From: Planctomycetota bacterium
Lineage (GTDB): Bacteria > Planctomycetota > Planctomycetia > Pirellulales > UBA7805
DNA length: 58,564 nt
Assembly (NCBI GenBank): GCA_036146215.1
Contig: JAYYJN010000130.1
Location: forward strand, 1-58,564
Reading direction: 5' to 3'
Below the pieces are notes generated by a model. It was not told the origin of the DNA. It did not search any database and saw nothing but the letters and a program-made list of their open reading frames with translations. Positions 1 to 58,564 of the stretch are shown here, piece after piece. The position numbers and the translations under genes were made by a program. The first letter of the stretch is position 1. The number at the start of each line of letters is the position of its first letter.

Positions 1-215
1 ACGTACTGTCGCTGGCTTTCCGCACAGAGTGTGTCGCGGGCGAGGCTGCTTTTTCCCGATCCGCTTGGCCCGGTAATCACGACAAGTTGATTACGAGGAA
101 TCTCAAGGTCGATGTCTTTCAGGTTGTGAACCCGCGCACCATAGATGCGGATTGCTGCGGCTTCACGCTGATCTGCCTTCTTCGTCTTTGCAACCTGATC
201 CGATTTTAAACCCAT
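1..215 (-). CDS. uvrA: Excinuclease ABC subunit A (UvrA), first 71 codons only; the gene runs off the left edge
   Basis: Absent from the ORF track because it has no stop in the window. My reverse-complement translation from the ATG at 215-213 reads [71 protein letters not shown]. This matches the UvrA N-terminal signature ([32 protein letters not shown]) including Walker A. Confidence 0.85.
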
Positions 216-486
216 CAGTGATTTCACCTTGCAATTTGAGATGCATTTTAGGAGTCAGTCGCAACAGCGTTTCTCTCTGAAACGATTCGATAGTGCCCTA
301 CAGTCCAGGCACCGTATCACAAAGCACCTCTCGGGAACAACCGACAGGCGATGATGCAGTTTTGCTCACCTGCGATTTACAGAACGAACGTTACCGCTTG
401 GCACCTTCGGTCTGGGCGGCTATTATCAGAACTTCATTTGCTCGTTGTTCGCACGAGGGCTCAGGGGCGTTTTTCGGGAAAAAATT

Positions 487-1020
487 ATGCGGCATGTGAT
501 CTCAGCGTTGGTGCAAAATGTTCCTGGTGTGCTTGCGCACGTTGCCGGAATGTTCGCCTCGCGGGGCTACAATATTGATAGTCTCGCGGTCGGTGAAACC
601 GAGAGCGCGGACCTCTCGCGGATGACATTTGTTGTAGTCGGTGACCATGGCACCCTCGCGCAGGTGCGCAAACAACTCGAAAAAATTGTCACTGTTGTTC
701 GTGTTGATGATATCAGCGCACAGGATTTTGTTGAGCGAGATTTAATGTTGCTCAAGGTGCGTGCCAGCGCGGGTGAGCAACGGAGTGAGATTAGGGAATT
801 AACCGATATTTTTCGGGGTCGCATTGTCGACGTGAGTCAAGATGCACTCATGATTGAAATTTCGGGCAAGGAGTGCAAAATCGAGGCCTTCATTGATCTG
901 ATTCGCCCCTTCGGTATCACGGAGTTGGTAAGGACCGGGCGAATTGCGTTGGTTCGCGGGCAAAATCAGGCGCATTCTGACGCATCCGAATCGGAAGGCA
1001 AACAAGTCGATATCGGATAG
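487..1020 (+). CDS. ilvN: Acetolactate synthase small (regulatory, ACT-domain) subunit
   Basis: The ORF is 445..1020. A homology-consistent start is the ATG at 487 (MRHVISALVQNVPGVLAHVAGMFASRGYNIDSLAVGETE...), the typical IlvN/IlvH N-terminus. It lies directly upstream of ilvC. Confidence 0.9.
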   Translation: MRHVISALVQNVPGVLAHVAGMFASRGYNIDSLAVGETESADLSRMTFVVVGDHGTLAQVRKQLEKIVTVVRVDDISAQDFVERDLMLLKVRASAGEQRSEIRELTDIFRGRIVDVSQDALMIEISGKECKIEAFIDLIRPFGITELVRTGRIALVRGQNQAHSDASESEGKQVDIG

Positions 1021-1112
1021 GTGTATCACCGCTAAATAGCTCACTTAACTTTTCCCAAAAAATACTTCCTCAAAATGAGGCAACCAAACAAGAGATAGGA
1101 AAACAGGTAATT

Positions 1113-2117
1113 ATGGCCGCGGAAATTTTTTACGACGCCGACGCTGATCAAACGCTGCTGGAGAGCAAAAAAATTGCGATTCTCGGTTATGGTTCCCAAG
1201 GGCATGCCCACGCTCAGAATTTGCGGGACAGTGGTTGTCACGTGATTGTGGGCACGCGAGGGAAAGGCCCGAGTCATGAACTGGCGGAAAGCCATGGGTT
1301 TCAACCGGTGTCGCTTCGACAAGCGGCCGAAGAGGCAGATATTGTGAATTTGCTTCTCCCTGATGAGAGGCAGGGTGATGTGTACGAGCAAGACGTGCTG
1401 CCCGTTATAGCCCCAGGCACCATTCTGATGTGCTCGCACGGATTCAATTTGCATTTCGGATATGTCACCGCCCCCGATGGAGTCGCTACATTGCTCGTCG
1501 CGCCGAAGGGACCGGGGCATCTGGTTCGCAGCGAATATTTGGCGGGGGGAGGGGTTCCATGTTTGGTGGCCGTTGGAAATCCGGATGATGAAGCGACCTT
1601 TCAAATCGGTCTGGCCTATGCGAGTGCCATTGGCGGAGGCCGCGCAGGAATTATTCGCACCACGATTGCCGAAGAAACTGAAACTGATCTTTTTGGTGAA
1701 CAGGCAGTCCTGTGCGGTGGTCTCAGTGCTCTGATCAAGGCAGGTTTTGACACTCTCGTGGAGGCAGGCTACCAGCCGGAAATGGCCTATTTTGAATGCA
1801 TGCATGAGGTGAAGTTAATTGTTGACCTCTTCTACCAAGGAGGGCTCAACTATATGCGGTACAGCATTAGTAATACGGCGGAGTACGGTGACTATACTCG
1901 CGGTGACCGAATTATTACCGACGAGACGCGGGCAGAGATGAAGAAAATTCTGGCCGAAATTAAGAGCGGCCAGTTTGCTCGTGAGTGGATCGATGAAAAT
2001 CGATCTGGTGCGAGTCGTTTCGAAGCGCAACGAAAAGCAGATCGCACCCATGGTGTCGAGCAGATTGGTAAGGATCTTCGACGCCTCATGTCCTGGATTG
2101 ATGAAAAAGAGGTGTGA
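1113..2117 (+). CDS. ilvC: Ketol-acid reductoisomerase (class I, 334 aa)
   Basis: KIAILGYGSQGHAHAQNLRDSG NADP-binding motif. Full-length KARI-like sequence (GFNLHFG, LFGEQAVLCGG, EYGDY). Confidence 0.95.
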   Translation: MAAEIFYDADADQTLLESKKIAILGYGSQGHAHAQNLRDSGCHVIVGTRGKGPSHELAESHGFQPVSLRQAAEEADIVNLLLPDERQGDVYEQDVLPVIAPGTILMCSHGFNLHFGYVTAPDGVATLLVAPKGPGHLVRSEYLAGGGVPCLVAVGNPDDEATFQIGLAYASAIGGGRAGIIRTTIAEETETDLFGEQAVLCGGLSALIKAGFDTLVEAGYQPEMAYFECMHEVKLIVDLFYQGGLNYMRYSISNTAEYGDYTRGDRIITDETRAEMKKILAEIKSGQFAREWIDENRSGASRFEAQRKADRTHGVEQIGKDLRRLMSWIDEKEV

Positions 2118-2185
2118 TGTAAATAAAGAGAGAGTAGCTCATCACTCTGGTCACAATGCCGCAATTATCGTTTTGATTTTAAGAT

Positions 2186-2782
2186 ATGGCTCAGCTTTAC
2201 TTTTATTATTCGGCCATGAATGCAGGTAAGAGCACCACCTTGCTTCAATCGGCCCACAATTATCGGGAACGAGGCATGCATGCCATGCTTTTTACTCCTG
2301 CATTAGATGATCGAATGGGTAGTAGGAAAATTCATTCTCGAATTGGAATCACTGCCGAGGCCACTGCGTTTGCGGAAGCCTACGACTTTTTCGACGCGAT
2401 TAGCAAGGCACAGCAAACTCAACCCGTACATTGCGTGTTGATCGATGAAGCCCAATTTCTCACTGCACCGCAAGTGCTGCAGCTGACGCAGGTTTGCGAT
2501 CAACTTTCGATACCGGTTCTCTGTTATGGAATTCGGACCGATTTTCGTGGCGAACCCTTTGAGGGGAGTAAATACTTGCTCGCTTGGGCAGATAATCTAA
2601 TCGAGATCAAAACAATCTGTCGTAGTGGAAAAAAAGCGACCATGAACGCACGCTTAGATAAAGCGGGCAACCGGGTGACCGAAGGCGAGCAAATTGATAT
2701 TGGGCACCATTATGAAGCTCTCAGTCGAAAAGAGTTTCATCTGGAGGAAGTCTCTCCCGTGATTCGCAAGACCTGCAAATGA
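2186..2782 (+). CDS. tdk: Thymidine kinase
   Basis: MAQLYFYYSAMNAGKST P-loop, IDEAQF motif, C-terminal Zn-ribbon-like region. The 198-aa length is typical of type II TK. Confidence 0.9.
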   Translation: MAQLYFYYSAMNAGKSTTLLQSAHNYRERGMHAMLFTPALDDRMGSRKIHSRIGITAEATAFAEAYDFFDAISKAQQTQPVHCVLIDEAQFLTAPQVLQLTQVCDQLSIPVLCYGIRTDFRGEPFEGSKYLLAWADNLIEIKTICRSGKKATMNARLDKAGNRVTEGEQIDIGHHYEALSRKEFHLEEVSPVIRKTCK

Positions 2783-2860
2783 AACACTGTGGATCGCTCC
2801 ATGGCTATCGGAAAGCTTCAGAGATTACCGCGTGATGGGTAATCAGTAGGGTGTGTTTCA

Positions 2861-3997
2861 ATGCCGATAGATAACAATTTTGCGCACCAGTCGTATGATG
2901 CAGGAGTGCCTAAAGCATCCTACGAGATTCTATCCATGGAGCCGCTTCCAAAGATTGAAACTGATGAATATCGCAATCGCATGCACGCGGTGGGCGATGT
3001 TTTTGAGCGTGCGAACGTCGGCGCCATTGTGTTAATTCATGGAACATTTGTGGGAAATGATCCTTGGGGGCTGGCCGCCATGTTTGTTGGTCACAATCGC
3101 AGACGCTATGAAAAATGGTGTCAGTGGCAGAAAGGTGTTGCCGACCGAGTCGTTAAGGATCGCGGTAATTTTCCCTCACATTACGTCTCACGATTAGCCA
3201 ATGATTTGGGTCCCTCGCGATCATTTTCAGTTTCGCGTTTTCTGTGGTCGGGCATCAACAACCATGCCGGCCGTGCCTTCGCAGCTGTTGATCTTCACCG
3301 CTATCTTTGCGAAATCGATCTGCCTCGCGATAAACGAATCATACTCTGCGGTCACAGCCACGGTGGCAATGTGCTTGCGTTGTTGACGAATCTGTTTGCC
3401 TCAGATCTCAGCAGCTTGGAGGCGTTTCTAGAGGCTGTCGGAGAATATGCTCAAACATTCGATGCCCAATGGCGGTGTGCTGCCCGCCAGGTGCTAGAGG
3501 GCCCAAGGCTTACTGAGCAGCACCCAATTGATCTGGTGACATTTGGCATGCCGATTCGATACGGTTTCGAAACGACCGGTTATGCAAACCTCATGCACTT
3601 CGTCAACCATCGACCAGGTAAGCTTCGACCCCCGTATCGCGTAGCGGGACCGATAACGCTCGGTGGTATGTTCGCTGCATCGCATGGAGACTATATTCAC
3701 GAGCTGGGGATTGCAGGATCCAACTTTTCCACGCCATTCAGCCGAGCTCTCTGGAAATGCGATCGGCGTCTTGCGGGCCAAGTGGCGAAAGGTTTGCCTT
3801 GGAGAGAGCTTCCAAGACGCATGGCAAAAGGCATGCGGGTTGCTGAGGAGGGCCATACGCTCCTGATCGACTACCGACGACCCGGCGGTCAATGGTGGCG
3901 GAGTGGGATGGGGCACGCCGAATACACCCACGTCGATAAGATGCTTTTCCATTTCGAACGTGTGGCGCGACGCTTCTACCCGCACTCTGATGACTGA
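2861..3997 (+). CDS. Alpha/beta-hydrolase-fold protein (lipase/esterase-like), function unknown
   Basis: VLIHGTF followed by the nucleophile-elbow-like CGHSHGGNV (G-x-S-x-G). No closer family recognised. Confidence 0.5.
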   Translation: MPIDNNFAHQSYDAGVPKASYEILSMEPLPKIETDEYRNRMHAVGDVFERANVGAIVLIHGTFVGNDPWGLAAMFVGHNRRRYEKWCQWQKGVADRVVKDRGNFPSHYVSRLANDLGPSRSFSVSRFLWSGINNHAGRAFAAVDLHRYLCEIDLPRDKRIILCGHSHGGNVLALLTNLFASDLSSLEAFLEAVGEYAQTFDAQWRCAARQVLEGPRLTEQHPIDLVTFGMPIRYGFETTGYANLMHFVNHRPGKLRPPYRVAGPITLGGMFAASHGDYIHELGIAGSNFSTPFSRALWKCDRRLAGQVAKGLPWRELPRRMAKGMRVAEEGHTLLIDYRRPGGQWWRSGMGHAEYTHVDKMLFHFERVARRFYPHSDD

Positions 3998-4037
3998 CTA
4001 CCGAAATCTCTGACGAGATCTTCGTTGAATCCCAATT

Positions 4038-4910
4038 TTAGGGGGAAGCGCGTTTCCCACTGTTCGCAACTGCGATGGGGATCGCAATGGCTGCGGCGAT
4101 TCCACATGCGATGAATATATCGCGAATCTCAGGATTCCAGCTCCAGCCCTGAATGCCTGAACTGACGACCTGTGGCTGGGCGTAAGGTCCTGGTGGCGGA
4201 CCTTGTACGGTTCCAGGCACGACAGTACCGGGAACTGCTTCTTCATACTGGACCATTTGGCCTTGAGGGCCGGTTGTAGGCATGGTGGTCGCCAGCGGCT
4301 GGGCGCGTGTTGCACGATTCGGCGGACATTTGCTCGCCTGAGTTATGTTCGGTTGACAACCGGGCGGGCAGATGGTTTGGCAAACGGTTCGGCATCCAGT
4401 TTGACAATTATTGTTGCATCCGGTGTTGCATCCAGTGTTGCATCCAGTGTTGCATCCAGTGTTGCATCCAGTTGAGCATCCGACTTGGCAACCTGTCTGT
4501 TGACCGCGTACGAGCGGGCCACCGGTGATGATGATGGCACTGCTGCGGGCCGAAGGAGGCGCCATGCCTGCTTGCCAGAGTCGACAGGTGGCCGTGCCTG
4601 AGGGCCCCGCAATTTGGTGTACACCACCGCGAAGTCCACCGATTTGAAACGCGCCATTGGCATCTGTTTTTGCACGAGCGATTTCTAAGCGGTCATGGAG
4701 AATGGTCACCGAGGCGTTTTCCACAGGCTGGGCCTGGGAATCTACCAATCGACCCTCTAGTAATCCACCACTTGCAAGGCGAATATCGGAAATGGCAGCC
4801 TGCGATTTGGCGTTTGTTTGCGTTTGTGCCGCAAAGAGCGGGTGAGGACCGATCATCATCACCACGGCTGCTGCCGCCGCCATCCATTGGATATATCGAA
4901 GCGTTTTCAT
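4038..4910 (-). CDS. Secreted/anchored protein: signal peptide, CarboxypepD_reg-like beta-sandwich, (x-x-x-C)n cysteine array including TGCN x5, Pro-rich region, C-terminal hydrophobic anchor
   Basis: N-terminus MKTLRYIQWMAAAAAVVMMIGPHPLFAAQ (signal). GRLVDSQAQPVENASVTILHDR...TDANGAFQIGGL is carboxypeptidase-regulatory-like. The array reads QTGCQVGCSTGCNTGCNTGCNTGCNTGCNNNCQTGCRTVCQTICPPGCQ. The C-terminus is IFIACGIAAAIAIPIAVANSGKRASP. Confidence 0.7.
   Translation of the reverse strand: MKTLRYIQWMAAAAAVVMMIGPHPLFAAQTQTNAKSQAAISDIRLASGGLLEGRLVDSQAQPVENASVTILHDRLEIARAKTDANGAFQIGGLRGGVHQIAGPSGTATCRLWQAGMAPPSARSSAIIITGGPLVRGQQTGCQVGCSTGCNTGCNTGCNTGCNTGCNNNCQTGCRTVCQTICPPGCQPNITQASKCPPNRATRAQPLATTMPTTGPQGQMVQYEEAVPGTVVPGTVQGPPPGPYAQPQVVSSGIQGWSWNPEIRDIFIACGIAAAIAIPIAVANSGKRASP
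4413..4472. repeat. Perfect or near-perfect 12-bp tandem repeat x5 (gttgcatccNgt) inside CDS 4038..4910, encoding TGCN units
   Basis: Read directly: gttgcatccggt, then gttgcatccagt x4. The array is flanked by degenerate copies of the same 12-bp period. Confidence 0.9.
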
Positions 4911-5150
4911 GGTTCTCTACCTTGTGCGACCGTTGTTTCCACGCATTAGATGCATGGATAAGTTGGCTCTTAAATCCGGTTTGCGGCCTTTCAATGGCCT
5001 GAAAAACAAACTTGTAATTGTGATCTGCGGCGCAGAATTGGCACCACGGAACGAAAACTACTATCGGACAGTTTGGTGGTATAATCGTAATAAAAAGTAA
5101 AATCCGTAGAAATTTCTCGACAATTACAGATATCCTATTTTCGCTAAATG

Positions 5151-5173
5151 ACCGTCTCTCTCCATGAGACGGT
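5151..5173. other. 8-bp perfect hairpin (ACCGTCTC-7 nt-GAGACGGT) in the 450-bp gap between two minus-strand genes; orientation and function ambiguous
   Basis: On the plus strand it is followed by tctgtttgactctttc (T-rich). On the minus strand it is followed by catttagcg (poor T-tract). It could terminate the 5363..6418 transcript or an unannotated plus-strand RNA. Confidence 0.3.
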
Positions 5174-5362
5174 TCTGTTTGACTCTTTCACTATTACACC
5201 GATAGCGTGTGATGTGCCGAGAGAGCGGGTTTACTAGCAACACCAGCAGGTGTTCATTGCAGAGCGTGCTTGTGCAACATCCTCGCCAAGCATGGACATC
5301 AAGAAACTGGCCATTAACATTGCCAGCGAGAGAAGTCTTAGAGACACGGGCCTATACCGAGG

Positions 5363-6418
5363 TCAACGCCCTTGAGAATTAGTCTCGCCACCTGGAACCG
5401 TACGGCGTGCGGTGGCTTCTGCTGGCATCTCGACAATTTTTTGCCATCCGAAGGGCACGCTCGGTGGAGCAAACAGTCGTTTGATACCTTCAAAGGGATC
5501 ATTAATGACAACATTGGAAAACTCGTAAGTCGCATAGGTGTCGCCCGGATCATACACCCGCAAGGCGATCGGTTCGAACGTGTTGCGATCGAGACGTAAA
5601 ATCGCCTCTCGAAAATTTCCGGAGTCCGTTTTTGTGCGCGGCACGGCATCCACCCAGATTTCCTTTTGCGCATATTCTCGAGGGGTAACGATGCAGAGGA
5701 AATATCGCTTTTTCAGGTCTGCTGCTTGAGATCCGAAGAGAAATGGAAGCGGGGTGTTTCGAATCGCCTCTCCTTGCATTTCCTCAGGAATTCGACGTTC
5801 GATAACCCGTTTGTTTTTATGATCGTGCTGCCAGATTGAGGCCCCATCACACACCCAATGCTCGCCATGGATATCTTTTGCGGCCTTATACTCACCCGTT
5901 TTCGTGTCGAGATTCATAACTCGGGTGACGCGAAACGTTCCTTTGTCAGGATTGGCATACTTTAGATCACCGTTATTTACAACAAGTGGAACATCTTTAA
6001 ATTGTGGAAGTTCAAACGCTGGATTGTAATTCCATCGCACAAATTCACAGCGGAAAGTTTTGGTCTCTTTTGTCCGATCCTGCCAGGTTTCTAGCACCTT
6101 CGCCAGGTATTGCTCCTGTTGGGGTGTCAAGTGAAAGCGTCCTGGCAGTTTATCTGAGTTGATCGCTTCAGGTGCATTCCCTGCATTAGCAATCCCATCG
6201 GCGTGACGCTCTGTTGCTCCTTGGACATCGCTAGCGCGAGCAGGCGGTTCTGCCGACACCATCATGCAGTTGAAGTTAAGAGTGATCAGTGCGATTCCCG
6301 TAGCCGTCGCATGCTGAAGGACTTGTGCAAGCAGATTGAATCGTTCAACAAATTGCGTTGCTTGGTGCATGAATTCTTTTCGCGTGATCATTTTGAAGAG
6401 GCTCAGCGGTTTGGTCAC
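5363..6418 (-). CDS. Hypothetical exported protein with LolA-like (lipoprotein-carrier-like) sequence pattern
   Basis: Hydrophobic N-terminal segment (GIALITLNFNCMMVSA). The C-terminal ~220 aa show a LolA/outer-membrane lipoprotein-sorting-like pattern (FRCEF...GDLKYANPDKGTFRV...HWVCDGASIWQHDHKNKRV...PLPFLFG). Family assignment is from memory only. Confidence 0.5.
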   Translation of the reverse strand: MTKPLSLFKMITRKEFMHQATQFVERFNLLAQVLQHATATGIALITLNFNCMMVSAEPPARASDVQGATERHADGIANAGNAPEAINSDKLPGRFHLTPQQEQYLAKVLETWQDRTKETKTFRCEFVRWNYNPAFELPQFKDVPLVVNNGDLKYANPDKGTFRVTRVMNLDTKTGEYKAAKDIHGEHWVCDGASIWQHDHKNKRVIERRIPEEMQGEAIRNTPLPFLFGSQAADLKKRYFLCIVTPREYAQKEIWVDAVPRTKTDSGNFREAILRLDRNTFEPIALRVYDPGDTYATYEFSNVVINDPFEGIKRLFAPPSVPFGWQKIVEMPAEATARRTVPGGETNSQGR

Positions 6419-6625
6419 CCAATCGCCATTGGCGAATGTGAGCTAATCCGCTGGTTCAACCTGTCTGCAGACTCGAGGGATGACCTCAAATTCGGCGGGA
6501 TTCTAGCAGGAGCATGGGCACATCCCTAGTCCATTTTGTTACTATCCCGTAGAGGCAAAAACTAAAAGGATTAAGCAACCTTTGCCTAGATTGCCAGAGG
6601 CGAGCAGATATGAGAGCATCAAATA

Positions 6626-7969
6626 ATGTGCCAGCAGTCCTTGAAGATCGTCTCGTTGACCCCGGGTGCCGGCGGTTCCATCTGCGGAAGCTGCCTGAAT
6701 GACAATATGCTGGCAGGGGCAATGAAGGGTGAGGGGCATGAGGTTGTTCTGGTGCCTCTGTACACGCCAATCACGACTGATGAGGAGAACATGAGTTCCG
6801 CGCCGTTATTTTTTGGCGGTGTCAATGTTTATCTGCAACAACATCTGGGACTCTTTCGCCATCTGCCGAAATTTTTAGATCGACCACTCGATTCGCCTCG
6901 GTTTGTTTCTTCATTGGCCAGGTTACCGGCATCCAAGGACGCCAATCACCTAGCCGCGCTTACACTTTCGATGGTCCGCGGTGAGCATGGTCGTCAGCGA
7001 AAAGAAGTTGATCGTTTGGTCGACTGGATGCGACATGAAACCCATCCTGATATTATTCATTTCAGCAATCTCCTGATTGCGGGATCTGTCCGCGAAATCA
7101 AACGAGTGCTATCGGTTCCGGTGATTGTCACTTTGCAAGGAGACGACGTTTTTCTCGACAGTATATCGGAACCGGCTCGCTCGGAAATTGTAGAAGAAAT
7201 GCGCAAATTGGCTCTGGAAGTTGATCGGTTTATTGTCCACAGCCAATTTTATGCTGAAAAAATGGCTCATTATTTCAACATACCTCCGGAGCGGATCACA
7301 CAGGTCCCACTCGGCATTGATGCTACCGATTACTTTCCTTCAGAGTCTGATATTAAAGCAAAATTCAGCTCGCCCGCTCATAGGCGGATAGGCTATTTAG
7401 CTCGGATCTGTCCAGCGAAGGGCCTGCACTTACTCACGGATGCTTTTATTGAACTCAAACAGCAGGGATCCTTCGATGACCTTGTCTTGTGGGCCGCCGG
7501 CGACCTAAGCAACGCGGATCGCCCTTACTTTCTCGAACAGAAGAACAAGTTAAAGGCCGCTGGCTGTAGCGAGCAATTTTTTTATGCAGGTCGTTTGAGT
7601 CGAGAAGAAAAGATTGATTTTCTTGGCCAACTCGATTTATTTTCCGTTCCTGCACCTTATCAAGAACCGAAGGGACGATATGTCCTCGAGGCTCTTGCCC
7701 GAGGGGTCCCGGTGGTGCAACCGGCCCACGGTGCGTTTCCTGAACTACTGGCTCGAATCGGTGGCGGACAACTTTTTCCCCCTGGCGATTCACAGGCGCT
7801 CACGAAAGTTCTGGCCGATCTACTCAACAATCCAGGCAGGCGGGCGCAACTTGCCGCAGAGGGACCGGAAGGTGTCCGAACCGGTGCCTGCGCCCGGCAC
7901 GCGGCAAAGGCAACCGTCGATACATACAGACAAGTCATTGAAAGTCAGGGCTTACGCGAGTGTCATTAG
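6626..7969 (+). CDS. Glycosyltransferase, GT4/GT-B fold
   Basis: N-terminus KIVSLTPGAGGS. C-terminal GT1/GT4 signature ...PAPYQEPKGRYVLEALARGVPVVQPAHGAFPELL (E-x7-E region). Confidence 0.8.
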   Translation: MCQQSLKIVSLTPGAGGSICGSCLNDNMLAGAMKGEGHEVVLVPLYTPITTDEENMSSAPLFFGGVNVYLQQHLGLFRHLPKFLDRPLDSPRFVSSLARLPASKDANHLAALTLSMVRGEHGRQRKEVDRLVDWMRHETHPDIIHFSNLLIAGSVREIKRVLSVPVIVTLQGDDVFLDSISEPARSEIVEEMRKLALEVDRFIVHSQFYAEKMAHYFNIPPERITQVPLGIDATDYFPSESDIKAKFSSPAHRRIGYLARICPAKGLHLLTDAFIELKQQGSFDDLVLWAAGDLSNADRPYFLEQKNKLKAAGCSEQFFYAGRLSREEKIDFLGQLDLFSVPAPYQEPKGRYVLEALARGVPVVQPAHGAFPELLARIGGGQLFPPGDSQALTKVLADLLNNPGRRAQLAAEGPEGVRTGACARHAAKATVDTYRQVIESQGLRECH

Positions 7970-8182
7970 CCCAATAGCCTCGATCGCTCCAAGACACATT
8001 TCATGACTGCATTGCTGTTGACTGCATTGCAGGCAGAATAAAGGGTCTTTCTGCTATCGATTCGATCTGGCGAGCGGCAGAACTCTCTGCCTATAATCCC
8101 GCCCCTCATTTTTTACAAAGTCCTTTAAGGACAATACGTTTGCACAGATGACTGCGGAAGCGACGGACAAGGAGGTCCGTAA

Positions 8183-11100
8183 GTGCCGATTCTTTACGCG
8201 CTGCGAAAAGCAATGCGCTGTTTGACATTGCGTCAATTAATGGGCCGTCTATTCGGGTGGCACCTCGTGGCGACGCTATGCCTGCTCTGGTTGCTTGGCA
8301 AATCCGATCTTCAACCAAGTGGAATCGCGTCTGCTTCAGAGATGGGCCGTTCAACGATGCGATTGCGCATTGCCTGGGGTGGTGGAACAGCGACGTCATG
8401 GCAGGGGAAGTTTTCAGTAAACGGAGGCGAAATTGTAGATCATGAGGCTTTGGGGGTTAGTGAAGATGAACCCGGTTCAATGTGGATCGAGGCAGGAATC
8501 CTGCATGTGGCAGAGAAATCTTCTCGCGAATATGACGGTGTCGACATTGCGATTAAGGGATCGCTGGAGAGTGATCTGACTGTTTCGCTAATCGCTGGCG
8601 GGCAGGAGCAAAATATTCCTCCCCTGATCATCCCTTTAAAAGAATTAATCGAACAGCCGTTTCACGATCGGATCGGTCCGGAATCGTTGGGCAATCAGAT
8701 CATGATACAACGTCAACCCGGTGATCGCCTGCGGGTCAACTTCCAAAACCGTTCGCTCCTGTTCGGACCGTCTGAAAAATTTGAGCTTCAATTGACGCCG
8801 CATCTCCTCGGTTTGGAGGTAAACTCGAGGGTTACACTGCATTCACGGATCTTGGTCGCGCGAAGCGACCAAGAAGTTGCTCAGCAGATAATCGATTTCA
8901 AAGCTCCCGATGATGAACAGCGTTATCCATCACTGCCGCTTCAATTTGAATTGCCTGAGGAAGAAGGCGTTTATGATCTTGTGCTCACAGTAAAACAAGC
9001 AGGGGAACGATTTTCGCCTACGAATCCATTTCGAAGTTCAGAGCAGGTGATTGCCGAAAGAAAAGTGCAATTTGTGGTTCTTCGTGACAGCAGTAAAACG
9101 CAATACAATCAGGCAGCGGCGACACCACCCGGAAATGTTGTTACCGAGATTCTTCCAACAAACCCGTGGTGGAAAAAAGTAAGCCAGATTCCAACGTTGG
9201 CCGGGTTCAAGGACGGCCCGATTCGTCACGGAGAAATTCAACTTTGGCAGCATCCAACGCTCGGCGCATGGACTCGCTTGGCTGCGTCACCAAACGATCC
9301 GCAAACCGTCTGGGCTGCCTATCCTCTGACGGTCTTTCAACCGGGGCAGCCGCATGTGTGGGAGGTTGAATATCCATCTGACATTTCCCAGTCGATGGGT
9401 GTAAGTTTACTGGAACCTGACGCGGCGGGAAATCTATTGCCTCTGGGTATCGATTCGGGCATTGTGGTTAACGATCAGGGAAATGGCGATCGGCCGACCA
9501 TCGCAACGCACCAGATGATCTTCTGGCCGAAGACAAAGAATCCTTTTGTGTTAATTACCAATGCCCGTCGTGATGCGCCTGCTGTTCATGGTGCGATTCG
9601 CGTGCGGGGTCCCCGTGCCACCGTTTTTCCAGGTATTGGTCGACCCGCGATGAGGAGTTCCTCGCTTCCTTCCCTGTTCTCATTCGATACTTTGCCAGAT
9701 GAGCGACTCTTCGCCGGTTATATGGGAGAACCACTGTTTCCCGAGAATTTCTCTGGGACAGAATTTCTCGATCAGCAGCGATCCCTCGATGATTGGGTTA
9801 CCTTTTACGAGGCGAGCACCCGTTTGGTGCAGTACCTTAAATACAGTGGTTACAACGCGTTGGTATTGTCTGTTCTGGCGAGGGGTGGTGCTATCTATCC
9901 CAGCGATCGATTACAGGCGACGCCCCGATATGATACCGGTATTTTTGCCTCGACAGGGCAAGATCCGATTCGCAAAGATGTTTTAGAATTACTGCTACTT
10001 CTATGTGATCGAGAGGGGATTCAACTGATCCCGTCATTACAGTTTTCAACGCCTCTTCCGGTGCTTGAAGAGAAGCGGCGCGAAGCTGGCAATCAAAAAA
10101 CGGGAATCCTTCTGACCGATGCAAAGGGCCGGATCTGGCGCGATCCGTATGCGAGTGACGGAAACGTAAATCTGATTCGATACAACCCGCTGCACGCAGA
10201 TGTCCAGCAAGAGGTGCTTCAAATTGTCCGCGAAATGATCGATCGTTATGGAACACATCCATCGTTCGCAGGATTGGCGGTCGACCTTTCGGGCCATGGT
10301 TGTACAGTCTTTCCCGGTCCCACCTGGGGTCGCGATCCGGTGACTTACCAGCATTTTTTAGACTCGCGCGAGAATGCACTAACAAATGCAAATACAGACG
10401 GCCCGGATGCGATCGATGAAGAAAGGGCTTGGTTGGAATGGCGTGCAAATCGACTTGGTGAATTCCATAGTAAGTTGTCAGCGCAATTGCGTGCCGATTG
10501 TCCTCAGGCAAAACTCTTTATTGCCACAGCGGGAGTTGAAGTTAGTCCCGATCTTTCTGAACGATTGCGACCGTCACTTCCGAATCAAGTGACGCCGGAA
10601 CAACTACTGTTAGGGGTCGGTCTCGCAGCGAAGAATTACCGGCACCCGCGCAGTGGCATTGTCTTGCTTCAATCAAGAGTGATGGCGGCGGACTTTTCCC
10701 ATATCGATCCTGCCGCCGCACAAGAGGTCGGTCGTTCTCTCTCTTGGGACCAAACCTTTGCGGAGATAGATTCAGTGGGGCACTTTCTTCAAAGTCGACC
10801 ACGATCCATCCGGCTCCCCTCGTTTGAGAAGCAAAGTCCTTTTGGCAAGGAGGCAACTTTTCTTGCCCTCGCACCGCATCTTGTACCGACCGGCGCCGAC
10901 AGTCGCGAGCTTTTGGTTCGCGATTTAGCTCGCGCCAATCTGGATACGATTTTGATTGGTGGTGCGATGCTCCCCCTGGGTCAGGAAGATGCATGTCGAT
11001 CCATCGTGACTGCTTATCGTCAATTGCCCAAGGGGCAATCCTTCGATGTCGCGGGGCGCCATGACCCTCTCGTTATTCGAAAGCTTATCGCAGATGGGGC

Positions 11101-12079
11101 AAGTTACCTGACATTCACCAATCCATCGTCATGGCCTTGTCGGGTCGCTTTGCAACTTGGTCAAGCAGAACTACCCGTCATGAAGCATCTGTCGCTTGCC
11201 AGTGCGCCAGAAGTGCTCAGCGATGGTCGCATTCAACTGAATTTGCAACCCCATGATTTCCGAGCAATTCATTTTGAACAAGCCGAATTGGATGTCGTGA
11301 ACGTGGAGGTTTCGATGCCCGCCAATGTTCGTAATTTGTTAGAAAAACGAATTAATGAACTTGCAGACCGCACAAGTCAGTTGAAAAATAGGCCGACATT
11401 TGATGTTCTTAGAAATACCACGTTTGAAACTGAGGACACGATCGGATGGCAAGCAGAGCAAAAAGGTACTCTGGTGGTCGACGCCAATGAAGCTCACACA
11501 GGACAAAGTTCTCTTCGTTTTGAAAATACAGTCGTCAGGAGTCATTCCTTTTCACCTCCCGTCACCGGCCGCCTGTCATTTTCTGTTTGGTTGAAAGCAT
11601 CGGATGACGCGTTACACCCGCTGCGAATGGGGATCGAGGGGAAGCATAAAAATCAGGCCTTTTATCGCTATGGAGAGATCACAGTTGGTTCGGAATGGAA
11701 GATGTTTGAATATCAAATTGATGATTTACCGCTGGCAGATTTAGGTCCACTCACGATACGATTTGAACATGCAGACCAAGGAAACGTTTGGCTTGATGAC
11801 ATCGTTGTTTCAGATTTATATTTCAGCGAAAATGAAAGAAAAGAACTTGCGAGGCTGATTACTCAGGCACATTTTTCGCTTATGGAAGGAAATTTTGTTG
11901 AGTGCGGAAGATTGCTCGATGGGTATTGGCCCCGATTTCTCCAACGCTATGTTTCGCTTCCTGCAACAAAAGTCGCAGTTCGACCGATGATTGATCCACC
12001 ACGCGTTCCGGTCGAAGAAGCAAAGGCCACTGTCACTGAACAGCCATGGTGGAAGAAATTTCCCGGCCTGCTTCGTTAA
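8183..12079 (+). CDS. Large (1298 aa) exported hypothetical protein with central TIM-barrel glycoside-hydrolase-like (GHL10/DUF187-like) region and C-terminal CBM/galactose-binding-like module
   Basis: GTG start at 8183 sits 7 nt after GGAGG (8171-8175). Hydrophobic N-terminus LVATLCLLWLLG. The GHL-like segment reads YNALVLSVLARGGAIYPSDRL...REGIQLIPSLQF...YNPLHADVQQEVLQIVREMIDRYGTHPSFAGLAVDL. The C-terminal TFETEDTIGWQAEQ...SLRFEN...GNVWLDDIVVSDLY resembles CBM4/9-type modules. Confidence 0.6.
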   Translation: MPILYALRKAMRCLTLRQLMGRLFGWHLVATLCLLWLLGKSDLQPSGIASASEMGRSTMRLRIAWGGGTATSWQGKFSVNGGEIVDHEALGVSEDEPGSMWIEAGILHVAEKSSREYDGVDIAIKGSLESDLTVSLIAGGQEQNIPPLIIPLKELIEQPFHDRIGPESLGNQIMIQRQPGDRLRVNFQNRSLLFGPSEKFELQLTPHLLGLEVNSRVTLHSRILVARSDQEVAQQIIDFKAPDDEQRYPSLPLQFELPEEEGVYDLVLTVKQAGERFSPTNPFRSSEQVIAERKVQFVVLRDSSKTQYNQAAATPPGNVVTEILPTNPWWKKVSQIPTLAGFKDGPIRHGEIQLWQHPTLGAWTRLAASPNDPQTVWAAYPLTVFQPGQPHVWEVEYPSDISQSMGVSLLEPDAAGNLLPLGIDSGIVVNDQGNGDRPTIATHQMIFWPKTKNPFVLITNARRDAPAVHGAIRVRGPRATVFPGIGRPAMRSSSLPSLFSFDTLPDERLFAGYMGEPLFPENFSGTEFLDQQRSLDDWVTFYEASTRLVQYLKYSGYNALVLSVLARGGAIYPSDRLQATPRYDTGIFASTGQDPIRKDVLELLLLLCDREGIQLIPSLQFSTPLPVLEEKRREAGNQKTGILLTDAKGRIWRDPYASDGNVNLIRYNPLHADVQQEVLQIVREMIDRYGTHPSFAGLAVDLSGHGCTVFPGPTWGRDPVTYQHFLDSRENALTNANTDGPDAIDEERAWLEWRANRLGEFHSKLSAQLRADCPQAKLFIATAGVEVSPDLSERLRPSLPNQVTPEQLLLGVGLAAKNYRHPRSGIVLLQSRVMAADFSHIDPAAAQEVGRSLSWDQTFAEIDSVGHFLQSRPRSIRLPSFEKQSPFGKEATFLALAPHLVPTGADSRELLVRDLARANLDTILIGGAMLPLGQEDACRSIVTAYRQLPKGQSFDVAGRHDPLVIRKLIADGASYLTFTNPSSWPCRVALQLGQAELPVMKHLSLASAPEVLSDGRIQLNLQPHDFRAIHFEQAELDVVNVEVSMPANVRNLLEKRINELADRTSQLKNRPTFDVLRNTTFETEDTIGWQAEQKGTLVVDANEAHTGQSSLRFENTVVRSHSFSPPVTGRLSFSVWLKASDDALHPLRMGIEGKHKNQAFYRYGEITVGSEWKMFEYQIDDLPLADLGPLTIRFEHADQGNVWLDDIVVSDLYFSENERKELARLITQAHFSLMEGNFVECGRLLDGYWPRFLQRYVSLPATKVAVRPMIDPPRVPVEEAKATVTEQPWWKKFPGLLR

Positions 12080-12124
12080 TCATTGTTCGCCGGGGGCTTG
12101 TCTCCAACACCATTACTTTTGCAC

Positions 12125-12469
12125 TTATCCAGGCGGCCATTGGAGTGCGCGGCCGCCCATCAGGTGATAATGCAAATGGTCTACCTCTTGACCTCCATCA
12201 TTGCCACAATTGACGACAACACGATAACCGTTTTTAAGTCCGATTTGGTCTGCCAGCTTGCGGATGACACTCCACAGGTGGGCAACCAGCGGACCGTCTT
12301 CGTCCGTGAGATCCGCGACTGAGCGAATGGGTTTCCTTGGAATTATCAAAATGTGAGTGGGAGCTTGCGGCGCAATGTCGTGAAATGCAAGACACTGCGA
12401 ATCTTCATAAACGATGTCCGCAGGAATTTCTCCAGCAATAATTTTTTGAAAGACATTCTGCTCAGGCAT
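12125..12469 (-). CDS. HIT-family (histidine triad) nucleotide hydrolase/transferase
   Basis: MPEQNVFQKIIAGEIPADIVYED...HILIIPRKPI...QEVDHLHYHLMGG (H-x-H-x-H-x-x motif). The ATG at 12469 is chosen over the longer ORF start at 12526. Confidence 0.9.
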   Translation of the reverse strand: MPEQNVFQKIIAGEIPADIVYEDSQCLAFHDIAPQAPTHILIIPRKPIRSVADLTDEDGPLVAHLWSVIRKLADQIGLKNGYRVVVNCGNDGGQEVDHLHYHLMGGRALQWPPG

Positions 12470-12722
12470 TGCTATTTTCCAGCTTGATTGCTTCGTCATT
12501 GAGCATCGCAGGGATCCCATCCACAATGGGATAAAGGACTTGTCGATCTTCTCGGATCAAGCCGCCATCAAGAGGCCGCGTCAGGGTGTTTCCACCCGCA
12601 TTTTGAATCTTTCCCTGCTGGATGTCCAAATTCAGATCAGCGATTATTTGATCATCGGCTATTGCCAGTGGTTGTGCTGATTCCGGACAGATGAGCAATT
12701 TCAAAAGGTCTGGGTCTAACAC
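12462..12722 (-). CDS. Trm112/UPF0434-family small protein
   Basis: LLKLLICPESAQPL ... LYPIVDGIPAMLNDEAI pattern of Trm112p-like proteins. Only one Cys of the usual Zn-ribbon is retained. It overlaps the HIT gene start by 8 nt. Confidence 0.7.
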   Translation of the reverse strand: MLDPDLLKLLICPESAQPLAIADDQIIADLNLDIQQGKIQNAGGNTLTRPLDGGLIREDRQVLYPIVDGIPAMLNDEAIKLENSNA

Positions 12723-12809
12723 GTGGAGATCATCCTCGAAGCACGAAATAAAATGCCAATATTCCTCGGCAATATAGCAGGCGGGGTGTCATTTGCGAAT
12801 CGGTCATCT

Positions 12810-13667
12810 TCAACGGCGAAACTGCGATCTGAATTTTGAAGGTGGCATCCCCCGGCGACGAAGAAAGCAACGATTGAAATTTGACAAGTTGGTAAAACCA
12901 GACTCGAAACAGATTTCAGTGATTGGTTTGGCCGACTCAGCAAGCATCCTGCATGCGTGTCCGATGCGAAGATCATTGACGTAATCAACCAATGTGGTGC
13001 CTGTTGCCTGACGGAAATTTCTGTTGAAAGCAGCCCGGCTCAAATCGGCTGCCTGTGCCAAATCATTTTGACGTAGCGGTCTTTGGAAATCTCGATGGAT
13101 AGTTTCCAGGATCTGGGAAATTTTGGGCGAGATGCTTCGCTGTTGCGGAATAGCGTAGGCTTTGCTTGCCAGGGACCGTGTCTGTTTAGCAACCGAAAGC
13201 TCCTCTAGGATGTTGAGCATCGCGGAGAGTTTTTGCGCAGGCCGTAGCTTGACCAGATTTTCAAGTTGTTTTGCCACAACCGTTCGGTGACGCCCCAGAA
13301 TTTGCACCCCGTATCTTGCGCGTGTTAGCAATTGTCGGACAAGACTCAGCTCTTTGCACTCACCGATGGCCGTCCCCAGAAAAGTGTCCAAAAATTGGAT
13401 GACGATTGCCCGACGTTGCTTTGAACCGGGGCTCGAAGGCCCGCTCCGCCAAGTATGCGGTAAAAGAGGGCCCAGCAGCACCAGATCTCCTTCACGAAAG
13501 TCCGCGATGTGATCCCCGACGAATCTTCGACCACGTCCCGAAGTAATCAATGTGAGTTCGAACTCGGGATGATAGTGCCACGCAAACGGGAACTGGCGTT
13601 CTTGTCGGACGAACGCCCTGAATGATGCGTTATGCGGTTTACGGATTTTCTCAAGCTGTGGTTGCAT
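12810..13667 (-). CDS. AraC-family transcriptional regulator (N-terminal cupin, C-terminal HTH)
   Basis: Cupin-like WHYHPEFELTLITSGRGRRFVGD. C-terminal AraC HTH: DLAQAADLSRAAFNRNFRQATGTTLVDYVNDLRIGHACRML...ITEICFESGFTNLSNFNRCF. Confidence 0.85.
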   Translation of the reverse strand: MQPQLEKIRKPHNASFRAFVRQERQFPFAWHYHPEFELTLITSGRGRRFVGDHIADFREGDLVLLGPLLPHTWRSGPSSPGSKQRRAIVIQFLDTFLGTAIGECKELSLVRQLLTRARYGVQILGRHRTVVAKQLENLVKLRPAQKLSAMLNILEELSVAKQTRSLASKAYAIPQQRSISPKISQILETIHRDFQRPLRQNDLAQAADLSRAAFNRNFRQATGTTLVDYVNDLRIGHACRMLAESAKPITEICFESGFTNLSNFNRCFLRRRGMPPSKFRSQFRR

Positions 13668-13833
13668 CTACTGCAGGTTCCGATTTCGTAATTCGGTTAA
13701 CTTTCAACGCTCGCAAAGGCCTAGCGGTGATTTATCGCTTGAGGAGGTAAAACCCAAAATTAGAACCCGGAAAACTTATTTTCGGTTAGCCATTTCTGGA
13801 AAAACAAAACCTTTCGACGGTTTATGCATTTGC

Positions 13834-14958
13834 CTACTCCGAAACTGTTTTTCCCCATGGCTGCCCGAGGGCACATCGGACTAGCAGGTCGGCCTCGATG
13901 GCGACAGTGTCGGGAGCGTCGGCAGCTGAAATACGATCTTCGAGTGGCGTGCTGAAGAATTCCAGTAGTGTTTTTTCTATCGCCATCGCATCGCCCCAAG
14001 GATAAGTGATGACACCTTCCGGGTGATCTCCAGTGTCATCCGCGATGACCGGTGTGCCCAAATAAATCGATTCTCGAATCGAGGAACTTGTTCCCTCTTG
14101 GCGGTTCGAACGGAGATAGACCTGACATTTGCGCAAAAGGCTAAGAAAAATTTCGTGGGTGACCGTTCCGACGATTAAGCAGCAGCCCGTCAATTTAAAT
14201 GCATCTAACTGTTGCAACAACGCATCATGATTTCCTTTGGCTCCCGTAATGATCACGCCCACATCGGAATACCTTTCACGCAGTCCCGCTACAGCTTTAA
14301 ATAACGATTCGATCGCATACTCGGGGCGAATCTCTAAATATGTGAAGATCCGAGGAGAGCGCCCGCTCAAAAAAGCATCCATCTCCGCGGGAAGGGGTAC
14401 CGGTTCTGCTGAAATATATTGTTTGCTGAAGGGGGTGATCGGGATAATTTTATCAGGATTGATCGAATAATCGACAATCAGTTTTTTCACATCCTGATTG
14501 TTACAAATCACAAGTTTAGGAATCGCGAATAGCAAGCGTAAGATAGGCGCCATCAGTCGTGATTGGGCCTTTGGAAAAAATCGCTGCTTAGTGCCCGCGT
14601 GCAGGGTGAGTATAGGTCTGCGAAATGCCAGTAAGCTCAGCAGGTAGGCGATGCCGGAAAGCAAGAACCCTTTAGGTGAGCTACCGTTCGCGTGCATATG
14701 TATGACATAGCCAAGCCTTAAGTAACGACAAATTTTACGAACGTATTCCCAGCCGCTGCGGACACACTCGTATTCATCACTGGGGACGCGGCGATTTTCA
14801 CCGAGGTTTAAAGGTACGCATTGATGTCCGGCCTCGTCTAACGCTTTTCGCACGAAATAAAGCCGTGTACCCCAACCGCAGAAAGGCGGCGGGTAGACTC
14901 CGATTTCCAAAATTTTTACCGGTTGAGCAATCTTCGGATCTTCGATGTTGTTTTTCAC
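13834..14958 (-). CDS. Glycosyltransferase (GT-B fold, GT4-like)
   Basis: N-terminus KILEIGVYPPPFCGWGT. C-terminus QEGTSSSIRESIYLGTPVIADDTGDHPEGV resembles the GT4 donor-binding region. Confidence 0.7.
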   Translation of the reverse strand: MKNNIEDPKIAQPVKILEIGVYPPPFCGWGTRLYFVRKALDEAGHQCVPLNLGENRRVPSDEYECVRSGWEYVRKICRYLRLGYVIHMHANGSSPKGFLLSGIAYLLSLLAFRRPILTLHAGTKQRFFPKAQSRLMAPILRLLFAIPKLVICNNQDVKKLIVDYSINPDKIIPITPFSKQYISAEPVPLPAEMDAFLSGRSPRIFTYLEIRPEYAIESLFKAVAGLRERYSDVGVIITGAKGNHDALLQQLDAFKLTGCCLIVGTVTHEIFLSLLRKCQVYLRSNRQEGTSSSIRESIYLGTPVIADDTGDHPEGVITYPWGDAMAIEKTLLEFFSTPLEDRISAADAPDTVAIEADLLVRCALGQPWGKTVSE

Positions 14959-15263
14959 GATACGTTGCTACGGATCCCAAAAGGTCATAGAAATGGAGAC
15001 TGCGGTTGTACGACGATATGCTGGCAAGTGTATCGCAACTTTACCACCCGGGGCCGACGACGGTAGCTTTTCTTTCGATTTTTGATCATTTTAACCAGTT
15101 GGACGGTCCTTGAGATACGCGGGCAGGAATGTTCAGAAATTTCGCTCACGGCTAAAAATTAACGGCATCTCAATCTCTGTCACAAGACACGACCAGCCAA
15201 GAAACACAATGGCATCCATACACCCGATATTCAGGGCCACTGATTTGCCTGGTGCTGCTATGG

Positions 15264-15893
15264 ATGACGCGAGGACAAAAATTGCGCATCTTTATTTCTG
15301 TGTGCCTGTTTGAGGGGGGGCTGGGCGTTGTGGCCTGGATCCTCGGTTGGCTGAGTGGATGCTCGCCGCTGACGACAATCGAGTTCACCACGATGAGCTT
15401 TGGTTGGGGTGTTTTAGGTACTCTTCCTTTGATCTTGTTCCTTTTGCTGCTCGAAAGACCTGGCTGGTCCGCGTTCGTGGAAATACGAAGGGTGGTGCAG
15501 GAGCTACTAGTGCCCCTGTTTCACGAGTTTTCAATCTGGCAGCTTTTTTGCGTCGCGTTGCTCGCCGGCATCGGTGAAGAGTTGTTTTTTCGCGGTTTTA
15601 TTCAAGGTGGACTAGCCATTTTACTTATGCAATTCGATTTGCCTGGTGCCTCGCTGACTGCGCTGTTTCTTGCAAGTGCCCTTTTCGGTGTGATGCATCC
15701 GATTACGCGGACCTATGCACTACTATGCATGCTAGCGGGGCTCTATTTGGGAGCAATTTGGCTTTGGACTGGCAACTTGCTCGTTCCGATCCTGATCCAT
15801 GCGATCTATGATTTTTTCGCGCTGTGTTATCTTCTCCGCAAATCACATCGCAACCCCATACTCAACCCCGATAACGCTGCAACGGAGGTATGA
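15264..15893 (+). CDS. CPBP-family intramembrane glutamic endopeptidase (CAAX protease-like)
   Basis: Motifs GEELFFRGFIQG (EExxxR), FGVMH (FxxxH) and HAIYDF (HxxxD). Multiple hydrophobic helices. Confidence 0.85.
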   Translation: MTRGQKLRIFISVCLFEGGLGVVAWILGWLSGCSPLTTIEFTTMSFGWGVLGTLPLILFLLLLERPGWSAFVEIRRVVQELLVPLFHEFSIWQLFCVALLAGIGEELFFRGFIQGGLAILLMQFDLPGASLTALFLASALFGVMHPITRTYALLCMLAGLYLGAIWLWTGNLLVPILIHAIYDFFALCYLLRKSHRNPILNPDNAATEV

Positions 15894-15919
15894 TCCGACG
15901 CCAAATGACTTTGGAAAGG

Positions 15920-17125
15920 CTATAAGTTGAATTGCTTATCAGCCATTTCAGCAATTGTTTCACCGATGCTGATCGATGCAGTGGCCGCAGGAGAAGGTGC
16001 GTTGAGAACATGGATCATGCGATCGCTCTGTTCGATGCAGAAATCATCGACCATAGCACCATTCGGCTGAAGCGCTTGCGCGCGGATACCGCTGCCTGAT
16101 GCGTAGACATCCTCCATTTGCAGTTCCGGAATCAGGCCGCGGAGCGAGCTGACAAAGGCTCTCTTTGAGAGCGAACGAGCCATTTCACCGACCCCCATTT
16201 TCCAGTGCTGAGAGATCAGCCGCCAGAAGCCACCGAAGCCAAGTGTTTCAAGCGTGTCGCGTGGTGAAACAGAATACTTGCCGTAGCCTTCGCGGGCCAA
16301 TGCCAACACAGCATTCGGGCCTGCCTCGACTCCACCACCGATCATCCGCGTGAAGTGAACGCCCAAAAAAGGGTACCGTGGATCGGGAACGGGATAAATG
16401 AGGTTGCGTACGAGATCGGTTTTCGATTCAATCAATTCGTAATAGTCACCACGAAAGGGAACAATTTTGATTGCAGGCCGCTCACCGCACATTCTCGCTA
16501 CTCGATCACTCTGGAGTCCCGCGCAATTAATCAGATGTCTGGTTTGGATTTCTTCCTGCGCGGTTTCCAACACGATCTCGCTGCCACGAATCTGCACACC
16601 ACAAAGCCGGCGATCTTTGCGAATCTCTCCACCGCCAGCTGCAGATAATTCGCCGAATTTTTCAGCTACTTGCACATAATCGACGATTCCAGTCTGAGGA
16701 ACATGAAGACCTCCCACACCGACAACGTGGGGTTCATACTCCTTAAGTTCGGCAGCCTCAAGTCGACGGATGCCGGTCAATCCATTTTCTTTTCCTCGCG
16801 TGAGAAGATTTTCTAACGCGGGAAGTTCCGCCTGTTTTGTGGCCACCACAATTTTTCCACAGTTATCATGCGCAATGCCGTATTCCTTACAGAAGCGGTA
16901 CATCGCTTCGCGCCCTTCCGCACAATTCTTCGCTTTGCTCGATCCCGGTTTGTAGTAAAGCCCCGAGTGAATGACGCCGCTGTTGTGGCCTGTTTGATGG
17001 GCCGCCAGCGTACCCTCGGCTTCGATCACTAGCAGTCGCCCCTTTTGTTTTTTTGTCAGCGCAAGTGCCGTTGCCAGGCCAACGATACCGCCACCGATGA
17101 TCGTGATGTCAAAAGGTTTAGACAT
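15920..17125 (-). CDS. lhgO: L-2-hydroxyglutarate oxidase/dehydrogenase (FAD-dependent)
   Basis: DITIIGGGIVGLATA, HQTGHNSGVIHSGLYYKPGS, NCGKIVVAT, FRGDYYEL, LIYPVPDPRYPFLGVHFTRMIGGGVEAGPNAVLALAREGY and NAPSPAATASI are collinear with E. coli LhgO as I recall it. Confidence 0.9.
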   Translation of the reverse strand: MSKPFDITIIGGGIVGLATALALTKKQKGRLLVIEAEGTLAAHQTGHNSGVIHSGLYYKPGSSKAKNCAEGREAMYRFCKEYGIAHDNCGKIVVATKQAELPALENLLTRGKENGLTGIRRLEAAELKEYEPHVVGVGGLHVPQTGIVDYVQVAEKFGELSAAGGGEIRKDRRLCGVQIRGSEIVLETAQEEIQTRHLINCAGLQSDRVARMCGERPAIKIVPFRGDYYELIESKTDLVRNLIYPVPDPRYPFLGVHFTRMIGGGVEAGPNAVLALAREGYGKYSVSPRDTLETLGFGGFWRLISQHWKMGVGEMARSLSKRAFVSSLRGLIPELQMEDVYASGSGIRAQALQPNGAMVDDFCIEQSDRMIHVLNAPSPAATASISIGETIAEMADKQFNL

Positions 17126-17226
17126 TTGAGTAAGGCCCTGTGCAAAAAGTTATTTAAAGATTGTGAGCTGACGATTGTTAAAACGAATCTTCTAATCTTT
17201 GCAAGCGAAGAGCGACTTTTGTATCG

Positions 17227-19248
17227 TCACTTCTCTCCCTGTTCGTTGTGAAGTTTCTCATCAAACGCAAGCCACGAGGCGATGGCGCGGGCCGCCGTTG
17301 GCATCCGTCGGGCACTTTGCGGGTTTTGAAGTGCATGTGCGAGAACACCAATCAGCCTGCTTGCATAAACCTCATAGTCTTTTTCGGGTAATTGTTGCGC
17401 AAGATAAATAAGATTGAGTGCCGACAGACTGTTGCCTGAGGGAAGCACGCTGTCGGTTTGTTTTTTCGCGCGAGCAATCAGGGTTTCATGATCACCTGAC
17501 GTAAAAAAAAATCCACCATCCTGTGCATCCCAGAATAATTGAATCTGTTTATCAGTGAGTCGACTTGCAGTATGCAGCCAATGTGGATCTCCCGTTGCCC
17601 GATGCAAGGAAATAAGCCCGTCAATCAGAAATGCGTAATCAACGAGATAGGCATTCAAACTCGCCTGACCTTCACGGTAGGTTCGTGATAATCGACCATC
17701 TTCCTGTTGCAATTTTTTAAGCACAAAATTCGCGCATGCGATTGCCTGCTCAAGATATCGATTTTCATGAAAGATTCGACCTGCATCGGCGAGGCCGCGG
17801 ATCATGAGACCGTTCCATGCCGTGAGTATTTTGGTGTCGGTGATCGGTCGTTTTTTGGCGGACCGCACGGTGAGCAATTTTTCAAGAGATGCCGTTGTTT
17901 TTTGCTCGAGTTGTTCGGGTGTGAGTTTGCGTTCAGACGCCAACTTTTCAAGTGTATCGCTCAGTTGCAGTACATAGTATGCATGACCGTCGTGGTTGAA
18001 ATTCGGCTCACCTGAAAAACTGTAGATTGATGCGAGCAGTGCAAATGCATCCTCGCTTAGTGCAGACTTCAACTCAGCGAGTGTCCAGCGATAGAACTTT
18101 CCTTCTTCCGCATCGGTTTCAGCATCAATCGCCGAATAAAACCCACCTTCGTCGCTTTGCATTTCTCTCAGGGTAAAATCAAGTAATTCTTCTGCAACGC
18201 GTCGATAAGTTGGCTTTCCCGTGAGGGCATAAGCCTCTGCGTACACGGAGGCAAGTTGTGCGTTGTCGTAAAGCATTTTCTCAAAATGGGGAATTTTCCA
18301 GAATCGATCCACGCTATAGCGATGGAAACCCCCTCCCACATGATCACGAATGCCACCGGAGGCCATTTGATCGAGAGTGATTGAAAGCATTTTTTTTGCT
18401 TCCGGGTCTTGCTCACGCTCGAAGCGATCTGCCAGATAGAGCAGTTCCGGCGGACTAGGAAATTTCGGTTGTTGCGCTGGAAATGGCGGTTGTCCGAATC
18501 CCCCATACATTTCATCGAACTGGGTCGCCATCGCTTGCTGAACCCGTTTTACCTGCTTATTCTCGGGAGCCTGCTGTCCAGCGTCCTGTTGCTCGCGAAC
18601 AACCTGCGCTACCGCGGCGGTGAGTCGCCGGGCCTGTTCTTCGATGGGCTCTGGCTTCTCCTTCCAGATTTTTGCGATCGATGTGATAAGTTCCAAAAAG
18701 CCAATCCGCGGACCGCGATCACCCTGACGCGCAGGAAAATAAGTTCCACCGAGGAAGGGCAGGCCCTCTGGTGTCATGAATACGGTGAGCGGCCAGCCCC
18801 CGCGTTGCGTGAGTAACTGGATCGCCGTCATGTAAATATCGTCGACGTCAGGGCGCTCTTCCCGGTCGACTTTAATGCAGACGAAGTGCGCATTGAGAAA
18901 GTTTGCAATTTCTTGGTCCATGAAGGATTCCCGTTCCATGACATGACACCAATAGCAACTGGAATATCCGATCGACAGAAAAATCGGTTTGTTCTCAGTT
19001 TTTGCCTTTTCGAATGCCTCCACGCCCCAGGGATACCAGTCGACTGGATTGTAGGCATGCATTAGCAGATATGGGCTTGTCTGGTCAGCCAGACGATTCG
19101 CCTTCGTTCTCCCGTGCTCATCGGACTTCGCCATTTTTGGCGGAGCAGCCTCGAGCAGGACTGACCAGGTCGAACTCAATGTCAGCCAAATTAGGGCGAT
19201 CAGGATCCGGTATTGCCGTATCGTTTGTCGGTGGTCAGCGGTGCGCAT
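17227..19248 (-). CDS. Thioredoxin-domain (DUF255/YyaL-type) protein fused to an (alpha/alpha)6 N-acylglucosamine-2-epimerase-like domain; predicted exported
   Basis: N-terminal hydrophobic segment [21 protein letters not shown]. Thioredoxin-like [22 protein letters not shown] (CxxC). The long C-terminal helical-repeat region is typical of YyaL/SPATA20-like proteins. Confidence 0.85.
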
Positions 19249-19378
19249 GGGGAAAAGGCTATGCTTTGGAATCGGGTGCGTGTTTCTAGGTTCTCTGTTT
19301 ATTACGTTACGCGTTGCCGATCAGTTTGGATACGGGAGGCAGTGCCGTTAAATGCATCTTTCGTTATTAGGCGAGCGC

Positions 19379-19415
19379 AAAAAAAGCGGCTCGGTTTCGA
19401 GGAAAACCGAGCCGC
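19379..19415 (-). terminator. Rho-independent terminator downstream of the YTV-repeat gene
   Basis: Minus-strand reading: GCGGCTCGGTTT-TCCTCG-AAACCGAGCCGC (12-bp perfect stem, 19386-19397 / 19404-19415) followed by TTTTTTT (plus-strand A-run 19379-19385). It lies 68 nt after the stop at 19483. Confidence 0.85.
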
Positions 19416-19482
19416 CCAGGATGACTAACGTACGCCCAGGTCACAAGAAGTCAGAGGCAAGACAACTTCCCTATCAGGCGTA

Positions 19483-20823
19483 CTAGCCGCAATCACACGT
19501 CTTCGGGGCTGCATCGCAGCCACAATCTTTCTGGCAAGGCACCGGGCAGCATACTTTGACCGGGACCTGTTTGCAGACGACTTTGGGGACACATCGGGTG
19601 ACCGTGTAAGGGACCCGCTCGCAGACACATTTTTTGCATTTCACGCATTTCGTGTAGTGCACCGGTTTGCAAACCGTGTAGGGCACCATTTTGACACATT
19701 CCTTCTTCACCATTCGACAGCAGGTATAGGGCACCTGGCGCGTGCGTGTTTCCGGCACCATTTTGCAGACCTTGTAGCAGCACGTTTTGACCCGCTTCTC
19801 GGGGACCATGCGGCATACCTTGTAGGTGCAGGTTCGTGTTTCCGGCACCATTTTGCAGACCTTGTAGCAGCACGTTTTGACTTTTGTCTCACGCACGTAC
19901 TTTACACACTGAATGCACTTTTGTTTGACTTCAGGCACCCAGACTTTCTTGCAGACCTTGCGTGGTGGGCACTGCACTTGAACCTTCTTGCAGCAACCGG
20001 GCTTATAGCAGCAACGGCAACGGCACGGATCCCATTCCCACGTGCCAGGAGTTTGAACACACTTTGTCACAACCGGACCGGGGCAACAGGTGACTTGCGT
20101 CTCCCAATGGCCACAACATACGTTAACCGTCTTGGTATAGTGCACTGGCTTGCAGACGGTATAGCAGACGTTCTTGGTCCGCGTCTCGTAGACTGGCTTG
20201 CGGACGGTGTAGCAGCGCGTCTTGGTTTCGTAGACCGGCTTGCAGACGGTGTAGCAGACATTCTTGGTCCGCGTCTCCCAGACTGGCTTGCAGACGGTGT
20301 AGCAGCGTGTCTTGGTTTCATAGACCGGTTTGCAGACGGTGTAACAGACATCCTTGGTTCGGGTCTCCCAGACTGGCTTGCAGACGGTGTAGCAGCGTGT
20401 CTTGGTTTCGTAGACTGGCTTGCAGACGGTGTAGCAGATATCTTTGGTCCGAGTCTCCCAGACTGGCTTACAGACGGTGTAGGTACAAGTCCGATATTTG
20501 GTTTCATAAACCGGCTTGCAGACCGTGTAGCGACATTCTCGGTAGCAGGTCTCAGGGACGTATTTGACGCAATTGATGGTCTTGGTTTCCCACACTGGCT
20601 TGTAGCATGTTTTGTAACACGTGTACTGCTGCTTTTCGTAAACCACTTCTTTACAGGTTTTCATAACCGTGTGGCATTGCTGTTTACAACAACCGTAATC
20701 GGCCGAGCAAACACTTGGGCGACAGCAACGTAAACGTGCGGCACCGCAATAACCGGCATCTGCGGGAGTGGCAACCCAAAAGGATAACGCTGCCAACAGG
20801 GATACGATCAAGACTCGATACAT
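19483..20823 (-). CDS. Secreted cysteine-rich YTV-repeat protein (planctomycetal envelope protein family)
   Basis: Signal peptide MYRVLIVSLLAALSFWVATPADA. Strong SD (GGAGGAGGAGG) before the ATG at 20823. About 69 Cys in 446 aa by my hand count. Alternating units are CYTVCKPVYETKTR / CYTVCKPVWETRTKDV, followed by CCYKVCKMVPETRT units. Confidence 0.8.
   Translation of the reverse strand: MYRVLIVSLLAALSFWVATPADAGYCGAARLRCCRPSVCSADYGCCKQQCHTVMKTCKEVVYEKQQYTCYKTCYKPVWETKTINCVKYVPETCYRECRYTVCKPVYETKYRTCTYTVCKPVWETRTKDICYTVCKPVYETKTRCYTVCKPVWETRTKDVCYTVCKPVYETKTRCYTVCKPVWETRTKNVCYTVCKPVYETKTRCYTVRKPVYETRTKNVCYTVCKPVHYTKTVNVCCGHWETQVTCCPGPVVTKCVQTPGTWEWDPCRCRCCYKPGCCKKVQVQCPPRKVCKKVWVPEVKQKCIQCVKYVRETKVKTCCYKVCKMVPETRTCTYKVCRMVPEKRVKTCCYKVCKMVPETRTRQVPYTCCRMVKKECVKMVPYTVCKPVHYTKCVKCKKCVCERVPYTVTRCVPKVVCKQVPVKVCCPVPCQKDCGCDAAPKTCDCG
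19745..19881. repeat. Second 90-bp-period repeat in the same gene: an identical 47-bp segment at 19745-19791 and 19835-19881
   Basis: cgtgtttccggcaccattttgcagaccttgtagcagcacgttttgac occurs twice, 90 bp apart (encodes CCYKVCKMVPETRT). Confidence 0.9.
20131..20530. repeat. Tandem 90-bp coding repeat array (three full, nearly identical units at 20191-20280, 20281-20370 and 20371-20460, plus partial flanking units)
   Basis: Read directly: gactggcttgcagacggtgtagcagcgtgtcttggtttcgtagaccggcttgcagacggtgtagcagacattcttggtccgcgtctccca recurs with only a few substitutions per unit. Confidence 0.9.
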
Positions 20824-21547
20824 TTTTTCGCCTCCTCCTCCTCGCGTGCGACGTTAAGCGTGCACGACAAACTGTCTCTTGTGTGTCATCCTGCGTAGCC
20901 AAAGAGCTACTGCCTCATAAATGTCTTAACTTTCACGGACTTCTGGATCTGTTAAAAATCCCTAAGCGCTACAAACTTTTTAAAAGCCCCAAATTAGCTA
21001 ATCTGAAGCATCTAGGAAGCATGTATCGTCACAATGAAAAGCTAGCTTGAGATATAGCGGATAAATAAATTAGGAAAATAGAATAAGATTTTTCAAAAAA
21101 GTAATTTAAAGAATGCATGAAATACCAGCCATTTACGGTCAATGGGCCTAGTTTTTTGTTTTTGACGATTGTGACTTTATTTCTGATTCTTACTTTTATC
21201 CGCTGATGTGGACAGCGCGAGTTGGCAACAGCCTGCAACCTCGATGTGTGCGAGGAGATGGTTCAGAATGCAAAATCAGAGACGAAAGCAAGACGGTTTC
21301 AACAATCGTGACCCACGTTTTTATTACTCACCACGGCATCGACTGTGAAAATTGAATTAGGTGAAATCGGTGTCTGCCACTGAAATCCCCCAAATACCTC
21401 ATGCTCGTGTCTGATGATGTGGTCGGTGGGGAATCCCCCATCGCGGAAGCAGGTCAGTTAAAATGTAATAACTCCTTTTGCATACTATGTTTGAGTTACC
21501 GTTAATGGTTGCCTCGGCGGAGCGGTTATACACCGTGGATAAGGTCG

Positions 21548-21571
21548 CAGGTTGTGAACTGGTGCAACCTG
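21548..21571. promoter_or_regulatory. 7-bp inverted repeat (CAGGTTG-10 nt-CAACCTG) containing a TTGTGAA Rex-box half-site, 75 bp upstream of rex
   Basis: The sequence caGGTTGTGAActggtgCAACCtg was read directly. The left half matches the Rex operator half-site TTGTGAA. The right half (TGCAACC) matches TTCACAA poorly. Confidence 0.2.
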
Positions 21572-21645
21572 CCGTAGAGTGACGTCCACGGTGGCGGTAA
21601 GGGAACCGGTGTGAGTTGAGCAATTAACTTTTCCAAACAGCACCC

Positions 21646-22314
21646 ATGGCGGATTCAAGTTCTAAAGATCGACAAGAAATCACCTTGTCTGCTGTTCCTA
21701 AAGCGGTCATCAGTCGCCTTAGCCTCTACTTGCGCGAACTGCAACAACTGTTGGCGGAAGGTAAACAGACAGTACGTTCGGGCGAATTGGGTAAACGCCT
21801 GGGCTTTACCGATGCGCAGGTTCGCAAAGATTTAACCCACTTCGGCCAATTCGGTTACCCCGGGATCGGCTATCAGTCAGAAGAACTAGTGCAGGCAATC
21901 CGTCACATTCTCGGTACCGATATCGAGTGGCGGGTTGTAATTGTGGGCATTGGCAATTTGGGCAGAGCCCTATTAGGCTACAAGGGCTTCGCCAGCCAGG
22001 GTTTCCAAATCGTGGCGGCTTTGGATACCGACGCGAAAAAAACGGGTACCACGGTGGAAGGTGTAAGAATTCATCCCATTGGTGAGCTCAAAAAAGTCGT
22101 GCGGCAACATCGGGCTCGCTTGGGGATGGTGGCGGTTCCCGCTGCAGCAGCGCAGGATGTGGTTGATCAACTTGTGGATGCTGGAATCGACGGCATCGTC
22201 AATTTCGCGCCAGTGACGATCAATTTGCCCACGCACGTCAGCCACGTCGGAGTTGATTTGGCGAGCGAACTAGAGCAAATCACCTTTGCGGTGGCCAAAC
22301 GCTTGCAGATGTAA
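21646..22314 (+). CDS. rex: Redox-sensing transcriptional repressor Rex
   Basis: VPKAVISRLSLYLRELQQL (winged-helix N-terminus) and VVIVGIGNLGRALLGY (Rossmann GxGxxG). Length and order are typical of Rex. Confidence 0.9.
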   Translation: MADSSSKDRQEITLSAVPKAVISRLSLYLRELQQLLAEGKQTVRSGELGKRLGFTDAQVRKDLTHFGQFGYPGIGYQSEELVQAIRHILGTDIEWRVVIVGIGNLGRALLGYKGFASQGFQIVAALDTDAKKTGTTVEGVRIHPIGELKKVVRQHRARLGMVAVPAAAAQDVVDQLVDAGIDGIVNFAPVTINLPTHVSHVGVDLASELEQITFAVAKRLQM

Positions 22315-22429
22315 AGCGAATCCTGAGTTGCGTGGGGGGATGACCCTGAGTCCTAGAATCCGGTGACTCGTCGCAGCGGACTTCCCGTAATTAGCTCCCT
22401 GGGATATACATGCAGTAAGGCAACAATAA

Positions 22430-22500
22430 TGCCCGGTGGTGTAATGGTAACACTGCGGATTTTGGTTCCGCCATTCCTGGTTCGAGTCCAGGCCGGGTAG
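22430..22500 (+). tRNA. tRNA-Gln (anticodon UUG)
   Basis: Hand-folded cloverleaf. Acceptor TGCCCGG/CCGGGTA (U1-A72, as in bacterial tRNA-Gln). D stem GTGT/ACAC. Anticodon stem GCGGA/TCCGC with loop ttTTGgt. T stem CCTGG/CCAGG with loop TTCGAGT. Discriminator G. CCA is not encoded. Confidence 0.9.
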
Positions 22501-22716
22501 CTTCACCCCTTGATTCGCCGCCGCTTTAGTCGGTGATTTCGCTTATTTAGGGCGTTAATGCTAGTTCGCTGCTAGCACTGCTTCGTACCCAAGTGCTTGC
22601 AGGCACCTGAAGCGATGGGGCCGAGCGGGACTATTTTGCTCTGCGTGCTCAACTTCGTATGTATCGGTATCGATCGAAGCGGTAAACTGGCAACACCGGC
22701 GCATTGCTGATTCACA

Positions 22717-25700
22717 ATGCGTAAGGCGGGGCCCGCGATGGCGTCCATCGGTCAAAACGAGGGTGTTATGGAGCATGACTCGGGAAGTTTTTTGAAAGCC
22801 CAGTTTTTACGGCGTCCGCTGCTGTCAGTGTCGCTGACGATCGGTTTGGTGATTGTTCCGGCTGCACTACTTATTGGCGGCCCCTCCATCGTCAGTCATA
22901 CCTCATTGCGCCAGAAAATTGTGCCTTTGGTGCTGCCTAAGCTGAAAGGTACATGTTCGATCGGGGCCGCATCATTGGGCTGGTTTTCTCCGGTCGTGTT
23001 CACCGATGTCGACCTCGATGGTCCTTCAGGTGGGCCGCTGATGCGTGATGGAACCATTGGCATCAATCGGACCCTGTTTGGGTTGATTACTCAAGGTATT
23101 GCAGGTGCCACCATTACCGTTTCAGGAGCGGATATCCACCTGATCGTGGGAGAACACTCCACGAATTGGGAAAAAGCGATAGAAGATATTTTGGCGCAAC
23201 CCGCAGCTGAGGATTCACCGCCGGCAATCACTGCGAAACTTGAAACAATCGATGTCATCATTTCAACTTCAAAGAAAGAAGTCGGTCGTGTTAGCGATTG
23301 GACGCTGTTGGCCCGCTACAGTCCCGAAGATACGTTGCCGCTCACGGTTGAGACGTCGGCTGCGATTGCGGTGGCCGACCGAGACGATTCGCCAGGCCAG
23401 ATCTCGGCGGTTTTACGGTTTTCGCCGGCCAAAAGTGAAGCAGAGTCACCTCTCGGAGAATTGACTTGGGAGACATCAGGTATACAGCTCAAGGCACTTG
23501 GACCCCTCCTCGCACGCGTGTTGCCTGAGAGCACTATCGAAGGTCGAATCACTTCGATTGCGACTATTGATTGGCAGCGTGACATAGCCCGCGTTGAAGT
23601 GAAACTGCTCGGCAGTGATGCGACTTTCCGTTCCCCTACCGTGCTGTCAGGTGAAACACTCAACTTACAGCGGGGTAACCTAGAGTTGCGGGCCACAGCC
23701 GAGGGTAACGCGTTTCAAGTGGAAACGTTCCGTTTCGATTCAGACTTTGCTGAATTCGAATTGACCGCCGTAGGCCGCAACTTGCTAAGGGCGGTTGCGG
23801 TGGCCGAGGAGAATGGAAACCTGTTGTTTGAGAACGTCGAGGCAAGAGGCAAACTGGATTTGCCTCGCTTGACTAATCAGCTTCCTGGCGTGTTTCGACT
23901 TCGCAAAAATACGAAGATTGATTCGGGTCAGGTGCAATTCTCCATGCAACTCGACGCGCTGGAAAGCGGTCGCAAATGGAATGCCGATATTAAGGCTTCG
24001 GAGCTTGCTGCGACCGCCAATGGACGCCCTCTTCGTTGGGAGCAGCCTATTGCGATCCAATTACAACTCCGGGAGTCGCTCGCGGGCAATTGGCAGGGTG
24101 ATGTTTCCTGCGCCAGCGATTATTTGATCGTCAAGGCAAAAGGTTCAACCCAAGCCGGAACCGTCGCGTTGACAGCCGACTTGACTCAACTCAAGGAGGA
24201 TCTTGAACCGCTTCTGGATTTTGGCGGTCTTGAAATCGCGGGCCGGATGCAAGCCAGTATTGATCTTGCTCAAGGAGATCGAAATCAACTTGATTTGAAT
24301 GGACAAGGGATCTTGGAAGGTTTCCGACTTGCAGTGCCAGATGGTGTGCACTTTGAAGATCCGAGAATGACGCTTCGTTTAAGTGCCCGCGCAACGGTTG
24401 CCAATCAGCAGATTGCAGGGGTTGAACAAGCCGAACTTCGTTTTGACTCCTCAGGCGACCAAGCGAGTGTGCAATTGACCGACCCGATTATGATGAACGA
24501 TCTTCCAGCGGCGTTCCCCTTGGAGATCCGCGGCAGTGGCCAACTCGCATCGTGGTTCAAGCGAGTGCCGCTAAAAAAGCAATCGATGACATCCCTGCCT
24601 GAGGGTCGGTTCGATGCAGAAATGCGTGGACGGTTTTCCACCACGGATCTTAGTTTCGAGCACGCGCAAGTCAAAGTGCAGCATTTGAAAATCCCTCTCA
24701 AGACCGGGAACATCGAGCAACCAAGTCTCGTTCTCACTGGGAGCGGTAGATGGGATCGGATAAACGGACAACTCTCGGATGTTGCATTAGCAGCGCGCGC
24801 CCCGGCGGTCGCCGTTTGGACCGAAAAACTAAATGTCACTTTTCCCGCAGCCTTGACTCCCGCATCCTTGACGCCACAGTCCAACACGCAACCATTGCCC
24901 GAGGCAACCGGAACTCTCTATGTGCGAGGTGACCTTGCCGTCCTTCAGCCTTGGATATCTGCCCAAGATGCAGTTAGTCGCTTTTCACTGGCAGGAAAGG
25001 CAGAAGGCAAATTCGCTTTGCAGACTGAAAATCACCAGATCGCCTTCGAGCCGGAATTGGCAATCCGTGATTTTTCGATCCAGCCTGCATCAGATCGGGA
25101 AACACTGGCTGATATTCGGGCTAAGGAATCGCAAGTCCGACCGACTAGCCTTGAGCCGATCTGGGAAGACCAACAACTCACGCTTCGTGGCCGATTGATT
25201 TACGATTATGCCCAGGATCGTCTGCAGATGGAGCGGGTTACTACTGGTTCGCGTGGAATGGGAGTACAAGATCTGGCTGGCAGCATCGAGCAATTGACGG
25301 GACGACCTATTGCGAATTTGCAGGGAGATTTGGTTTATGATCTGGCGCAGGCAACCGAAATGCTATCGCCACATCTTGATGCAGAGTTGGCGATCGTCGG
25401 TAAAGGAAGCAGACCGATTTACTATCGGGGGCCACTTCTTTTCAACTCAACCGACTCGACAGAAATATGGTGGGAAGGTATTGAAGCAGGTGGTGGATTT
25501 TCCTGGGATTTTTTTCAGTTTTTCGGTCTTCGCGGAGGAAAGGGTGCATTTCGTGCTGAACTGAATGAGGGCATCATTCGTGGTACAAGGATCGATATTC
25601 CATTTGGTGGTGGCCAATTGCAAATGGTACCGTTTGTACGATTCGACAGTGGGCCGGCAGTGCTGCTTTTAAGTCAAGACACCATCCTTTCGCGAGCGAT

Positions 25701-26328
25701 GATTACTGAAGCGTTGTGTCGAGACTGGTTGCAATATCTTGCGCCTGTGCTGGCGGATGCGACGCGGACCGAAGGTCAGTTTTCGATCCGCTTGACCCGC
25801 TCGGTGGTTCCAGTGGAGGCTCCCGAAGCGGCAACACTGGAGGGCACATTAACAATCCATGAGGCACAGATACGTCCAGGGCCTGTGACCGAGCAGATTG
25901 CAACGATCGCTGCTCAGGTGGATGCAATCATCAATCGGCGACCGACCCCAAATGATCCGGTTTTAAAGATTGACCCTCAAGAGGTTCCGTTCCGTATGGT
26001 CGCCGGTCGGATCGAGCACCATCAGTTTGAAATAGAAATCGGCGATGTGGTCGTGCGGACAAGTGGATCAGTTGGACTGGATCAAACGCTCGATTTGGTT
26101 GCCGAAATACCGATCCTTCAGAAATGGGTCGACCGCGATCCAATTCTCCGCGGACTTGCCGGGCAAACGCTTAAACTTCCCATTCGGGGCACAGTCCAAA
26201 ACCCGAAAATAGACCCCAAAGCGATCGGCAAACTCAGCAAACAGATGTTGCAGGGGACCGCGAACGGGTTTCTGAATGATGCGATTGATCGGGGCCTGCA
26301 GAAGGGCTTGCAAGAACTCTTTCGTTAA
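22717..26328 (+). CDS. Large (about 1200 aa) membrane-anchored AsmA/TamB-like protein
   Basis: A single N-terminal TM (LLSVSLTIGLVIVPAALLIGG) is followed by a long, repetitive, beta-rich sequence. The C-terminal VVRTSGSVGLDQTLDLVAEIPI...LKLPIRGTVQNPKIDP resembles AsmA-like C-terminal regions. The start is ambiguous (22717, 22738 or 22768). Confidence 0.5.
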   Translation: MRKAGPAMASIGQNEGVMEHDSGSFLKAQFLRRPLLSVSLTIGLVIVPAALLIGGPSIVSHTSLRQKIVPLVLPKLKGTCSIGAASLGWFSPVVFTDVDLDGPSGGPLMRDGTIGINRTLFGLITQGIAGATITVSGADIHLIVGEHSTNWEKAIEDILAQPAAEDSPPAITAKLETIDVIISTSKKEVGRVSDWTLLARYSPEDTLPLTVETSAAIAVADRDDSPGQISAVLRFSPAKSEAESPLGELTWETSGIQLKALGPLLARVLPESTIEGRITSIATIDWQRDIARVEVKLLGSDATFRSPTVLSGETLNLQRGNLELRATAEGNAFQVETFRFDSDFAEFELTAVGRNLLRAVAVAEENGNLLFENVEARGKLDLPRLTNQLPGVFRLRKNTKIDSGQVQFSMQLDALESGRKWNADIKASELAATANGRPLRWEQPIAIQLQLRESLAGNWQGDVSCASDYLIVKAKGSTQAGTVALTADLTQLKEDLEPLLDFGGLEIAGRMQASIDLAQGDRNQLDLNGQGILEGFRLAVPDGVHFEDPRMTLRLSARATVANQQIAGVEQAELRFDSSGDQASVQLTDPIMMNDLPAAFPLEIRGSGQLASWFKRVPLKKQSMTSLPEGRFDAEMRGRFSTTDLSFEHAQVKVQHLKIPLKTGNIEQPSLVLTGSGRWDRINGQLSDVALAARAPAVAVWTEKLNVTFPAALTPASLTPQSNTQPLPEATGTLYVRGDLAVLQPWISAQDAVSRFSLAGKAEGKFALQTENHQIAFEPELAIRDFSIQPASDRETLADIRAKESQVRPTSLEPIWEDQQLTLRGRLIYDYAQDRLQMERVTTGSRGMGVQDLAGSIEQLTGRPIANLQGDLVYDLAQATEMLSPHLDAELAIVGKGSRPIYYRGPLLFNSTDSTEIWWEGIEAGGGFSWDFFQFFGLRGGKGAFRAELNEGIIRGTRIDIPFGGGQLQMVPFVRFDSGPAVLLLSQDTILSRAMITEALCRDWLQYLAPVLADATRTEGQFSIRLTRSVVPVEAPEAATLEGTLTIHEAQIRPGPVTEQIATIAAQVDAIINRRPTPNDPVLKIDPQEVPFRMVAGRIEHHQFEIEIGDVVVRTSGSVGLDQTLDLVAEIPILQKWVDRDPILRGLAGQTLKLPIRGTVQNPKIDPKAIGKLSKQMLQGTANGFLNDAIDRGLQKGLQELFR

Positions 26329-26574
26329 CGTGCTCCATTAAAGGGGTAGTCAGGCAAATGTCGCCGTGGACGATATCGGCGAACGGGCAGGTTTACCTTC
26401 GCGCCGTTCACAACCGAACAGGACAAAGACGGCCGATTGCCAATCGGCTATGCCTTGCGGTAGACTCACGGCTGTCGCCATTTTGAGGCATTTCCGCGGG
26501 TTTCCTTGACCGGGGAATGGTCCGGTCCTTGTCCGCATTGGGCATCACGCCATCTTTATTCAGTTGTTGAAATA

Positions 26575-28062
26575 ATGTTTGACGCACTTCAGGAAAATCT
26601 TTCGGGCGCTCTGCGATCGCTTCGTGGTCGGGGAAAATTGACCGAAGCCAATATGCGCGACGGATTAGCGCAAGTTCGAGAGGCATTGCTGGAGGCCGAT
26701 GTTAGTTTTTCTGCTGTCCGTGATTTCATGGAACGTGTTACCGAGCAGGCAATCGGCGAGCGGGTGCTCAAGAGTCTCGACCCGAGTCAGCAAGTCGTCG
26801 GCATTGTGCACGAGCAACTCATTGAGTTGATGGGACCGGTCGACCACGATTTGCACCTACGGAGTGGAGTGACGGTGTTAATGCTTTGCGGTTTGCAGGG
26901 CTCCGGTAAGACGACTTCATGTGCAAAGCTAGCGCAGCGGATTATAGAACTCAAAAAGAAACCGATGCTTTGCGCGGCGGATCTGCAGCGTCCCGCAGCT
27001 ATCGATCAACTGCACGTTTTGGGCGATCAAATCGGTGTTCCGGTTTTCTCTCAGCGTGACATGCAAGATCCGGTCGCGGTCTGTCGTGCGGCCCGAACCG
27101 AAGCAGAGCGGCAGCAGGCTGACGTACTCATTCTTGATACCGCAGGTCGATTGGCCATCGATGAGGAGTTGATGGCCGAATTGGCCGCGATCGACAAACA
27201 GGTCCAGCCCGATCAGGTCTATCTGGTTGTCGATGGTATGACGGGCCAGGATGCCGTTAAAAGCGCCAAGGGGTTCAACGATGCATTGGAACTCGATGGC
27301 TGCATTATGACCAAATTGGACGGCGATGCGCGCGGTGGTGCGGCACTTTCCGTTAAGCATGTCACCGGTGTTCCGATCAAATTTATCGGTACAGGTGAAC
27401 ACATTGACGGACTTGAAGAGTTTCACCCCGATCGTCTCGCAGGTCGGATTCTCGGGATGGGTGATGTGCTTTCGCTGGTTGAGCAAGCGCAAAAGAAGTT
27501 TGATCAGGAGGAAATGGAGCGGCAGGAAGAGCGGATGCGGAAGGGCGAGTTTACACTCGACGATTTTCGCAAACAACTCTCACAGGTGACCCGCTTAGGT
27601 CCAATGGGCAAAGTGATGGGTATGCTCGGGATGGATGGCGGAATGGCCGACATGATGGAGGGAGCAGATGTCGAGAAGGACATGAAGCGTTTGTTCGGCA
27701 TCATTGACTCGATGACGGCCGAGGAACGGCGCAACCCGGTGAAGGTTATTGACCCGTCGCGTCGTCGCCGGATTGCCTCTGGTGCTGGTGTTTCGGCAGG
27801 AGAAGTGAATGATCTCGTCAAACAATTTGACGGTATGGCCGGTATGATGAAGCAAATGGCGGGAAAAGGTGTGCGGGAAAGGATGAAAATGGCCAAAGAG
27901 AAGCAGGCTCAGGCCATGGCAAATCCGGGTGGAAAACTCGCAAAAACCAAGCAGGGAACAGGAAAGCGTCTTTCCAATAAAGAACGCCAGAAGTTGAAAA
28001 AACAGCGGGAAAAAGAGGCTCGTCGGAAAAAGCGGTCGCAACGCACAGGTCCCAAAGAGTGA
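26575..28062 (+). CDS. ffh: Signal recognition particle protein Ffh
   Basis: MFDALQENLSGALRSLRG... N domain. GLQGSGKTT, DTAGR and TKLDGDARGGAALS G-domain motifs. Met-rich M domain with a basic C-terminal tail. Confidence 0.95.
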   Translation: MFDALQENLSGALRSLRGRGKLTEANMRDGLAQVREALLEADVSFSAVRDFMERVTEQAIGERVLKSLDPSQQVVGIVHEQLIELMGPVDHDLHLRSGVTVLMLCGLQGSGKTTSCAKLAQRIIELKKKPMLCAADLQRPAAIDQLHVLGDQIGVPVFSQRDMQDPVAVCRAARTEAERQQADVLILDTAGRLAIDEELMAELAAIDKQVQPDQVYLVVDGMTGQDAVKSAKGFNDALELDGCIMTKLDGDARGGAALSVKHVTGVPIKFIGTGEHIDGLEEFHPDRLAGRILGMGDVLSLVEQAQKKFDQEEMERQEERMRKGEFTLDDFRKQLSQVTRLGPMGKVMGMLGMDGGMADMMEGADVEKDMKRLFGIIDSMTAEERRNPVKVIDPSRRRRIASGAGVSAGEVNDLVKQFDGMAGMMKQMAGKGVRERMKMAKEKQAQAMANPGGKLAKTKQGTGKRLSNKERQKLKKQREKEARRKKRSQRTGPKE

Positions 28063-28196
28063 TGAAACACCCTGCAGGGTGACCGCCCTTTCGCCTGCAA
28101 CGGTTGTAAAAAAAGGGCTGAGAGGGCTGACATTTTCTGCTGCAAGAAGGCAGAATGATGAGTCTCGAGTTTTATGAAGCTAATAGGAGATATGTG

Positions 28197-28781
28197 GTGG
28201 CAGTTCGAATTCGCATGAAAAAGCTAGGGCGGAAGCATCGGCCCTTTTTCCGGATCTGTGCCGTGGACAGTCGTGCCCCACGCGATGGTCGCGTTCTTGA
28301 GGAACTGGGGACGTATGATCCGATGATACCGGAAACGGATGCCCGCGCTGCGTTGAATAACGAACGGTTCGCTTACTGGTTAGGCGTTGGCGCACAAATG
28401 AGCGACAGAGTAAAGGTGCTTTTTAAGAAATACGGTCCCGAAGGAACCCACCTTGAGGCGCGAGAGTCGGCCCTGGCGAAGCGATCCGGACCGAGAGTGT
28501 TACCGGATTTTGGTGCACCAGCATACGTGCCCTCGGCAGAATCGGAAGCACCTGAGGCCGAGGAAGCTTCAGCTGCTTCGGAAGGAGATGAAGTCGCGAA
28601 CGATAAAACAGAGGTTGCTGCCGAGGTCGCCACCGCCGAGGTCGCCACCGATAGTGAATCGTCTGAGGCCGATGTGGCAGAAACCGATACCGATGCTGGA
28701 GCGTCTGCAGAGTCGACCGAGAGTGGGGCTGAGGAAGGGGCTGGCGGAGAGGAAGCGGCGGAAAAAGACAAGAGCGAGTAA
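28197..28781 (+). CDS. rpsP: 30S ribosomal protein S16 with a C-terminal acidic low-complexity extension of about 110 aa
   Basis: GTG start 7 nt after AGGAG (28185-28189). VAVRIRMKKLGRKHRPFFRICAVDSRAPRDGRVLEELGTYDP is the canonical S16 N-terminus. The tail is E/A/S/T-rich (…EVAAEVATAEVATDSESSEADVAETDTDAGASAESTESGAEEGAGGEEAAEKDKSE). Confidence 0.9.
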   Translation: MAVRIRMKKLGRKHRPFFRICAVDSRAPRDGRVLEELGTYDPMIPETDARAALNNERFAYWLGVGAQMSDRVKVLFKKYGPEGTHLEARESALAKRSGPRVLPDFGAPAYVPSAESEAPEAEEASAASEGDEVANDKTEVAAEVATAEVATDSESSEADVAETDTDAGASAESTESGAEEGAGGEEAAEKDKSE

Positions 28782-28787
28782 CCGATC

Positions 28788-29504
28788 ATGCGGTTTGATG
28801 TCCTGACCCTTTTCCCGGAGATGTTCCCGGGTTATCTGGGACAGAGTTTGTTGCGTCGGGCGATCGATGCCGGACTTGTTCAGGTGCAACTGCACAATCT
28901 CCGCGATTGGGCTACCGGTCCTCATGCGGCAGTGGATGATCGGCCATTTGGTGGTGGTCCGGGCATGGTATTAAAAGCGGAACCGGTCGTGGAGGCGGTC
29001 GAGGCGGTCCAAGCTGCTCAACATACACCGGGGCATCTGGTGATGCTTACGCCACAGGGGCGTCGGCTTGATCAATCAGGTGTTGAGGCATTGTCGGAAA
29101 AATCGAACCTGCTTTTGTTGTGCGGACGTTACGAGGGATTTGACGAGCGTGTCAGAAAGATATTGAAGCCTGATGAAATATCGATTGGAGATTACGTCCT
29201 GAACGGAGGCGAAGTGGGTGCGATGGTTTTAATCGATACCTGCATTCGACTGGTGCCGGGCGTTTTAGGGGATTCAGAAAGTTCAGAAAACGATTCATTC
29301 TCGGGGCCCAACCGTCATCGGATTGAGTGTTCGCAATATACGCGTCCGAGAAATTATCGCGGCTTGGAGGTCCCTGAAGTATTACTTAGCGGAAATCACG
29401 AAGAGATTGCTCGCTGGAGAGAACAAGAAAGTCTCGATCGGACACGTCGCAAACGAGCTGACCTGATCGATCGGGAAAATGAAATAACCAAGAATTTCGG
29501 TTGA
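28788..29504 (+). CDS. trmD: tRNA (guanine37-N1)-methyltransferase
   Basis: [13 protein letters not shown]..., [29 protein letters not shown]. Confidence 0.95.
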
Positions 29505-29515
29505 GGAAGCGTATT

Positions 29516-29878
29516 ATGAGCCAACAAATTTTAGAACTTGTTGAAAAACAGAGCCTGAAAGAGCACCCCCCTGAGTTTGAGATCGGCGACACCGTAGATG
29601 TGCATACGCGGATTATGGAAGGGGATAAGGAAAGGATTCAAATTTTCAACGGCACCGTGATTGCCCGCAGTGGTTCCGGAACACGCGAGATGTTCGCTGT
29701 GCGACGTGTCGTCGGCGGGGAAGGTGTTGAACGCAAATTCCCGCTACACTCGCCACGGATTGCAAAAATTGAGGTCAAACGCAAAGGGGTGGTGCGCCGC
29801 GCGAAGCTTTACTTTCTACGTGACCGGGTCGGTAAGGCGGTCCGCTTACGCGAGCGGAGGATGGACCAGAAAAAATAG
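29516..29878 (+). CDS. rplS: 50S ribosomal protein L19
   Basis: [44 protein letters not shown]...[15 protein letters not shown]; ATG at 29516. Confidence 0.95.
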
Positions 29879-29914
29879 GGGCAATTCGCTTGAGTTGAAC
29901 AGGCACACCTTTCG

Positions 29915-30334
29915 ATGCAATGGTCGTGGCTTCGTTTATTGTCGCCCGCCCGCTCGCTTGGACAGCGAGGGGAGGCTGTGGCGGCTCGTTTTCTGAAAAA
30001 AAAAGGTTACCAGATTGTTGCCCGTTCCCATCGCTCTGCGATTGGTGAGCTTGATCTTGTGGCAGTCGATCCCCGCGACCCTCGAGGCCCCACGCTGGTA
30101 TTTGTCGAAGTGAAAACACGATCCGGCCAATCGGCAGGATTCCCCGAAGATGCGGTGGGTCGGGAAAAGCAGCTCAAATTAAGTCAGTTGGCAGTCCAGT
30201 ACCGCGCTCGGTACCAGCTGATGGAAACTCCAGCCCGCTTCGACGTGATTGCCGTGCTCTGGCAAGCAGATTCTGGGAAACCGGAGGTGACTCATTTTGA
30301 GGACGCTTTCGATTGCGTGTTCGATGTTTCGTGA
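29915..30334 (+). CDS. yraN: YraN-family (UPF0102) endonuclease-like protein
   Basis: GEAVAARFLKKKGYQIVARSHRSAIGELDLVAVD...LVFVEVKTR...RFDVIAV is the typical YraN pattern. Confidence 0.85.
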   Translation: MQWSWLRLLSPARSLGQRGEAVAARFLKKKGYQIVARSHRSAIGELDLVAVDPRDPRGPTLVFVEVKTRSGQSAGFPEDAVGREKQLKLSQLAVQYRARYQLMETPARFDVIAVLWQADSGKPEVTHFEDAFDCVFDVS

Positions 30335-30385
30335 TTGTTCGCTTGAGTTTCGAAGATCTAGTCCGACCCAGGAGTTAAAAAGGGA

Positions 30386-31354
30386 TCAAACGACTTTCAC
30401 TTTGCCCGAGTTAAATGCGAGTTCAAACCCTGAGTCCGCATAGGCCCGACGTACGATACCAAGGGCTACAATCTGTCCATCTTCGGGATTGCGACCGACA
30501 CTTGTAAAGTGGCCCGCCGATTTTCCAACTGCCGTCAGTGGGTCTCCGGCAACTGGCAAGGGATCCGCATCAAAAACCGCAAGCTGCCGGAGTCGTTGCT
30601 GAACCTGCCCCAGCGCGTCAATCCGGGCGATCGTTTCCTGTCCGAGATAGCAGCCTTTGTTGAAACTGATTGCTCGGGCATCGCGATCAATTTCCTGTGG
30701 AAAGTTTTTTGGGCTGATATCTTGGCTGAACAAGGGGGAACCGGCTCGAATACGCAAAAAATCAAATATCGCAGCTTCGCATTCGCTTGCCTCTGTCGCC
30801 AATGCCTCGGCAAGCGAATCTGCCGTCTCCGATTCAATCTGAAGCAGGAATCCCGGGAGTCCGAAAACGTCAGTCCGACAACAACGCAATCGGATACCTT
30901 CCCAGGTGGTTTGCGCGAAGCAAAGATTTCCGGAGTCGATATTCAGGCCGAGTATTTCCTCGCAGAGCGATTCGGACCTTGGACCGCAGAGGGCCCACTG
31001 CTGCCAATTATGACTATGGTCCGAGCATTGAACGTCCTCCCGGATCTGATATCGATCGAGATGGGGTAGCAAGACTTCAGCCTGATCGGCTGCAGTCGAA
31101 AGAAGCAGCGAATGGTCGCTTGCGAACACATAGCCAAAACCGATTGTTCTGCCTTGGACATCCGGGAAGAAAAGTTCGCAGCCTTCTCCCACCTTAAGCC
31201 CCTTGATATCGGCAGTGCAAAGATTGTGGAGAAATGAAACGCGATCTTGGCCGGAAAGCTCGATCAGCGTTGCTCCGAGCCCGCGACAGAATCCTGCCGA
31301 TCTTTGTGCCTGTTGATAGGCCGCTTTCATTGAGGCTGCATTACCGGCCGTCAT
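30386..31354 (-). CDS. ygfZ: YgfZ-type folate-binding protein (GcvT-like fold; Fe-S cluster repair / tRNA modification associated)
   Basis: GcvT-like N-terminus (LSGQDRVSFLHNLCTADIKGL) and the YgfZ signature KGCYLGQETIARI. The ATG at 31354 is preferred; the ORF extends to a GTG at 31387. Confidence 0.8.
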   Translation of the reverse strand: MTAGNAASMKAAYQQAQRSAGFCRGLGATLIELSGQDRVSFLHNLCTADIKGLKVGEGCELFFPDVQGRTIGFGYVFASDHSLLLSTAADQAEVLLPHLDRYQIREDVQCSDHSHNWQQWALCGPRSESLCEEILGLNIDSGNLCFAQTTWEGIRLRCCRTDVFGLPGFLLQIESETADSLAEALATEASECEAAIFDFLRIRAGSPLFSQDISPKNFPQEIDRDARAISFNKGCYLGQETIARIDALGQVQQRLRQLAVFDADPLPVAGDPLTAVGKSAGHFTSVGRNPEDGQIVALGIVRRAYADSGFELAFNSGKVKVV

Positions 31355-31428
31355 TGCCAACCCTTCGTCAGTCTGCTCCCTGCTCACGGTCTGCGTGACC
31401 GATCTTGCCGTTAATCAACACTCAGATC

Positions 31429-33219
31429 TTAGAAGCTACTGGGTCCTGAAAAAGATACCGGCCCGGGTCGGTCCTGTACACCCTGGAGCGGTCCCGCGAT
31501 TTGAGCACCGATGCGTTGCCCACTTTCAGTCGGATCGGGCAGTTTGGGTTCTTCGGGCAGCGGATCATTTCCATGATTGAACATATGCAGCGTGCGAGTG
31601 GGAAATGCAAAATCCACTTTTAATTTCTGCGCCAGTCGTAGAATGTCGTTGAATAGACGATGCCTTTCTCGCAGTTCGATCGCCCAGTCAGGACACTCCA
31701 GAAAGCAGTAGAGCAGAATGTTCAGACTGCTGTCGCTGAACTGGTTGAAATAAACGTGGTAATAATCTTTGCGAGTATACGGATGTCGGCGGATCAATTC
31801 GCGAATTCCCTCGCAGAATGCATCAATCTGTTCGGGTGTTGTGTTGTATTGCACTCCCAATGATGTGTTGATGCGGCGATATCTGCGGGCACCCATGTTG
31901 TCAACCGACGTGGTGGTGAGCAAGCTATTGGGTAGCGTGATTACAGAATTATAGAACGTACGGATTCGGGTACTCCTAAAACCGACCGCCTCGACTGTAC
32001 CCTCCACATGATTGGTAATTACCCAATCTCCCACCTCAAATGGACGATCAGCCAGCACCGTAAAAGAGCCAAAAATATTGGAAAAGGTATCCTTCGATGC
32101 CAGAGCAATTGCTGCACCCCCGATTCCCATGCCGCCCAGCAGCCCGGCAATGGGGAGGCCAAAAGCTTGTGCTGCGGTCAAAACACCGACGCAAACGAAA
32201 AATACTTTGAGAGATTTTGAGAGTAACTGGACCAACAGGTCATCAAATTTGCTCGGTGTTTTTCGTGCCTTGCGGAATAGATAGTGACGCCCCACGTCAA
32301 TTAGTAAAAAGCAGGTCCAGATCGCGGCGATCACGGTAAAGATCTGCAGGGCGATCAACAGCAGACTGAGGGCAAAGTCGGGAAGGCCAAGTAATTTGGT
32401 GCCCTCATACCATACGTATCCCTGGACTAATAAGCCCATGGGTCGGAATATTTTGACCTCAATGGTTGTCTCGTTGTCTTTATCAAAAAATCGCAGCCAA
32501 CCGCGGACCAACCGACTAAGTAGGAGTCGTGTAACTCGATCCAGGATAAAGCCGATAAAAATCAGCGCGAAAAGACATAGCCACTGGTAGTCAGCCAGCA
32601 AGAAGTGCTGATTGGTCAACTGGTGTGGAAAGAGTTTTTCGAAACCTGTGGGTGTCCAGATCGGTGCATCGGTCGGGATGATGCCAGGCCCTATCGTAGG
32701 TCGATCTTTCCATCGTTGGTAAAGATCACCGATCACGCTCACCGTATCGTCGGTAAACCGCCAATAGCCGGTTTCGTCGGGTGCGATTTCAATCAGCGCG
32801 GCGTCATCTTCATCGGCTCCAGTGAGTTTGGTCGTAATTTGGCTTAAGCGAAATGGCGTTTTACTTTCCGAATCATCCGGCACTTGATAATATTGCACGT
32901 ACACCATGCGATCGATGACATCTTTAAGTTGGTACGCATCGTGAATGCCAACGGTGGAGCGGATATTGAGGGGTTTCTCTGAGAGATTTAGGGTCAGCGC
33001 TGCGTTCTCGGGATTGCCGCCCGGCTTGAAGGCGTTAAAAAAAGTTTTCAGCGTTTCCCGTGGTGAGCTGAGTTTTACTTTGAGAGAGGGGTCGACGGCA
33101 TCTTTCGGCTCCTCTGTTTTTACAGTTGCATTTTCCTCTGCGGCTCCGATCGTGCCGCGATGGAACTCTGCACCGCTGACTAGAATCAACAACAAAATCT
33201 GAAATAAATTGAAACGCAT
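31429..33219 (-). CDS. Mechanosensitive ion channel (MscS family) with large N-terminal periplasmic domain
   Basis: Signal peptide, several TM helices, then the MscS core: FEVGDWVITNHVEGTVEAVGFRSTRIRTFYNSVITLPNSLL. Confidence 0.85.
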   Translation of the reverse strand: MRFNLFQILLLILVSGAEFHRGTIGAAEENATVKTEEPKDAVDPSLKVKLSSPRETLKTFFNAFKPGGNPENAALTLNLSEKPLNIRSTVGIHDAYQLKDVIDRMVYVQYYQVPDDSESKTPFRLSQITTKLTGADEDDAALIEIAPDETGYWRFTDDTVSVIGDLYQRWKDRPTIGPGIIPTDAPIWTPTGFEKLFPHQLTNQHFLLADYQWLCLFALIFIGFILDRVTRLLLSRLVRGWLRFFDKDNETTIEVKIFRPMGLLVQGYVWYEGTKLLGLPDFALSLLLIALQIFTVIAAIWTCFLLIDVGRHYLFRKARKTPSKFDDLLVQLLSKSLKVFFVCVGVLTAAQAFGLPIAGLLGGMGIGGAAIALASKDTFSNIFGSFTVLADRPFEVGDWVITNHVEGTVEAVGFRSTRIRTFYNSVITLPNSLLTTTSVDNMGARRYRRINTSLGVQYNTTPEQIDAFCEGIRELIRRHPYTRKDYYHVYFNQFSDSSLNILLYCFLECPDWAIELRERHRLFNDILRLAQKLKVDFAFPTRTLHMFNHGNDPLPEEPKLPDPTESGQRIGAQIAGPLQGVQDRPGPVSFSGPSSF

Positions 33220-33310
33220 CGCAGAGTGCTCCCGGTTTCCGTTACGCCTGAGAGTCTGCCAGACTTTGGATTATGAGAAAAGATCGATTCCCGGTTGCCG
33301 ACTCTTCTGG

Positions 33311-34435
33311 CTAGTTATCGATCCAGCCACCACCTAAAACCCGGGGCCCGTCATAGCAAACCACCGCTTGGCCCGGCGCAACCCCATAGCACGGTTCATC
33401 AAATTCGATCTGGAGTTTGCCCTCTTCGGGGATAGAAACAACGGCCGGAACACTGCCGCTGTTGTAACGAATTTGAACCTCGCAGCGGAGCGGTTGCTCC
33501 GGAGGGTCGACCAACCAATTGGTTTGCGAGGCGGTTAACGCTCGGCAAGCTAATTCCTCTTTTGTACCCAGCACGACTTGACGGCTTTCCGCATCGATGC
33601 GGACCACATATCGGGGCTCCCCGAATGCAATACCTAGCCCTTTTCGTTGCCCAATCGTAAAGCTTTCAATACCCGCGTGCATGCCGACCACATCTCCATG
33701 AGTGGTCACGATCTCTCCGGCCGTTGCCTGATCAGATCGGATTTTTCGGATGAATTGATCGTGCTTACCGGAGGGTACAAAGCAGATCTCTTGACTATCT
33801 TTTTTTTCCGCCACAAGGATGCCCAGTTCTTTCGCCCGCGATCGAATTTCTGTTTTTGTAAATTCGCCGATCGGGAGCATCATTCGTGGAAGTAAGTTTT
33901 CGGAAATCCCAAAAAGCACATACGATTGATCTTTGTGAGAATCGTTTCCGCGAAGCAAGGCCATCCGGCCCGAATCGCTGGATCTTAGTCTGGCATAATG
34001 ACCGGTTGCCACATACTCGGCGTCAATACTGTCGGCGTAATCAAACAGTTTTCCGAACTTGATCCAATTGTTACACATTACACAGGGATTGGGCGTGCGT
34101 CCCACGGTGTACTCATCGATGAAGTAATCGACTATCGCCGAAAACTCCTGCTGCAGATTGAGTGCGTAGAACGGGATATCTAAACGATCTGATACACGAC
34201 GGGCATCTTCGGCATCGGCAGCGGTGCAGCAGCCCTGTTTGTGGCTGGCACCAATGATGGGAAGCTCTGGATCATTGGCTTGCGATTGTGAATTTTCCGT
34301 TTTACACGTTGCAACCGGTGACTCTGAACCGTGTCGCATAAACACACCAATCACCTCGTGGCCTTCCTGGCAAAGCATCGCGGCCGCGACGCTGCTATCG
34401 ACTCCCCCGGACATTGCCAACACAATTCGAGACAT
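33311..34435 (-). CDS. mnmA: tRNA 2-thiouridine(34) synthase
   Basis: RIVLAMSGGVDSSVAA PP-loop, NPCVMCN, ATGHYAR, KDQSYVL. Confidence 0.95.
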   Translation of the reverse strand: MSRIVLAMSGGVDSSVAAAMLCQEGHEVIGVFMRHGSESPVATCKTENSQSQANDPELPIIGASHKQGCCTAADAEDARRVSDRLDIPFYALNLQQEFSAIVDYFIDEYTVGRTPNPCVMCNNWIKFGKLFDYADSIDAEYVATGHYARLRSSDSGRMALLRGNDSHKDQSYVLFGISENLLPRMMLPIGEFTKTEIRSRAKELGILVAEKKDSQEICFVPSGKHDQFIRKIRSDQATAGEIVTTHGDVVGMHAGIESFTIGQRKGLGIAFGEPRYVVRIDAESRQVVLGTKEELACRALTASQTNWLVDPPEQPLRCEVQIRYNSGSVPAVVSIPEEGKLQIEFDEPCYGVAPGQAVVCYDGPRVLGGGWIDN

Positions 34436-34619
34436 ACAGGATCCAAGGACTAGCAGTAAGAAACAGGCATTTTTAAGATCTTTCGGTAGATCCGGCTGAG
34501 CTAGATCAGTCTACGGTTGGAATCAAAGGTCGACAAGCGACCTTCTCATCATGGTCTTCTTTTCCCTGCGTTGGCCATTAAAATAATGCCTTAACTATCC
34601 AGTGCAAAAGGGGAAGTCG

Positions 34620-35721
34620 ATGGACAAAGAAGTCAAAGATCGCGTTGAAGAGATCCAGCAGCGAATTGTTCAATTAAGAGACTCTCTTTGACTATGCAGG
34701 CAAAATTTCATCCATCAGTGCCATCGAACAAGAAATGGCAGGGGCCGGATTCTGGGATAATCCCGAATCAGCGCAGTCGACCGTTGCGAAGCTGAAATCG
34801 ATCAATGCGATCGTAAAGCCTTTGGCTGAATTGCTCACGGCGGGCGAGGATCTTGCAGCGCTGGTCGAAATGACTCAGGAAGATGCATTACTCGAAGATG
34901 AATTGCTGCAGGAGCTGAGCAGCATGGAACATGGACTTGAGCACCTCGAACTCAAATCACTGCTCGATGGCCCGCACGACGGCTCAGGTGCGATTCTCAC
35001 GATCAATGCCCGAGATGGAGGTACCGATGCAAATGACTGGGCAGAAATGGTTTTACGCATGTACCTTCAGTGGGCCCAGAAGAACCAATACACGTCAGAG
35101 CTTCTAGATCGTCAAGACAATGATGAGGCTGGCATCAACAGTGCCGCGCTAGCGATCCGCGGGCCGATGGCTTATGGCTATTTGAAAGGTGAGACAGGAA
35201 TGCATCGCTTAGTGCGGATCAGCCCTTTTAATTCGGAAGGGAAGCGACAAACCAGCTTTGCTTCGGTCGATGTATCACCAGAGATTACAGACGAAACAGA
35301 AATTGAAATCAATCCGTCTGATGTCCGAGTAGATACCTACCGTGCCAGCGGTGCGGGGGGGCAGCATGTTAATAAAACAGATAGCGCCGTACGTCTAACG
35401 CATTTGCCGACGCAAATTGTGGTCCAGTGTCAGAATGAACGGAGTCAACATAAAAACCGCTCTACTGCTTATAAGATGCTACGAGCCCAGCTTGCACGCT
35501 TGGAGGAAGATAAACGGGAGGCAGAGCAGGCAGCACGTTACAAAGATCAGGCGCGAGTCGGCTTTGGCTCCCAAATCCGAAATTATTTTCTTCATCCGGA
35601 TCAACGGGTAAAAGATGCCCGAACTAATTTTCTCGTCGGTAATTTCCAGTCGGTCATGGATGGCGGGATTCAACCTTTCCTGGAGGCATATCTTCGCTGG
35701 AGGGTGAAGGAGCAAGGCTAA
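34620..35721 (+). CDS. prfB: Peptide chain release factor 2; requires a programmed +1 frameshift (join 34620..34688, 34690..35721)
   Basis: Frame 1 reads MDKEVKDRVEEIQQRIVQLRDSL and then hits TGA at 34689-34691. The +1 frame continues DYAGKISSISAIEQEMAGAGFWDNPE..., in frame with track ORF 34735..35721. That ORF carries the SPF motif (RISPFNS) and the GGQ motif (SGAGGQHVNKTDSAVR). Confidence 0.95.
34686..34692 (+). other. prfB +1 frameshift site CTT TGA C
   Basis: Read directly at 34686-34692. It is identical to the canonical CUU UGA C slippery/stop context of bacterial prfB. Confidence 0.9.
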
Positions 35722-35746
35722 TCTGCGGTGAAATGTGTGAGAAGCG

Positions 35747-36871
35747 ATGCAAACATTTGATGTGATCGTTATCGGATGTGGTGTAATCGGTAGCGCTGCG
35801 TTCCAGGCATTTGCCTCCGCGGGATTGCGTGTACTGGGGGTTGATCGCTGCCAACCGCCTCACGACAAAGGAAGTTCTCACGGACAATCACGAATTATCC
35901 GGCAAGCCTATTTTGAGCATCCCGACTACGTGCCTTTGCTGCGGAGGGCGTCCCGCGGTTGGAAAGAGCTTGAGGCACAAACCGGTGAAACTCTGCTCCA
36001 TCAAGTTGGTTTACTTCAGGTAGGCCCAGTCGATGGTTTTGTGATTCCCGGAGTTTTGGCCAGCGCTGCGGAACACCATTTGCCCATTGAGCGTATTGCG
36101 GCCGGGGAAATCGAGAAAAAATTTCCCGGTTTCCGTGCCGGAAATGAGATGATCGGTCTGTTTGAACAGCAAGCCGGATATCTATTGGTAGAAGAAGCGA
36201 TCCGCGCATATCTTCGATCCGCACAGCACGCCGGCGGTATGTTACACGTTGATTCCCGGCCAGCGCAATGGAAGGTCGACGGGGAGGGGGTCCGTGTCAC
36301 ATCGGGTGGTCAGCATTTTTTCGCTGACCGTTTGGTGCTTGCAACCGGAAGTTGGTCTGGCCCTCTGGTCGCGGCCTGTGGAGTGCAATTGAGGGTCGTC
36401 AGAAAGCATGTGCACTGGCTGGCCAATGACTCATCTTCTTACCGAACTGGAAGTCCCGTATTCTTTTTTGAGACGCCGGAAGGAGATTTCTATGGGTTTC
36501 CACAACTTGATCCGCGTGGGATCAAAGTGGCCGATCACCGAGGTGGCGAGCCGGTAAACGATCCGGACTTGCTCGATCGGTCTGTAGATCCAGAAGATCG
36601 TGTCCGAATTAAGTCATTTTTACGCAACTACCTTCCCGATATCTCCACCCGGATAACGGATCATCAGGTCTGTATGTACACCCGCTCTCCAGATGAGCAT
36701 TTTGTGGTGGACAGGCATCCTGAATATCGACAGGTGGCCCTTGTTGCGGGTCTCTCAGGTCACGGTTTCAAGTTTGCTCCCGCTTTGGCTGAAGCGGTTT
36801 ATGATCTGATTTTTGATCGTGTAAGCGACAATGCGATTGATTTTTTGTCGCTCGCCCGTTTTAGAAATTGA
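35747..36871 (+). CDS. Monomeric sarcosine oxidase / N-methyl-L-tryptophan oxidase family flavoprotein (MSOX/MTOX-like)
   Basis: FDVIVIGCGVIGSAAF dinucleotide motif. SHGQSRIIRQAYFEHPDYVPL. HQVCMYTRSPDEHFVVD matches the covalent-FAD Cys region of MSOX/MTOX. Confidence 0.75.
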   Translation: MQTFDVIVIGCGVIGSAAFQAFASAGLRVLGVDRCQPPHDKGSSHGQSRIIRQAYFEHPDYVPLLRRASRGWKELEAQTGETLLHQVGLLQVGPVDGFVIPGVLASAAEHHLPIERIAAGEIEKKFPGFRAGNEMIGLFEQQAGYLLVEEAIRAYLRSAQHAGGMLHVDSRPAQWKVDGEGVRVTSGGQHFFADRLVLATGSWSGPLVAACGVQLRVVRKHVHWLANDSSSYRTGSPVFFFETPEGDFYGFPQLDPRGIKVADHRGGEPVNDPDLLDRSVDPEDRVRIKSFLRNYLPDISTRITDHQVCMYTRSPDEHFVVDRHPEYRQVALVAGLSGHGFKFAPALAEAVYDLIFDRVSDNAIDFLSLARFRN

Positions 36872-37210
36872 ATGTCCAATCGAGCTGCTTCTATTTTGTG
36901 CGCTTGGTTCGGGTCGTAACGATCGTAGGACTTTCTTTCGTTGCGCAGCAGCAACACGTGTTGCAAAAAAACAACGCGGATACCCCTCGCGTGGTAGTTT
37001 TGAGTAGCGTGGATTCGATTTTGCGCGCACCAATTCGATTGATGGGTGCTGCGCGACAGGATGCTAGGGCACGATCGGCCTCAGTTTTCCTGCAGTGGAT
37101 CTTCGTTAATTGGCCAATTTTGCGAGTCGGGCAAATCGTGGTATACGGGGATTCCCTGTCCCGCGGAATTGCACCACCCGTTTGTCGAAGCATGCTGGAA
37201 TTGACGGATC

Positions 37211-39769
37211 ATGTCGGCTGCCACCAAACTCCAAAACGCATCCCATCGCCGGTCCGGTGCCCAAAGGGTTCTGGCTGCACTTGCGTTGTTGCTGGCGTTT
37301 TCAGGTTGCCGTAGTTTTTATGACCAATCGACCCCTCCTCCGCCTGCGGTAGGTGGTCCCGGTGCGGTGAGTATTCCGTCGGTGGATGGAATCGCACCGA
37401 TTGCTCCGCCTCCTCCTCCGCCAGGCCCGGGCGCGGTGCCCCCTTCGACTCCACCAGACCCCCCACGATTCGGGTTGTTTGACTCCTTCGGTCGTGGTGG
37501 TGTGGCAGACGCTCGGCTGACGCTTTCTCCGCAATCCATTGTTGCGCCCGTCGGAAGCGAAGTCGTGTTGATTGGTGGCATTACCAACAATCAAGGCAAG
37601 GGTGCGGTGAGTGAGCGCATTGATTGGATGCTTTCACCAGAGAGTGTGGGCGAGTTTATGACAGTTGATAAGAGCCCGAGCTGTTTACTCTTGAGATTTC
37701 CTTCCAATCGTCCACGCAAGGTTACCAACAATTATGCCATCAGCAGCACCACGACCGCTCGCAAGGCCATCAACCGTGGGACCGCCACACCTCAGGACAA
37801 CGTTGTGATAGAAAGGGGACAAACCTGGGTGACTGTCAGTTCTCCAACCGACGGTGTGAGTTATGTGACCGCATTTGCCCCGAATGTTCCAGCGTGGGAA
37901 TTAAGAAAACAGAATGCCACAATTTATTGGGTAGATGCCCAGTTTTCCTTCCCGGCCCCCGCCATCGCTCCGATTGGAGAACGTCATACTTTTACCACGG
38001 TTGTGACGCGACTCAGCGATGGATCACCATTAGAGGGCTACGTGGTTCGTTATCGTTCGACCGATGGCAATGCGGTGTTCGCGCCCGCCGGAAATCCAAT
38101 GGTTGAAATGCTGACTGACGCCGAAGGAAGAGCATCCGCCGAAATCTATCAACCGAATCCAGGTCGTGGGAACACCCAAATTCAGATGGAAGTGATTCGT
38201 CCAGCTGGCAGGAATAATGCGGCTGATCGTCGCTTGGAGGTGGGTCGGGGTGCGACTTCAATGACATGGACCGCACCTGGCGTTTCGCTTGATGTGACCG
38301 GCCCACCCAGTAGTTCAGTCGGTTCGCAGGCAAGTTTTCAGGTCGTCGTTACCAATAACGGGGATATGCCACTGCAGGATGTCACGGTTTCGCATCGCGT
38401 CCCTGCACCCCTTGAGTTTGTAAACAGCAGCGTGCAGGCGACGCGCGATAGGGACAACTTGAAATGGAATATCGGCCAATTGGCGGCAGGTCAAACAGAG
38501 ACGATTATCATTGATTACAAAGTTCTCAGCTCGGGAAGTGCCCGGAATTGTTTTTCCGTAACCAGTGCGGAGCAAGTGCAGGATCAGGCTTGTATTGATC
38601 TGAATACCACCGAACCGCAACTGGAACTCAACGTTTCTGGACCGACCACAGCCATGGTGGGCCAGAGTGTCACATACCAGATTTCGATTACTAATCGGAG
38701 TCGAAGTCCGCTTTCTGGATTGATTGTCAAAAATACGTTTGACGACGGCTTGAAGCATGCAGTTGCCGCAAGTCCGATTGAGCGAGACTTGGGAACACTC
38801 GGACCAGGACAAACCCTAGATGACATCAGCGTAACTTTCCAAGCAACGCGGCCAGGGAAACTTTGCCAAACGGTCGAAGTGCTGAGTCTCGGGGCCACTG
38901 CATCGAAACAATCAATCTGTCTCACGGTCGATCAGCAGAAGCTTCAACCCGCCATGAAAATTGAAAAACGGGGACCGACTACTGCGAAAGTCGGTGAGAC
39001 TATTATCTTTGAAAGCCTAATTACAAATACGGGAAATGCGCCGCTCGAGAACGTGACAGTGATCGACACTTTCGAGCGCGGTTTGGAGCCGACTCGAGTT
39101 TCGGATGGTTATCAAATTGAAGAAGATCAATTGACGTGGAAGTTTAACCAGATTGCACCGGGACAAACAGAACGCCTGCAAGTAGAGGTGCAATGCAAAG
39201 AGGCGGTGCGTGCCTGCAGTCGTTTGACGGGCACGGCCGTTGGGGATCTGGTGATGGCGGATGAGGCGTGTGTGCAAATCATTCAGGCTACTGCTGCCCC
39301 TCCTGTGACCGGACCTCCCGTAACCGGCGGACCAACCGAACCCGGGACCGCGCCGCTTGCGCCGTCTGGTTCGGCTGAAAATGCTGAAGTGGGGGACGTG
39401 CTGTCATTGCGAGTCACCGACCTCAGAGATGAGGTCCCGATCGGGGGCACCGTCGTATACGAGGTCACGGTCACAAATCTTCAGAATGTTCCCGACGCAA
39501 ACGTTGTAGTCATCGTCACAGTGCCCGAGGGTTTAGCGCCCACATCGGGTGGAGTGGGAATTGTCGCTCCGAGCAATCCGAACATCGGTCAACGTGTCAT
39601 TCGCTTTAATCCGGTTGCGGAAATCCGCCCTGGTGAATCACTGATCTATCGTATTCCTATCCAAGCTGAGCAAGCGGGTCAGTTCCGATCTCAGATCCGA
39701 GTCACGAGCGATGGACAGCGACGGCCATTGATAAAAACCGAAGATTCGAGTGTTTTTCAGGATCGATAA
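37211..39769 (+). CDS. DUF11-repeat (OmcB-like conserved repeat domain) envelope protein, probable lipoprotein, with Pro-rich N-terminal spacer
   Basis: Lipobox-like LALLLAFSGC, then a PPPP-rich stretch. At least five repeats follow of the DUF11 pattern (VG..v.Y.i.vtN.g..pl..v.V.d....GL......). Most end in a Cys...Cys pair (NCFSV...QACIDL; KLCQTVEV...SICLTV; RACSRL...EACVQI). Confidence 0.7.
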   Translation: MSAATKLQNASHRRSGAQRVLAALALLLAFSGCRSFYDQSTPPPPAVGGPGAVSIPSVDGIAPIAPPPPPPGPGAVPPSTPPDPPRFGLFDSFGRGGVADARLTLSPQSIVAPVGSEVVLIGGITNNQGKGAVSERIDWMLSPESVGEFMTVDKSPSCLLLRFPSNRPRKVTNNYAISSTTTARKAINRGTATPQDNVVIERGQTWVTVSSPTDGVSYVTAFAPNVPAWELRKQNATIYWVDAQFSFPAPAIAPIGERHTFTTVVTRLSDGSPLEGYVVRYRSTDGNAVFAPAGNPMVEMLTDAEGRASAEIYQPNPGRGNTQIQMEVIRPAGRNNAADRRLEVGRGATSMTWTAPGVSLDVTGPPSSSVGSQASFQVVVTNNGDMPLQDVTVSHRVPAPLEFVNSSVQATRDRDNLKWNIGQLAAGQTETIIIDYKVLSSGSARNCFSVTSAEQVQDQACIDLNTTEPQLELNVSGPTTAMVGQSVTYQISITNRSRSPLSGLIVKNTFDDGLKHAVAASPIERDLGTLGPGQTLDDISVTFQATRPGKLCQTVEVLSLGATASKQSICLTVDQQKLQPAMKIEKRGPTTAKVGETIIFESLITNTGNAPLENVTVIDTFERGLEPTRVSDGYQIEEDQLTWKFNQIAPGQTERLQVEVQCKEAVRACSRLTGTAVGDLVMADEACVQIIQATAAPPVTGPPVTGGPTEPGTAPLAPSGSAENAEVGDVLSLRVTDLRDEVPIGGTVVYEVTVTNLQNVPDANVVVIVTVPEGLAPTSGGVGIVAPSNPNIGQRVIRFNPVAEIRPGESLIYRIPIQAEQAGQFRSQIRVTSDGQRRPLIKTEDSSVFQDR

Positions 39770-39785
39770 TCTAGTTGTGACTGGT

Positions 39786-40154
39786 TCAAGCGGGATCAAG
39801 TCGCAGCGGAACCATCCTTCCACGCTCCGTGGCCTTGCCAATCGTCAAACGGCCTTCCAGTGCTTGGCCGTGCAGCACAACCACTACTTGCAGCGCATCG
39901 TCCAAAACTGTTTTGTAGCTGCCCCATTCGTAACGCGAAACCGTTCCTCGCTGTTGAGTCAGTGGGCCCTCATAGTCGAGATATTCGAGGCGATGATTTG
40001 CAAGCGGTACAACGTCCAATCGGGTGCCGACGTCCAGCGGTTTCGGTAGTTCCCAGGTCGCCAGATGATCTCCATACTCCAGCATCAAATCCCAGTGACT
40101 CATCCGTGAGGATTTGGGTGGCAGTTTGTGATGGAGGATAACAAATCGAGGCAT
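39786..40154 (-). CDS. Small stand-alone LigD_N-like (DNA ligase D 3-prime-phosphoesterase-like) domain protein
   Basis: RFVILHHKL....SHWDLMLEYGDHLATWELPKPL....HRLEYLDYEGPL...RGTVSRYEWGSY parallels the FVIQ.H.A..LHYDLRLE..G.L.SWA.PKGP...DHPL.Y..FEG.IP pattern. Confidence 0.6.
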   Translation of the reverse strand: MPRFVILHHKLPPKSSRMSHWDLMLEYGDHLATWELPKPLDVGTRLDVVPLANHRLEYLDYEGPLTQQRGTVSRYEWGSYKTVLDDALQVVVVLHGQALEGRLTIGKATERGRMVPLRLDPA

Positions 40155-40187
40155 CTTCGCAGCCCATGCGAGAGTTGCGTTGGTGAG

Positions 40188-41504
40188 TTATAGAAATTTT
40201 AATAAGGCGTATCTCTTTTTGCCTGAGCGAAGCACTACCACCGTTTCGCTGGCAAGATCGTCCGGCCCAAGGCAATAGTCCAAGCTTTCAACGCGTGCAT
40301 TATTCACGTAAGCTCCCCCCTGATCCACGGTTCTTCGTGCGTCGCTTTTGCTTTTGGCGAGGCCCGCCTTACAGAGGGCGTCCACGATAGGAAGACCCTC
40401 ATCGACAAGGGTATCTCGCGGCAATTTTTCGCTGGGAACATCTGCAAAAATTTCTGTCAAATCCGAGTCGGACATCTCGGAGATGGCTGCCCCGAACAAA
40501 ACCTCACTTGCTCGTCGAGCACTGTCGAGCCCTTGCTGTCCGTGCACGAGTAGGGTCAGCGATTCGGCAAGGCGTTGCTGACTCTGGCGATTCTGAGGAT
40601 TGGTTCTGCGATCTTCATCGAGCACGCCAATCTCCTCCTCCGTCAATTCAGTCAGCAACCGCAGACATTTATCCACATCGGCATCATCGGTATTGAACCA
40701 GTATTGATAAAACGCGTACGGGCTAGTCTTTTCCGCCGAGAGCCAAATTGCTCCCTGTTCGGTCTTCCCCATTTTTGCCCCATCACTTTTTGTCAGTAAC
40801 GGACAGGTCAAACCATGCAGGGTTCCTGCACCCATCCGTCGACCAAGTTCAATTCCCGCCGTGATATTCCCCCATTGATCGCTGCCCCCGACCTGAAGGT
40901 TACACCCATACGCTTTCCGAAGGTGGACAAAATCGTAGGCTTGCAGCAGCATGTAGCTGAATTCCGTATAACTCATTCCCGCATCGCTTTGGTCGAGTCG
41001 GGCTTTTACCGACTCCTTGGCAAGCATTTGATTCACTGGAAAATGTTTGCCAACATCTCTCAAAAAAGTGAGATAATCCCACTCCTTCATCCAGTCATAA
41101 TTGTTGACCAGAATTGCCGGTCGATCCGAGTCAAATTCCAAAAACTGTGCGAGTTCATCCATGATCCCTCGAAGATTATGTTCAATCTGATCGGCGGAAA
41201 GGAGATTTCGCTCTTCACTTTTTCCACTCGGATCGCCGATCATGCCCGTTGCTCCGCCAGCAAGCACGATTGGGCAATGCCCCGCTTTTTGGAACCGTCT
41301 GAGCATCATCAGTGGGACGAAATTACCGATGTGCAATCCGTCCGAAGTGGGATCAAATCCGGCGTACACGGTTTGCGGACCCGCAGCCAGCAACGTTTGC
41401 AAGTTTTCTGGATCAGTCGTCTGATGAACCGAGCCTCGCCAATCAAGTTCTGCGTAGATATTTTGCAATGCGTCAGCTGCCACAGTCGAACCTCGTTTGT
41501 TCAA
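40188..41504 (-). CDS. tyrS: Tyrosine--tRNA ligase
   Basis: YAGFDPTSDGLHIGNFVPL (HIGH-type), GGATGMIGDPSGKSEERN, KMGKT (KMSKS-type), C-terminal S4-like domain. Confidence 0.95.
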   Translation of the reverse strand: MNKRGSTVAADALQNIYAELDWRGSVHQTTDPENLQTLLAAGPQTVYAGFDPTSDGLHIGNFVPLMMLRRFQKAGHCPIVLAGGATGMIGDPSGKSEERNLLSADQIEHNLRGIMDELAQFLEFDSDRPAILVNNYDWMKEWDYLTFLRDVGKHFPVNQMLAKESVKARLDQSDAGMSYTEFSYMLLQAYDFVHLRKAYGCNLQVGGSDQWGNITAGIELGRRMGAGTLHGLTCPLLTKSDGAKMGKTEQGAIWLSAEKTSPYAFYQYWFNTDDADVDKCLRLLTELTEEEIGVLDEDRRTNPQNRQSQQRLAESLTLLVHGQQGLDSARRASEVLFGAAISEMSDSDLTEIFADVPSEKLPRDTLVDEGLPIVDALCKAGLAKSKSDARRTVDQGGAYVNNARVESLDYCLGPDDLASETVVVLRSGKKRYALLKFL

Positions 41505-41582
41505 TCAGTCTGTCTCTGCGTATCTTGTCGTATGTACAATCGGATCGGTAGTGGGGTATGCGATCTGCGTAGGGACGAATTT

Positions 41583-42335
41583 CTAACGAAACAAGTCGTC
41601 ATCTGCAAAGGGATTGCCGGTGCCGCCGACTTTAGGCTTCGGAAGAATCTTGAGGATTTGCGCTGCCAATTTTAGATCTTGTCGTGTCGTGATTTTACGA
41701 TTCAATGGAGAGCCTTCTAACAGGGTTACAGGGTGGCCTGCACGTTCCACTAATTGGGCATCGTCGGTTGCAAAAAAACCATCGCGCTGCCCATAAGCCT
41801 GCAACAGCCAATCCCGGCGAAACACTTGTGGTGTTTGTGCTTCCCACAAGGAAGTACGATCGACTGTTTCGACCACCAGATTTGACCCGTCGCCCAATTG
41901 CTCAGCACGTTTCAGTGTTCCAGCGACTGGGATGCCGGGCAGCGCTGCCCCCGATCGGACACCCGCATCGAAAATTGTGTCAATCCATTCATCGACAATG
42001 CAGGGGCGTGCTGCATCATGAATGGCGATAAAATCTGCCTCAGCGTTAACATGAGTCAGTGCTTTCTCAACCGAATCGGCCCGCTCCGCACCTCCTTCCA
42101 CCAGATCAATCCCAAGGATGGCGACATTTGCCGAAAATTTCATTTCAAATGCGTCGCGATCCTCCGGTGCGATAATCAGAATGAGTTGAATTACGTCGTC
42201 CCGATTAAGAAATTTTTCAGCAGAGTGCAACCAAACAGCACGCCCGTCTAAACTGGCGAAAGGTTTTTTATAGTGCCTGTCTTTGAACCGTCGGCTTTTA
42301 CCGGCAGCGGGCATAATGACCGAAAATTTTGACAC
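41583..42335 (-). CDS. ispD: 2-C-methyl-D-erythritol 4-phosphate cytidylyltransferase
   Basis: FSVIMPAAGKSRRF, IAIHDAARP, VDRTSLWEAQTPQVF. Confidence 0.9.
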   Translation of the reverse strand: MSKFSVIMPAAGKSRRFKDRHYKKPFASLDGRAVWLHSAEKFLNRDDVIQLILIIAPEDRDAFEMKFSANVAILGIDLVEGGAERADSVEKALTHVNAEADFIAIHDAARPCIVDEWIDTIFDAGVRSGAALPGIPVAGTLKRAEQLGDGSNLVVETVDRTSLWEAQTPQVFRRDWLLQAYGQRDGFFATDDAQLVERAGHPVTLLEGSPLNRKITTRQDLKLAAQILKILPKPKVGGTGNPFADDDLFR

Positions 42336-42432
42336 GATTGCAGATTCCCCCTCGGCTAACTCTGACCTATCCTAGCATGCCTGGTATACCTTTCGGTAGC
42401 CGACCCATCCATGTCCGGAGCAGAATACCAGA

Positions 42433-42930
42433 CTAGGCATCCGAGACATCGGCATGCGGCGAGAGAGCAATCTGATGTCGCATCATCTCGGGAATGCAGT
42501 TTTGCAATCGCTCTACAATATTATTCCCACTCGGGGAAACCTGACCAATGATGCGGTAGTTTCCATCTTTTAACAACGCTTCCAAGTCGCGAAGTTGCTC
42601 GTCGAGCACAGACAGTATGTGCTTCAGTTGTGGTGGTTTAATTGGTGTGCTCTCGAGTCGCACGTTCCGCAGTCCGGGTATCCGCGTGACGCAAAAGAGT
42701 CGACCCTGCTCTGCTTTGTAACGTTCACCGTGAAGAAAAACTCGGCGCAATTGATGTTGCTCATTGAAGTGGTATGCGACTTCAGGATCAAAAAATAAGC
42801 TCAACGCGCCATTGTTTCGAAATCCAAAAACGACAGGATCGTTTTCGGGAGGCAGTTCTAATTTTGCCCGCTGAACGAGTGCCGTTGCGTCAGCGAGTAG
42901 GTCTTCCGCCTTTTCGAGGGATGGATCCAT
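42433..42930 (-). CDS. Hypothetical cytoplasmic protein (165 aa), no family recognised; 18 nt downstream of the M50 protease gene
   Basis: Clean ORF on the same strand and tightly spaced with 42949..43992. It has no TM segment and no motif I recognise. Confidence 0.5.
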   Translation of the reverse strand: MDPSLEKAEDLLADATALVQRAKLELPPENDPVVFGFRNNGALSLFFDPEVAYHFNEQHQLRRVFLHGERYKAEQGRLFCVTRIPGLRNVRLESTPIKPPQLKHILSVLDEQLRDLEALLKDGNYRIIGQVSPSGNNIVERLQNCIPEMMRHQIALSPHADVSDA

Positions 42931-42948
42931 GCGAACAAAAAAGCAGAT

Positions 42949-43992
42949 TTATTTCGGTGAACGTGAACGATAACGTTTTGCAGCCTCTTGCAAAACCTGT
43001 CGCTGCGCTTGGGTCAGTGACGCCAAACCGCGATCGTGGACACACTGCAGCACATCATCCAGTGCTGAGTCTGCTTTCTGGTTGTCTGCTTCATCCTTTG
43101 TGGGAAAAAAGGGTGCATGTTCATCGACAAACAGGTTGTCTTGTTGCGGCTGGTCCACTTCGAATTCTGTGTTTTGCAAAAGCACGGATGAATCTGCTGC
43201 AAACTCGCTTTCCCTTGCGATTTCACGATCCGAATGATTTACAGAATGGACGGATAGTGGAACGACAGAGAAGCAAAAGCAGTAAACAGCAAGAATAATT
43301 AATGGCAACCACAATGGCATGCTACCAATTGCTTGGTGATTTACTCCCGTCACAATTGCCAGCACAAATATTCCAAGGGAGGTTGCATGCGATGCCTTGC
43401 GGACGACGTGCCATGCCCGCTGATCGCCCATGGTCGGCCAGAGAAATGCATGCAGGCTCCATCCACCGTCAAAAGGCATCGTGGGCAGAAGATTCAAGAG
43501 CACGAGTCCTAAGTTGATCCAGACCGCTATTCGAAGCCCAACGATCGGTGCTGCTGCGGCAAAAAAATCATGTACACCATTACCCCAACCCCATAGACCT
43601 TCAATCGGCGAATCATCCAATAACCATAGTCCCCCGATCGAAAGGGCAAAGGCGAAAAAGCTTATCAGCGGTCCACTAAGTGCAACCCACAAATCTTTTC
43701 CAGCCTGTTGAGGAAACGAGTGAAAGCTCAAGCCTCCGAATGGCGTGAGCACCAGCATCTCATTGTTTCCTCCGATGCGGTGCACCATGAAGCAATGCCC
43801 CGCCTCGTGAAGCGAAACCGCAGCAAGCCATACAAGTAAGATTAATCCCGTGTTTCCTAAGGGATCGCCACCTGCTTGCAATCTAAAAAAGAAAACGAAG
43901 ATTGCGACTAGCAGAAATGAAATGTGTAGTCGGAGGGGAAGACCGTTATATCTTCCGAGCGGAACGCTTCCAACAGTGCTCATCGGTTGCAT
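42949..43992 (-). CDS. Site-2-protease-like (M50 family) intramembrane zinc metalloprotease with long acidic cytoplasmic tail
   Basis: HEAGH zinc motif within a TM helix (AAVSLHEAGHCFMVHRIGG). Multiple TM segments. The ATG at 43992 or 43983 is preferred; the ORF extends to a TTG at 44025. Confidence 0.7.
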   Translation of the reverse strand: MQPMSTVGSVPLGRYNGLPLRLHISFLLVAIFVFFFRLQAGGDPLGNTGLILLVWLAAVSLHEAGHCFMVHRIGGNNEMLVLTPFGGLSFHSFPQQAGKDLWVALSGPLISFFAFALSIGGLWLLDDSPIEGLWGWGNGVHDFFAAAAPIVGLRIAVWINLGLVLLNLLPTMPFDGGWSLHAFLWPTMGDQRAWHVVRKASHATSLGIFVLAIVTGVNHQAIGSMPLWLPLIILAVYCFCFSVVPLSVHSVNHSDREIARESEFAADSSVLLQNTEFEVDQPQQDNLFVDEHAPFFPTKDEADNQKADSALDDVLQCVHDRGLASLTQAQRQVLQEAAKRYRSRSPK

Positions 43993-44089
43993 CGGACTTT
44001 GCCATAAAATGCAAGGGATTGTCAATGCTGTATCGTAACAAGTACGATTTGAACCGGCAAATCGCGTTTGGTTTCAAAGGGGATACAGA

Positions 44090-44608
44090 ATGGAGTGTTC
44101 CGATCGTCAATTGTTACAAGCCAGAAAATTTCGTGTCGTAGAACGGACAGAGCAACGCGCTGCCGGACCCGTTCGACAGGAAATTATCCTCCATCCGGGT
44201 GCCGTGGCCATTATTCCGGTTGTCGCCGAGAATCGTCTTTGTCTAATTAAAAATCGTCGGATGGCAGTCGGTGAAACCTTGCTGGAGTTGCCTGCGGGCA
44301 CGCGGGAATCAAATGAATCTCCACTTGTTACCGCCGCGAGGGAATTACGTGAGGAGACCGGATTTACGGCGGATACGATGCTGCCCCTGGGCACGTGTTG
44401 GATGTCGCCGGGCATACTGCAGGAACAGATTTCCTTTTTTGTCGCACGCGGATTGACCGCGGGGGCCCCGGCACTCGAGGAGGATGAGCAGATTGAAAAT
44501 CAGATTCTCAATCAGAGCGATGCGTTAGAGATGATCCTCGACGGGCGGATTAAGGACGCAAAGACGATTGTAGGCCTGCTTCTGTTTGAACGGACTGAGA
44601 TGACCTGA
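44090..44608 (+). CDS. NUDIX hydrolase (ADP-ribose pyrophosphatase-like)
   Basis: Nudix box: LELPAGTRESNESPLVTAARELREETGF (G-x5-E-x7-REUxEExGU). Confidence 0.85.
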   Translation: MECSDRQLLQARKFRVVERTEQRAAGPVRQEIILHPGAVAIIPVVAENRLCLIKNRRMAVGETLLELPAGTRESNESPLVTAARELREETGFTADTMLPLGTCWMSPGILQEQISFFVARGLTAGAPALEEDEQIENQILNQSDALEMILDGRIKDAKTIVGLLLFERTEMT

Positions 44609-44639
44609 TCAAACCTTCAATGATGTACGCAGTAGCGTG

Positions 44640-45662
44640 TCACGAAATTACAGTTTTTGAAGGTTGCTTCGGTCCCTTTTGATAAAGTTTTTCGATCAAT
44701 AGTTGGGGCGATCCGTTTATCGATTGCGGCGGCTTGCGATGCCAATGGCGATCGGTCGGCAGTAGCGTGGGGTCGGCAGGCCAGGATGCGAGCGGTTCAT
44801 ATCCCAGGACCCGTTGAAGCTTACCCGAATCGAGTGACACATTGCCTGCGCGCGGTGGCACCGGACCCGCCTCTTTCCGGTAACAACCACGCAGTAATTC
44901 TGGATCGTAGCCACCGACACAATTGACGATCTGTGCAATCTGATAAAGGCTTAATCTACGCGCACCGCCGGCGTGAAAAAGTCCCCTAAGATTTCGGCAG
45001 AACGCTGCTTCATATAAATGGTTCATGCATTCGGTGTAACTCGGGGTCCGAATTTCGTCAAAATAAAGTGTTGCGGGTCGACCATGCTCAAACCGCCATT
45101 TGATCCAGTCAATCGCTCCGGCATGCCCGCTGTAACTGACACCCATCGGAAGCGAAATCCGCAGAATGCAAGCTTCGGGTCGAGCCCATAGAATCAACCG
45201 CTCTGCAGCAGCCATCGAGTGTCCGTATTCGGTCACCGGATCGGTGGCGTCTACCTCGCGATGCAATCCCTGGCCACTGCCAGAAAAGACGAGATCAATC
45301 GAAAGGTGAACCAAGCGAATGTCGGTCCCCTCAATGACGTCAAGTAAATGCCGAATACCTTCAACGTTGGTCCGCCATGCTAGCGACGGGTCGAGTTCAC
45401 ACGATTTTAGGGCACAGTTTCCGGCACAGTCCAGCACCGACTTAAACCCGTACCGATCAAAAAGTCGCTTGAGAGTATCTTTATCTTCCGCATCGCACGG
45501 TTCGATATCAGGGCCCACTAACGGCCACTTGTTTTTTTGCCGGATTCCGACCACCTGACCGGGAAATCGCGTGCGGAAATAGTTTAGGGCATTGTATCCG
45601 GCGACACCGGCGACACCGGTGATTAAAAGCGGCAAAGGAAACTGTGAGTCGGAGCTATCCAT
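44640..45662 (-). CDS. RmlD-like / extended-SDR NAD(P)-binding protein, apparently lacking the catalytic Lys
   Basis: LLITGVAGVAGYNAL Rossmann motif. The region PVTEYGHSMAAAERL aligns by eye to RmlD P.N.YGKTKLAGE, so YxxxK becomes YGHSM. The ATG at 45662 is chosen; the longer ORF to 45875 overlaps the divergent gene. Confidence 0.7.
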   Translation of the reverse strand: MDSSDSQFPLPLLITGVAGVAGYNALNYFRTRFPGQVVGIRQKNKWPLVGPDIEPCDAEDKDTLKRLFDRYGFKSVLDCAGNCALKSCELDPSLAWRTNVEGIRHLLDVIEGTDIRLVHLSIDLVFSGSGQGLHREVDATDPVTEYGHSMAAAERLILWARPEACILRISLPMGVSYSGHAGAIDWIKWRFEHGRPATLYFDEIRTPSYTECMNHLYEAAFCRNLRGLFHAGGARRLSLYQIAQIVNCVGGYDPELLRGCYRKEAGPVPPRAGNVSLDSGKLQRVLGYEPLASWPADPTLLPTDRHWHRKPPQSINGSPQLLIEKLYQKGPKQPSKTVIS

Positions 45663-45873
45663 GGTAAAACCGTGGATGATCAGGGGGAACAAGACGGTGC
45701 GATCGTAACCTAGGCGAGTCAGCATAGCTTGCACTGCTGCCAGCATACCAGAGGGAACCGGCAGTCTCACTTGACCTGTGATGGTGCTGGCCTTATTATC
45801 TCGCTCCCGCTCCGAGGCATCGACGCTCGGAATTGCTATCTCTCGGTTGAAAACGGTTGAAGGAGGAACCGTC

Positions 45874-47784
45874 ATGCGTTCATCAGCTTCGCATCAGAAC
45901 CATTTCCATCTTCCAGGCAATCGCCCTCGTCGCGTCATGCTGCTGCTCGGCAGCGGATGTCTAATTCTCGGAGTTTGCCTCCTGATGCGATGGAGTGCTG
46001 GTTCAAAGGTTGCCCAGGCGCGATCGCGGCCATCGGCAAAGTCAAATCAGTCGAATGAGGTTTTGGCAGATGCTTCAGTCAGACAATGGGTTGCCACTGT
46101 CAATGGAAAAACCATTTCGAGACAGCATTTGGCAGAGGAATGCCTGCGCGAGCATGGCGAGGGTGTGCTAGAGACCGTAATGAATCGACACCTCATTGCT
46201 CTTGAATGCCAAAAACAGAACATCCGTATTTCGGAGGAAGAAATTGATTCAGAAATCGATCGTGTTTCCCGAAGATTCGGCCTGCCTGTTGATCAGTGGT
46301 TGACGCTTTTACAAAACGAGCGCGATATTCCTGCCGATCGCTATCGTCAAGAGATTATTTGGCCCACCGTTGCGCTGCGGCGATTGGCCCGCAAGCAACT
46401 GGCCGTCAGCGACGATGAAATTCAAAGAGAAATCGAGTCCCAGTTCGGGCCGCAAGTTCAGGTAAGGATGATTGTCCTCAGTGATCGTCAGCACGCGGAA
46501 AAAATACGTGGTGCAGCGATGGCTGATCCAGAGAGTTTTGCAAGTTTGGCTGTGAAACATTCGATCGACATCAATAGCGCAAGTTCCGGCGGTCTTGTAC
46601 AACCGATCCGGCGACACATCGGGGAACCGGAGATCGAAGCAGTTGCTTTCAGCTTGCAAGTCGACCAGGTTTCGGACGTGATTGCCGTTGGTGATCAATA
46701 CGTTGTGATGCAGTGTGTTGCTCAACTGCCTGCGAAGTTCCCGAGCGATGCAGAACTGCAGCAAATACGGAATGCAATTACCGAATCAATTCGTGATCGT
46801 AAGCTTCATAAAGCCGGAACCGAATTGTTTCAGGCGTTGCAAGAGCAGGCGAATGTGAAAAATGTACTGAATGATGAGAACCTCCGCCGCAGCATGCCGG
46901 GCGTGGCAGCCACTATTAATGGGCATTCGATCACTACCGATGAATTGGCAGAAGCATGTATTTCACGCCACGGCAAAGAGGTCTTGAGCGGTTTGATCAA
47001 TCGTCAATTAATTGAGATGGAGGTGAGTCGTTCGGGAGTTCAAATTAGTAAGCTTGATCTCGATCAGGAAGTGACACGTGCTGCTCAGGCCGCTGGAGTG
47101 ACTGATCAACAAGGAAACGTCGACTTTGTCAAATGGTATGCCATTATGCAAGAACAACAGAATGTTTCCCAAGCGATGTATCTTGATAAAATTGTATGGC
47201 CAAGTGTTGCATTAAGAAAACTGGTTGCTTCCGAAGTTCAAGTCACCGATGAAGATCTGCAGAAAGCGTATGATGCGAATTACGGACCACGAGTGCGTTG
47301 TCGAGCGATCGTGATGGACAATCTGCGACGTGCTCAAGAAGTTTGGGGCATGTATCGTGCACGACCGACGGTCGAGAATTTCGCTGAACTAGCCAGTCAA
47401 TACTCGATCGACCCGGGCGGGAAATCGCTGGGAGGTGTCGTGCCACCGATTCAGCGACATGGTGGACAGCCAGCGCTCGAGAAAGAGGCATTTCGACTGA
47501 AAAAGGGGGAGCATTCGGGTGTGATTCAGGTGGGGGACAAATTCATTTTCCTGCTATGTGAGGGTGTTACCAAGCCGGTCGAGGTCGATCCAGAAGAAGT
47601 GCAGGACGTACTCCATGCAGATATCCTAGAGAAAAAGCATCGCATCATGATGTCGCGTCGGTTCGAGCAGATTCTCGAGCAAGCAAGTATTCAAAACATG
47701 CTTTATCCAGAGCTATCGCGCACCCCAGCCTCCAAGATAAAAAAATTGAATGCGCGTTCCTCGGCTGCTGACAATCGGGGTTAG
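45874..47784 (+). CDS. SurA/PpiD-like periplasmic foldase: internally duplicated (SurA-N-like chaperone + parvulin-like PPIase) x2
   Basis: AGGAGG (45861-45866) precedes the ATG at 45874. N-terminal TM/signal [18 protein letters not shown]. There are two homologous halves ([24 protein letters not shown]... / [24 protein letters not shown]...). Each ends in a parvulin-like segment ([11 protein letters not shown]...GGLV / [21 protein letters not shown]). Confidence 0.7.
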
Positions 47785-47873
47785 GTAGCAGGAAGTTCCA
47801 TCCGGTGGGTGGAAAAATTGGGGGGTCGAGTTATTCTGAAGGGTACGCTCCCGCACTCGAAGAGGTTTCCACG

Positions 47874-49118
47874 ATGTCTGTTGACAAAGCCGGATCCGAT
47901 GACCCCGTCGATTACTCCCTGCCGTTTGATGTCAAAGTAGCAGCTCGGGTTCATCGACTCCCACCGTATCTGTTTGGCAGAATCAATAACCTGCTGCTGG
48001 AAAAGCGCCGTGCGGGAAGTGACGTCATTGATTTGGGGATGGGAAATCCCTCCGATCCCCCAGAAGATCTGGTGGTAAAGAAGTTAGTCGAGACGGCCAG
48101 CGACCCCCGGAATCACGGATACAGTCAAGCTGCCGGGTTGCAGAAATTGCGTCAGGAGGTTGCCAGTAAATATCTCACTCACTACGGGGTACGGATTGAT
48201 CCTGAATCAGAAGCGATCGTGTGTATTGGTTCTAAAGAGGGATTCAGTCACATGTGCTTGGCGTTGATGGGCCCGGGAGATACGGCCATCGTTCCCGCAC
48301 CGTACTTTCCGGTGCATGCGTATGCAGTGATGCTCGCCTCGGGCAATACGATAGCGCTGGAAGTCGCCGACAGCCAACAATTTTTATCCAATATTGCTTA
48401 TACCTGTCAGCATCTGTTTCCCAAGCCAAAGTTACTCGTCGTCAATTATCCGCACAACCCGTCGTCTGTGACGGTGGAGGCCGGATTTTTTGATGAGGTG
48501 GTAGCCCTTGCCAAACGATACGGCTTCTACGTAATTAGTGACTTTGCATACGCCGACGTGGCATTTGAGGGGTATAAGCCTCCGAGTTTTCTAGCGGCAA
48601 AAGGTGCAAAAGATGTTGGTGTTGAATTCACCACCATGAGTAAGGGTTACAATATGGCCGGCTGGCGGGTTGGTTTCTGTTGTGGACACCCGGATATGGT
48701 GCGGGCACTGGGCACGATTAAAGCCTACTACGATTACGGTCTTTTCTCTCCGGTTCAGGTCGCTGCTATCATGGCCCTGCGACACACTGAGGCTGCGGTT
48801 AAGCGACAAAGTGAAATCTATCAAAAGCGACGGGACGTACTTTGTGCAGGGCTCGATCGTCTTGGTTGGGATGTTTCGCCGCCCCGAGCGGGGATGTTCT
48901 GCTGGGTTCCGATCCCAGAGCCTTGGCGATCCAAGATGGATTCCATCCAATTTGCCACCATGCTGCTGGAGAGGGGTGATGTTGCTGTCAGTCCTGGCAC
49001 CGGCTTTGGTCCTGCTGGCGAGGGTTTTCTAAGGCTTTCGCTCGTAGAAAATGAAAATCGTCTGCGGCAGGCGGTACGGCAGATTGGACGCTGCCTGGCG
49101 ACGGATCCGGTTGCCTGA
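47874..49118 (+). CDS. Class I/II PLP-dependent aminotransferase (AlaC/AspC-like)
   Basis: [43 protein letters not shown], and [16 protein letters not shown] (PLP-Lys region). ATG at 47874. Confidence 0.85.
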
Positions 49119-49269
49119 AAGAAGCTATTTTCACCGAATCTGGCCTTCCCTCTTCCCCCATGATTTTGGTCCTTACCCCGTTCGCACTATGTCATGCGGC
49201 CACCGCATGGCGGCGGAGAAAAAGCGTGCTATGAAATCGAAAGCAATGAAATAGGATTAGGAAAATCCC

Positions 49270-51360
49270 ATGAAACGTTGGATAATTCGGTTATCGATCT
49301 TGGGTGGCAGCATGGTTTGCGGCTGGTTTGCAATTGCCGAGGTGCAGCGGTCGCAAGAGGACCCGATAATTCGCTCGGTTGCGGCAAATGATGAGGTCCC
49401 TTCTCCGAGTGCATCGACATATCGATCGAATAATGATGTTGGTTTTTCGCAACCATCTCGTCCAGCAGTCATCGATCCGGGCGCCGCGTTTGCGTCTGCA
49501 GCCGATCAAGCATCAAAAGCATCGGGAGCATCGACCAAGGATTCGATTCCCCCAGCAACCAATCCGCCACGTCGCGATGCCTTCGAGCTTGCCCCACCCG
49601 CGGCCGCGGCGGCAGAGGCGACATCCCGCGTCGAGACAAAAGCTACAATAGATCGCTATGCTCAGGCGGCAGTTGGCAACCGTTATCCGAATAGTACACC
49701 AGCGCCCAACGTGCCGGGGTCTTTGCCCGCGGAGATAAAAAATGCAACGCCATTGACGCAACCATCGCCTGGTGCGCCGCGTTATCCGGCGGCGGGTCCC
49801 TCGACCCCTTCGGCGAATGGCCCTGAAAACAGGTATGCATCCCCGCCCCCTCGTGCGACACCGCCTACACCTCCTGTCTCATCGTCCGCGTCTACATCTC
49901 CGAAAAGTTGGGGTAACGTGTCTGCGGCAGTGCCTGCTGCTGCCGCTGGCGCGACGAGCGAAGCGATCGGTCGACCGGGCGGTCGTCATCAAGAAGGCCC
50001 ACAAGGGCCGCAGATGGTTGTCGAAAAGGTGGTGCCTCAAGAGATTCAAGTCGGTAAACCGACCACGTTTGATATCAAAGTAGTCAATCGCGGAAATGTA
50101 ACGGCCTACGATGTGCGAGTGAAAGATGAGATCCCTTATGGCACCCGTCTGCTCAGCACAAAGCCGACAGCGCAGTCGATTCAGGGAGGCGTTATCTGGG
50201 ACCTCGGCCATTTCGAACCCGGGGAGGAAAAATTTGTCGAAGTCCGTCTGATGCCGGAGGCGGAAGGCGAAGTCGGAAGTGTCGCTTCGGTTACATTTGC
50301 CACACGGGCATCTGCTCGAACCCTGGCAACGAGGCCACTCTTGAAGATTGACGCTAGTAGTGCCGGGCAGGTCATGATCGGCGATCAGATTCAAGTAGAT
50401 ATCACAGTTGCTAATCTGGGGAGCGGAATTGCACGAGATGTCGTGCTGTTCGAAACGTTACCGGGAGAGTTGCGTCATCCGGCCGGTGCCGATCTTGAAT
50501 TTGCAGTCGGTGATCTTGCGCCGAAAGAAAGTCGGAAAATTAATTTAGTGATGACCGCGGCCCGGGCCGGAGTCGTTAAAAACGTGCTATCGGCTCGCGG
50601 AGAAGGAAGCCTGTCAGCAGAAACTAATTTCGAGTTTGAGATTATCGCTCCGCAGTTGTCGGTTGCCATTTCAGGACCACGGCGTCGTTATCTGGAGCGG
50701 CAGGCGACTTATACGGTGAAAGTCGCAAATCCCGGAACAGCAGCGGCGCAAGATATCGAGTTGGTTTCGCGGCTACCTCGCGCGATGCAGTTTGTCTCTG
50801 CCAATAACGCGGGCCACTACGATGCCTCAACGCATGCAGTCTACTGGAGTTTGCAGGAACTTCCCGAGGGTGAGCAGGGTCAAGTGCAATTGGTAACCCT
50901 GCCGACTGAGGCGGGTGACCATACGCTCCGAGTTGAAAGCACTGCCCGCGGCGAATTAAGTGACTCCAGCGAGGAGACTGTCAAGGTAGAGGGTCTCTCG
51001 GCACTCTTTTTCGAAGTTGTCGATCTTGAGGATCCGGTGGAGGTGGGTCGCGATACGGCCTACGAAATTCGGGTGCTCAATCAGGGAACCAAAGTGGCGC
51101 GAAACATTATTGTGGCCGCACTCTTGCCGGATGACTTGAAGCCGCTTTCCACCGAAGGGCCGACACAGGGTTCGATTCAGGGAAATCAGGTAGTGTTTCA
51201 ACCGCTGCCACGTCTGGCTCCCAAAGCGGACACTACTTTCACCGTGCGAGCTCAAGGCGTACATCCAGGTGATCAGCGAGTACAGGTTCAAATCCAGAGT
51301 GATGATTTGAAGACTCCGGTGACCAAGGAAGAGAGCACTAAGGTCTATTCCGACCGGTGA
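49270..51360 (+). CDS. DUF11-repeat envelope protein (paralogue of 37211..39769) with N-terminal anchor and long Pro/Ala-rich spacer
   Basis: N-terminal hydrophobic LSILGGSMVCGWFAIA. About 230 aa of P/A/S-rich low complexity. Four DUF11-like repeats follow (VGKPTTFDIKVVNRGNVTAYDVRVKDEIPYGTRL...). The C-terminal domain and terminus (...QIQSDDLKTPVTKEESTKVYSDR) parallel ...RVTSDGQRRPLIKTEDSSVFQDR of the 852-aa protein. Confidence 0.7.
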   Translation: MKRWIIRLSILGGSMVCGWFAIAEVQRSQEDPIIRSVAANDEVPSPSASTYRSNNDVGFSQPSRPAVIDPGAAFASAADQASKASGASTKDSIPPATNPPRRDAFELAPPAAAAAEATSRVETKATIDRYAQAAVGNRYPNSTPAPNVPGSLPAEIKNATPLTQPSPGAPRYPAAGPSTPSANGPENRYASPPPRATPPTPPVSSSASTSPKSWGNVSAAVPAAAAGATSEAIGRPGGRHQEGPQGPQMVVEKVVPQEIQVGKPTTFDIKVVNRGNVTAYDVRVKDEIPYGTRLLSTKPTAQSIQGGVIWDLGHFEPGEEKFVEVRLMPEAEGEVGSVASVTFATRASARTLATRPLLKIDASSAGQVMIGDQIQVDITVANLGSGIARDVVLFETLPGELRHPAGADLEFAVGDLAPKESRKINLVMTAARAGVVKNVLSARGEGSLSAETNFEFEIIAPQLSVAISGPRRRYLERQATYTVKVANPGTAAAQDIELVSRLPRAMQFVSANNAGHYDASTHAVYWSLQELPEGEQGQVQLVTLPTEAGDHTLRVESTARGELSDSSEETVKVEGLSALFFEVVDLEDPVEVGRDTAYEIRVLNQGTKVARNIIVAALLPDDLKPLSTEGPTQGSIQGNQVVFQPLPRLAPKADTTFTVRAQGVHPGDQRVQVQIQSDDLKTPVTKEESTKVYSDR

Positions 51361-51568
51361 GCAGGCAGGCCACACGTCAGTGAAGGTTTGGCCGCATGGT
51401 TTGCCTAGCCGATAAAAACAACGGCAAAACTATTAAATTTTATGTCGTTTCTCCCCCTCCGGTTTGACCGCCCCTGACAACGCAATTATCTTGATTGATG
51501 GGACCGAAAGGCACGGCCCTAGGTCATTCGCAGATCCGTATTCAAGATATTTGAGTGGGAGTGCATTC

Positions 51569-52705
51569 ATGGCGATAGCCGACAGCAAGGCGGGTACCGA
51601 AGCGGAATCTGCTGGAAAGCAACGAGAAGAAGCACAGCAATCAGTCGTTTGTTCCTACAACGAGTGGGATCCGCTGGAGGAGGTGATTGTTGGCCGCGTC
51701 GATGGCGGAGCAGTGCCTCCCTGGCATGTCACCCTCCAGGCAGCTACCCCGCAAGAGTCATGGGAACTTCTCAAATTGCTCTCCGGGAAACCGGCCCCCG
51801 ATGCCATGGTGCAGGCCGCCCAACGCGATCAGGCTGAGTTCGTTGCAATTTTAGAAGCAGAGGGAATAAAAGTCAGAAGGCCCGATCCGATCCCTCAAAC
51901 CGAAAGCTTTCGGAGTCCCGACTGGGAGGTAGAGTCCGCATACAATATTGCCAACCCACGCGATGGCCTGCTCGTGATCGGTGACGAAATTATCGAAACG
52001 CCGATGGCATGGCGCAGTCGCTATTTCGAAATGAATGCATATCGAAGTCTGCTTCAAGAATATTTTAAGGCCGGTGCGCGGTGGACGGCCGCACCTCGTC
52101 CTCGTCTGGCAGATTCACTCTATAACGAGGAATGGAAATTGCCGGAACAAGGAGATCCACTTCAATTTGCGATCAATGAAACGGAGTGTTGTTTTGATGC
52201 AGCCGACTTTGCCCGCTGCGGTCGCGATCTCTTCGTGACACGGAGCAACGTGACTAATTATTTTGGAATTGATTGGCTGCGTCGCCATCTCGGCAGTGAG
52301 TTTTCGATTCATGAAATCAAAACAAAGTCACGGCAGCCCATGCACATTGATACGACGTTTGTTCCGCTCTGTCCGGGTCGGGCGCTCTATAGCCCGGACT
52401 TCTTTGATCCCAGTGATGCCCCGGAAGTGCTGAAGAGTTGGGAACTACTGCCGGCACCGGCACCAGTCAGCACGATGGTGCAAATGATCGATCTGAGCAG
52501 TGCATGGCTGAGCATGAACGTTTTGATGCTTGATGAGAAGCGGGTGATTTGCGAGGCAAGTCAGGAACCGCTCATTGAGAAATTCCGTGAATGGGGCTTC
52601 GAACCAATTCCCTGCCCTTACACGAATCATTACGTGTATGGCGGTGCGTTTCACTGCTCCACACTCGATATCCGCAGGCGAGGTTCATTGCAATCGTATT
52701 TCTAG
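51569..52705 (+). CDS. L-arginine:glycine amidinotransferase-type (AGAT/GATM, StrB1/CyrA family) amidinotransferase
   Basis: SYNEWDPLEEVIVGRVDG, PMAWRSRYFEMNAYRSLLQEYFKAGARWTAAPRP, CFDAADFARCGRDLFVTRSNVTNYFGIDWLRRHLG, PMHIDTTF, WLSMNVLMLDEKRVI, and GGAFHCSTLDIRRRGSLQSYF (catalytic Cys). These are collinear with vertebrate GATM as I recall it. ATG at 51569. Confidence 0.9.
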   Translation: MAIADSKAGTEAESAGKQREEAQQSVVCSYNEWDPLEEVIVGRVDGGAVPPWHVTLQAATPQESWELLKLLSGKPAPDAMVQAAQRDQAEFVAILEAEGIKVRRPDPIPQTESFRSPDWEVESAYNIANPRDGLLVIGDEIIETPMAWRSRYFEMNAYRSLLQEYFKAGARWTAAPRPRLADSLYNEEWKLPEQGDPLQFAINETECCFDAADFARCGRDLFVTRSNVTNYFGIDWLRRHLGSEFSIHEIKTKSRQPMHIDTTFVPLCPGRALYSPDFFDPSDAPEVLKSWELLPAPAPVSTMVQMIDLSSAWLSMNVLMLDEKRVICEASQEPLIEKFREWGFEPIPCPYTNHYVYGGAFHCSTLDIRRRGSLQSYF

Positions 52706-52789
52706 AGTGCAGTGCAGTCCGCGTATGACGCCCATGCTGTAGTTGGTGTAAACCTTCGACACGGTCCGGAATGGTTGCGTGGCACGCGG

Positions 52790-55396
52790 TCAAATCACTT
52801 CCGTCGATTTGCTTTTTGCTTGAAAAAGCTTGCCCGCCGGACTGGCCAAAAGTGAAGGTAGAAAAATAAGATCGCCCACCAGTGCGGCTAGCAATAGAAG
52901 AAACATCAACAAGCCAAACTGGGCGACCGGCTGAAAAGAACTCAGCGAAAAGACGACCAAACCGAGGCCTGCAATCAAGGTGGTTTGCGTCATCGCCAAG
53001 GCGCACCGTCGGTAACTGTAAAGCACCGCTTCTTCGCGACTCATTTCCGCAGCAATTCCGCGACGAAACCATGTGAGAAAGTGGACCGTATCGTCCACTG
53101 CAATTCCCATTGCGACGCTTGCCGTCATCATCGAGCCGATGTCCACAATTCGATCGGTCCACCCCATCCACCCAAAAATGACAGCCGCAGGAAAAACATT
53201 CGGCAGCATCGACACTAATCCCGAAGCGAAGTTTCGGAACCAGACAACCATCATCACAGCAATCAGTAAAAACGCAATTACAAAGCTCTCAAAAAGTCCG
53301 TTCAGTAATTCACGCTGCGCAATATGAAACAGAGGTACCAGTCCCGTATATTCCACATCGACCCCGACAGCATCATCCGCCACAGCCCGCATGATATTAT
53401 CAAATTTTTTTGTCTGGTTGGTTAGCATTACGTCATATTTTTGCTTCACTTTCTCCAAGCATTCTTCCGCGTTCGCGGTGTCTTTGCAGGCTGCGCTCTC
53501 TTCAGCAACTTTTTGCTTCACAAGTTCTTTTAATTTTTTTAATTGCAGTTTTGCCTTCTTTTGTTTTCTCTGACTTTCAGCACTGCGCCTTGCCAGGAAG
53601 CTATCTACGTGCTCTTCGATTTGTAGAATGACTTGGTCATAGTCTTTCTCGCCCGGTCGAATTCGCGCGCTGATTCGCCAGAGGTCTTCCCCAGTTTGCG
53701 GCTCCTCCTCGGTTCCTTCCTTCGCGCTGCCCGTTACACGCGGGACCGGTGCAACTTCCTTCGCTGCGTTTTCATAGCTGTAATAATGGACGTTGTGATA
53801 ATCGGAGCGATTGGCTGCCAGGCGTTTATTCATCACGAACTGCGTGTAATGCCCCTCATCGAGTTCCGGCGCGAACGTGGCGGCCGAAATCGAATGGCTG
53901 ATCAGATCGGATTGATTTTGCTTGAGGTCTTTCTCGATTGCCGATATCAACCGCATCTGACCCAGTGTGGTTAACTTTGACTTTTCGCGGTTGAATGCGA
54001 CCACAATTTCCAGGGGTATCTGGTTGCCGAATCGCTCAGGGGTGGAAAGCCATTCATAGTCGGTGATCAGCCGATGCTTCGGGTCAAAAAAACGAGCTGG
54101 CTTGACCGAAGTGTTGATATAAAGGGATCCAAAGCCGAAGAAAATGAGTAGCCCGATACACGCGCAAAGAATCGGCCAACGGTATGTAATAACTTTTGTA
54201 GCCAACCATTCGACGACTCGATTGAATATTCCGTCGAACGCTGCTTTTGATTCTAAATCGCAACCTTCATTTGCTTTTTTCGCAAATTTCTGAATGAGAA
54301 CAAGCAATGCCGGTAAAAGCAGAAACAGCACCGTAAGGCTCGCAATAATTCCGAGTGCAGAAAATTTTCCGAAATCCTTTACGGGAATAATATTGCTCAC
54401 CGAGAGCGAACCGAGACCGATTGCCGTTGTTCCCGCTGCCAGCGTACAGGGCATCCACCCGAGGCGGATGGCTGTTGCAGGCGCGTTGGTTACACCCTTC
54501 TCAGCGACGGTGTCCTGGTAATAGTTGATTAGGTGCACACCAGCGGAGAGACTAAGAACGTAGACCAGAACGGGCATTACAACGAGTACAAGATTCACGC
54601 GACCCCCAAACACTGGCACCAGGGATTGCGCTAGCAGAGCACTATAAACGGCGACAAAGAAAATGAGCATTGCAAGCGTGAAGCTGTACAAAAGCCCTCG
54701 GATCCAATGTTCGGAGCGGCGACCATGAGCGAAGAAAAAACTGGTGACGGCACAGGTAAGTGCAATCAACATGGAATAGCCAACGAGCGAATCAGTGGCC
54801 CTCTGGCTTTCTACATCCACCGCCGCATTGGTGACCGCGTCTCCCGCCATGTGGATCGAATCAGACGGGATTTTTAAATCGTCAACGAGCAGTTCTCTGA
54901 GCGATGCAATTGCCTCTCGGCGATCATTATCCCCGGCTTCAGTTAATTCAATGACCGCCGCGCTTGATTTGCCATCTTTACCGATCAGAATCGATTCCAA
55001 CCGCTCGCGGGCAAGACTCTCGCTCAAATCGAACGGCTTGGCTTGCAACTTTTCCAGCAATTCCGGACCGGTCGTAACTTTTGCAAACAGCTTTTCACCA
55101 GACTCATTTTTATAATTGCGTGCGAGCGATGCGAACTCGGGAAGTCGCGGGTCGGTCAGTGTGCATCCTTTCCAACTTACGATTGCATACTCATCGGTGC
55201 CGAAATGCGCACGAAATTCGGCATAAATTTTTGTTTCATCAAAATTATTTTCTGGGAGCCACTGTTTTATGTTGTTGTTGTTGGTTTCTTCGGATTTGAT
55301 CACGCTCAGTGTGATCGGATAGATCGACACCAGGGATGCAATTAAGATCCAAAGATAAAAGCGATCGTAAAAGGTTGATCGGTTTAATTCCGACAT
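52790..55396 (-). CDS. MMPL/RND-superfamily exporter (HpnN/MmpL-like, two 6-TM bundles) with a charged coiled-coil-like insertion
   Basis: There are two blocks of hydrophobic helices, each preceded by a large soluble loop. A lysine-rich insert (QRKQKKAKLQLKKLKELVKQKVAEE...) lies between them. The C-terminal bundle motif MGIAVDDTVHFL is typical of the RND/SSD family. The ATG at 55396 is preferred over the TTG at 55432. Confidence 0.8.
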   Translation of the reverse strand: MSELNRSTFYDRFYLWILIASLVSIYPITLSVIKSEETNNNNIKQWLPENNFDETKIYAEFRAHFGTDEYAIVSWKGCTLTDPRLPEFASLARNYKNESGEKLFAKVTTGPELLEKLQAKPFDLSESLARERLESILIGKDGKSSAAVIELTEAGDNDRREAIASLRELLVDDLKIPSDSIHMAGDAVTNAAVDVESQRATDSLVGYSMLIALTCAVTSFFFAHGRRSEHWIRGLLYSFTLAMLIFFVAVYSALLAQSLVPVFGGRVNLVLVVMPVLVYVLSLSAGVHLINYYQDTVAEKGVTNAPATAIRLGWMPCTLAAGTTAIGLGSLSVSNIIPVKDFGKFSALGIIASLTVLFLLLPALLVLIQKFAKKANEGCDLESKAAFDGIFNRVVEWLATKVITYRWPILCACIGLLIFFGFGSLYINTSVKPARFFDPKHRLITDYEWLSTPERFGNQIPLEIVVAFNREKSKLTTLGQMRLISAIEKDLKQNQSDLISHSISAATFAPELDEGHYTQFVMNKRLAANRSDYHNVHYYSYENAAKEVAPVPRVTGSAKEGTEEEPQTGEDLWRISARIRPGEKDYDQVILQIEEHVDSFLARRSAESQRKQKKAKLQLKKLKELVKQKVAEESAACKDTANAEECLEKVKQKYDVMLTNQTKKFDNIMRAVADDAVGVDVEYTGLVPLFHIAQRELLNGLFESFVIAFLLIAVMMVVWFRNFASGLVSMLPNVFPAAVIFGWMGWTDRIVDIGSMMTASVAMGIAVDDTVHFLTWFRRGIAAEMSREEAVLYSYRRCALAMTQTTLIAGLGLVVFSLSSFQPVAQFGLLMFLLLLAALVGDLIFLPSLLASPAGKLFQAKSKSTEVI

Positions 55397-55624
55397 GCCA
55401 GATATTCCAGCAAGCTGGGGCCCAAAAGCCAACAGTGACGAGGAATTTTTTAGGGTGGGACAACTCTAAGGATTGCGCAAGAAAAAATTCTTAACGCGAT
55501 CGACTGGGCAGGTTCATTTTGATCGCTCTCCCAGCAGTACGTTATCATACCAACGCAGTCTAATGGTTTGGCAGACTGATATTTCTACTCTTTCCTGCAA
55601 TGGAAACACAGAGCCGGGAGTAAA

Positions 55625-55652
55625 ACGCAGAAACTACGACGATTTTCTGCGT
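55625..55652. other. 9-bp perfect hairpin (ACGCAGAAA-10 nt-TTTCTGCGT) in the divergent intergenic region; on the minus strand it is followed by TTTT
   Basis: Read directly. It lies about 200-230 nt upstream of the MMPL start, so it may be a 5-prime-UTR structure or attenuator. No further support. Confidence 0.3.
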
Positions 55653-55948
55653 GGGTAGACTACGCTGATTATGGCAATTCCTTGGCTCGTAGGAAACGAT
55701 TAACGCATTTAAACTCGATATTTCAGGCCAAAATTGGTTGAAGAGCTGAAAGCGGGGGGGTATGCTAGGGTTCCCGTGCAGAAGGCCCTTTAAGAGGGAT
55801 TTCTGGATCGGATGCAAGGAGCAAAAATGCGAAGGATTGGTGAGACACGCGGGTATGCGTGCTCGGATGCGCGACATGGATCGTGACATTTACCCGCGAT
55901 AGATGAAGACCGAACAAGCACGTATCACCCGGCTCGACCAATCCAAAG

Positions 55949-58564
55949 ATGAAATTCGCCTTCATAGTGCATCCTCTCTCCGAGGAAAGCAAAGCCCTTT
56001 GGCAGATGGATGACGGTGGTCAGTTACTATCCCATTGGGAAAATGGCAATCTCCTAGAAATCTGCGATTTCGTCCAAGGTCGCATGGCTGAAGGAGTCGC
56101 CTTTGGTAGTCGCGCTAAAGATTATCCGATTGTGCTCGATCAATTCGCGGGCTTGCGAACAAAAACCGGTTGTGAGACAGAGGGACGAGTCTACGAAATT
56201 CCGTGCAGTCCGAAGCAGATTCTCGAAGACCCCGCGACAGCTATCGAACAGACCCAGGCGGCCGTGAACATGGCTGCGGACTGGGGTGCGGGCATTGTTG
56301 GTCTCGGCTCACTCACCAGCGTTGTTGGCGGACATGGTCAGTACATTGCTGAGAATAGTCCAATCCCGATCACCACCGGGAACAGCCTCACAGTCTATGC
56401 GGCATTAAAAAATCTGCAGCATGCCTGCAGTGAACTGTCTATTGACCTTACCACCGAGACGGTGACAGTGATCGGTATCCCTGGCAGTATCGCCACGGCG
56501 ATTGCGAGAATGCTTCGAGAGAAAGTGGGAAACATGATCCTCGTTGCGCGTCGCCCTTCCCCGAGAGCGGCTCGTATCGCAGCCGAACTTGACAGCGAAC
56601 TTGTCTTTGATATTCCATCGGCCTTGGCGAATTCGCGGTTAATTCTTTCAGCCACATCGAGTGGTAGTTGCATCGCACAGGAGATGCTTCAGGCAGGCAG
56701 CGTGGTGATTGATGTGGGAGTTCCGGCCGACGTTACCCGTTCGGCGCGTCGTCGCAGCAATGTCCTTGTCGTCTCGGGAGGCCTTGTGGATGTGCCGAAA
56801 AGTTTTCTGGGTAAATCGATGCTATTGGGTTTCCATTTCGGACTCGTGCCAGGCTGTCTTGCTGAGACCATCAATTTGGCACTGGAGGATCGCGGGGAGA
56901 GTTTTTCGCTGGGTCGTGATTTAAGCATTGACCGAATTGAAGAGATTGGATCCATTGCCACGCGGCATGGGTTTTCCTTCTCGCAACTCTCTTCATACGG
57001 TCGACCGGTGCCCGATTCCCTTTGGGCAAGTATGAATAAAGTTGTGCTTTGTCGTTTGTCAGAACAAAATCCCGATGGCGAGGCTCGAAGTCGCGATGGT
57101 GTCGCCGAAGCGAAGGTGAATCAACACGTGAGCGACGGTTACGATGCAGATGCTCATGCCAGAAATGGTTTAAAACGATCAACCGACCACAAATCTGAAA
57201 AGCGGATTAAGCAAGAAGAATCCAAAATCAGAAACCGTCGTGCTCGAACACTTTTTCAGCGATATGTGAACCCCGTATTGGTCAATCTTGCCGAGCAAGG
57301 TGGACTCAACAAAACCTTCGTGCGAGGCGAAGACGCGGTGCTCACTGATGCCGAGGAAAATCACTACCTTGACTTTGTTTCTGGTTTTGGTTCGGTCAAT
57401 CTCGGTCACAATCACCCGAGGGTTGTGCAGGCGGTTCGTGAAGCACTCGACGAAAGTGTTGCTGGATTTTCTCCGGCGGCCATCAATCCATATGCTGCGA
57501 CTTTGTCGGAGCGACTGGTATCGATTGCGCCGGCGGGTCTGGAAATGGTCTTTTTCTGTAACAGCGGCACCGAATCGGTTGAGGCGGCTCTGAAACTTGC
57601 GCGGTCGGCGACCGGACGAACGGGGATTGTCTACTGTCATGGCTCCTATCACGGCAAGTCATTGGGTGCCCTTTCGGTTACCGGGAATCGTGGTTATCAG
57701 CGACCGTTTGCACCGCTGGTTCCGGATTGTCATCCGATTCCGTATGGCAACCTTGAGGTCCTCGAGAGAATCCTCGCGTCGCAGAATATGGCAGCGTTCA
57801 TCGTGGAACCGATCCAGGGAGAGGGGGGGATGATTCTTCCCCCGGCCGGTTATCTTGCGGAGGCAGAGCGTCTCTGTAGACAGGCGGGAACGCTAATGAT
57901 TGCCGATGAAGTCCAAACGGGAATGGGCCGCACAGGAACTATGTTTGCTAGTGAGCAAGCGGCGATTGAGCCGGATATTCTGTGCGTCGCCAAGAGCCTC
58001 AGTGGTGGGCTGGTGCCGATCGGTGCCATGCTGGCTCGTCGTGACCTCTGGATGAAGTCGTATGGCACTGTCGATCGATTTGCCTTGCACACCAGCACGT
58101 TTGGCGGGGGAAGTCTTGCCTGTGTTGCGGGCCTGGCGACAATTGAAACGCTCGTCGAGGAACGACTGGCCGAAAATGCAGCCCAAAGGGGTTTTCAAAT
58201 TCTGGAGGGCTTGAATGAGATTCGTCAGGAGTTACCAGATTATTTTCAGGATATTCGCGGACAGGGATTGATGATTGGTGTGGAACTCTCACCTCTGGCG
58301 GAATCGGTGATTACACATCTGAAGCGAACGGATTCGACGGGCATGCTGCAATATATGATGCAGGGAATGGATGCGATGATTGCCAGTTTCCCCACGGTTT
58401 TTCAAATGCAGATATTGCTTGAGCATTACCATATCTATACTCAAGTTGCACGTTCCAATCCTTTGGTATTGCGTATCCAACCGCCGCTCACGATCGATGC
58501 AGGTAAAGCGGCACATTTTATTACCTCCTTTTCCCGAACGTGTCGCCTTGGGCATAAAGTGGAA
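55949..58564 (+). CDS. Fusion protein: N-terminal acyl-ACP-reductase-like (AAR/HemA-type NAD(P)H thioester reductase) domain + charged linker + class-III (omega) aminotransferase; 872 codons, open at the right edge
   Basis: Absent from the ORF track. I translated it by hand: ATG at 55949, in-frame stop upstream at 55904, no stop to 58564, and the length is an exact multiple of 3. N domain: MKFAFIVHPLS..., GLGSLTSVVGG, TTGNSLTVYAA, VTVIGIPGSIATAIARML (Rossmann), and VPGCLAETINLALE (Cys303, codon 56855-56857), which aligns with the catalytic Cys region of cyanobacterial AAR. Aminotransferase domain: DFVSGFGSVNLGHNHP, FFCNSGTESVEAALKLAR, EPIQGEGG, IADEVQTGMGRTG, CVAKSLSGG (PLP Lys682, 57992-57994), HTSTFGG. 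Confidence 0.8.
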   Translation, partial: MKFAFIVHPLSEESKALWQMDDGGQLLSHWENGNLLEICDFVQGRMAEGVAFGSRAKDYPIVLDQFAGLRTKTGCETEGRVYEIPCSPKQILEDPATAIEQTQAAVNMAADWGAGIVGLGSLTSVVGGHGQYIAENSPIPITTGNSLTVYAALKNLQHACSELSIDLTTETVTVIGIPGSIATAIARMLREKVGNMILVARRPSPRAARIAAELDSELVFDIPSALANSRLILSATSSGSCIAQEMLQAGSVVIDVGVPADVTRSARRRSNVLVVSGGLVDVPKSFLGKSMLLGFHFGLVPGCLAETINLALEDRGESFSLGRDLSIDRIEEIGSIATRHGFSFSQLSSYGRPVPDSLWASMNKVVLCRLSEQNPDGEARSRDGVAEAKVNQHVSDGYDADAHARNGLKRSTDHKSEKRIKQEESKIRNRRARTLFQRYVNPVLVNLAEQGGLNKTFVRGEDAVLTDAEENHYLDFVSGFGSVNLGHNHPRVVQAVREALDESVAGFSPAAINPYAATLSERLVSIAPAGLEMVFFCNSGTESVEAALKLARSATGRTGIVYCHGSYHGKSLGALSVTGNRGYQRPFAPLVPDCHPIPYGNLEVLERILASQNMAAFIVEPIQGEGGMILPPAGYLAEAERLCRQAGTLMIADEVQTGMGRTGTMFASEQAAIEPDILCVAKSLSGGLVPIGAMLARRDLWMKSYGTVDRFALHTSTFGGGSLACVAGLATIETLVEERLAENAAQRGFQILEGLNEIRQELPDYFQDIRGQGLMIGVELSPLAESVITHLKRTDSTGMLQYMMQGMDAMIASFPTVFQMQILLEHYHIYTQVARSNPLVLRIQPPLTIDAGKAAHFITSFSRTCRLGHKVE

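Follow-up and report, generated by a model that had tools for sequence, protein, structure and literature searches.

A tentative amine/guanidine biosynthesis and export locus in a marine planctomycete, combining an amidinotransferase, an MMPL/HAE3 transporter and a PigE-type fusion enzyme

Described systems and the gene content of the locus

In streptidine formation a transamination catalyzed by StsC is followed by an amidination catalyzed by StrB1. StrB1 belongs with SxtG, AGAT, CyrA and HsvA to a group of amidinotransferases with a common fold and a common Cys-His-Asp amidino-transfer machinery, whose known roles are in saxitoxin (SxtG), guanidinoacetate (AGAT and CyrA), polyamine (HsvA) and streptomycin (StrB1) metabolism; SxtG, HsvA and StrB1 amidinate primary amines that are not amino acids. 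In saxitoxin biosynthesis the amine newly introduced by SxtA is amidinated by SxtG, which tolerates diverse primary amines as acceptors, and a guanidinoacetate starter unit is supplied by CyrA-type enzymes (PMC12371840). Enzymes that generate amines from acyl thioesters have also been described. PigE, from the prodigiosin MAP branch of Serratia, is reported as a bifunctional thioester reductase/transaminase, with ornithine or arginine as the proposed amino donor (PMC8341465), while TamH/TamA of the tambjamine YP1 pathway and related fusions turn activated fatty acids, by way of the aldehyde, into fatty amines in one polypeptide (PMC9594044, PMC10829540). Finally, in mycobacterial MmpL and PapA-type lipid assembly and export, and in HpnN (HAE3) systems, the transporter gene adjoins the genes for the enzymes of the cargo lipid.

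We analyzed a DNA stretch of 58,564 nucleotides (the window) from a marine planctomycete, whose right end (51569-58564) carries an amidinotransferase (AT), an MMPL/HAE3 transporter and a thioester-reductase/class-III-transaminase fusion. The identities and coordinates that the first-pass annotation had given to the three genes were confirmed by very strong family matches for each (Pfam, NCBIfam, PDB), and the general chemistry it had ascribed to these already known enzyme types was also judged correct. Each enzyme type is known and their combination is not; a literature search found no description of such a pathway, and genome comparison lent the combination moderate support. The overall reading, in which an acyl thioester would be converted to an aldehyde and an amine, followed by amidination and MMPL export, is partly supported and is proposed here tentatively.

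The fusion enzyme, the transporter and the amidinotransferase

The fusion gene (55949..58564, plus strand) is cut by the window end, which it reaches as an open reading frame of 872 codons with no stop. A TARA scaffold (L001) with about 99.5% DNA identity over the last 765 bp of the window encodes a fusion of 920 aa, and therefore only 48 codons lie beyond the window. In Pfam, residues 164-273 matched a Shikimate_DH-type NAD(P) domain and residues 457-800 matched Aminotran_3 (320.8 bits). An AAR-like thioester reductase makes up the N-terminal domain, with a GIPGSIA NAD(P) motif and a predicted catalytic Cys303, aligned with Cys296 of PigE and Cys294 of AAR; its proposed AAR/HemA-like nature was borne out by TIGR04058 (91 bits), hemA (35 bits) and the AAR structures 6jzq/6jzu (E 1e-19). 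The C-terminal domain (about residues 435-870, Lys682) is a class-III PLP transaminase, closest in NCBIfam to putrescine, ornithine and acetylornithine aminotransferases. Invariant alignment columns agree with these assignments.

This fusion had been considered an undescribed architecture, but it is of the already known PigE type (PMC8341465), as it matched the PigE structure 4ppm and, over its full length, the NCBIfam PigE model NF053554 with 775.9 bits, below the equivalog cut-off of 850. The domain order, thioester reductase then class-III transaminase, is that of PigE, and the same chemistry, from thioester to aldehyde to amine, is expected (PMC8341465). Unlike PigE, however, the fusion has no pigD, pigB or other prodiginine genes near it and belongs to a planctomycetal family with lipid-type partners, which comprises at least 361 clusters and is widespread in Planctomycetota. 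TamH differs in its reversed domain order, transaminase then reductase, in its dedicated adenylation/ACP partner TamA, which has no counterpart in the window locus, and in its product, which is condensed onto a bipyrrole rather than being amidinated and exported through an MMPL protein. Cyanobacterial AAR is homologous to the N-terminal domain and has the acyl-Cys mechanism and the NADPH motif in common with it, but its aldehyde passes to a deformylating oxygenase to give alkanes, whereas the aldehyde of the fusion would pass to the fused transaminase.

Further partners (ACP, ligase, acyltransferase) had been anticipated downstream of the fusion, but none occurs among the window genes of the locus or the downstream genes of the near-identical scaffold. 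The next genes on that scaffold are unrelated, encoding a convergent C25 peptidase, a degenerate squalene-cyclase-like protein, a PNP_UDP_1 nucleosidase and the housekeeping IspH.

The transporter gene (52790..55396, minus strand) encodes an MMPL/HAE3-type RND-superfamily membrane protein of 868 aa, which matched Pfam MMPL in two stretches (74.6 bits, cut-off 20.5), NCBIfam HAE3 with 107 bits (cut-off 352) and HpnN with only 53 bits (cut-off 752), and which has an insert rich in Lys and Glu at about residues 590-690. It adjoins the gene of a putative cargo enzyme as in the MmpL and HpnN systems, although its similarity to these is only distant and the host here is a planctomycete; a fusion cluster in another lineage (L108) also holds a PapA/WS-DGAT-like acyltransferase, as in mycobacterial MmpL/PapA systems. 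The start at ATG 55396 is also the one called on other contigs, where the protein has 868 aa, and leaves 552 bp (55397..55948) between the divergent MMPL and fusion genes, the previously proposed spacer of 516 bp holding only with a start at TTG 55432. Within this region we found a promoter-like TTGAAG...TATGCT (55735-55765) and a pair of conserved leader boxes, at 55831-55844 and 55874-55896. Both boxes persist, with 0-2 mismatches, even in relatives with a fusion protein of just 72% identity, and distant loci lack them. The region had no match in Rfam and no covariation support.

The AT gene (51569..52705, plus strand) encodes a cytoplasmic SxtG/AGAT-family L-arginine amidinotransferase of 378 aa, found as exactly the same protein on four public contigs. 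PDB searches matched SxtG (E 6.9e-120, 51% identity), human AGAT (8.8e-101, 47%), HsvA (4.1e-98) and StrB1 (1.2e-66). The catalytic residues D132, D210, H259, D261 and C363 correspond to AGAT D170, D254, H303, D305 and C407, and all five were invariant in the alignment (A6). The flap motif R255-Q-P-M-H-I-D carries Q-P-M where SxtG has E-A-L and AGAT has N-P-M, and the acidic pocket of SxtG is partly retained (E58 kept, E59 deleted, E255 replaced by Q and E276 by D). The catalytic pocket motifs did not differ between linked and unlinked planctomycete ATs, and Burkholderia and cyanobacterial homologues carry the same ones; as judged from its sequence, the AT bears no sign of a special lipid acceptor. 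Unlike the SxtG and StrB1 systems, no toxin or aminoglycoside cluster surrounds it. The AT and MMPL gene ends converge on a spacer of 84 bp (52706..52789), in which no convincing terminator was found, and the AT is therefore not co-transcribed with either MMPL or the fusion in the window.

Conservation across genomes

The AT-MMPL-fusion trio is retained in about five related species. However, the close relatives all share a collinear block of more than 20 kb, from SurA to a PVC haem protein and with housekeeping genes included, so that conservation of the trio within this clade says little. Beyond it, conserved synteny, which the first-pass annotation had named as a test, gave a mixed result: MMPL and the fusion were paired in four distant lineages, the AT and the fusion only once. 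In those four (L103, L108, L119 and L143), the fusion is preceded at a distance of 470-690 bp by a divergent gene for an MMPL orthologue (28-47% identity), and the other neighbours of the pair differ. The AT was found in none of 73 other distant fusion loci and was unlinked to the fusion in four distant AT-bearing lineages; homologues with 64-68% identity occur alone or with other partners (L092-L095), and in two further MAG lineages the AT and the fusion are both present, 250-2460 protein accessions apart.

The single AT-fusion pair is operon-like (L176-L178): an AT with 67% identity to that of the window and a fusion with 48% identity to its window counterpart share one strand, the fusion starting 22 nt after the AT. 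The L176 locus has a GC content of 64%, against 52% in the window, and in the fusion tree as well as the AT tree it is placed at a large distance from the window clade. A non-orthologous MMPL gene occurs near its fusion, and the AT-fusion pair is followed by a 2-hydroxyacid dehydrogenase, a FAA-hydrolase family protein and a betaine/aminobutyraldehyde-type ALDH. By a rough estimate, AT and fusion would adjoin by chance with a probability of about 1e-3 per lineage; of the five independent AT lineages examined, one gave a hit.

A FemAB_like GNAT gene adjoins the fusion in 17 of the 35 distant loci with both flanks, and no such gene was found in the 58.5-kb window or within the roughly ±10 kb retrieved around the AT-linked loci. 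Other partners in distant loci were a PapA/WS-DGAT-like acyltransferase, a NAD_binding_4 reductase, an AMP-ligase, FabH and a Lipid_DES/FA desaturase.

The proposed module and its alternatives

The locus may represent a small module for the synthesis and export of a cationic amine or guanidine amphiphile, a proposal we regard as plausible but somewhat short of an even chance. As established for its enzyme type, the fusion would take an acyl thioester onto Cys303, NAD(P)H would reduce the acyl group to the aldehyde, and the fused PLP domain would transaminate the latter to a primary amine. General fatty-acid synthesis would most likely provide the substrate, as a fatty acyl-ACP or acyl-CoA, since no dedicated ACP or ligase lies nearby. 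Gene linkage suggests that the AT would then load the amidino group of arginine on Cys363 and pass it to this amine, yielding an alkylguanidine and ornithine; we infer a fatty amine or alkylguanidine as the product. Ornithine could in turn be the amino donor for the ornithine/putrescine-type transaminase domain, in which case arginine would supply both nitrogen groups. The recurrent pairing of MMPL with the fusion points to a third step, in which the divergent transporter would clear the inner membrane of the membrane-active product and deliver it to the envelope or the medium. Several observations weigh against the proposal: the AT converges with MMPL outside the transcription unit of the fusion, 73 distant fusion loci lack it, its homologues elsewhere are unlinked, its pocket motifs are the same whether linked or not, and the locus holds no ACP, ligase or acyltransferase.

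Rather unlikely, though the most probable of the alternatives, is that the fusion and MMPL alone make and export an amine-bearing lipid and that the AT beside them has no part in this, producing guanidinoacetate or some other guanidino compound that is soluble. The recurrence of the MMPL-fusion pair where the AT is missing, the separate transcription unit of the AT and its occurrence alone or with other partners elsewhere all favour this explanation, as do its more than 5000 homologues in diverse phyla and its Q-P-M-H-I-D flap, which resembles the N-P-M-H-I-D of AGAT and is invariant in many unrelated bacteria. The operon-like pair of L176-L178, in a distant lineage and a different arrangement, argues against it, together with the missing FemAB_like capping enzyme in the window and the AT-linked flanks.

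It is improbable that the AT acts first, giving a guanidino acid (guanidinoacetate, 4-guanidinobutyrate) that after thioester activation would be converted by the fusion to a soluble agmatine-like guanidino-amine and not to a lipid. The guanidinoacetate supplied by CyrA-type enzymes, the gene order of L176, AT then fusion and then soluble-metabolite enzymes, and the nearest relatives of the transaminase domain are consistent with such a route, but neither AT-linked locus holds a ligase or carrier protein for activating a guanidino acid, the partners of the fusion elsewhere are of lipid type, and MMPL transporters handle lipids.

There is also little likelihood that the three genes are functionally unconnected and lie together through a collinear segment in one family of marine Pirellulales-like planctomycetes. 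The shared SurA to PVC haem protein block, the housekeeping or unrelated flanking genes and the mostly different neighbours of distant fusions and ATs would fit; however, the MMPL orthologue recurs divergently with the fusion while all other neighbours change, and the AT-fusion pair of L176 is independent. A hopanoid side-chain module, with MMPL as HpnN and the transaminase domain as HpnO giving an amino-bacteriohopanepolyol for amidination by the AT, was suggested by the cyclase-like, HpnG-like and IspH genes next door, by hopanoid-associated best NCBIfam names and by stand-alone class-III transaminases like the C-terminal domain near SHC and IspH in Methylococcales and Streptomyces loci, but is very improbable and largely refuted by membership tests, as the scores for HpnN (53 against a cut-off of 752 bits), HpnG (47.6 against 187), hopene cyclase (61 against 431) and the HpnJ-like rSAM of L176 (102 against 578) are far too low, no conserved DXDD motif is present in the cyclase-like protein, whose sequence changes very quickly (32-52% identity, against 72-88% for the fusion), the full-length PigE match includes a thioester-reductase domain that HpnO chemistry does not need, and IspH is a genuine MEP-pathway housekeeping gene.

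Returning to the amine/guanidine module, the partners of the fusion in most other planctomycetes are N-capping acyltransferases (FemAB_like/GNAT, PapA/WS-DGAT-like) in place of the AT; amidination thus looks like a lineage-specific alternative way to finish the amine.

The three genes and their products

The three adjacent genes that the first-pass annotation placed at the window's right end (51569-58564) were confirmed by the ORF list and the translations. The window is part of a planctomycete chromosome, where it lies among genes of housekeeping type (IlvC, thymidine kinase, Ffh, MnmA and TyrRS), and it contains YTV repeats, which are typical of planctomycetes. The long ORFs at 22717-26328 (1203 aa), 2861-3997 (378 aa) and 5363-6418 (351 aa) gave no Pfam match at E <= 1e-5. 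Two large DUF11/CLIPPER-repeat proteins, probably surface proteins, are encoded at 37211-39769 and 49270-51360; one of these genes lies directly upstream of the amidinotransferase gene and may share a transcript with it, and at the comparison locus L088 the two are separated by an insertion of two small Gly-zipper genes.

The fusion gene (55949 to the window end, plus strand) runs for 872 codons without a stop and encodes a Shikimate_DH-type NAD(P) domain joined to an Aminotran_3 domain. The NCBIfam PigE model NF053554 covered residues 44-866 of the 872 present in the window with 775.9 bits, a score below the equivalog cut-off of 850, and PigE was also the best PDB match (4ppm, E 9.1e-149), showing that the reductase-transaminase architecture belongs to the known PigE type and is not an undescribed one. 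The N-terminal 400 residues matched the PigE N-domain and the cyanobacterial acyl-ACP reductase (AAR), TIGR04058 gave 91 bits on the reductase domain, and the catalytic Cys303 aligned with AAR Cys294 and with PigE Cys296 (PMC8341465). Both Cys303 and the Gly-rich NAD(P) motif G176-x-P-G-S-I were invariant in 16 homologues. Aminotran_3 scored 320.8 bits over residues 457-800, and the A-K682-S-L motif was likewise invariant in the alignment of the 16 homologues, with Lys682 as the putative PLP lysine; NCBIfam matches placed the transaminase domain in the ornithine/putrescine type.

PigE is reported to be a bifunctional thioester reductase/transaminase whose probable amino donor is ornithine or arginine (PMC8341465), and the thioester to aldehyde to amine chemistry proposed at first reading is sound for this enzyme type. 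Activated fatty acids are turned into amines by related fusions (PMC9594044; PMC10829540). The fusion is very probably a thioester-to-amine enzyme, and it was judged by eye, from the N-terminal sequence, to be cytoplasmic. No prodiginine genes (pigD, pigB and others) occurred in the 58.5 kb window or in about 10 kb downstream. The fusion family is large in Planctomycetota: of the scored candidates, 361 protein clusters reached E <= 1e-20, most of them bearing the names Planctomycetia, Pirellulales or Thermoguttaceae.

When genome contigs were searched with a profile seeded with the full-length fusion alignment, the patterns fell in the transaminase domain and mostly generic class-III aminotransferases were returned, with just five full-length fusions. 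Class-III aminotransferases that stand alone and share about 37-40% identity with the fusion C-domain were observed at the comparison loci L012, L015, L016, L024, L051 and L073, less than 10 kb from squalene-hopene-cyclase-like sequences (Methylococcales-type, Streptomyces) and, in L012, from IspH. These are probably HpnO genes, and the PigE transaminase domain and HpnO thus appear to be fairly close relatives.

The amidinotransferase (51569-52705, plus strand, 378 aa) was identified from the ORF list, its translation and PDB matches; a Pfam-A search of the protein matched no model. Residues 23-378 aligned with the solved amidinotransferases SxtG (E 6.9e-120, 51% identity), human AGAT (8.8e-101, 47% identity), HsvA (4.1e-98) and StrB1 (1.2e-66). 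Alignment mapping placed the catalytic triad at C363/H259/D210 (AGAT C407/H303/D254) and the guanidino-binding aspartates at D132/D261 (AGAT D170/D305), all of which were invariant across the homologue alignment. Flap and pocket residues were compared with a view to the acceptor, glycine or another amine. The flap reads Q256-P-M258, nearer to N300-P-M302 of AGAT than to E-A-L of SxtG, and the position of AGAT R322 is occupied by F278, as in SxtG. The pocket motifs did not differ between fusion-linked and unlinked homologues, nor across phyla; the homologue alignment revealed no signature separating the two groups and the pocket motifs gave no pointer to a lipid acceptor. The N-terminal sequence, judged by eye, suggests a cytoplasmic enzyme. 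The family is very large, with 5194 clusters reaching E <= 1e-30 in the set of scored candidates, and a planctomycete clade within it is 60-70% identical to the window protein.

The third gene (52790-55396, minus strand) encodes an 868-aa transporter of the RND superfamily in which PF03176 (MMPL) was found in two stretches with 74.6 bits against a gathering threshold of 20.5. Its nearest NCBIfam model was HAE3 (TIGR00921, 107.3 bits), under the curated cut-off of 352, as were TIGR03480 (HpnN; 53.4 against 752) and NF052374 (32.9 against 1100). An exact-sequence look-up of the protein with either start codon returned no identical protein. A Lys/Glu-rich, coiled-coil-like insert separates the two MMPL halves (residues ~590-690) and generates spurious AAA_15 and Hydro_N_hd Pfam matches.

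Linkage of the genes in close and distant relatives

The locus was followed past the window edge on the TARA scaffold L001, which carries an identical amidinotransferase and shows ~99.5% DNA identity over the last 765 bp of the window; on it the fusion has a full length of 920 aa. The next genes encode a convergent Peptidase_C25 protein (PorU-like), a squalene-cyclase-repeat protein and a PNP_UDP_1 nucleosidase, with IspH and a PVC-type haem protein further downstream in relatives. The ACP, ligase or acyltransferase that the first-pass annotation thought might lie downstream was absent from the genes found there in L001 and the relatives.

The order amidinotransferase, MMPL, fusion was unchanged in the close relatives L085-L088, L098, L101 and L163, whose fusions are 72-88% identical. 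However, these loci also keep all the other genes from SurA through the haem protein, and since the whole block is collinear, conservation of the trio among them carries no functional information. Comparison of L088 with the window, or with L085 for genes past the window end, returned identities of 81% for the amidinotransferase, 76% for IspH, 72% for the fusion, 60% for MMPL, 46% for the C25 peptidase, 36% for the nucleosidase and 32% for the cyclase-like protein, placing the amidinotransferase and the fusion among the most conserved genes of the block.

Further fusion loci came from a metagenome scan that took the reductase domain as its seed, which gave 80 loci, and from three look-ups; they were analyzed by tblastn and clustering of neighbouring ORFs. 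An orthologous MMPL gene (28-47% identity), divergent and 470-690 bp upstream of the fusion, was found in L103 (= L164), L108 (= L109), L119 (= L118) and L143, that is, in four distant lineages, whose remaining neighbours differ, and at five of the 51 loci whose upstream sequence extends for 1.5 kb or more. The commonest partner was a FemAB_like/Acetyltransf_6 protein of ~400 aa (PF04339/PF13480), directly adjacent to the fusion in 17 of the 35 loci with both flanks; the loci bearing it include L104-L106, L108, L112-L114, L116, L119, L120, L138, L140, L145, L147, L150, L151, L153 and L157, and two of them, L108 and L119, are laid out as FemAB_like, MMPL, divergent fusion. It is sometimes accompanied by MMPL, a PapA/WS-DGAT-like acyltransferase, an AMP-ligase or a Lipid_DES desaturase. 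Other partners of the fusion were a PapA/WS-DGAT-like acyltransferase, an NAD_binding_4 reductase, AMP-ligases (in six loci), FabH together with an AMP-ligase, and a Lipid_DES/FA desaturase. Partners of these kinds speak for an acyl substrate of lipid type and for a functional MMPL-fusion pair, and the window MMPL is likely to be a working partner of the fusion. A literature search on FemAB_like/PF04339 gave nothing useful; the pairing itself hints at a pathway to N-acylated amine lipids that has not been described.

An aldehyde dehydrogenase gene is the next gene after the fusion in L131/L168 (12788-14209) and lies three genes downstream of it in L176 (15553-17025). The two proteins are 39% identical and might scavenge the aldehyde intermediate.

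For the amidinotransferase, evidence was obtained on both sides. At the 73 distant fusion loci (43-55% identity) no amidinotransferase was detected near the fusion by tblastn and ORF clustering, and linkage to the fusion was absent in four distant amidinotransferase lineages. Two of these (L092/93 and L094/95) carry planctomycete amidinotransferases in unrelated contexts; in the other two, both MAG lineages, amidinotransferase and fusion occur in one genome with protein accessions 250-2460 apart. In L092 (10001-12160, amidinotransferase cluster P0126) a spacer of 16 bp leads from the gene to a GFO_IDH_MocA oxidoreductase of inositol-dehydrogenase type and then a GH97 glycosidase, recalling the dehydrogenase/amidinotransferase logic of aminocyclitol pathways, which suggests that the enzyme has been drawn into different pathways in different lineages.

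On the other side, L176-L178, three samples of one distant lineage, carry an amidinotransferase 67% identical to that of the window and, 22 nt after it on the same strand, a PigE-type fusion (48% identical to the window fusion; 785.8 bits with NF053554, cut-off 850), with a divergent MMPL-family gene, non-orthologous to the window MMPL, two genes upstream. The locus has a GC content of 64% against 52% in the window. The L176 fusion forms a separate long branch in the fusion tree, its nearest relatives being only 59-60% identical and one of them, L135, having no amidinotransferase nearby, while the L176 amidinotransferase falls outside the window-clade subclade, interleaved with unlinked enzymes. 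These positions and the layout suggest that the adjacency is present in two well-separated lineages with different arrangements. Two given genes would be adjacent by chance in ~1e-3 of lineages (a rough estimate), and with the window clade left out of the count, one linked case in five independently examined amidinotransferase lineages makes chance unlikely, though it is still a single verified replicate.

Neither the 58.5-kb window nor the flanks fetched for the two amidinotransferase-linked lineages (~±10 kb) yielded a FemAB_like gene, which fits amidination and N-acylation as alternative caps for the same amine. Co-localisation was also approached through equal longest-contig sizes in the amidinotransferase and fusion match lists, and two exact coincidences of protein clusters (P0148/P0017, 10,280 bp; P0221/P0109, 7,067 bp) against ~0.24 expected hint at further linked pairs, although the close relatives of P0109 are without an amidinotransferase. 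A third coincidence (P0325/P0180, 4,648 bp), from different sources, is probably due to chance. The conserved synteny that the first-pass annotation had proposed as a check was thus mixed beyond the close, collinear relatives: MMPL and fusion were paired in four distant lineages and amidinotransferase and fusion in L176, and at the other distant loci and lineages examined the amidinotransferase was absent or unlinked. On balance, we slightly favour an amidinotransferase active in the same pathway as the fusion.

Downstream genes and intergenic regions

The downstream SQHop_cyclase, PNP_UDP_1 and LytB matches raised the idea of a hopanoid cluster, which was rejected because all hopanoid model scores were far under their cut-offs (TIGR01507, hopene cyclase, 61 bits against 431; HpnG 47.6 against 187), the cyclase-like protein is fast-evolving and lacks a conserved DXDD, and IspH is a housekeeping enzyme. 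The squalene-cyclase-repeat protein (L001 9132-11021; L085 14702-16546; L087 14473-16428; L088 14780-16699) shows a DVDL remnant of DXDD in one genome that is not kept among orthologues, shares 32-52% identity across genomes in which the fusion shares 72-88%, and is probably not a cyclase.

In the window the amidinotransferase gene is convergent with the MMPL gene and separately transcribed. The 5' region of the fusion (window 55735-55948; also L085, L087, L088, L098 and L101), part of the 552-bp stretch between the MMPL and fusion genes, contains blocks far better conserved than the surrounding coding regions: a promoter-like pair TTGAAG...GGGGGTATGCT at about -214/-194 and, at -75, the 23-nt box CATGGATCGTGRCATTTWCCCGC, mismatched at 0-1 positions in genomes with a fusion protein of only 72% identity. 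The blocks, absent from the distant loci, could represent an operator or a leader element; no covariation was detected in the conserved leader. A guanidine or other riboswitch was discarded, as the intergenic regions gave no Rfam match at the gathering threshold or at E <= 1, and no known RNA element tying the genes together was found there. Simple promoter and terminator scans returned counts no higher than in shuffled sequence.

A candidate route from acyl thioesters to guanidines

According to the proposed scheme, an acyl-ACP or acyl-CoA would form an acyl-Cys303 intermediate on the fusion, to be reduced by NAD(P)H to the aldehyde and converted by PLP-dependent transamination into the primary amine; the amidino group of arginine would then be transferred via Cys363 of the amidinotransferase, yielding an alkylguanidine and ornithine, and the product would be exported by MMPL. 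Given the ornithine/putrescine-type transaminase domain and the donor proposed for PigE, ornithine or arginine, the ornithine released by the amidinotransferase could itself serve as amino donor. Transamination followed by amidination is also the order of steps in streptidine biosynthesis (StsC, then StrB1). The saxitoxin sequence, in which the amine introduced by SxtA is amidinated by SxtG (PMC12371840), is related to the logic proposed here.

The enzyme types are all known and it is their combination that would be new; a planctomycetal pathway of this kind was not described in the literature searched, which is absence of evidence only. The observation of the three genes was thus confirmed, while the interpretation given to them by the first-pass annotation is partly supported. 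The full three-step reading, from acyl thioester to amine to guanidine with export by MMPL, is a tentative one, falling a little short of an even chance. Rather unlikely, and offered as speculation, is its more specific form, in which some marine planctomycetes would make long-chain alkylguanidines from fatty acyl-ACP through the fusion and the SxtG-like amidinotransferase, with arginine as the source of the amidino group and also, via ornithine, of the amino group, and with dedicated MMPL export, as one branch of a wider undescribed amine-lipid family in which FemAB_like GNATs and PapA/WS-DGAT-like acyltransferases provide alternative N-capping. Such long-chain alkylguanidines would be natural analogues of dodecylguanidine, a synthetic biocide.

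Should the amidinotransferase prove unrelated, what remains is a new PigE-like family member beside its own exporter. If the three genes cooperate, they would define a new way of making guanidino (cationic) lipids or alkylguanidines and a new use of arginine as double nitrogen donor. Guanidino lipids and alkylguanidines are strongly membrane-active, and the products could act against microbes or modify the envelope in marine Planctomycetota, where little is known of envelope lipids and natural products. The at least 361 clusters of planctomycetal PigE-like fusions, with MMPL, FemAB_like GNAT, PapA/WS-DGAT-like and AMP-ligase proteins as recurrent partners, offer a lead to amine-derived lipids of a class not recognised so far, and a source of one-enzyme acid-to-amine biocatalysts.

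Follow-up and report, generated by a model that had tools for sequence, protein, structure and literature searches.

PigE, an enzyme of the MAP branch of prodigiosin synthesis in Serratia (its counterpart in Hahella is HapE), is a gammaproteobacterial protein in which a reductase domain resembling acyl-ACP reductase (AAR), a linker and a class-III transaminase domain follow one another from the N-terminus. Its bifunctional role as reductase and transaminase, its conserved Cys, the analogy with GluTR–GSAM and the channelling of the aldehyde were proposed by Couturier et al. in 2021 (PMC8341465). Lysate of Escherichia coli expressing PigE converts the 3-acetyloctanoyl thioester to the cyclised amine H2MAP, but activity was seen in lysate only, and the purified protein had no reductase activity in vitro (PMC8341465). 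TamH (tambjamine YP1), KecF and PP_2782, together with thermophilic homologues, are likewise natural fusions of a PLP transaminase to a Cys-dependent, AAR-related thioester reductase, and they turn activated fatty or polyketide acyl chains into amines (PMC10829540, PMC9594044). For example, TamH reductively off-loads its acyl chain and then transaminates it to a fatty amine (PMC10829540). In TamH and KecF/PP_2782 the domains come in the opposite order to PigE, transaminase first and reductase second, which the authors of PMC10829540 read as a convergent fusion. Biocatalysis already draws on such fusions (PMC10829540; PMC9594044).

AAR itself is a stand-alone enzyme (~340 aa) whose aldehyde passes to an aldehyde-deformylating oxygenase (ADO) to give alkanes. 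In the HemA/HemL pair, reduction of a Cys-bound thioester gives a labile aldehyde that is taken up by a class-III PLP enzyme, but the two are separate proteins, and HemL is an aminomutase rather than a transaminase with an external donor. The 'terminal amidation domain' (TAD) of the carmabin and vatiamide systems (PDB 9e4s etc.) shares an invariant Cys and a Thr-Thr-Gly motif with the rest of the AAR superfamily; it ends NRPS modules, is NAD-specific and is proposed to yield terminal amides. AAR-superfamily domains such as TAD may carry out reactions beyond simple reduction, which counts against the reading of our N-domain given below.

We compared with these systems a gene at the end of a 58,564-nucleotide stretch of DNA (the window) from a marine planctomycete. 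The features of the window that concern us are as follows.

51464..52705, plus strand: SxtG/AGAT-family amidinotransferase, a candidate N-amidinating enzyme (PDB matches)
52790..55432, minus strand: MMPL/HAE3-type RND transporter, a candidate product exporter, divergent to the fusion gene (Pfam MMPL, E = 9.7e-21)
55433..55948, no strand: divergent intergenic region of 516 bp, from transporter to fusion gene, presumably a shared regulatory region
55949..58564, plus strand: PigE-like bifunctional protein, a continuous frame that the window end cuts off after 872 of about 920 codons
55949..57010, plus strand: AAR-like thioester reductase domain, aa ~1-354 (phmmer against the PDB, invariant motifs, AF2/Foldseek)
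57011..57250, plus strand: charged, poorly conserved interdomain linker, aa ~355-434 (low pLDDT, composition, no consensus)
57251..58564, plus strand: class-III (omega) aminotransferase domain, aa ~435-866+ (PF00202, PigE C-domain, Foldseek, K682)

A sequence-only reading of the window had described a frame running unbroken from the ATG at 55949 to the window end, and translation of 55949-58564 (+) indeed gives 872 sense codons with no stop. The nearest in-frame stop upstream is a TGA at 55904, and because no ATG, GTG or TTG occurs between the two, the ATG at 55949 is the first possible start. The N-terminus that it specifies, MKFAF.VHPL, is near-invariant in an alignment of 24 fused homologues that are only ~50% identical overall. 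That reading had also raised the possibility of a sequencing error or hidden stop; besides the uninterrupted 872 codons, the same fusion is found in an independent TARA Oceans contig (L001), which is 99.35% identical in nucleotide sequence across the ORF and carries a complete gene of 920 aa (P0001). About 48 C-terminal residues, predicted to be disordered, lie past the window end. The transaminase fold is whole inside the window, with the alignment to PigE extending to residue 846 of 861. The ORF is missing from the ORF track because the track omits ORFs that run off a source end.

The protein is collinear with PigE (PDB 4ppm) over both domains (500.9 bits), residues 64-354 corresponding to PigE 49-347 and residues 435-866 to PigE 397-846, with the reductase, linker and transaminase in the same order. 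The NCBIfam PigE model NF053554 is by far its best match (775.9 bits, residues 44-866). Since this architecture has been published for PigE (PMC8341465), the novelty that the sequence-only reading implied for the fused design does not hold; its comparison with HemA + HemL logic fits as an analogy, but one already drawn for PigE in 2021 (PMC8341465). The design of reducing a thioester and then aminating the product is already documented in PigE, TamH and KecF/PP_2782, and we see no new enzyme logic here.

The N-terminal half is an AAR-type reductase. In phmmer searches of the PDB it matches the PigE N-domain (E = 2.7e-47) and AAR of S. elongatus (E = 8.6e-20). Its motifs comprise TTGN at aa 142-145, a Rossmann GxPGS at aa 176-180 within GIPGSIATA (aa 176-184, nt 56474-56500), and the putative acyl-accepting Cys303 within VPGCLAETINLALE (aa 300-313, nt 56846-56887). 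As had been suggested by eye, C303 aligns with the catalytic Cys of AAR (C294, in the 'FACFAE' motif), and it also aligns with the conserved Cys of PigE (C296); the TTGN and Rossmann motifs align with those of AAR as well. C303, T142, T143, G144, N145, G176, P178, G179, S180 and R201 are all invariant in the 24 fused homologues, and C303 is also invariant in 27 relatives that are mostly stand-alone proteins of 350-390 aa. An AlphaFold (AF2) model of residues 1-360 has a pLDDT of 85.8, and in Foldseek searches its best structural matches are AAR structures (PDB 6jzu/6jzq/6jzy; TM 0.74-0.81, 24% identity), followed by the TAD class (TM ~0.7, ~15% identity). The domain is not a shikimate or amino-acid dehydrogenase without the Cys, the alternative that the earlier reading had entertained. 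Its label 'AAR/HemA-like' stands in its first part, but the likeness to HemA goes no further than the superfamily: GluTR matches in the PDB were marginal (E = 0.0035-0.045) and spanned 60-75 residues of the NADPH-binding part only. We rejected membership of the GluTR (HemA) family, finding no significant full-length similarity that covers the catalytic and dimerisation domains. We likewise rejected a cyanobacterial AAR of the alkane pathway, since the protein, unlike AAR, carries a transaminase in the same chain and its annotated neighbours in the window and the L001/L002 flanks include no ADO-like gene. Nor is an NRPS present at the locus, unlike the setting of TAD.

The C-terminal half is a class-III aminotransferase with its PLP lysine in place, as had been read from the sequence. 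Pfam Aminotran_3 (PF00202) matches aa 457-800 with E = 1.4e-95, and the PigE C-domain matches aa 435-866 with 338.5 bits. Foldseek searches with a model of the domain return PigE 4ppm first (TMt 0.86; ~39% identity over the transaminase domain) and putrescine aminotransferase YgjG next. The PLP lysine, K682, lies in AKSLSGG (aa 681-687, nt 57989-58009), is invariant in the 24 homologues and aligns with sKSLSGG of PigE, the KSLSGG motif being common to both. Between the two domains, the charged linker that had been placed at residues ~350-430 was found at roughly aa 355-434; it is rich in R, S, A, D, K and E, has no defined consensus among the 24 homologues, and has a pLDDT below 50 at aa 374-417. 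It is longer and more highly charged than that of PigE (about aa 348-396). The full-length AlphaFold model has a pTM of 0.56, with a disordered linker and uncertain domain-to-domain geometry.

Comparison and modelling therefore establish the identities of the domains and their conserved catalytic residues. From these we consider it likely that the protein works as a PigE-type thioester reductase/transaminase and yields a primary amine, by the same route from thioester through aldehyde to amine that has been proposed for PigE (PMC8341465). By homology we infer the mechanism, with its substrate, cofactor, amino donor and channelling. By analogy with AAR and PigE, Cys303 of the AAR-like domain would accept the acyl group of an acyl-ACP or acyl-CoA thioester, and NAD(P)H would then reduce the acyl-enzyme, releasing a free aldehyde. 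The cofactor is likely to be NADPH, because the invariant Arg201 follows the second Rossmann strand. The PLP-dependent class-III aminotransferase would convert the aldehyde to a primary amine with an amino acid as donor, and the flexible charged linker that joins the domains could keep the reactive aldehyde local.

PigE proper is nevertheless rejected, because the score of 775.9 bits is below the curated equivalog cut-off of NF053554 (850 bits) and no pig gene is recognisable among the neighbours examined. None of the pig/hap genes (pigD for the ThDP enzyme, pigB for the FAD oxidase, and the MBC genes) could be recognised in 18 kb upstream and 9 kb downstream of the gene, the latter in L001/L002; these flanks contain the MMPL transporter, the amidinotransferase, DUF11 proteins, a C25 peptidase, a cyclase-like protein, PNP_UDP_1 and IspH. 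There are also no pig-like families among the annotated recurrent neighbours of 86 loci that carry the fusion gene. Given the score below the PigE cut-off, the neighbours without pig genes, the different linker and the planctomycete rather than gammaproteobacterial host, we do not expect the 3-acetyloctanoyl thioester to be the substrate. Most likely, primary metabolism would supply the acyl group, as a fatty or fatty-like chain. Whereas TamH, KecF and PP_2782 belong to defined clusters for secondary metabolites that include dedicated carrier proteins, an ACP-like ORF turned up at only one of the 86 loci (L071) when E. coli AcpP was used as the tblastn query, which is consistent with a supply from primary metabolism.

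We doubt, and would put at a small chance, that the protein is instead a transaminase for polyamines or amino acids such as putrescine, ornithine or acetylornithine, with a vestigial or regulatory N-domain and no thioester reduction. After PigE, the closest characterised kin of the C-domain are YgjG/PatA (308-359 bits) and then ArgD/OAT, and many homologues carry the JGI annotation putrescine aminotransferase. The adjoining amidinotransferase moreover has among its close structural relatives HsvA, an amidinotransferase reported to act on polyamines. However, the family scores are far below the curated cut-offs (PatA 359.2 versus 612, ArgD 312 versus 457, OAT 252.7 versus 378.4), and we rejected assignment to any of these canonical families; the canonical ArgD/GabT orthologue that the sequence-only reading had kept in view is accordingly not supported. 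Throughout the clade the N-domain keeps its catalytic Cys and its TTGN and Rossmann motifs without variation, which speaks against a degenerate domain, and the whole protein resembles PigE most, over both domains.

The protein belongs to a large clade found across Planctomycetota: relatives occur in 199 species-level genomes, of which the best 80 are all from this phylum. The homologues are annotated generically, or misannotated as '3-acetyloctanal' or 'putrescine' aminotransferase. We summarised gene neighbourhoods over 43 dereplicated lineages with a distance limit of 5 kb. At least one candidate amine-modifying enzyme (N-modifying or sulfotransferase) lies within this distance in 26 of the 43 lineages. 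The most frequent is a FemAB-like GNAT, near the fusion gene in 18 lineages and adjacent to it in 16; this protein has no PDB or NCBIfam match. A PapA/condensation-like acyltransferase is found in 6 of the 43, a GNAT in 4, a formyltransferase in 4 and an amidinotransferase in 3. In addition, an enzyme resembling long-chain fatty-acid–CoA ligase adjoins the fusion gene in 6 loci. The neighbours are heterogeneous, and in 17 of the 43 lineages nothing informative lies inside the 5-kb limit; the pathway that the gene serves may be dispersed. Literature searches on planctomycete PigE-like enzymes, fatty amines, amidinotransferase/guanidine and FemAB_like PF04339 found nothing relevant.

The downstream steps can be proposed from these gene neighbourhoods. 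Throughout the clade, acylation, formylation or amidination probably modifies the amine at its nitrogen. In the marine lineage of the window, the SxtG-like amidinotransferase may turn the amine into a guanidine for export by the divergent MMPL transporter, although we regard this amidination-and-export step as tentative and less likely than not. The amidinotransferase matches SxtG (PDB 6u1r, E = 9.3e-120) and human AGAT (E = 1e-100), and such a gene adjoins the fusion gene in three independent lineages that differ in gene order, namely the window clade, L012 and L033, the last with overlapping called ORFs for the two genes. Of the 43 lineages, 5 have an MMPL transporter no more than 5 kb from the fusion gene, and in 3 of these it is adjacent. 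The similarity of the window's MMPL protein to characterised transporters is weak, its NCBIfam scores for HAE3 (107 bits) and HpnN (52.6 bits) both being far below the cut-offs. The 516-bp region between transporter and fusion gene contains no promoter- or terminator-like matches above shuffled expectation. A riboswitch or other RNA element upstream of the fusion gene was rejected, as no Rfam family matches this region at the gathering threshold in a search of the whole window, where the sole match is a tRNA at 22430-22500.

Some of the same neighbours could be read in terms of hopanoid synthesis. The transaminase half would then act like HpnO, aminating ribosylhopane aldehyde to aminobacteriohopanetriol, the AAR-like domain would have an accessory redox role on that aldehyde, and the MMPL protein upstream would be an HpnN-like hopanoid transporter. 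Past the fusion gene and the C25 peptidase, the window clade has genes for a squalene-hopene-cyclase-like protein, a PNP_UDP_1 protein (a weak match to HpnG, 40 bits) and IspH. With an RND transporter, a class-III aminotransferase, a cyclase, a nucleosidase and IspH, this set of families resembles the hpnN/hpnO/shc/hpnG/ispH cluster of Rhodopseudomonas palustris. Squalene-hopene cyclase (SHC) has been reported to be common in Planctomycetota, but the preprint on hopanoid genomics that reports it holds no relevant link (PMC12324291). The cyclase-like protein matches SHC weakly (88 bits, where the cut-off is 431, and about 63 bits in the PDB search), only its C-terminal repeats score significantly, and in the window's lineage it lacks D.DD where SHC would have its catalytic DxDD. 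The matches to HpnN and HpnG fall far short of the cut-offs for those families, no hpnH was seen within 10 kb, and the synteny is seen in only 2 of the 43 lineages, yet the fusion gene is phylum-wide. Moreover, ribosylhopane aldehyde forms without need of a thioester reductase. For the missing DxDD and the match confined to C-terminal repeats, the low HpnN and HpnG scores, the sparse synteny and the lack of a link in the preprint, we downgraded the hopanoid reading and think it improbable.

That a frameshift has joined two neighbouring genes, a COG5322 reductase and an aminotransferase, has a negligible chance of being correct and is refuted by the comparative data: split or truncated proteins of 380-470 aa with the N-domain only (43-52% identity) do exist on long contigs, so unfused versions occur in nature, but the same collinear two-domain layout, 850-1000 aa long, recurs in the best 120 of 363 homologues, from independent assemblies and sources, and in 80 listed genomes (the best 80 of 199), as well as in the crystallised PigE construct and the nearly identical TARA contig, and the frame itself is free of stops. 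The layout and length of these homologues exclude the merging of two genes by a frameshift or hidden stop, and the ORF is a real, single gene for one protein.

Taking the protein as a PigE-type thioester reductase/transaminase, its value lies in its context, namely that its relatives are abundant across Planctomycetota and lie beside amine-modifying and lipid-handling genes. The lipid and natural-product chemistry of this phylum is poorly known, and to our knowledge no prodiginines have been described from it. As a speculation to which we attach a rather low probability, the planctomycete PigE-like clade could be the committed enzyme of an undescribed, phylum-wide pathway that starts from the fatty acyl thioesters of primary metabolism and leads to long-chain primary amines. 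Lineage by lineage, these amines would be N-decorated (as alkylguanidines exported or flipped by MMPL in the window's lineage, and N-acylated, aminoacylated or formylated elsewhere) to give new cationic amine or guanidine lipids, and PigE would be a recruited offshoot of this older family. The clade also provides a large and diverse natural set of PigE-type fusions that can be mined as catalysts for converting fatty acids to amines, and its genomic context points to an uncharacterised family of amine, possibly guanidine, metabolites in Planctomycetota.

The reading frame from 55949 to 58564 on the forward strand continues uninterrupted to the window end, as the sequence-only reading had claimed: it holds 872 sense codons and no stops. 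An in-frame TGA lies at 55904, upstream of the ATG at 55949 with no alternative start in between, and the N-terminus (MKFAF.VHPL) is almost invariant in an alignment of homologues. The ORF is absent from the ORF track because ORFs that overrun the window are left unlisted. We found the complete 920-aa gene on a TARA Oceans contig (L001), with 99.35% nucleotide identity over the ORF, and just a disordered tail of ~48 residues of the fusion protein lies outside the window. The comparative data and continuous frame exclude a sequencing error or hidden stop that splits the ORF. Its translation includes these motifs:

GIPGSIATA, residues 176-184
VPGCLAETINLALE, residues 300-313
AKSLSGG, residues 681-687

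The protein is a member of the PigE-type fusion family outside prodigiosin. By far its top NCBIfam match is the PigE model NF053554, and the two proteins share the same two domains in collinear order (500.9 bits in a full-length comparison), although the model score (775.9 bits, residues 44-866) is below the PigE cut-off of 850. It scores far under the cut-offs of the putrescine aminotransferase, ArgD, OAT and BioA-type models, which argues against a canonical ArgD/GabT. Pfam places Aminotran_3 at residues 457-800 (E = 1.4e-95) and a weak Shikimate_DH NAD-binding match at residues 164-273. A comparison of the N-terminal half with PDB sequences gave matches to the corresponding part of Serratia PigE (4ppm; E = 2.7e-47) and to S. 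elongatus acyl-ACP reductase (AAR; E = 8.6e-20), with C303 aligned to the catalytic cysteine; similarity to glutamyl-tRNA reductase is marginal. A structure model of residues 1-360 (pLDDT 85.8, pTM 0.86) is best matched by AAR structures (TM 0.74-0.81) and then by the AAR-related carmabin terminal amidation domain, which the AAR superfamily, taken broadly, includes. In the full-length model (pLDDT 73, pTM 0.56) the linker at residues 374-417 is disordered and the C-terminal domain matches PigE (TMt 0.86) and YgjG. Residues T142-T143-G144-N145, G176/P178/G179/S180, R201, C303 and K682 are invariant in 24 fused homologues (~50% identical), and C303 likewise in 27 relatives, mostly stand-alone. 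These family scans, structure matches and conserved residues show that the initial assignment of an AAR-like half with a catalytic-type Cys and a class-III aminotransferase half with its PLP Lys in AKSLSGG was correct; the N-domain is not a Cys-less shikimate or amino-acid dehydrogenase.

That reading's idea of a fused enzyme that reduces and then aminates, by HemA/HemL logic, was right but not new, having been published for PigE (PMC8341465); the architecture and its rationale are thus already in the literature. According to that study (Couturier et al. 2021), PigE starts with an AAR-like thioester reductase domain that carries a conserved Cys296 and ends with a class-III transaminase, and its aldehyde channelling is to be compared with that of the GluTR–GSAM pair. 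Lysate expressing PigE converts a 3-acetyloctanoyl thioester to H2MAP, and of the amino donors ornithine and arginine gave the best response (PMC8341465). Natural fusions with the opposite domain order to ours (TamH, KecF/PP_2782 and thermophilic homologues) have been characterised and promoted as fatty-acid-to-amine biocatalysts (PMC10829540; see also PMC9594044).

The fusion belongs to a large planctomycete clade. A search at E ≤ 1e-10 gave 363 homologous proteins, the best 120 of which are fused, mostly full-length (about 850-990 aa), at least 48% identical, and planctomycetal wherever the source name gives an organism. With a single genome scanned for each species, we found relatives in 199 genomes; the best 80 of these all carry the label Planctomycetota or that of one of its lineages, among them Planctomycetaceae, Pirellulales, Gemmataceae, Thermoguttaceae and Isosphaeraceae. 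Outside the phylum, for example in Bacillota and Armatimonadota, there are stand-alone relatives of the N-domain (33-38% identical, 350-390 aa). Some split versions also occur. Five N-domain-only proteins (P0125, P0130, P0134, P0140 and P0144), 416-474 aa long and 43-52% identical to the window reductase domain, may be genuine split versions or frameshifted genes; the contigs that carry them are long (230 kb to 2.8 Mb).

The window is ordinary planctomycete chromosome and includes such genes as SRP54, TyrRS and IspD. Two large DUF11/CLIPPER-repeat proteins (37211-39769 and 49270-51360, both forward) and one that has seven YTV repeats (19483-20823, reverse strand) belong to typical planctomycete surface-protein families and support its taxonomic assignment. 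The sole Rfam match is a tRNA gene (22430-22500, forward; RF00005, 56.7 bits), and the forward ORFs at 22717-26328 (1203 aa) and 2861-3997 (378 aa) have no Pfam match at E ≤ 1e-4. No pig genes were recognised in the 18 kb upstream of the fusion gene, where its nearest neighbours are:

52790-55432, reverse strand: MMPL protein, divergent from the fusion gene
51464-52705, forward strand: amidinotransferase, beyond the MMPL gene

The amidinotransferase has no family match in Pfam or NCBIfam; it closely resembles SxtG (E = 9.3e-120) as well as human AGAT (E = 1e-100), a kind uncommon in bacteria. It also adjoins the fusion gene at L012 and L033, two lineages that are unrelated and differ in gene order; at L033 the two called ORFs overlap.

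ORFs called in the window and in 86 homologous loci were grouped by BLASTP, and dereplication of the target gene at ≥70% identity left 43 lineages. Neighbours recurring within 5 kb of the fusion gene are:

FemAB_like/Acetyltransf_6 GNAT: 18 of 43 lineages, adjacent in 16
Condensation/PapA5/WS-DGAT-like acyltransferase: 6 of 43
MMPL/HAE3 transporter: 5 of 43
second GNAT: 4 of 43
formyltransferase: 4 of 43
amidinotransferase: 3 of 43

Other recurring neighbours are a sulfotransferase and an enzyme resembling long-chain fatty-acid–CoA ligase, and at least one candidate amine-modifying enzyme (N-modifying or sulfotransferase) is nearby in 26 of the 43 lineages. The commonest neighbour, a FemAB_like/Acetyltransf_6 protein of ~400 aa (L005, L006, L009, L014, L016, L022 and others), has no match in PDB or NCBIfam and nothing in the literature; it is an uncharacterised partner enzyme. 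At L006 it is separated from the fusion gene by a sphingolipid-desaturase-like FA_desaturase. An ACP-like ORF occurs in just one of the 86 loci (L071, 12655-12822; 37.5% identity in a 56-aa alignment with E. coli AcpP), directly downstream of the PigE-like gene, and the called ORFs that come next include a FemAB-like GNAT; of all the loci, this one may offer the best chance to identify the native carrier and substrate.

The 9 kb downstream of the fusion gene, seen on L001 and the homologous locus L002, encode a C25 peptidase, a cyclase-like protein, a PNP_UDP_1 protein and IspH, none of them recognisably a pig gene product. The last three non-peptidase proteins, beyond the window end (L001 9132-13061; L002 14702-18587), are a squalene-hopene cyclase (SHC)-like protein, an HpnG-like protein (40 bits) and IspH, and with the MMPL protein and aminotransferase they echo hopanoid (hpn) cluster content. 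This local gene order suggests an HpnO-like role in hopanoid synthesis. However, DxDD is missing from the cyclase-like protein of this lineage, whose match to SHC is weak, HpnN and HpnG scores are far under cut-offs, and the synteny is limited to 2 of 43 lineages. The invariant catalytic residues contradict a simple transaminase of polyamines or amino acids whose N-domain is inactive. A frameshift artefact is excluded by the fused homologues.

Beyond domain identities and conserved residues, we infer every step of the mechanism proposed for the PigE-type fusion. Cys303 would receive an acyl group from acyl-ACP or acyl-CoA, NAD(P)H would reduce it to the aldehyde, the fused PLP domain would transaminate this to a primary amine, and the amine would undergo lineage-specific N-modification. 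In the window lineage, the SxtG-like enzyme may amidinate the amine and the MMPL protein may serve as exporter. Amidination from arginine releases ornithine and PigE favours an ornithine or arginine donor, so transamination and amidination could, speculatively, be coupled. An improbable though conceivable extension is a pathway to fatty-amine or alkylguanidine lipids that is widespread in Planctomycetota.
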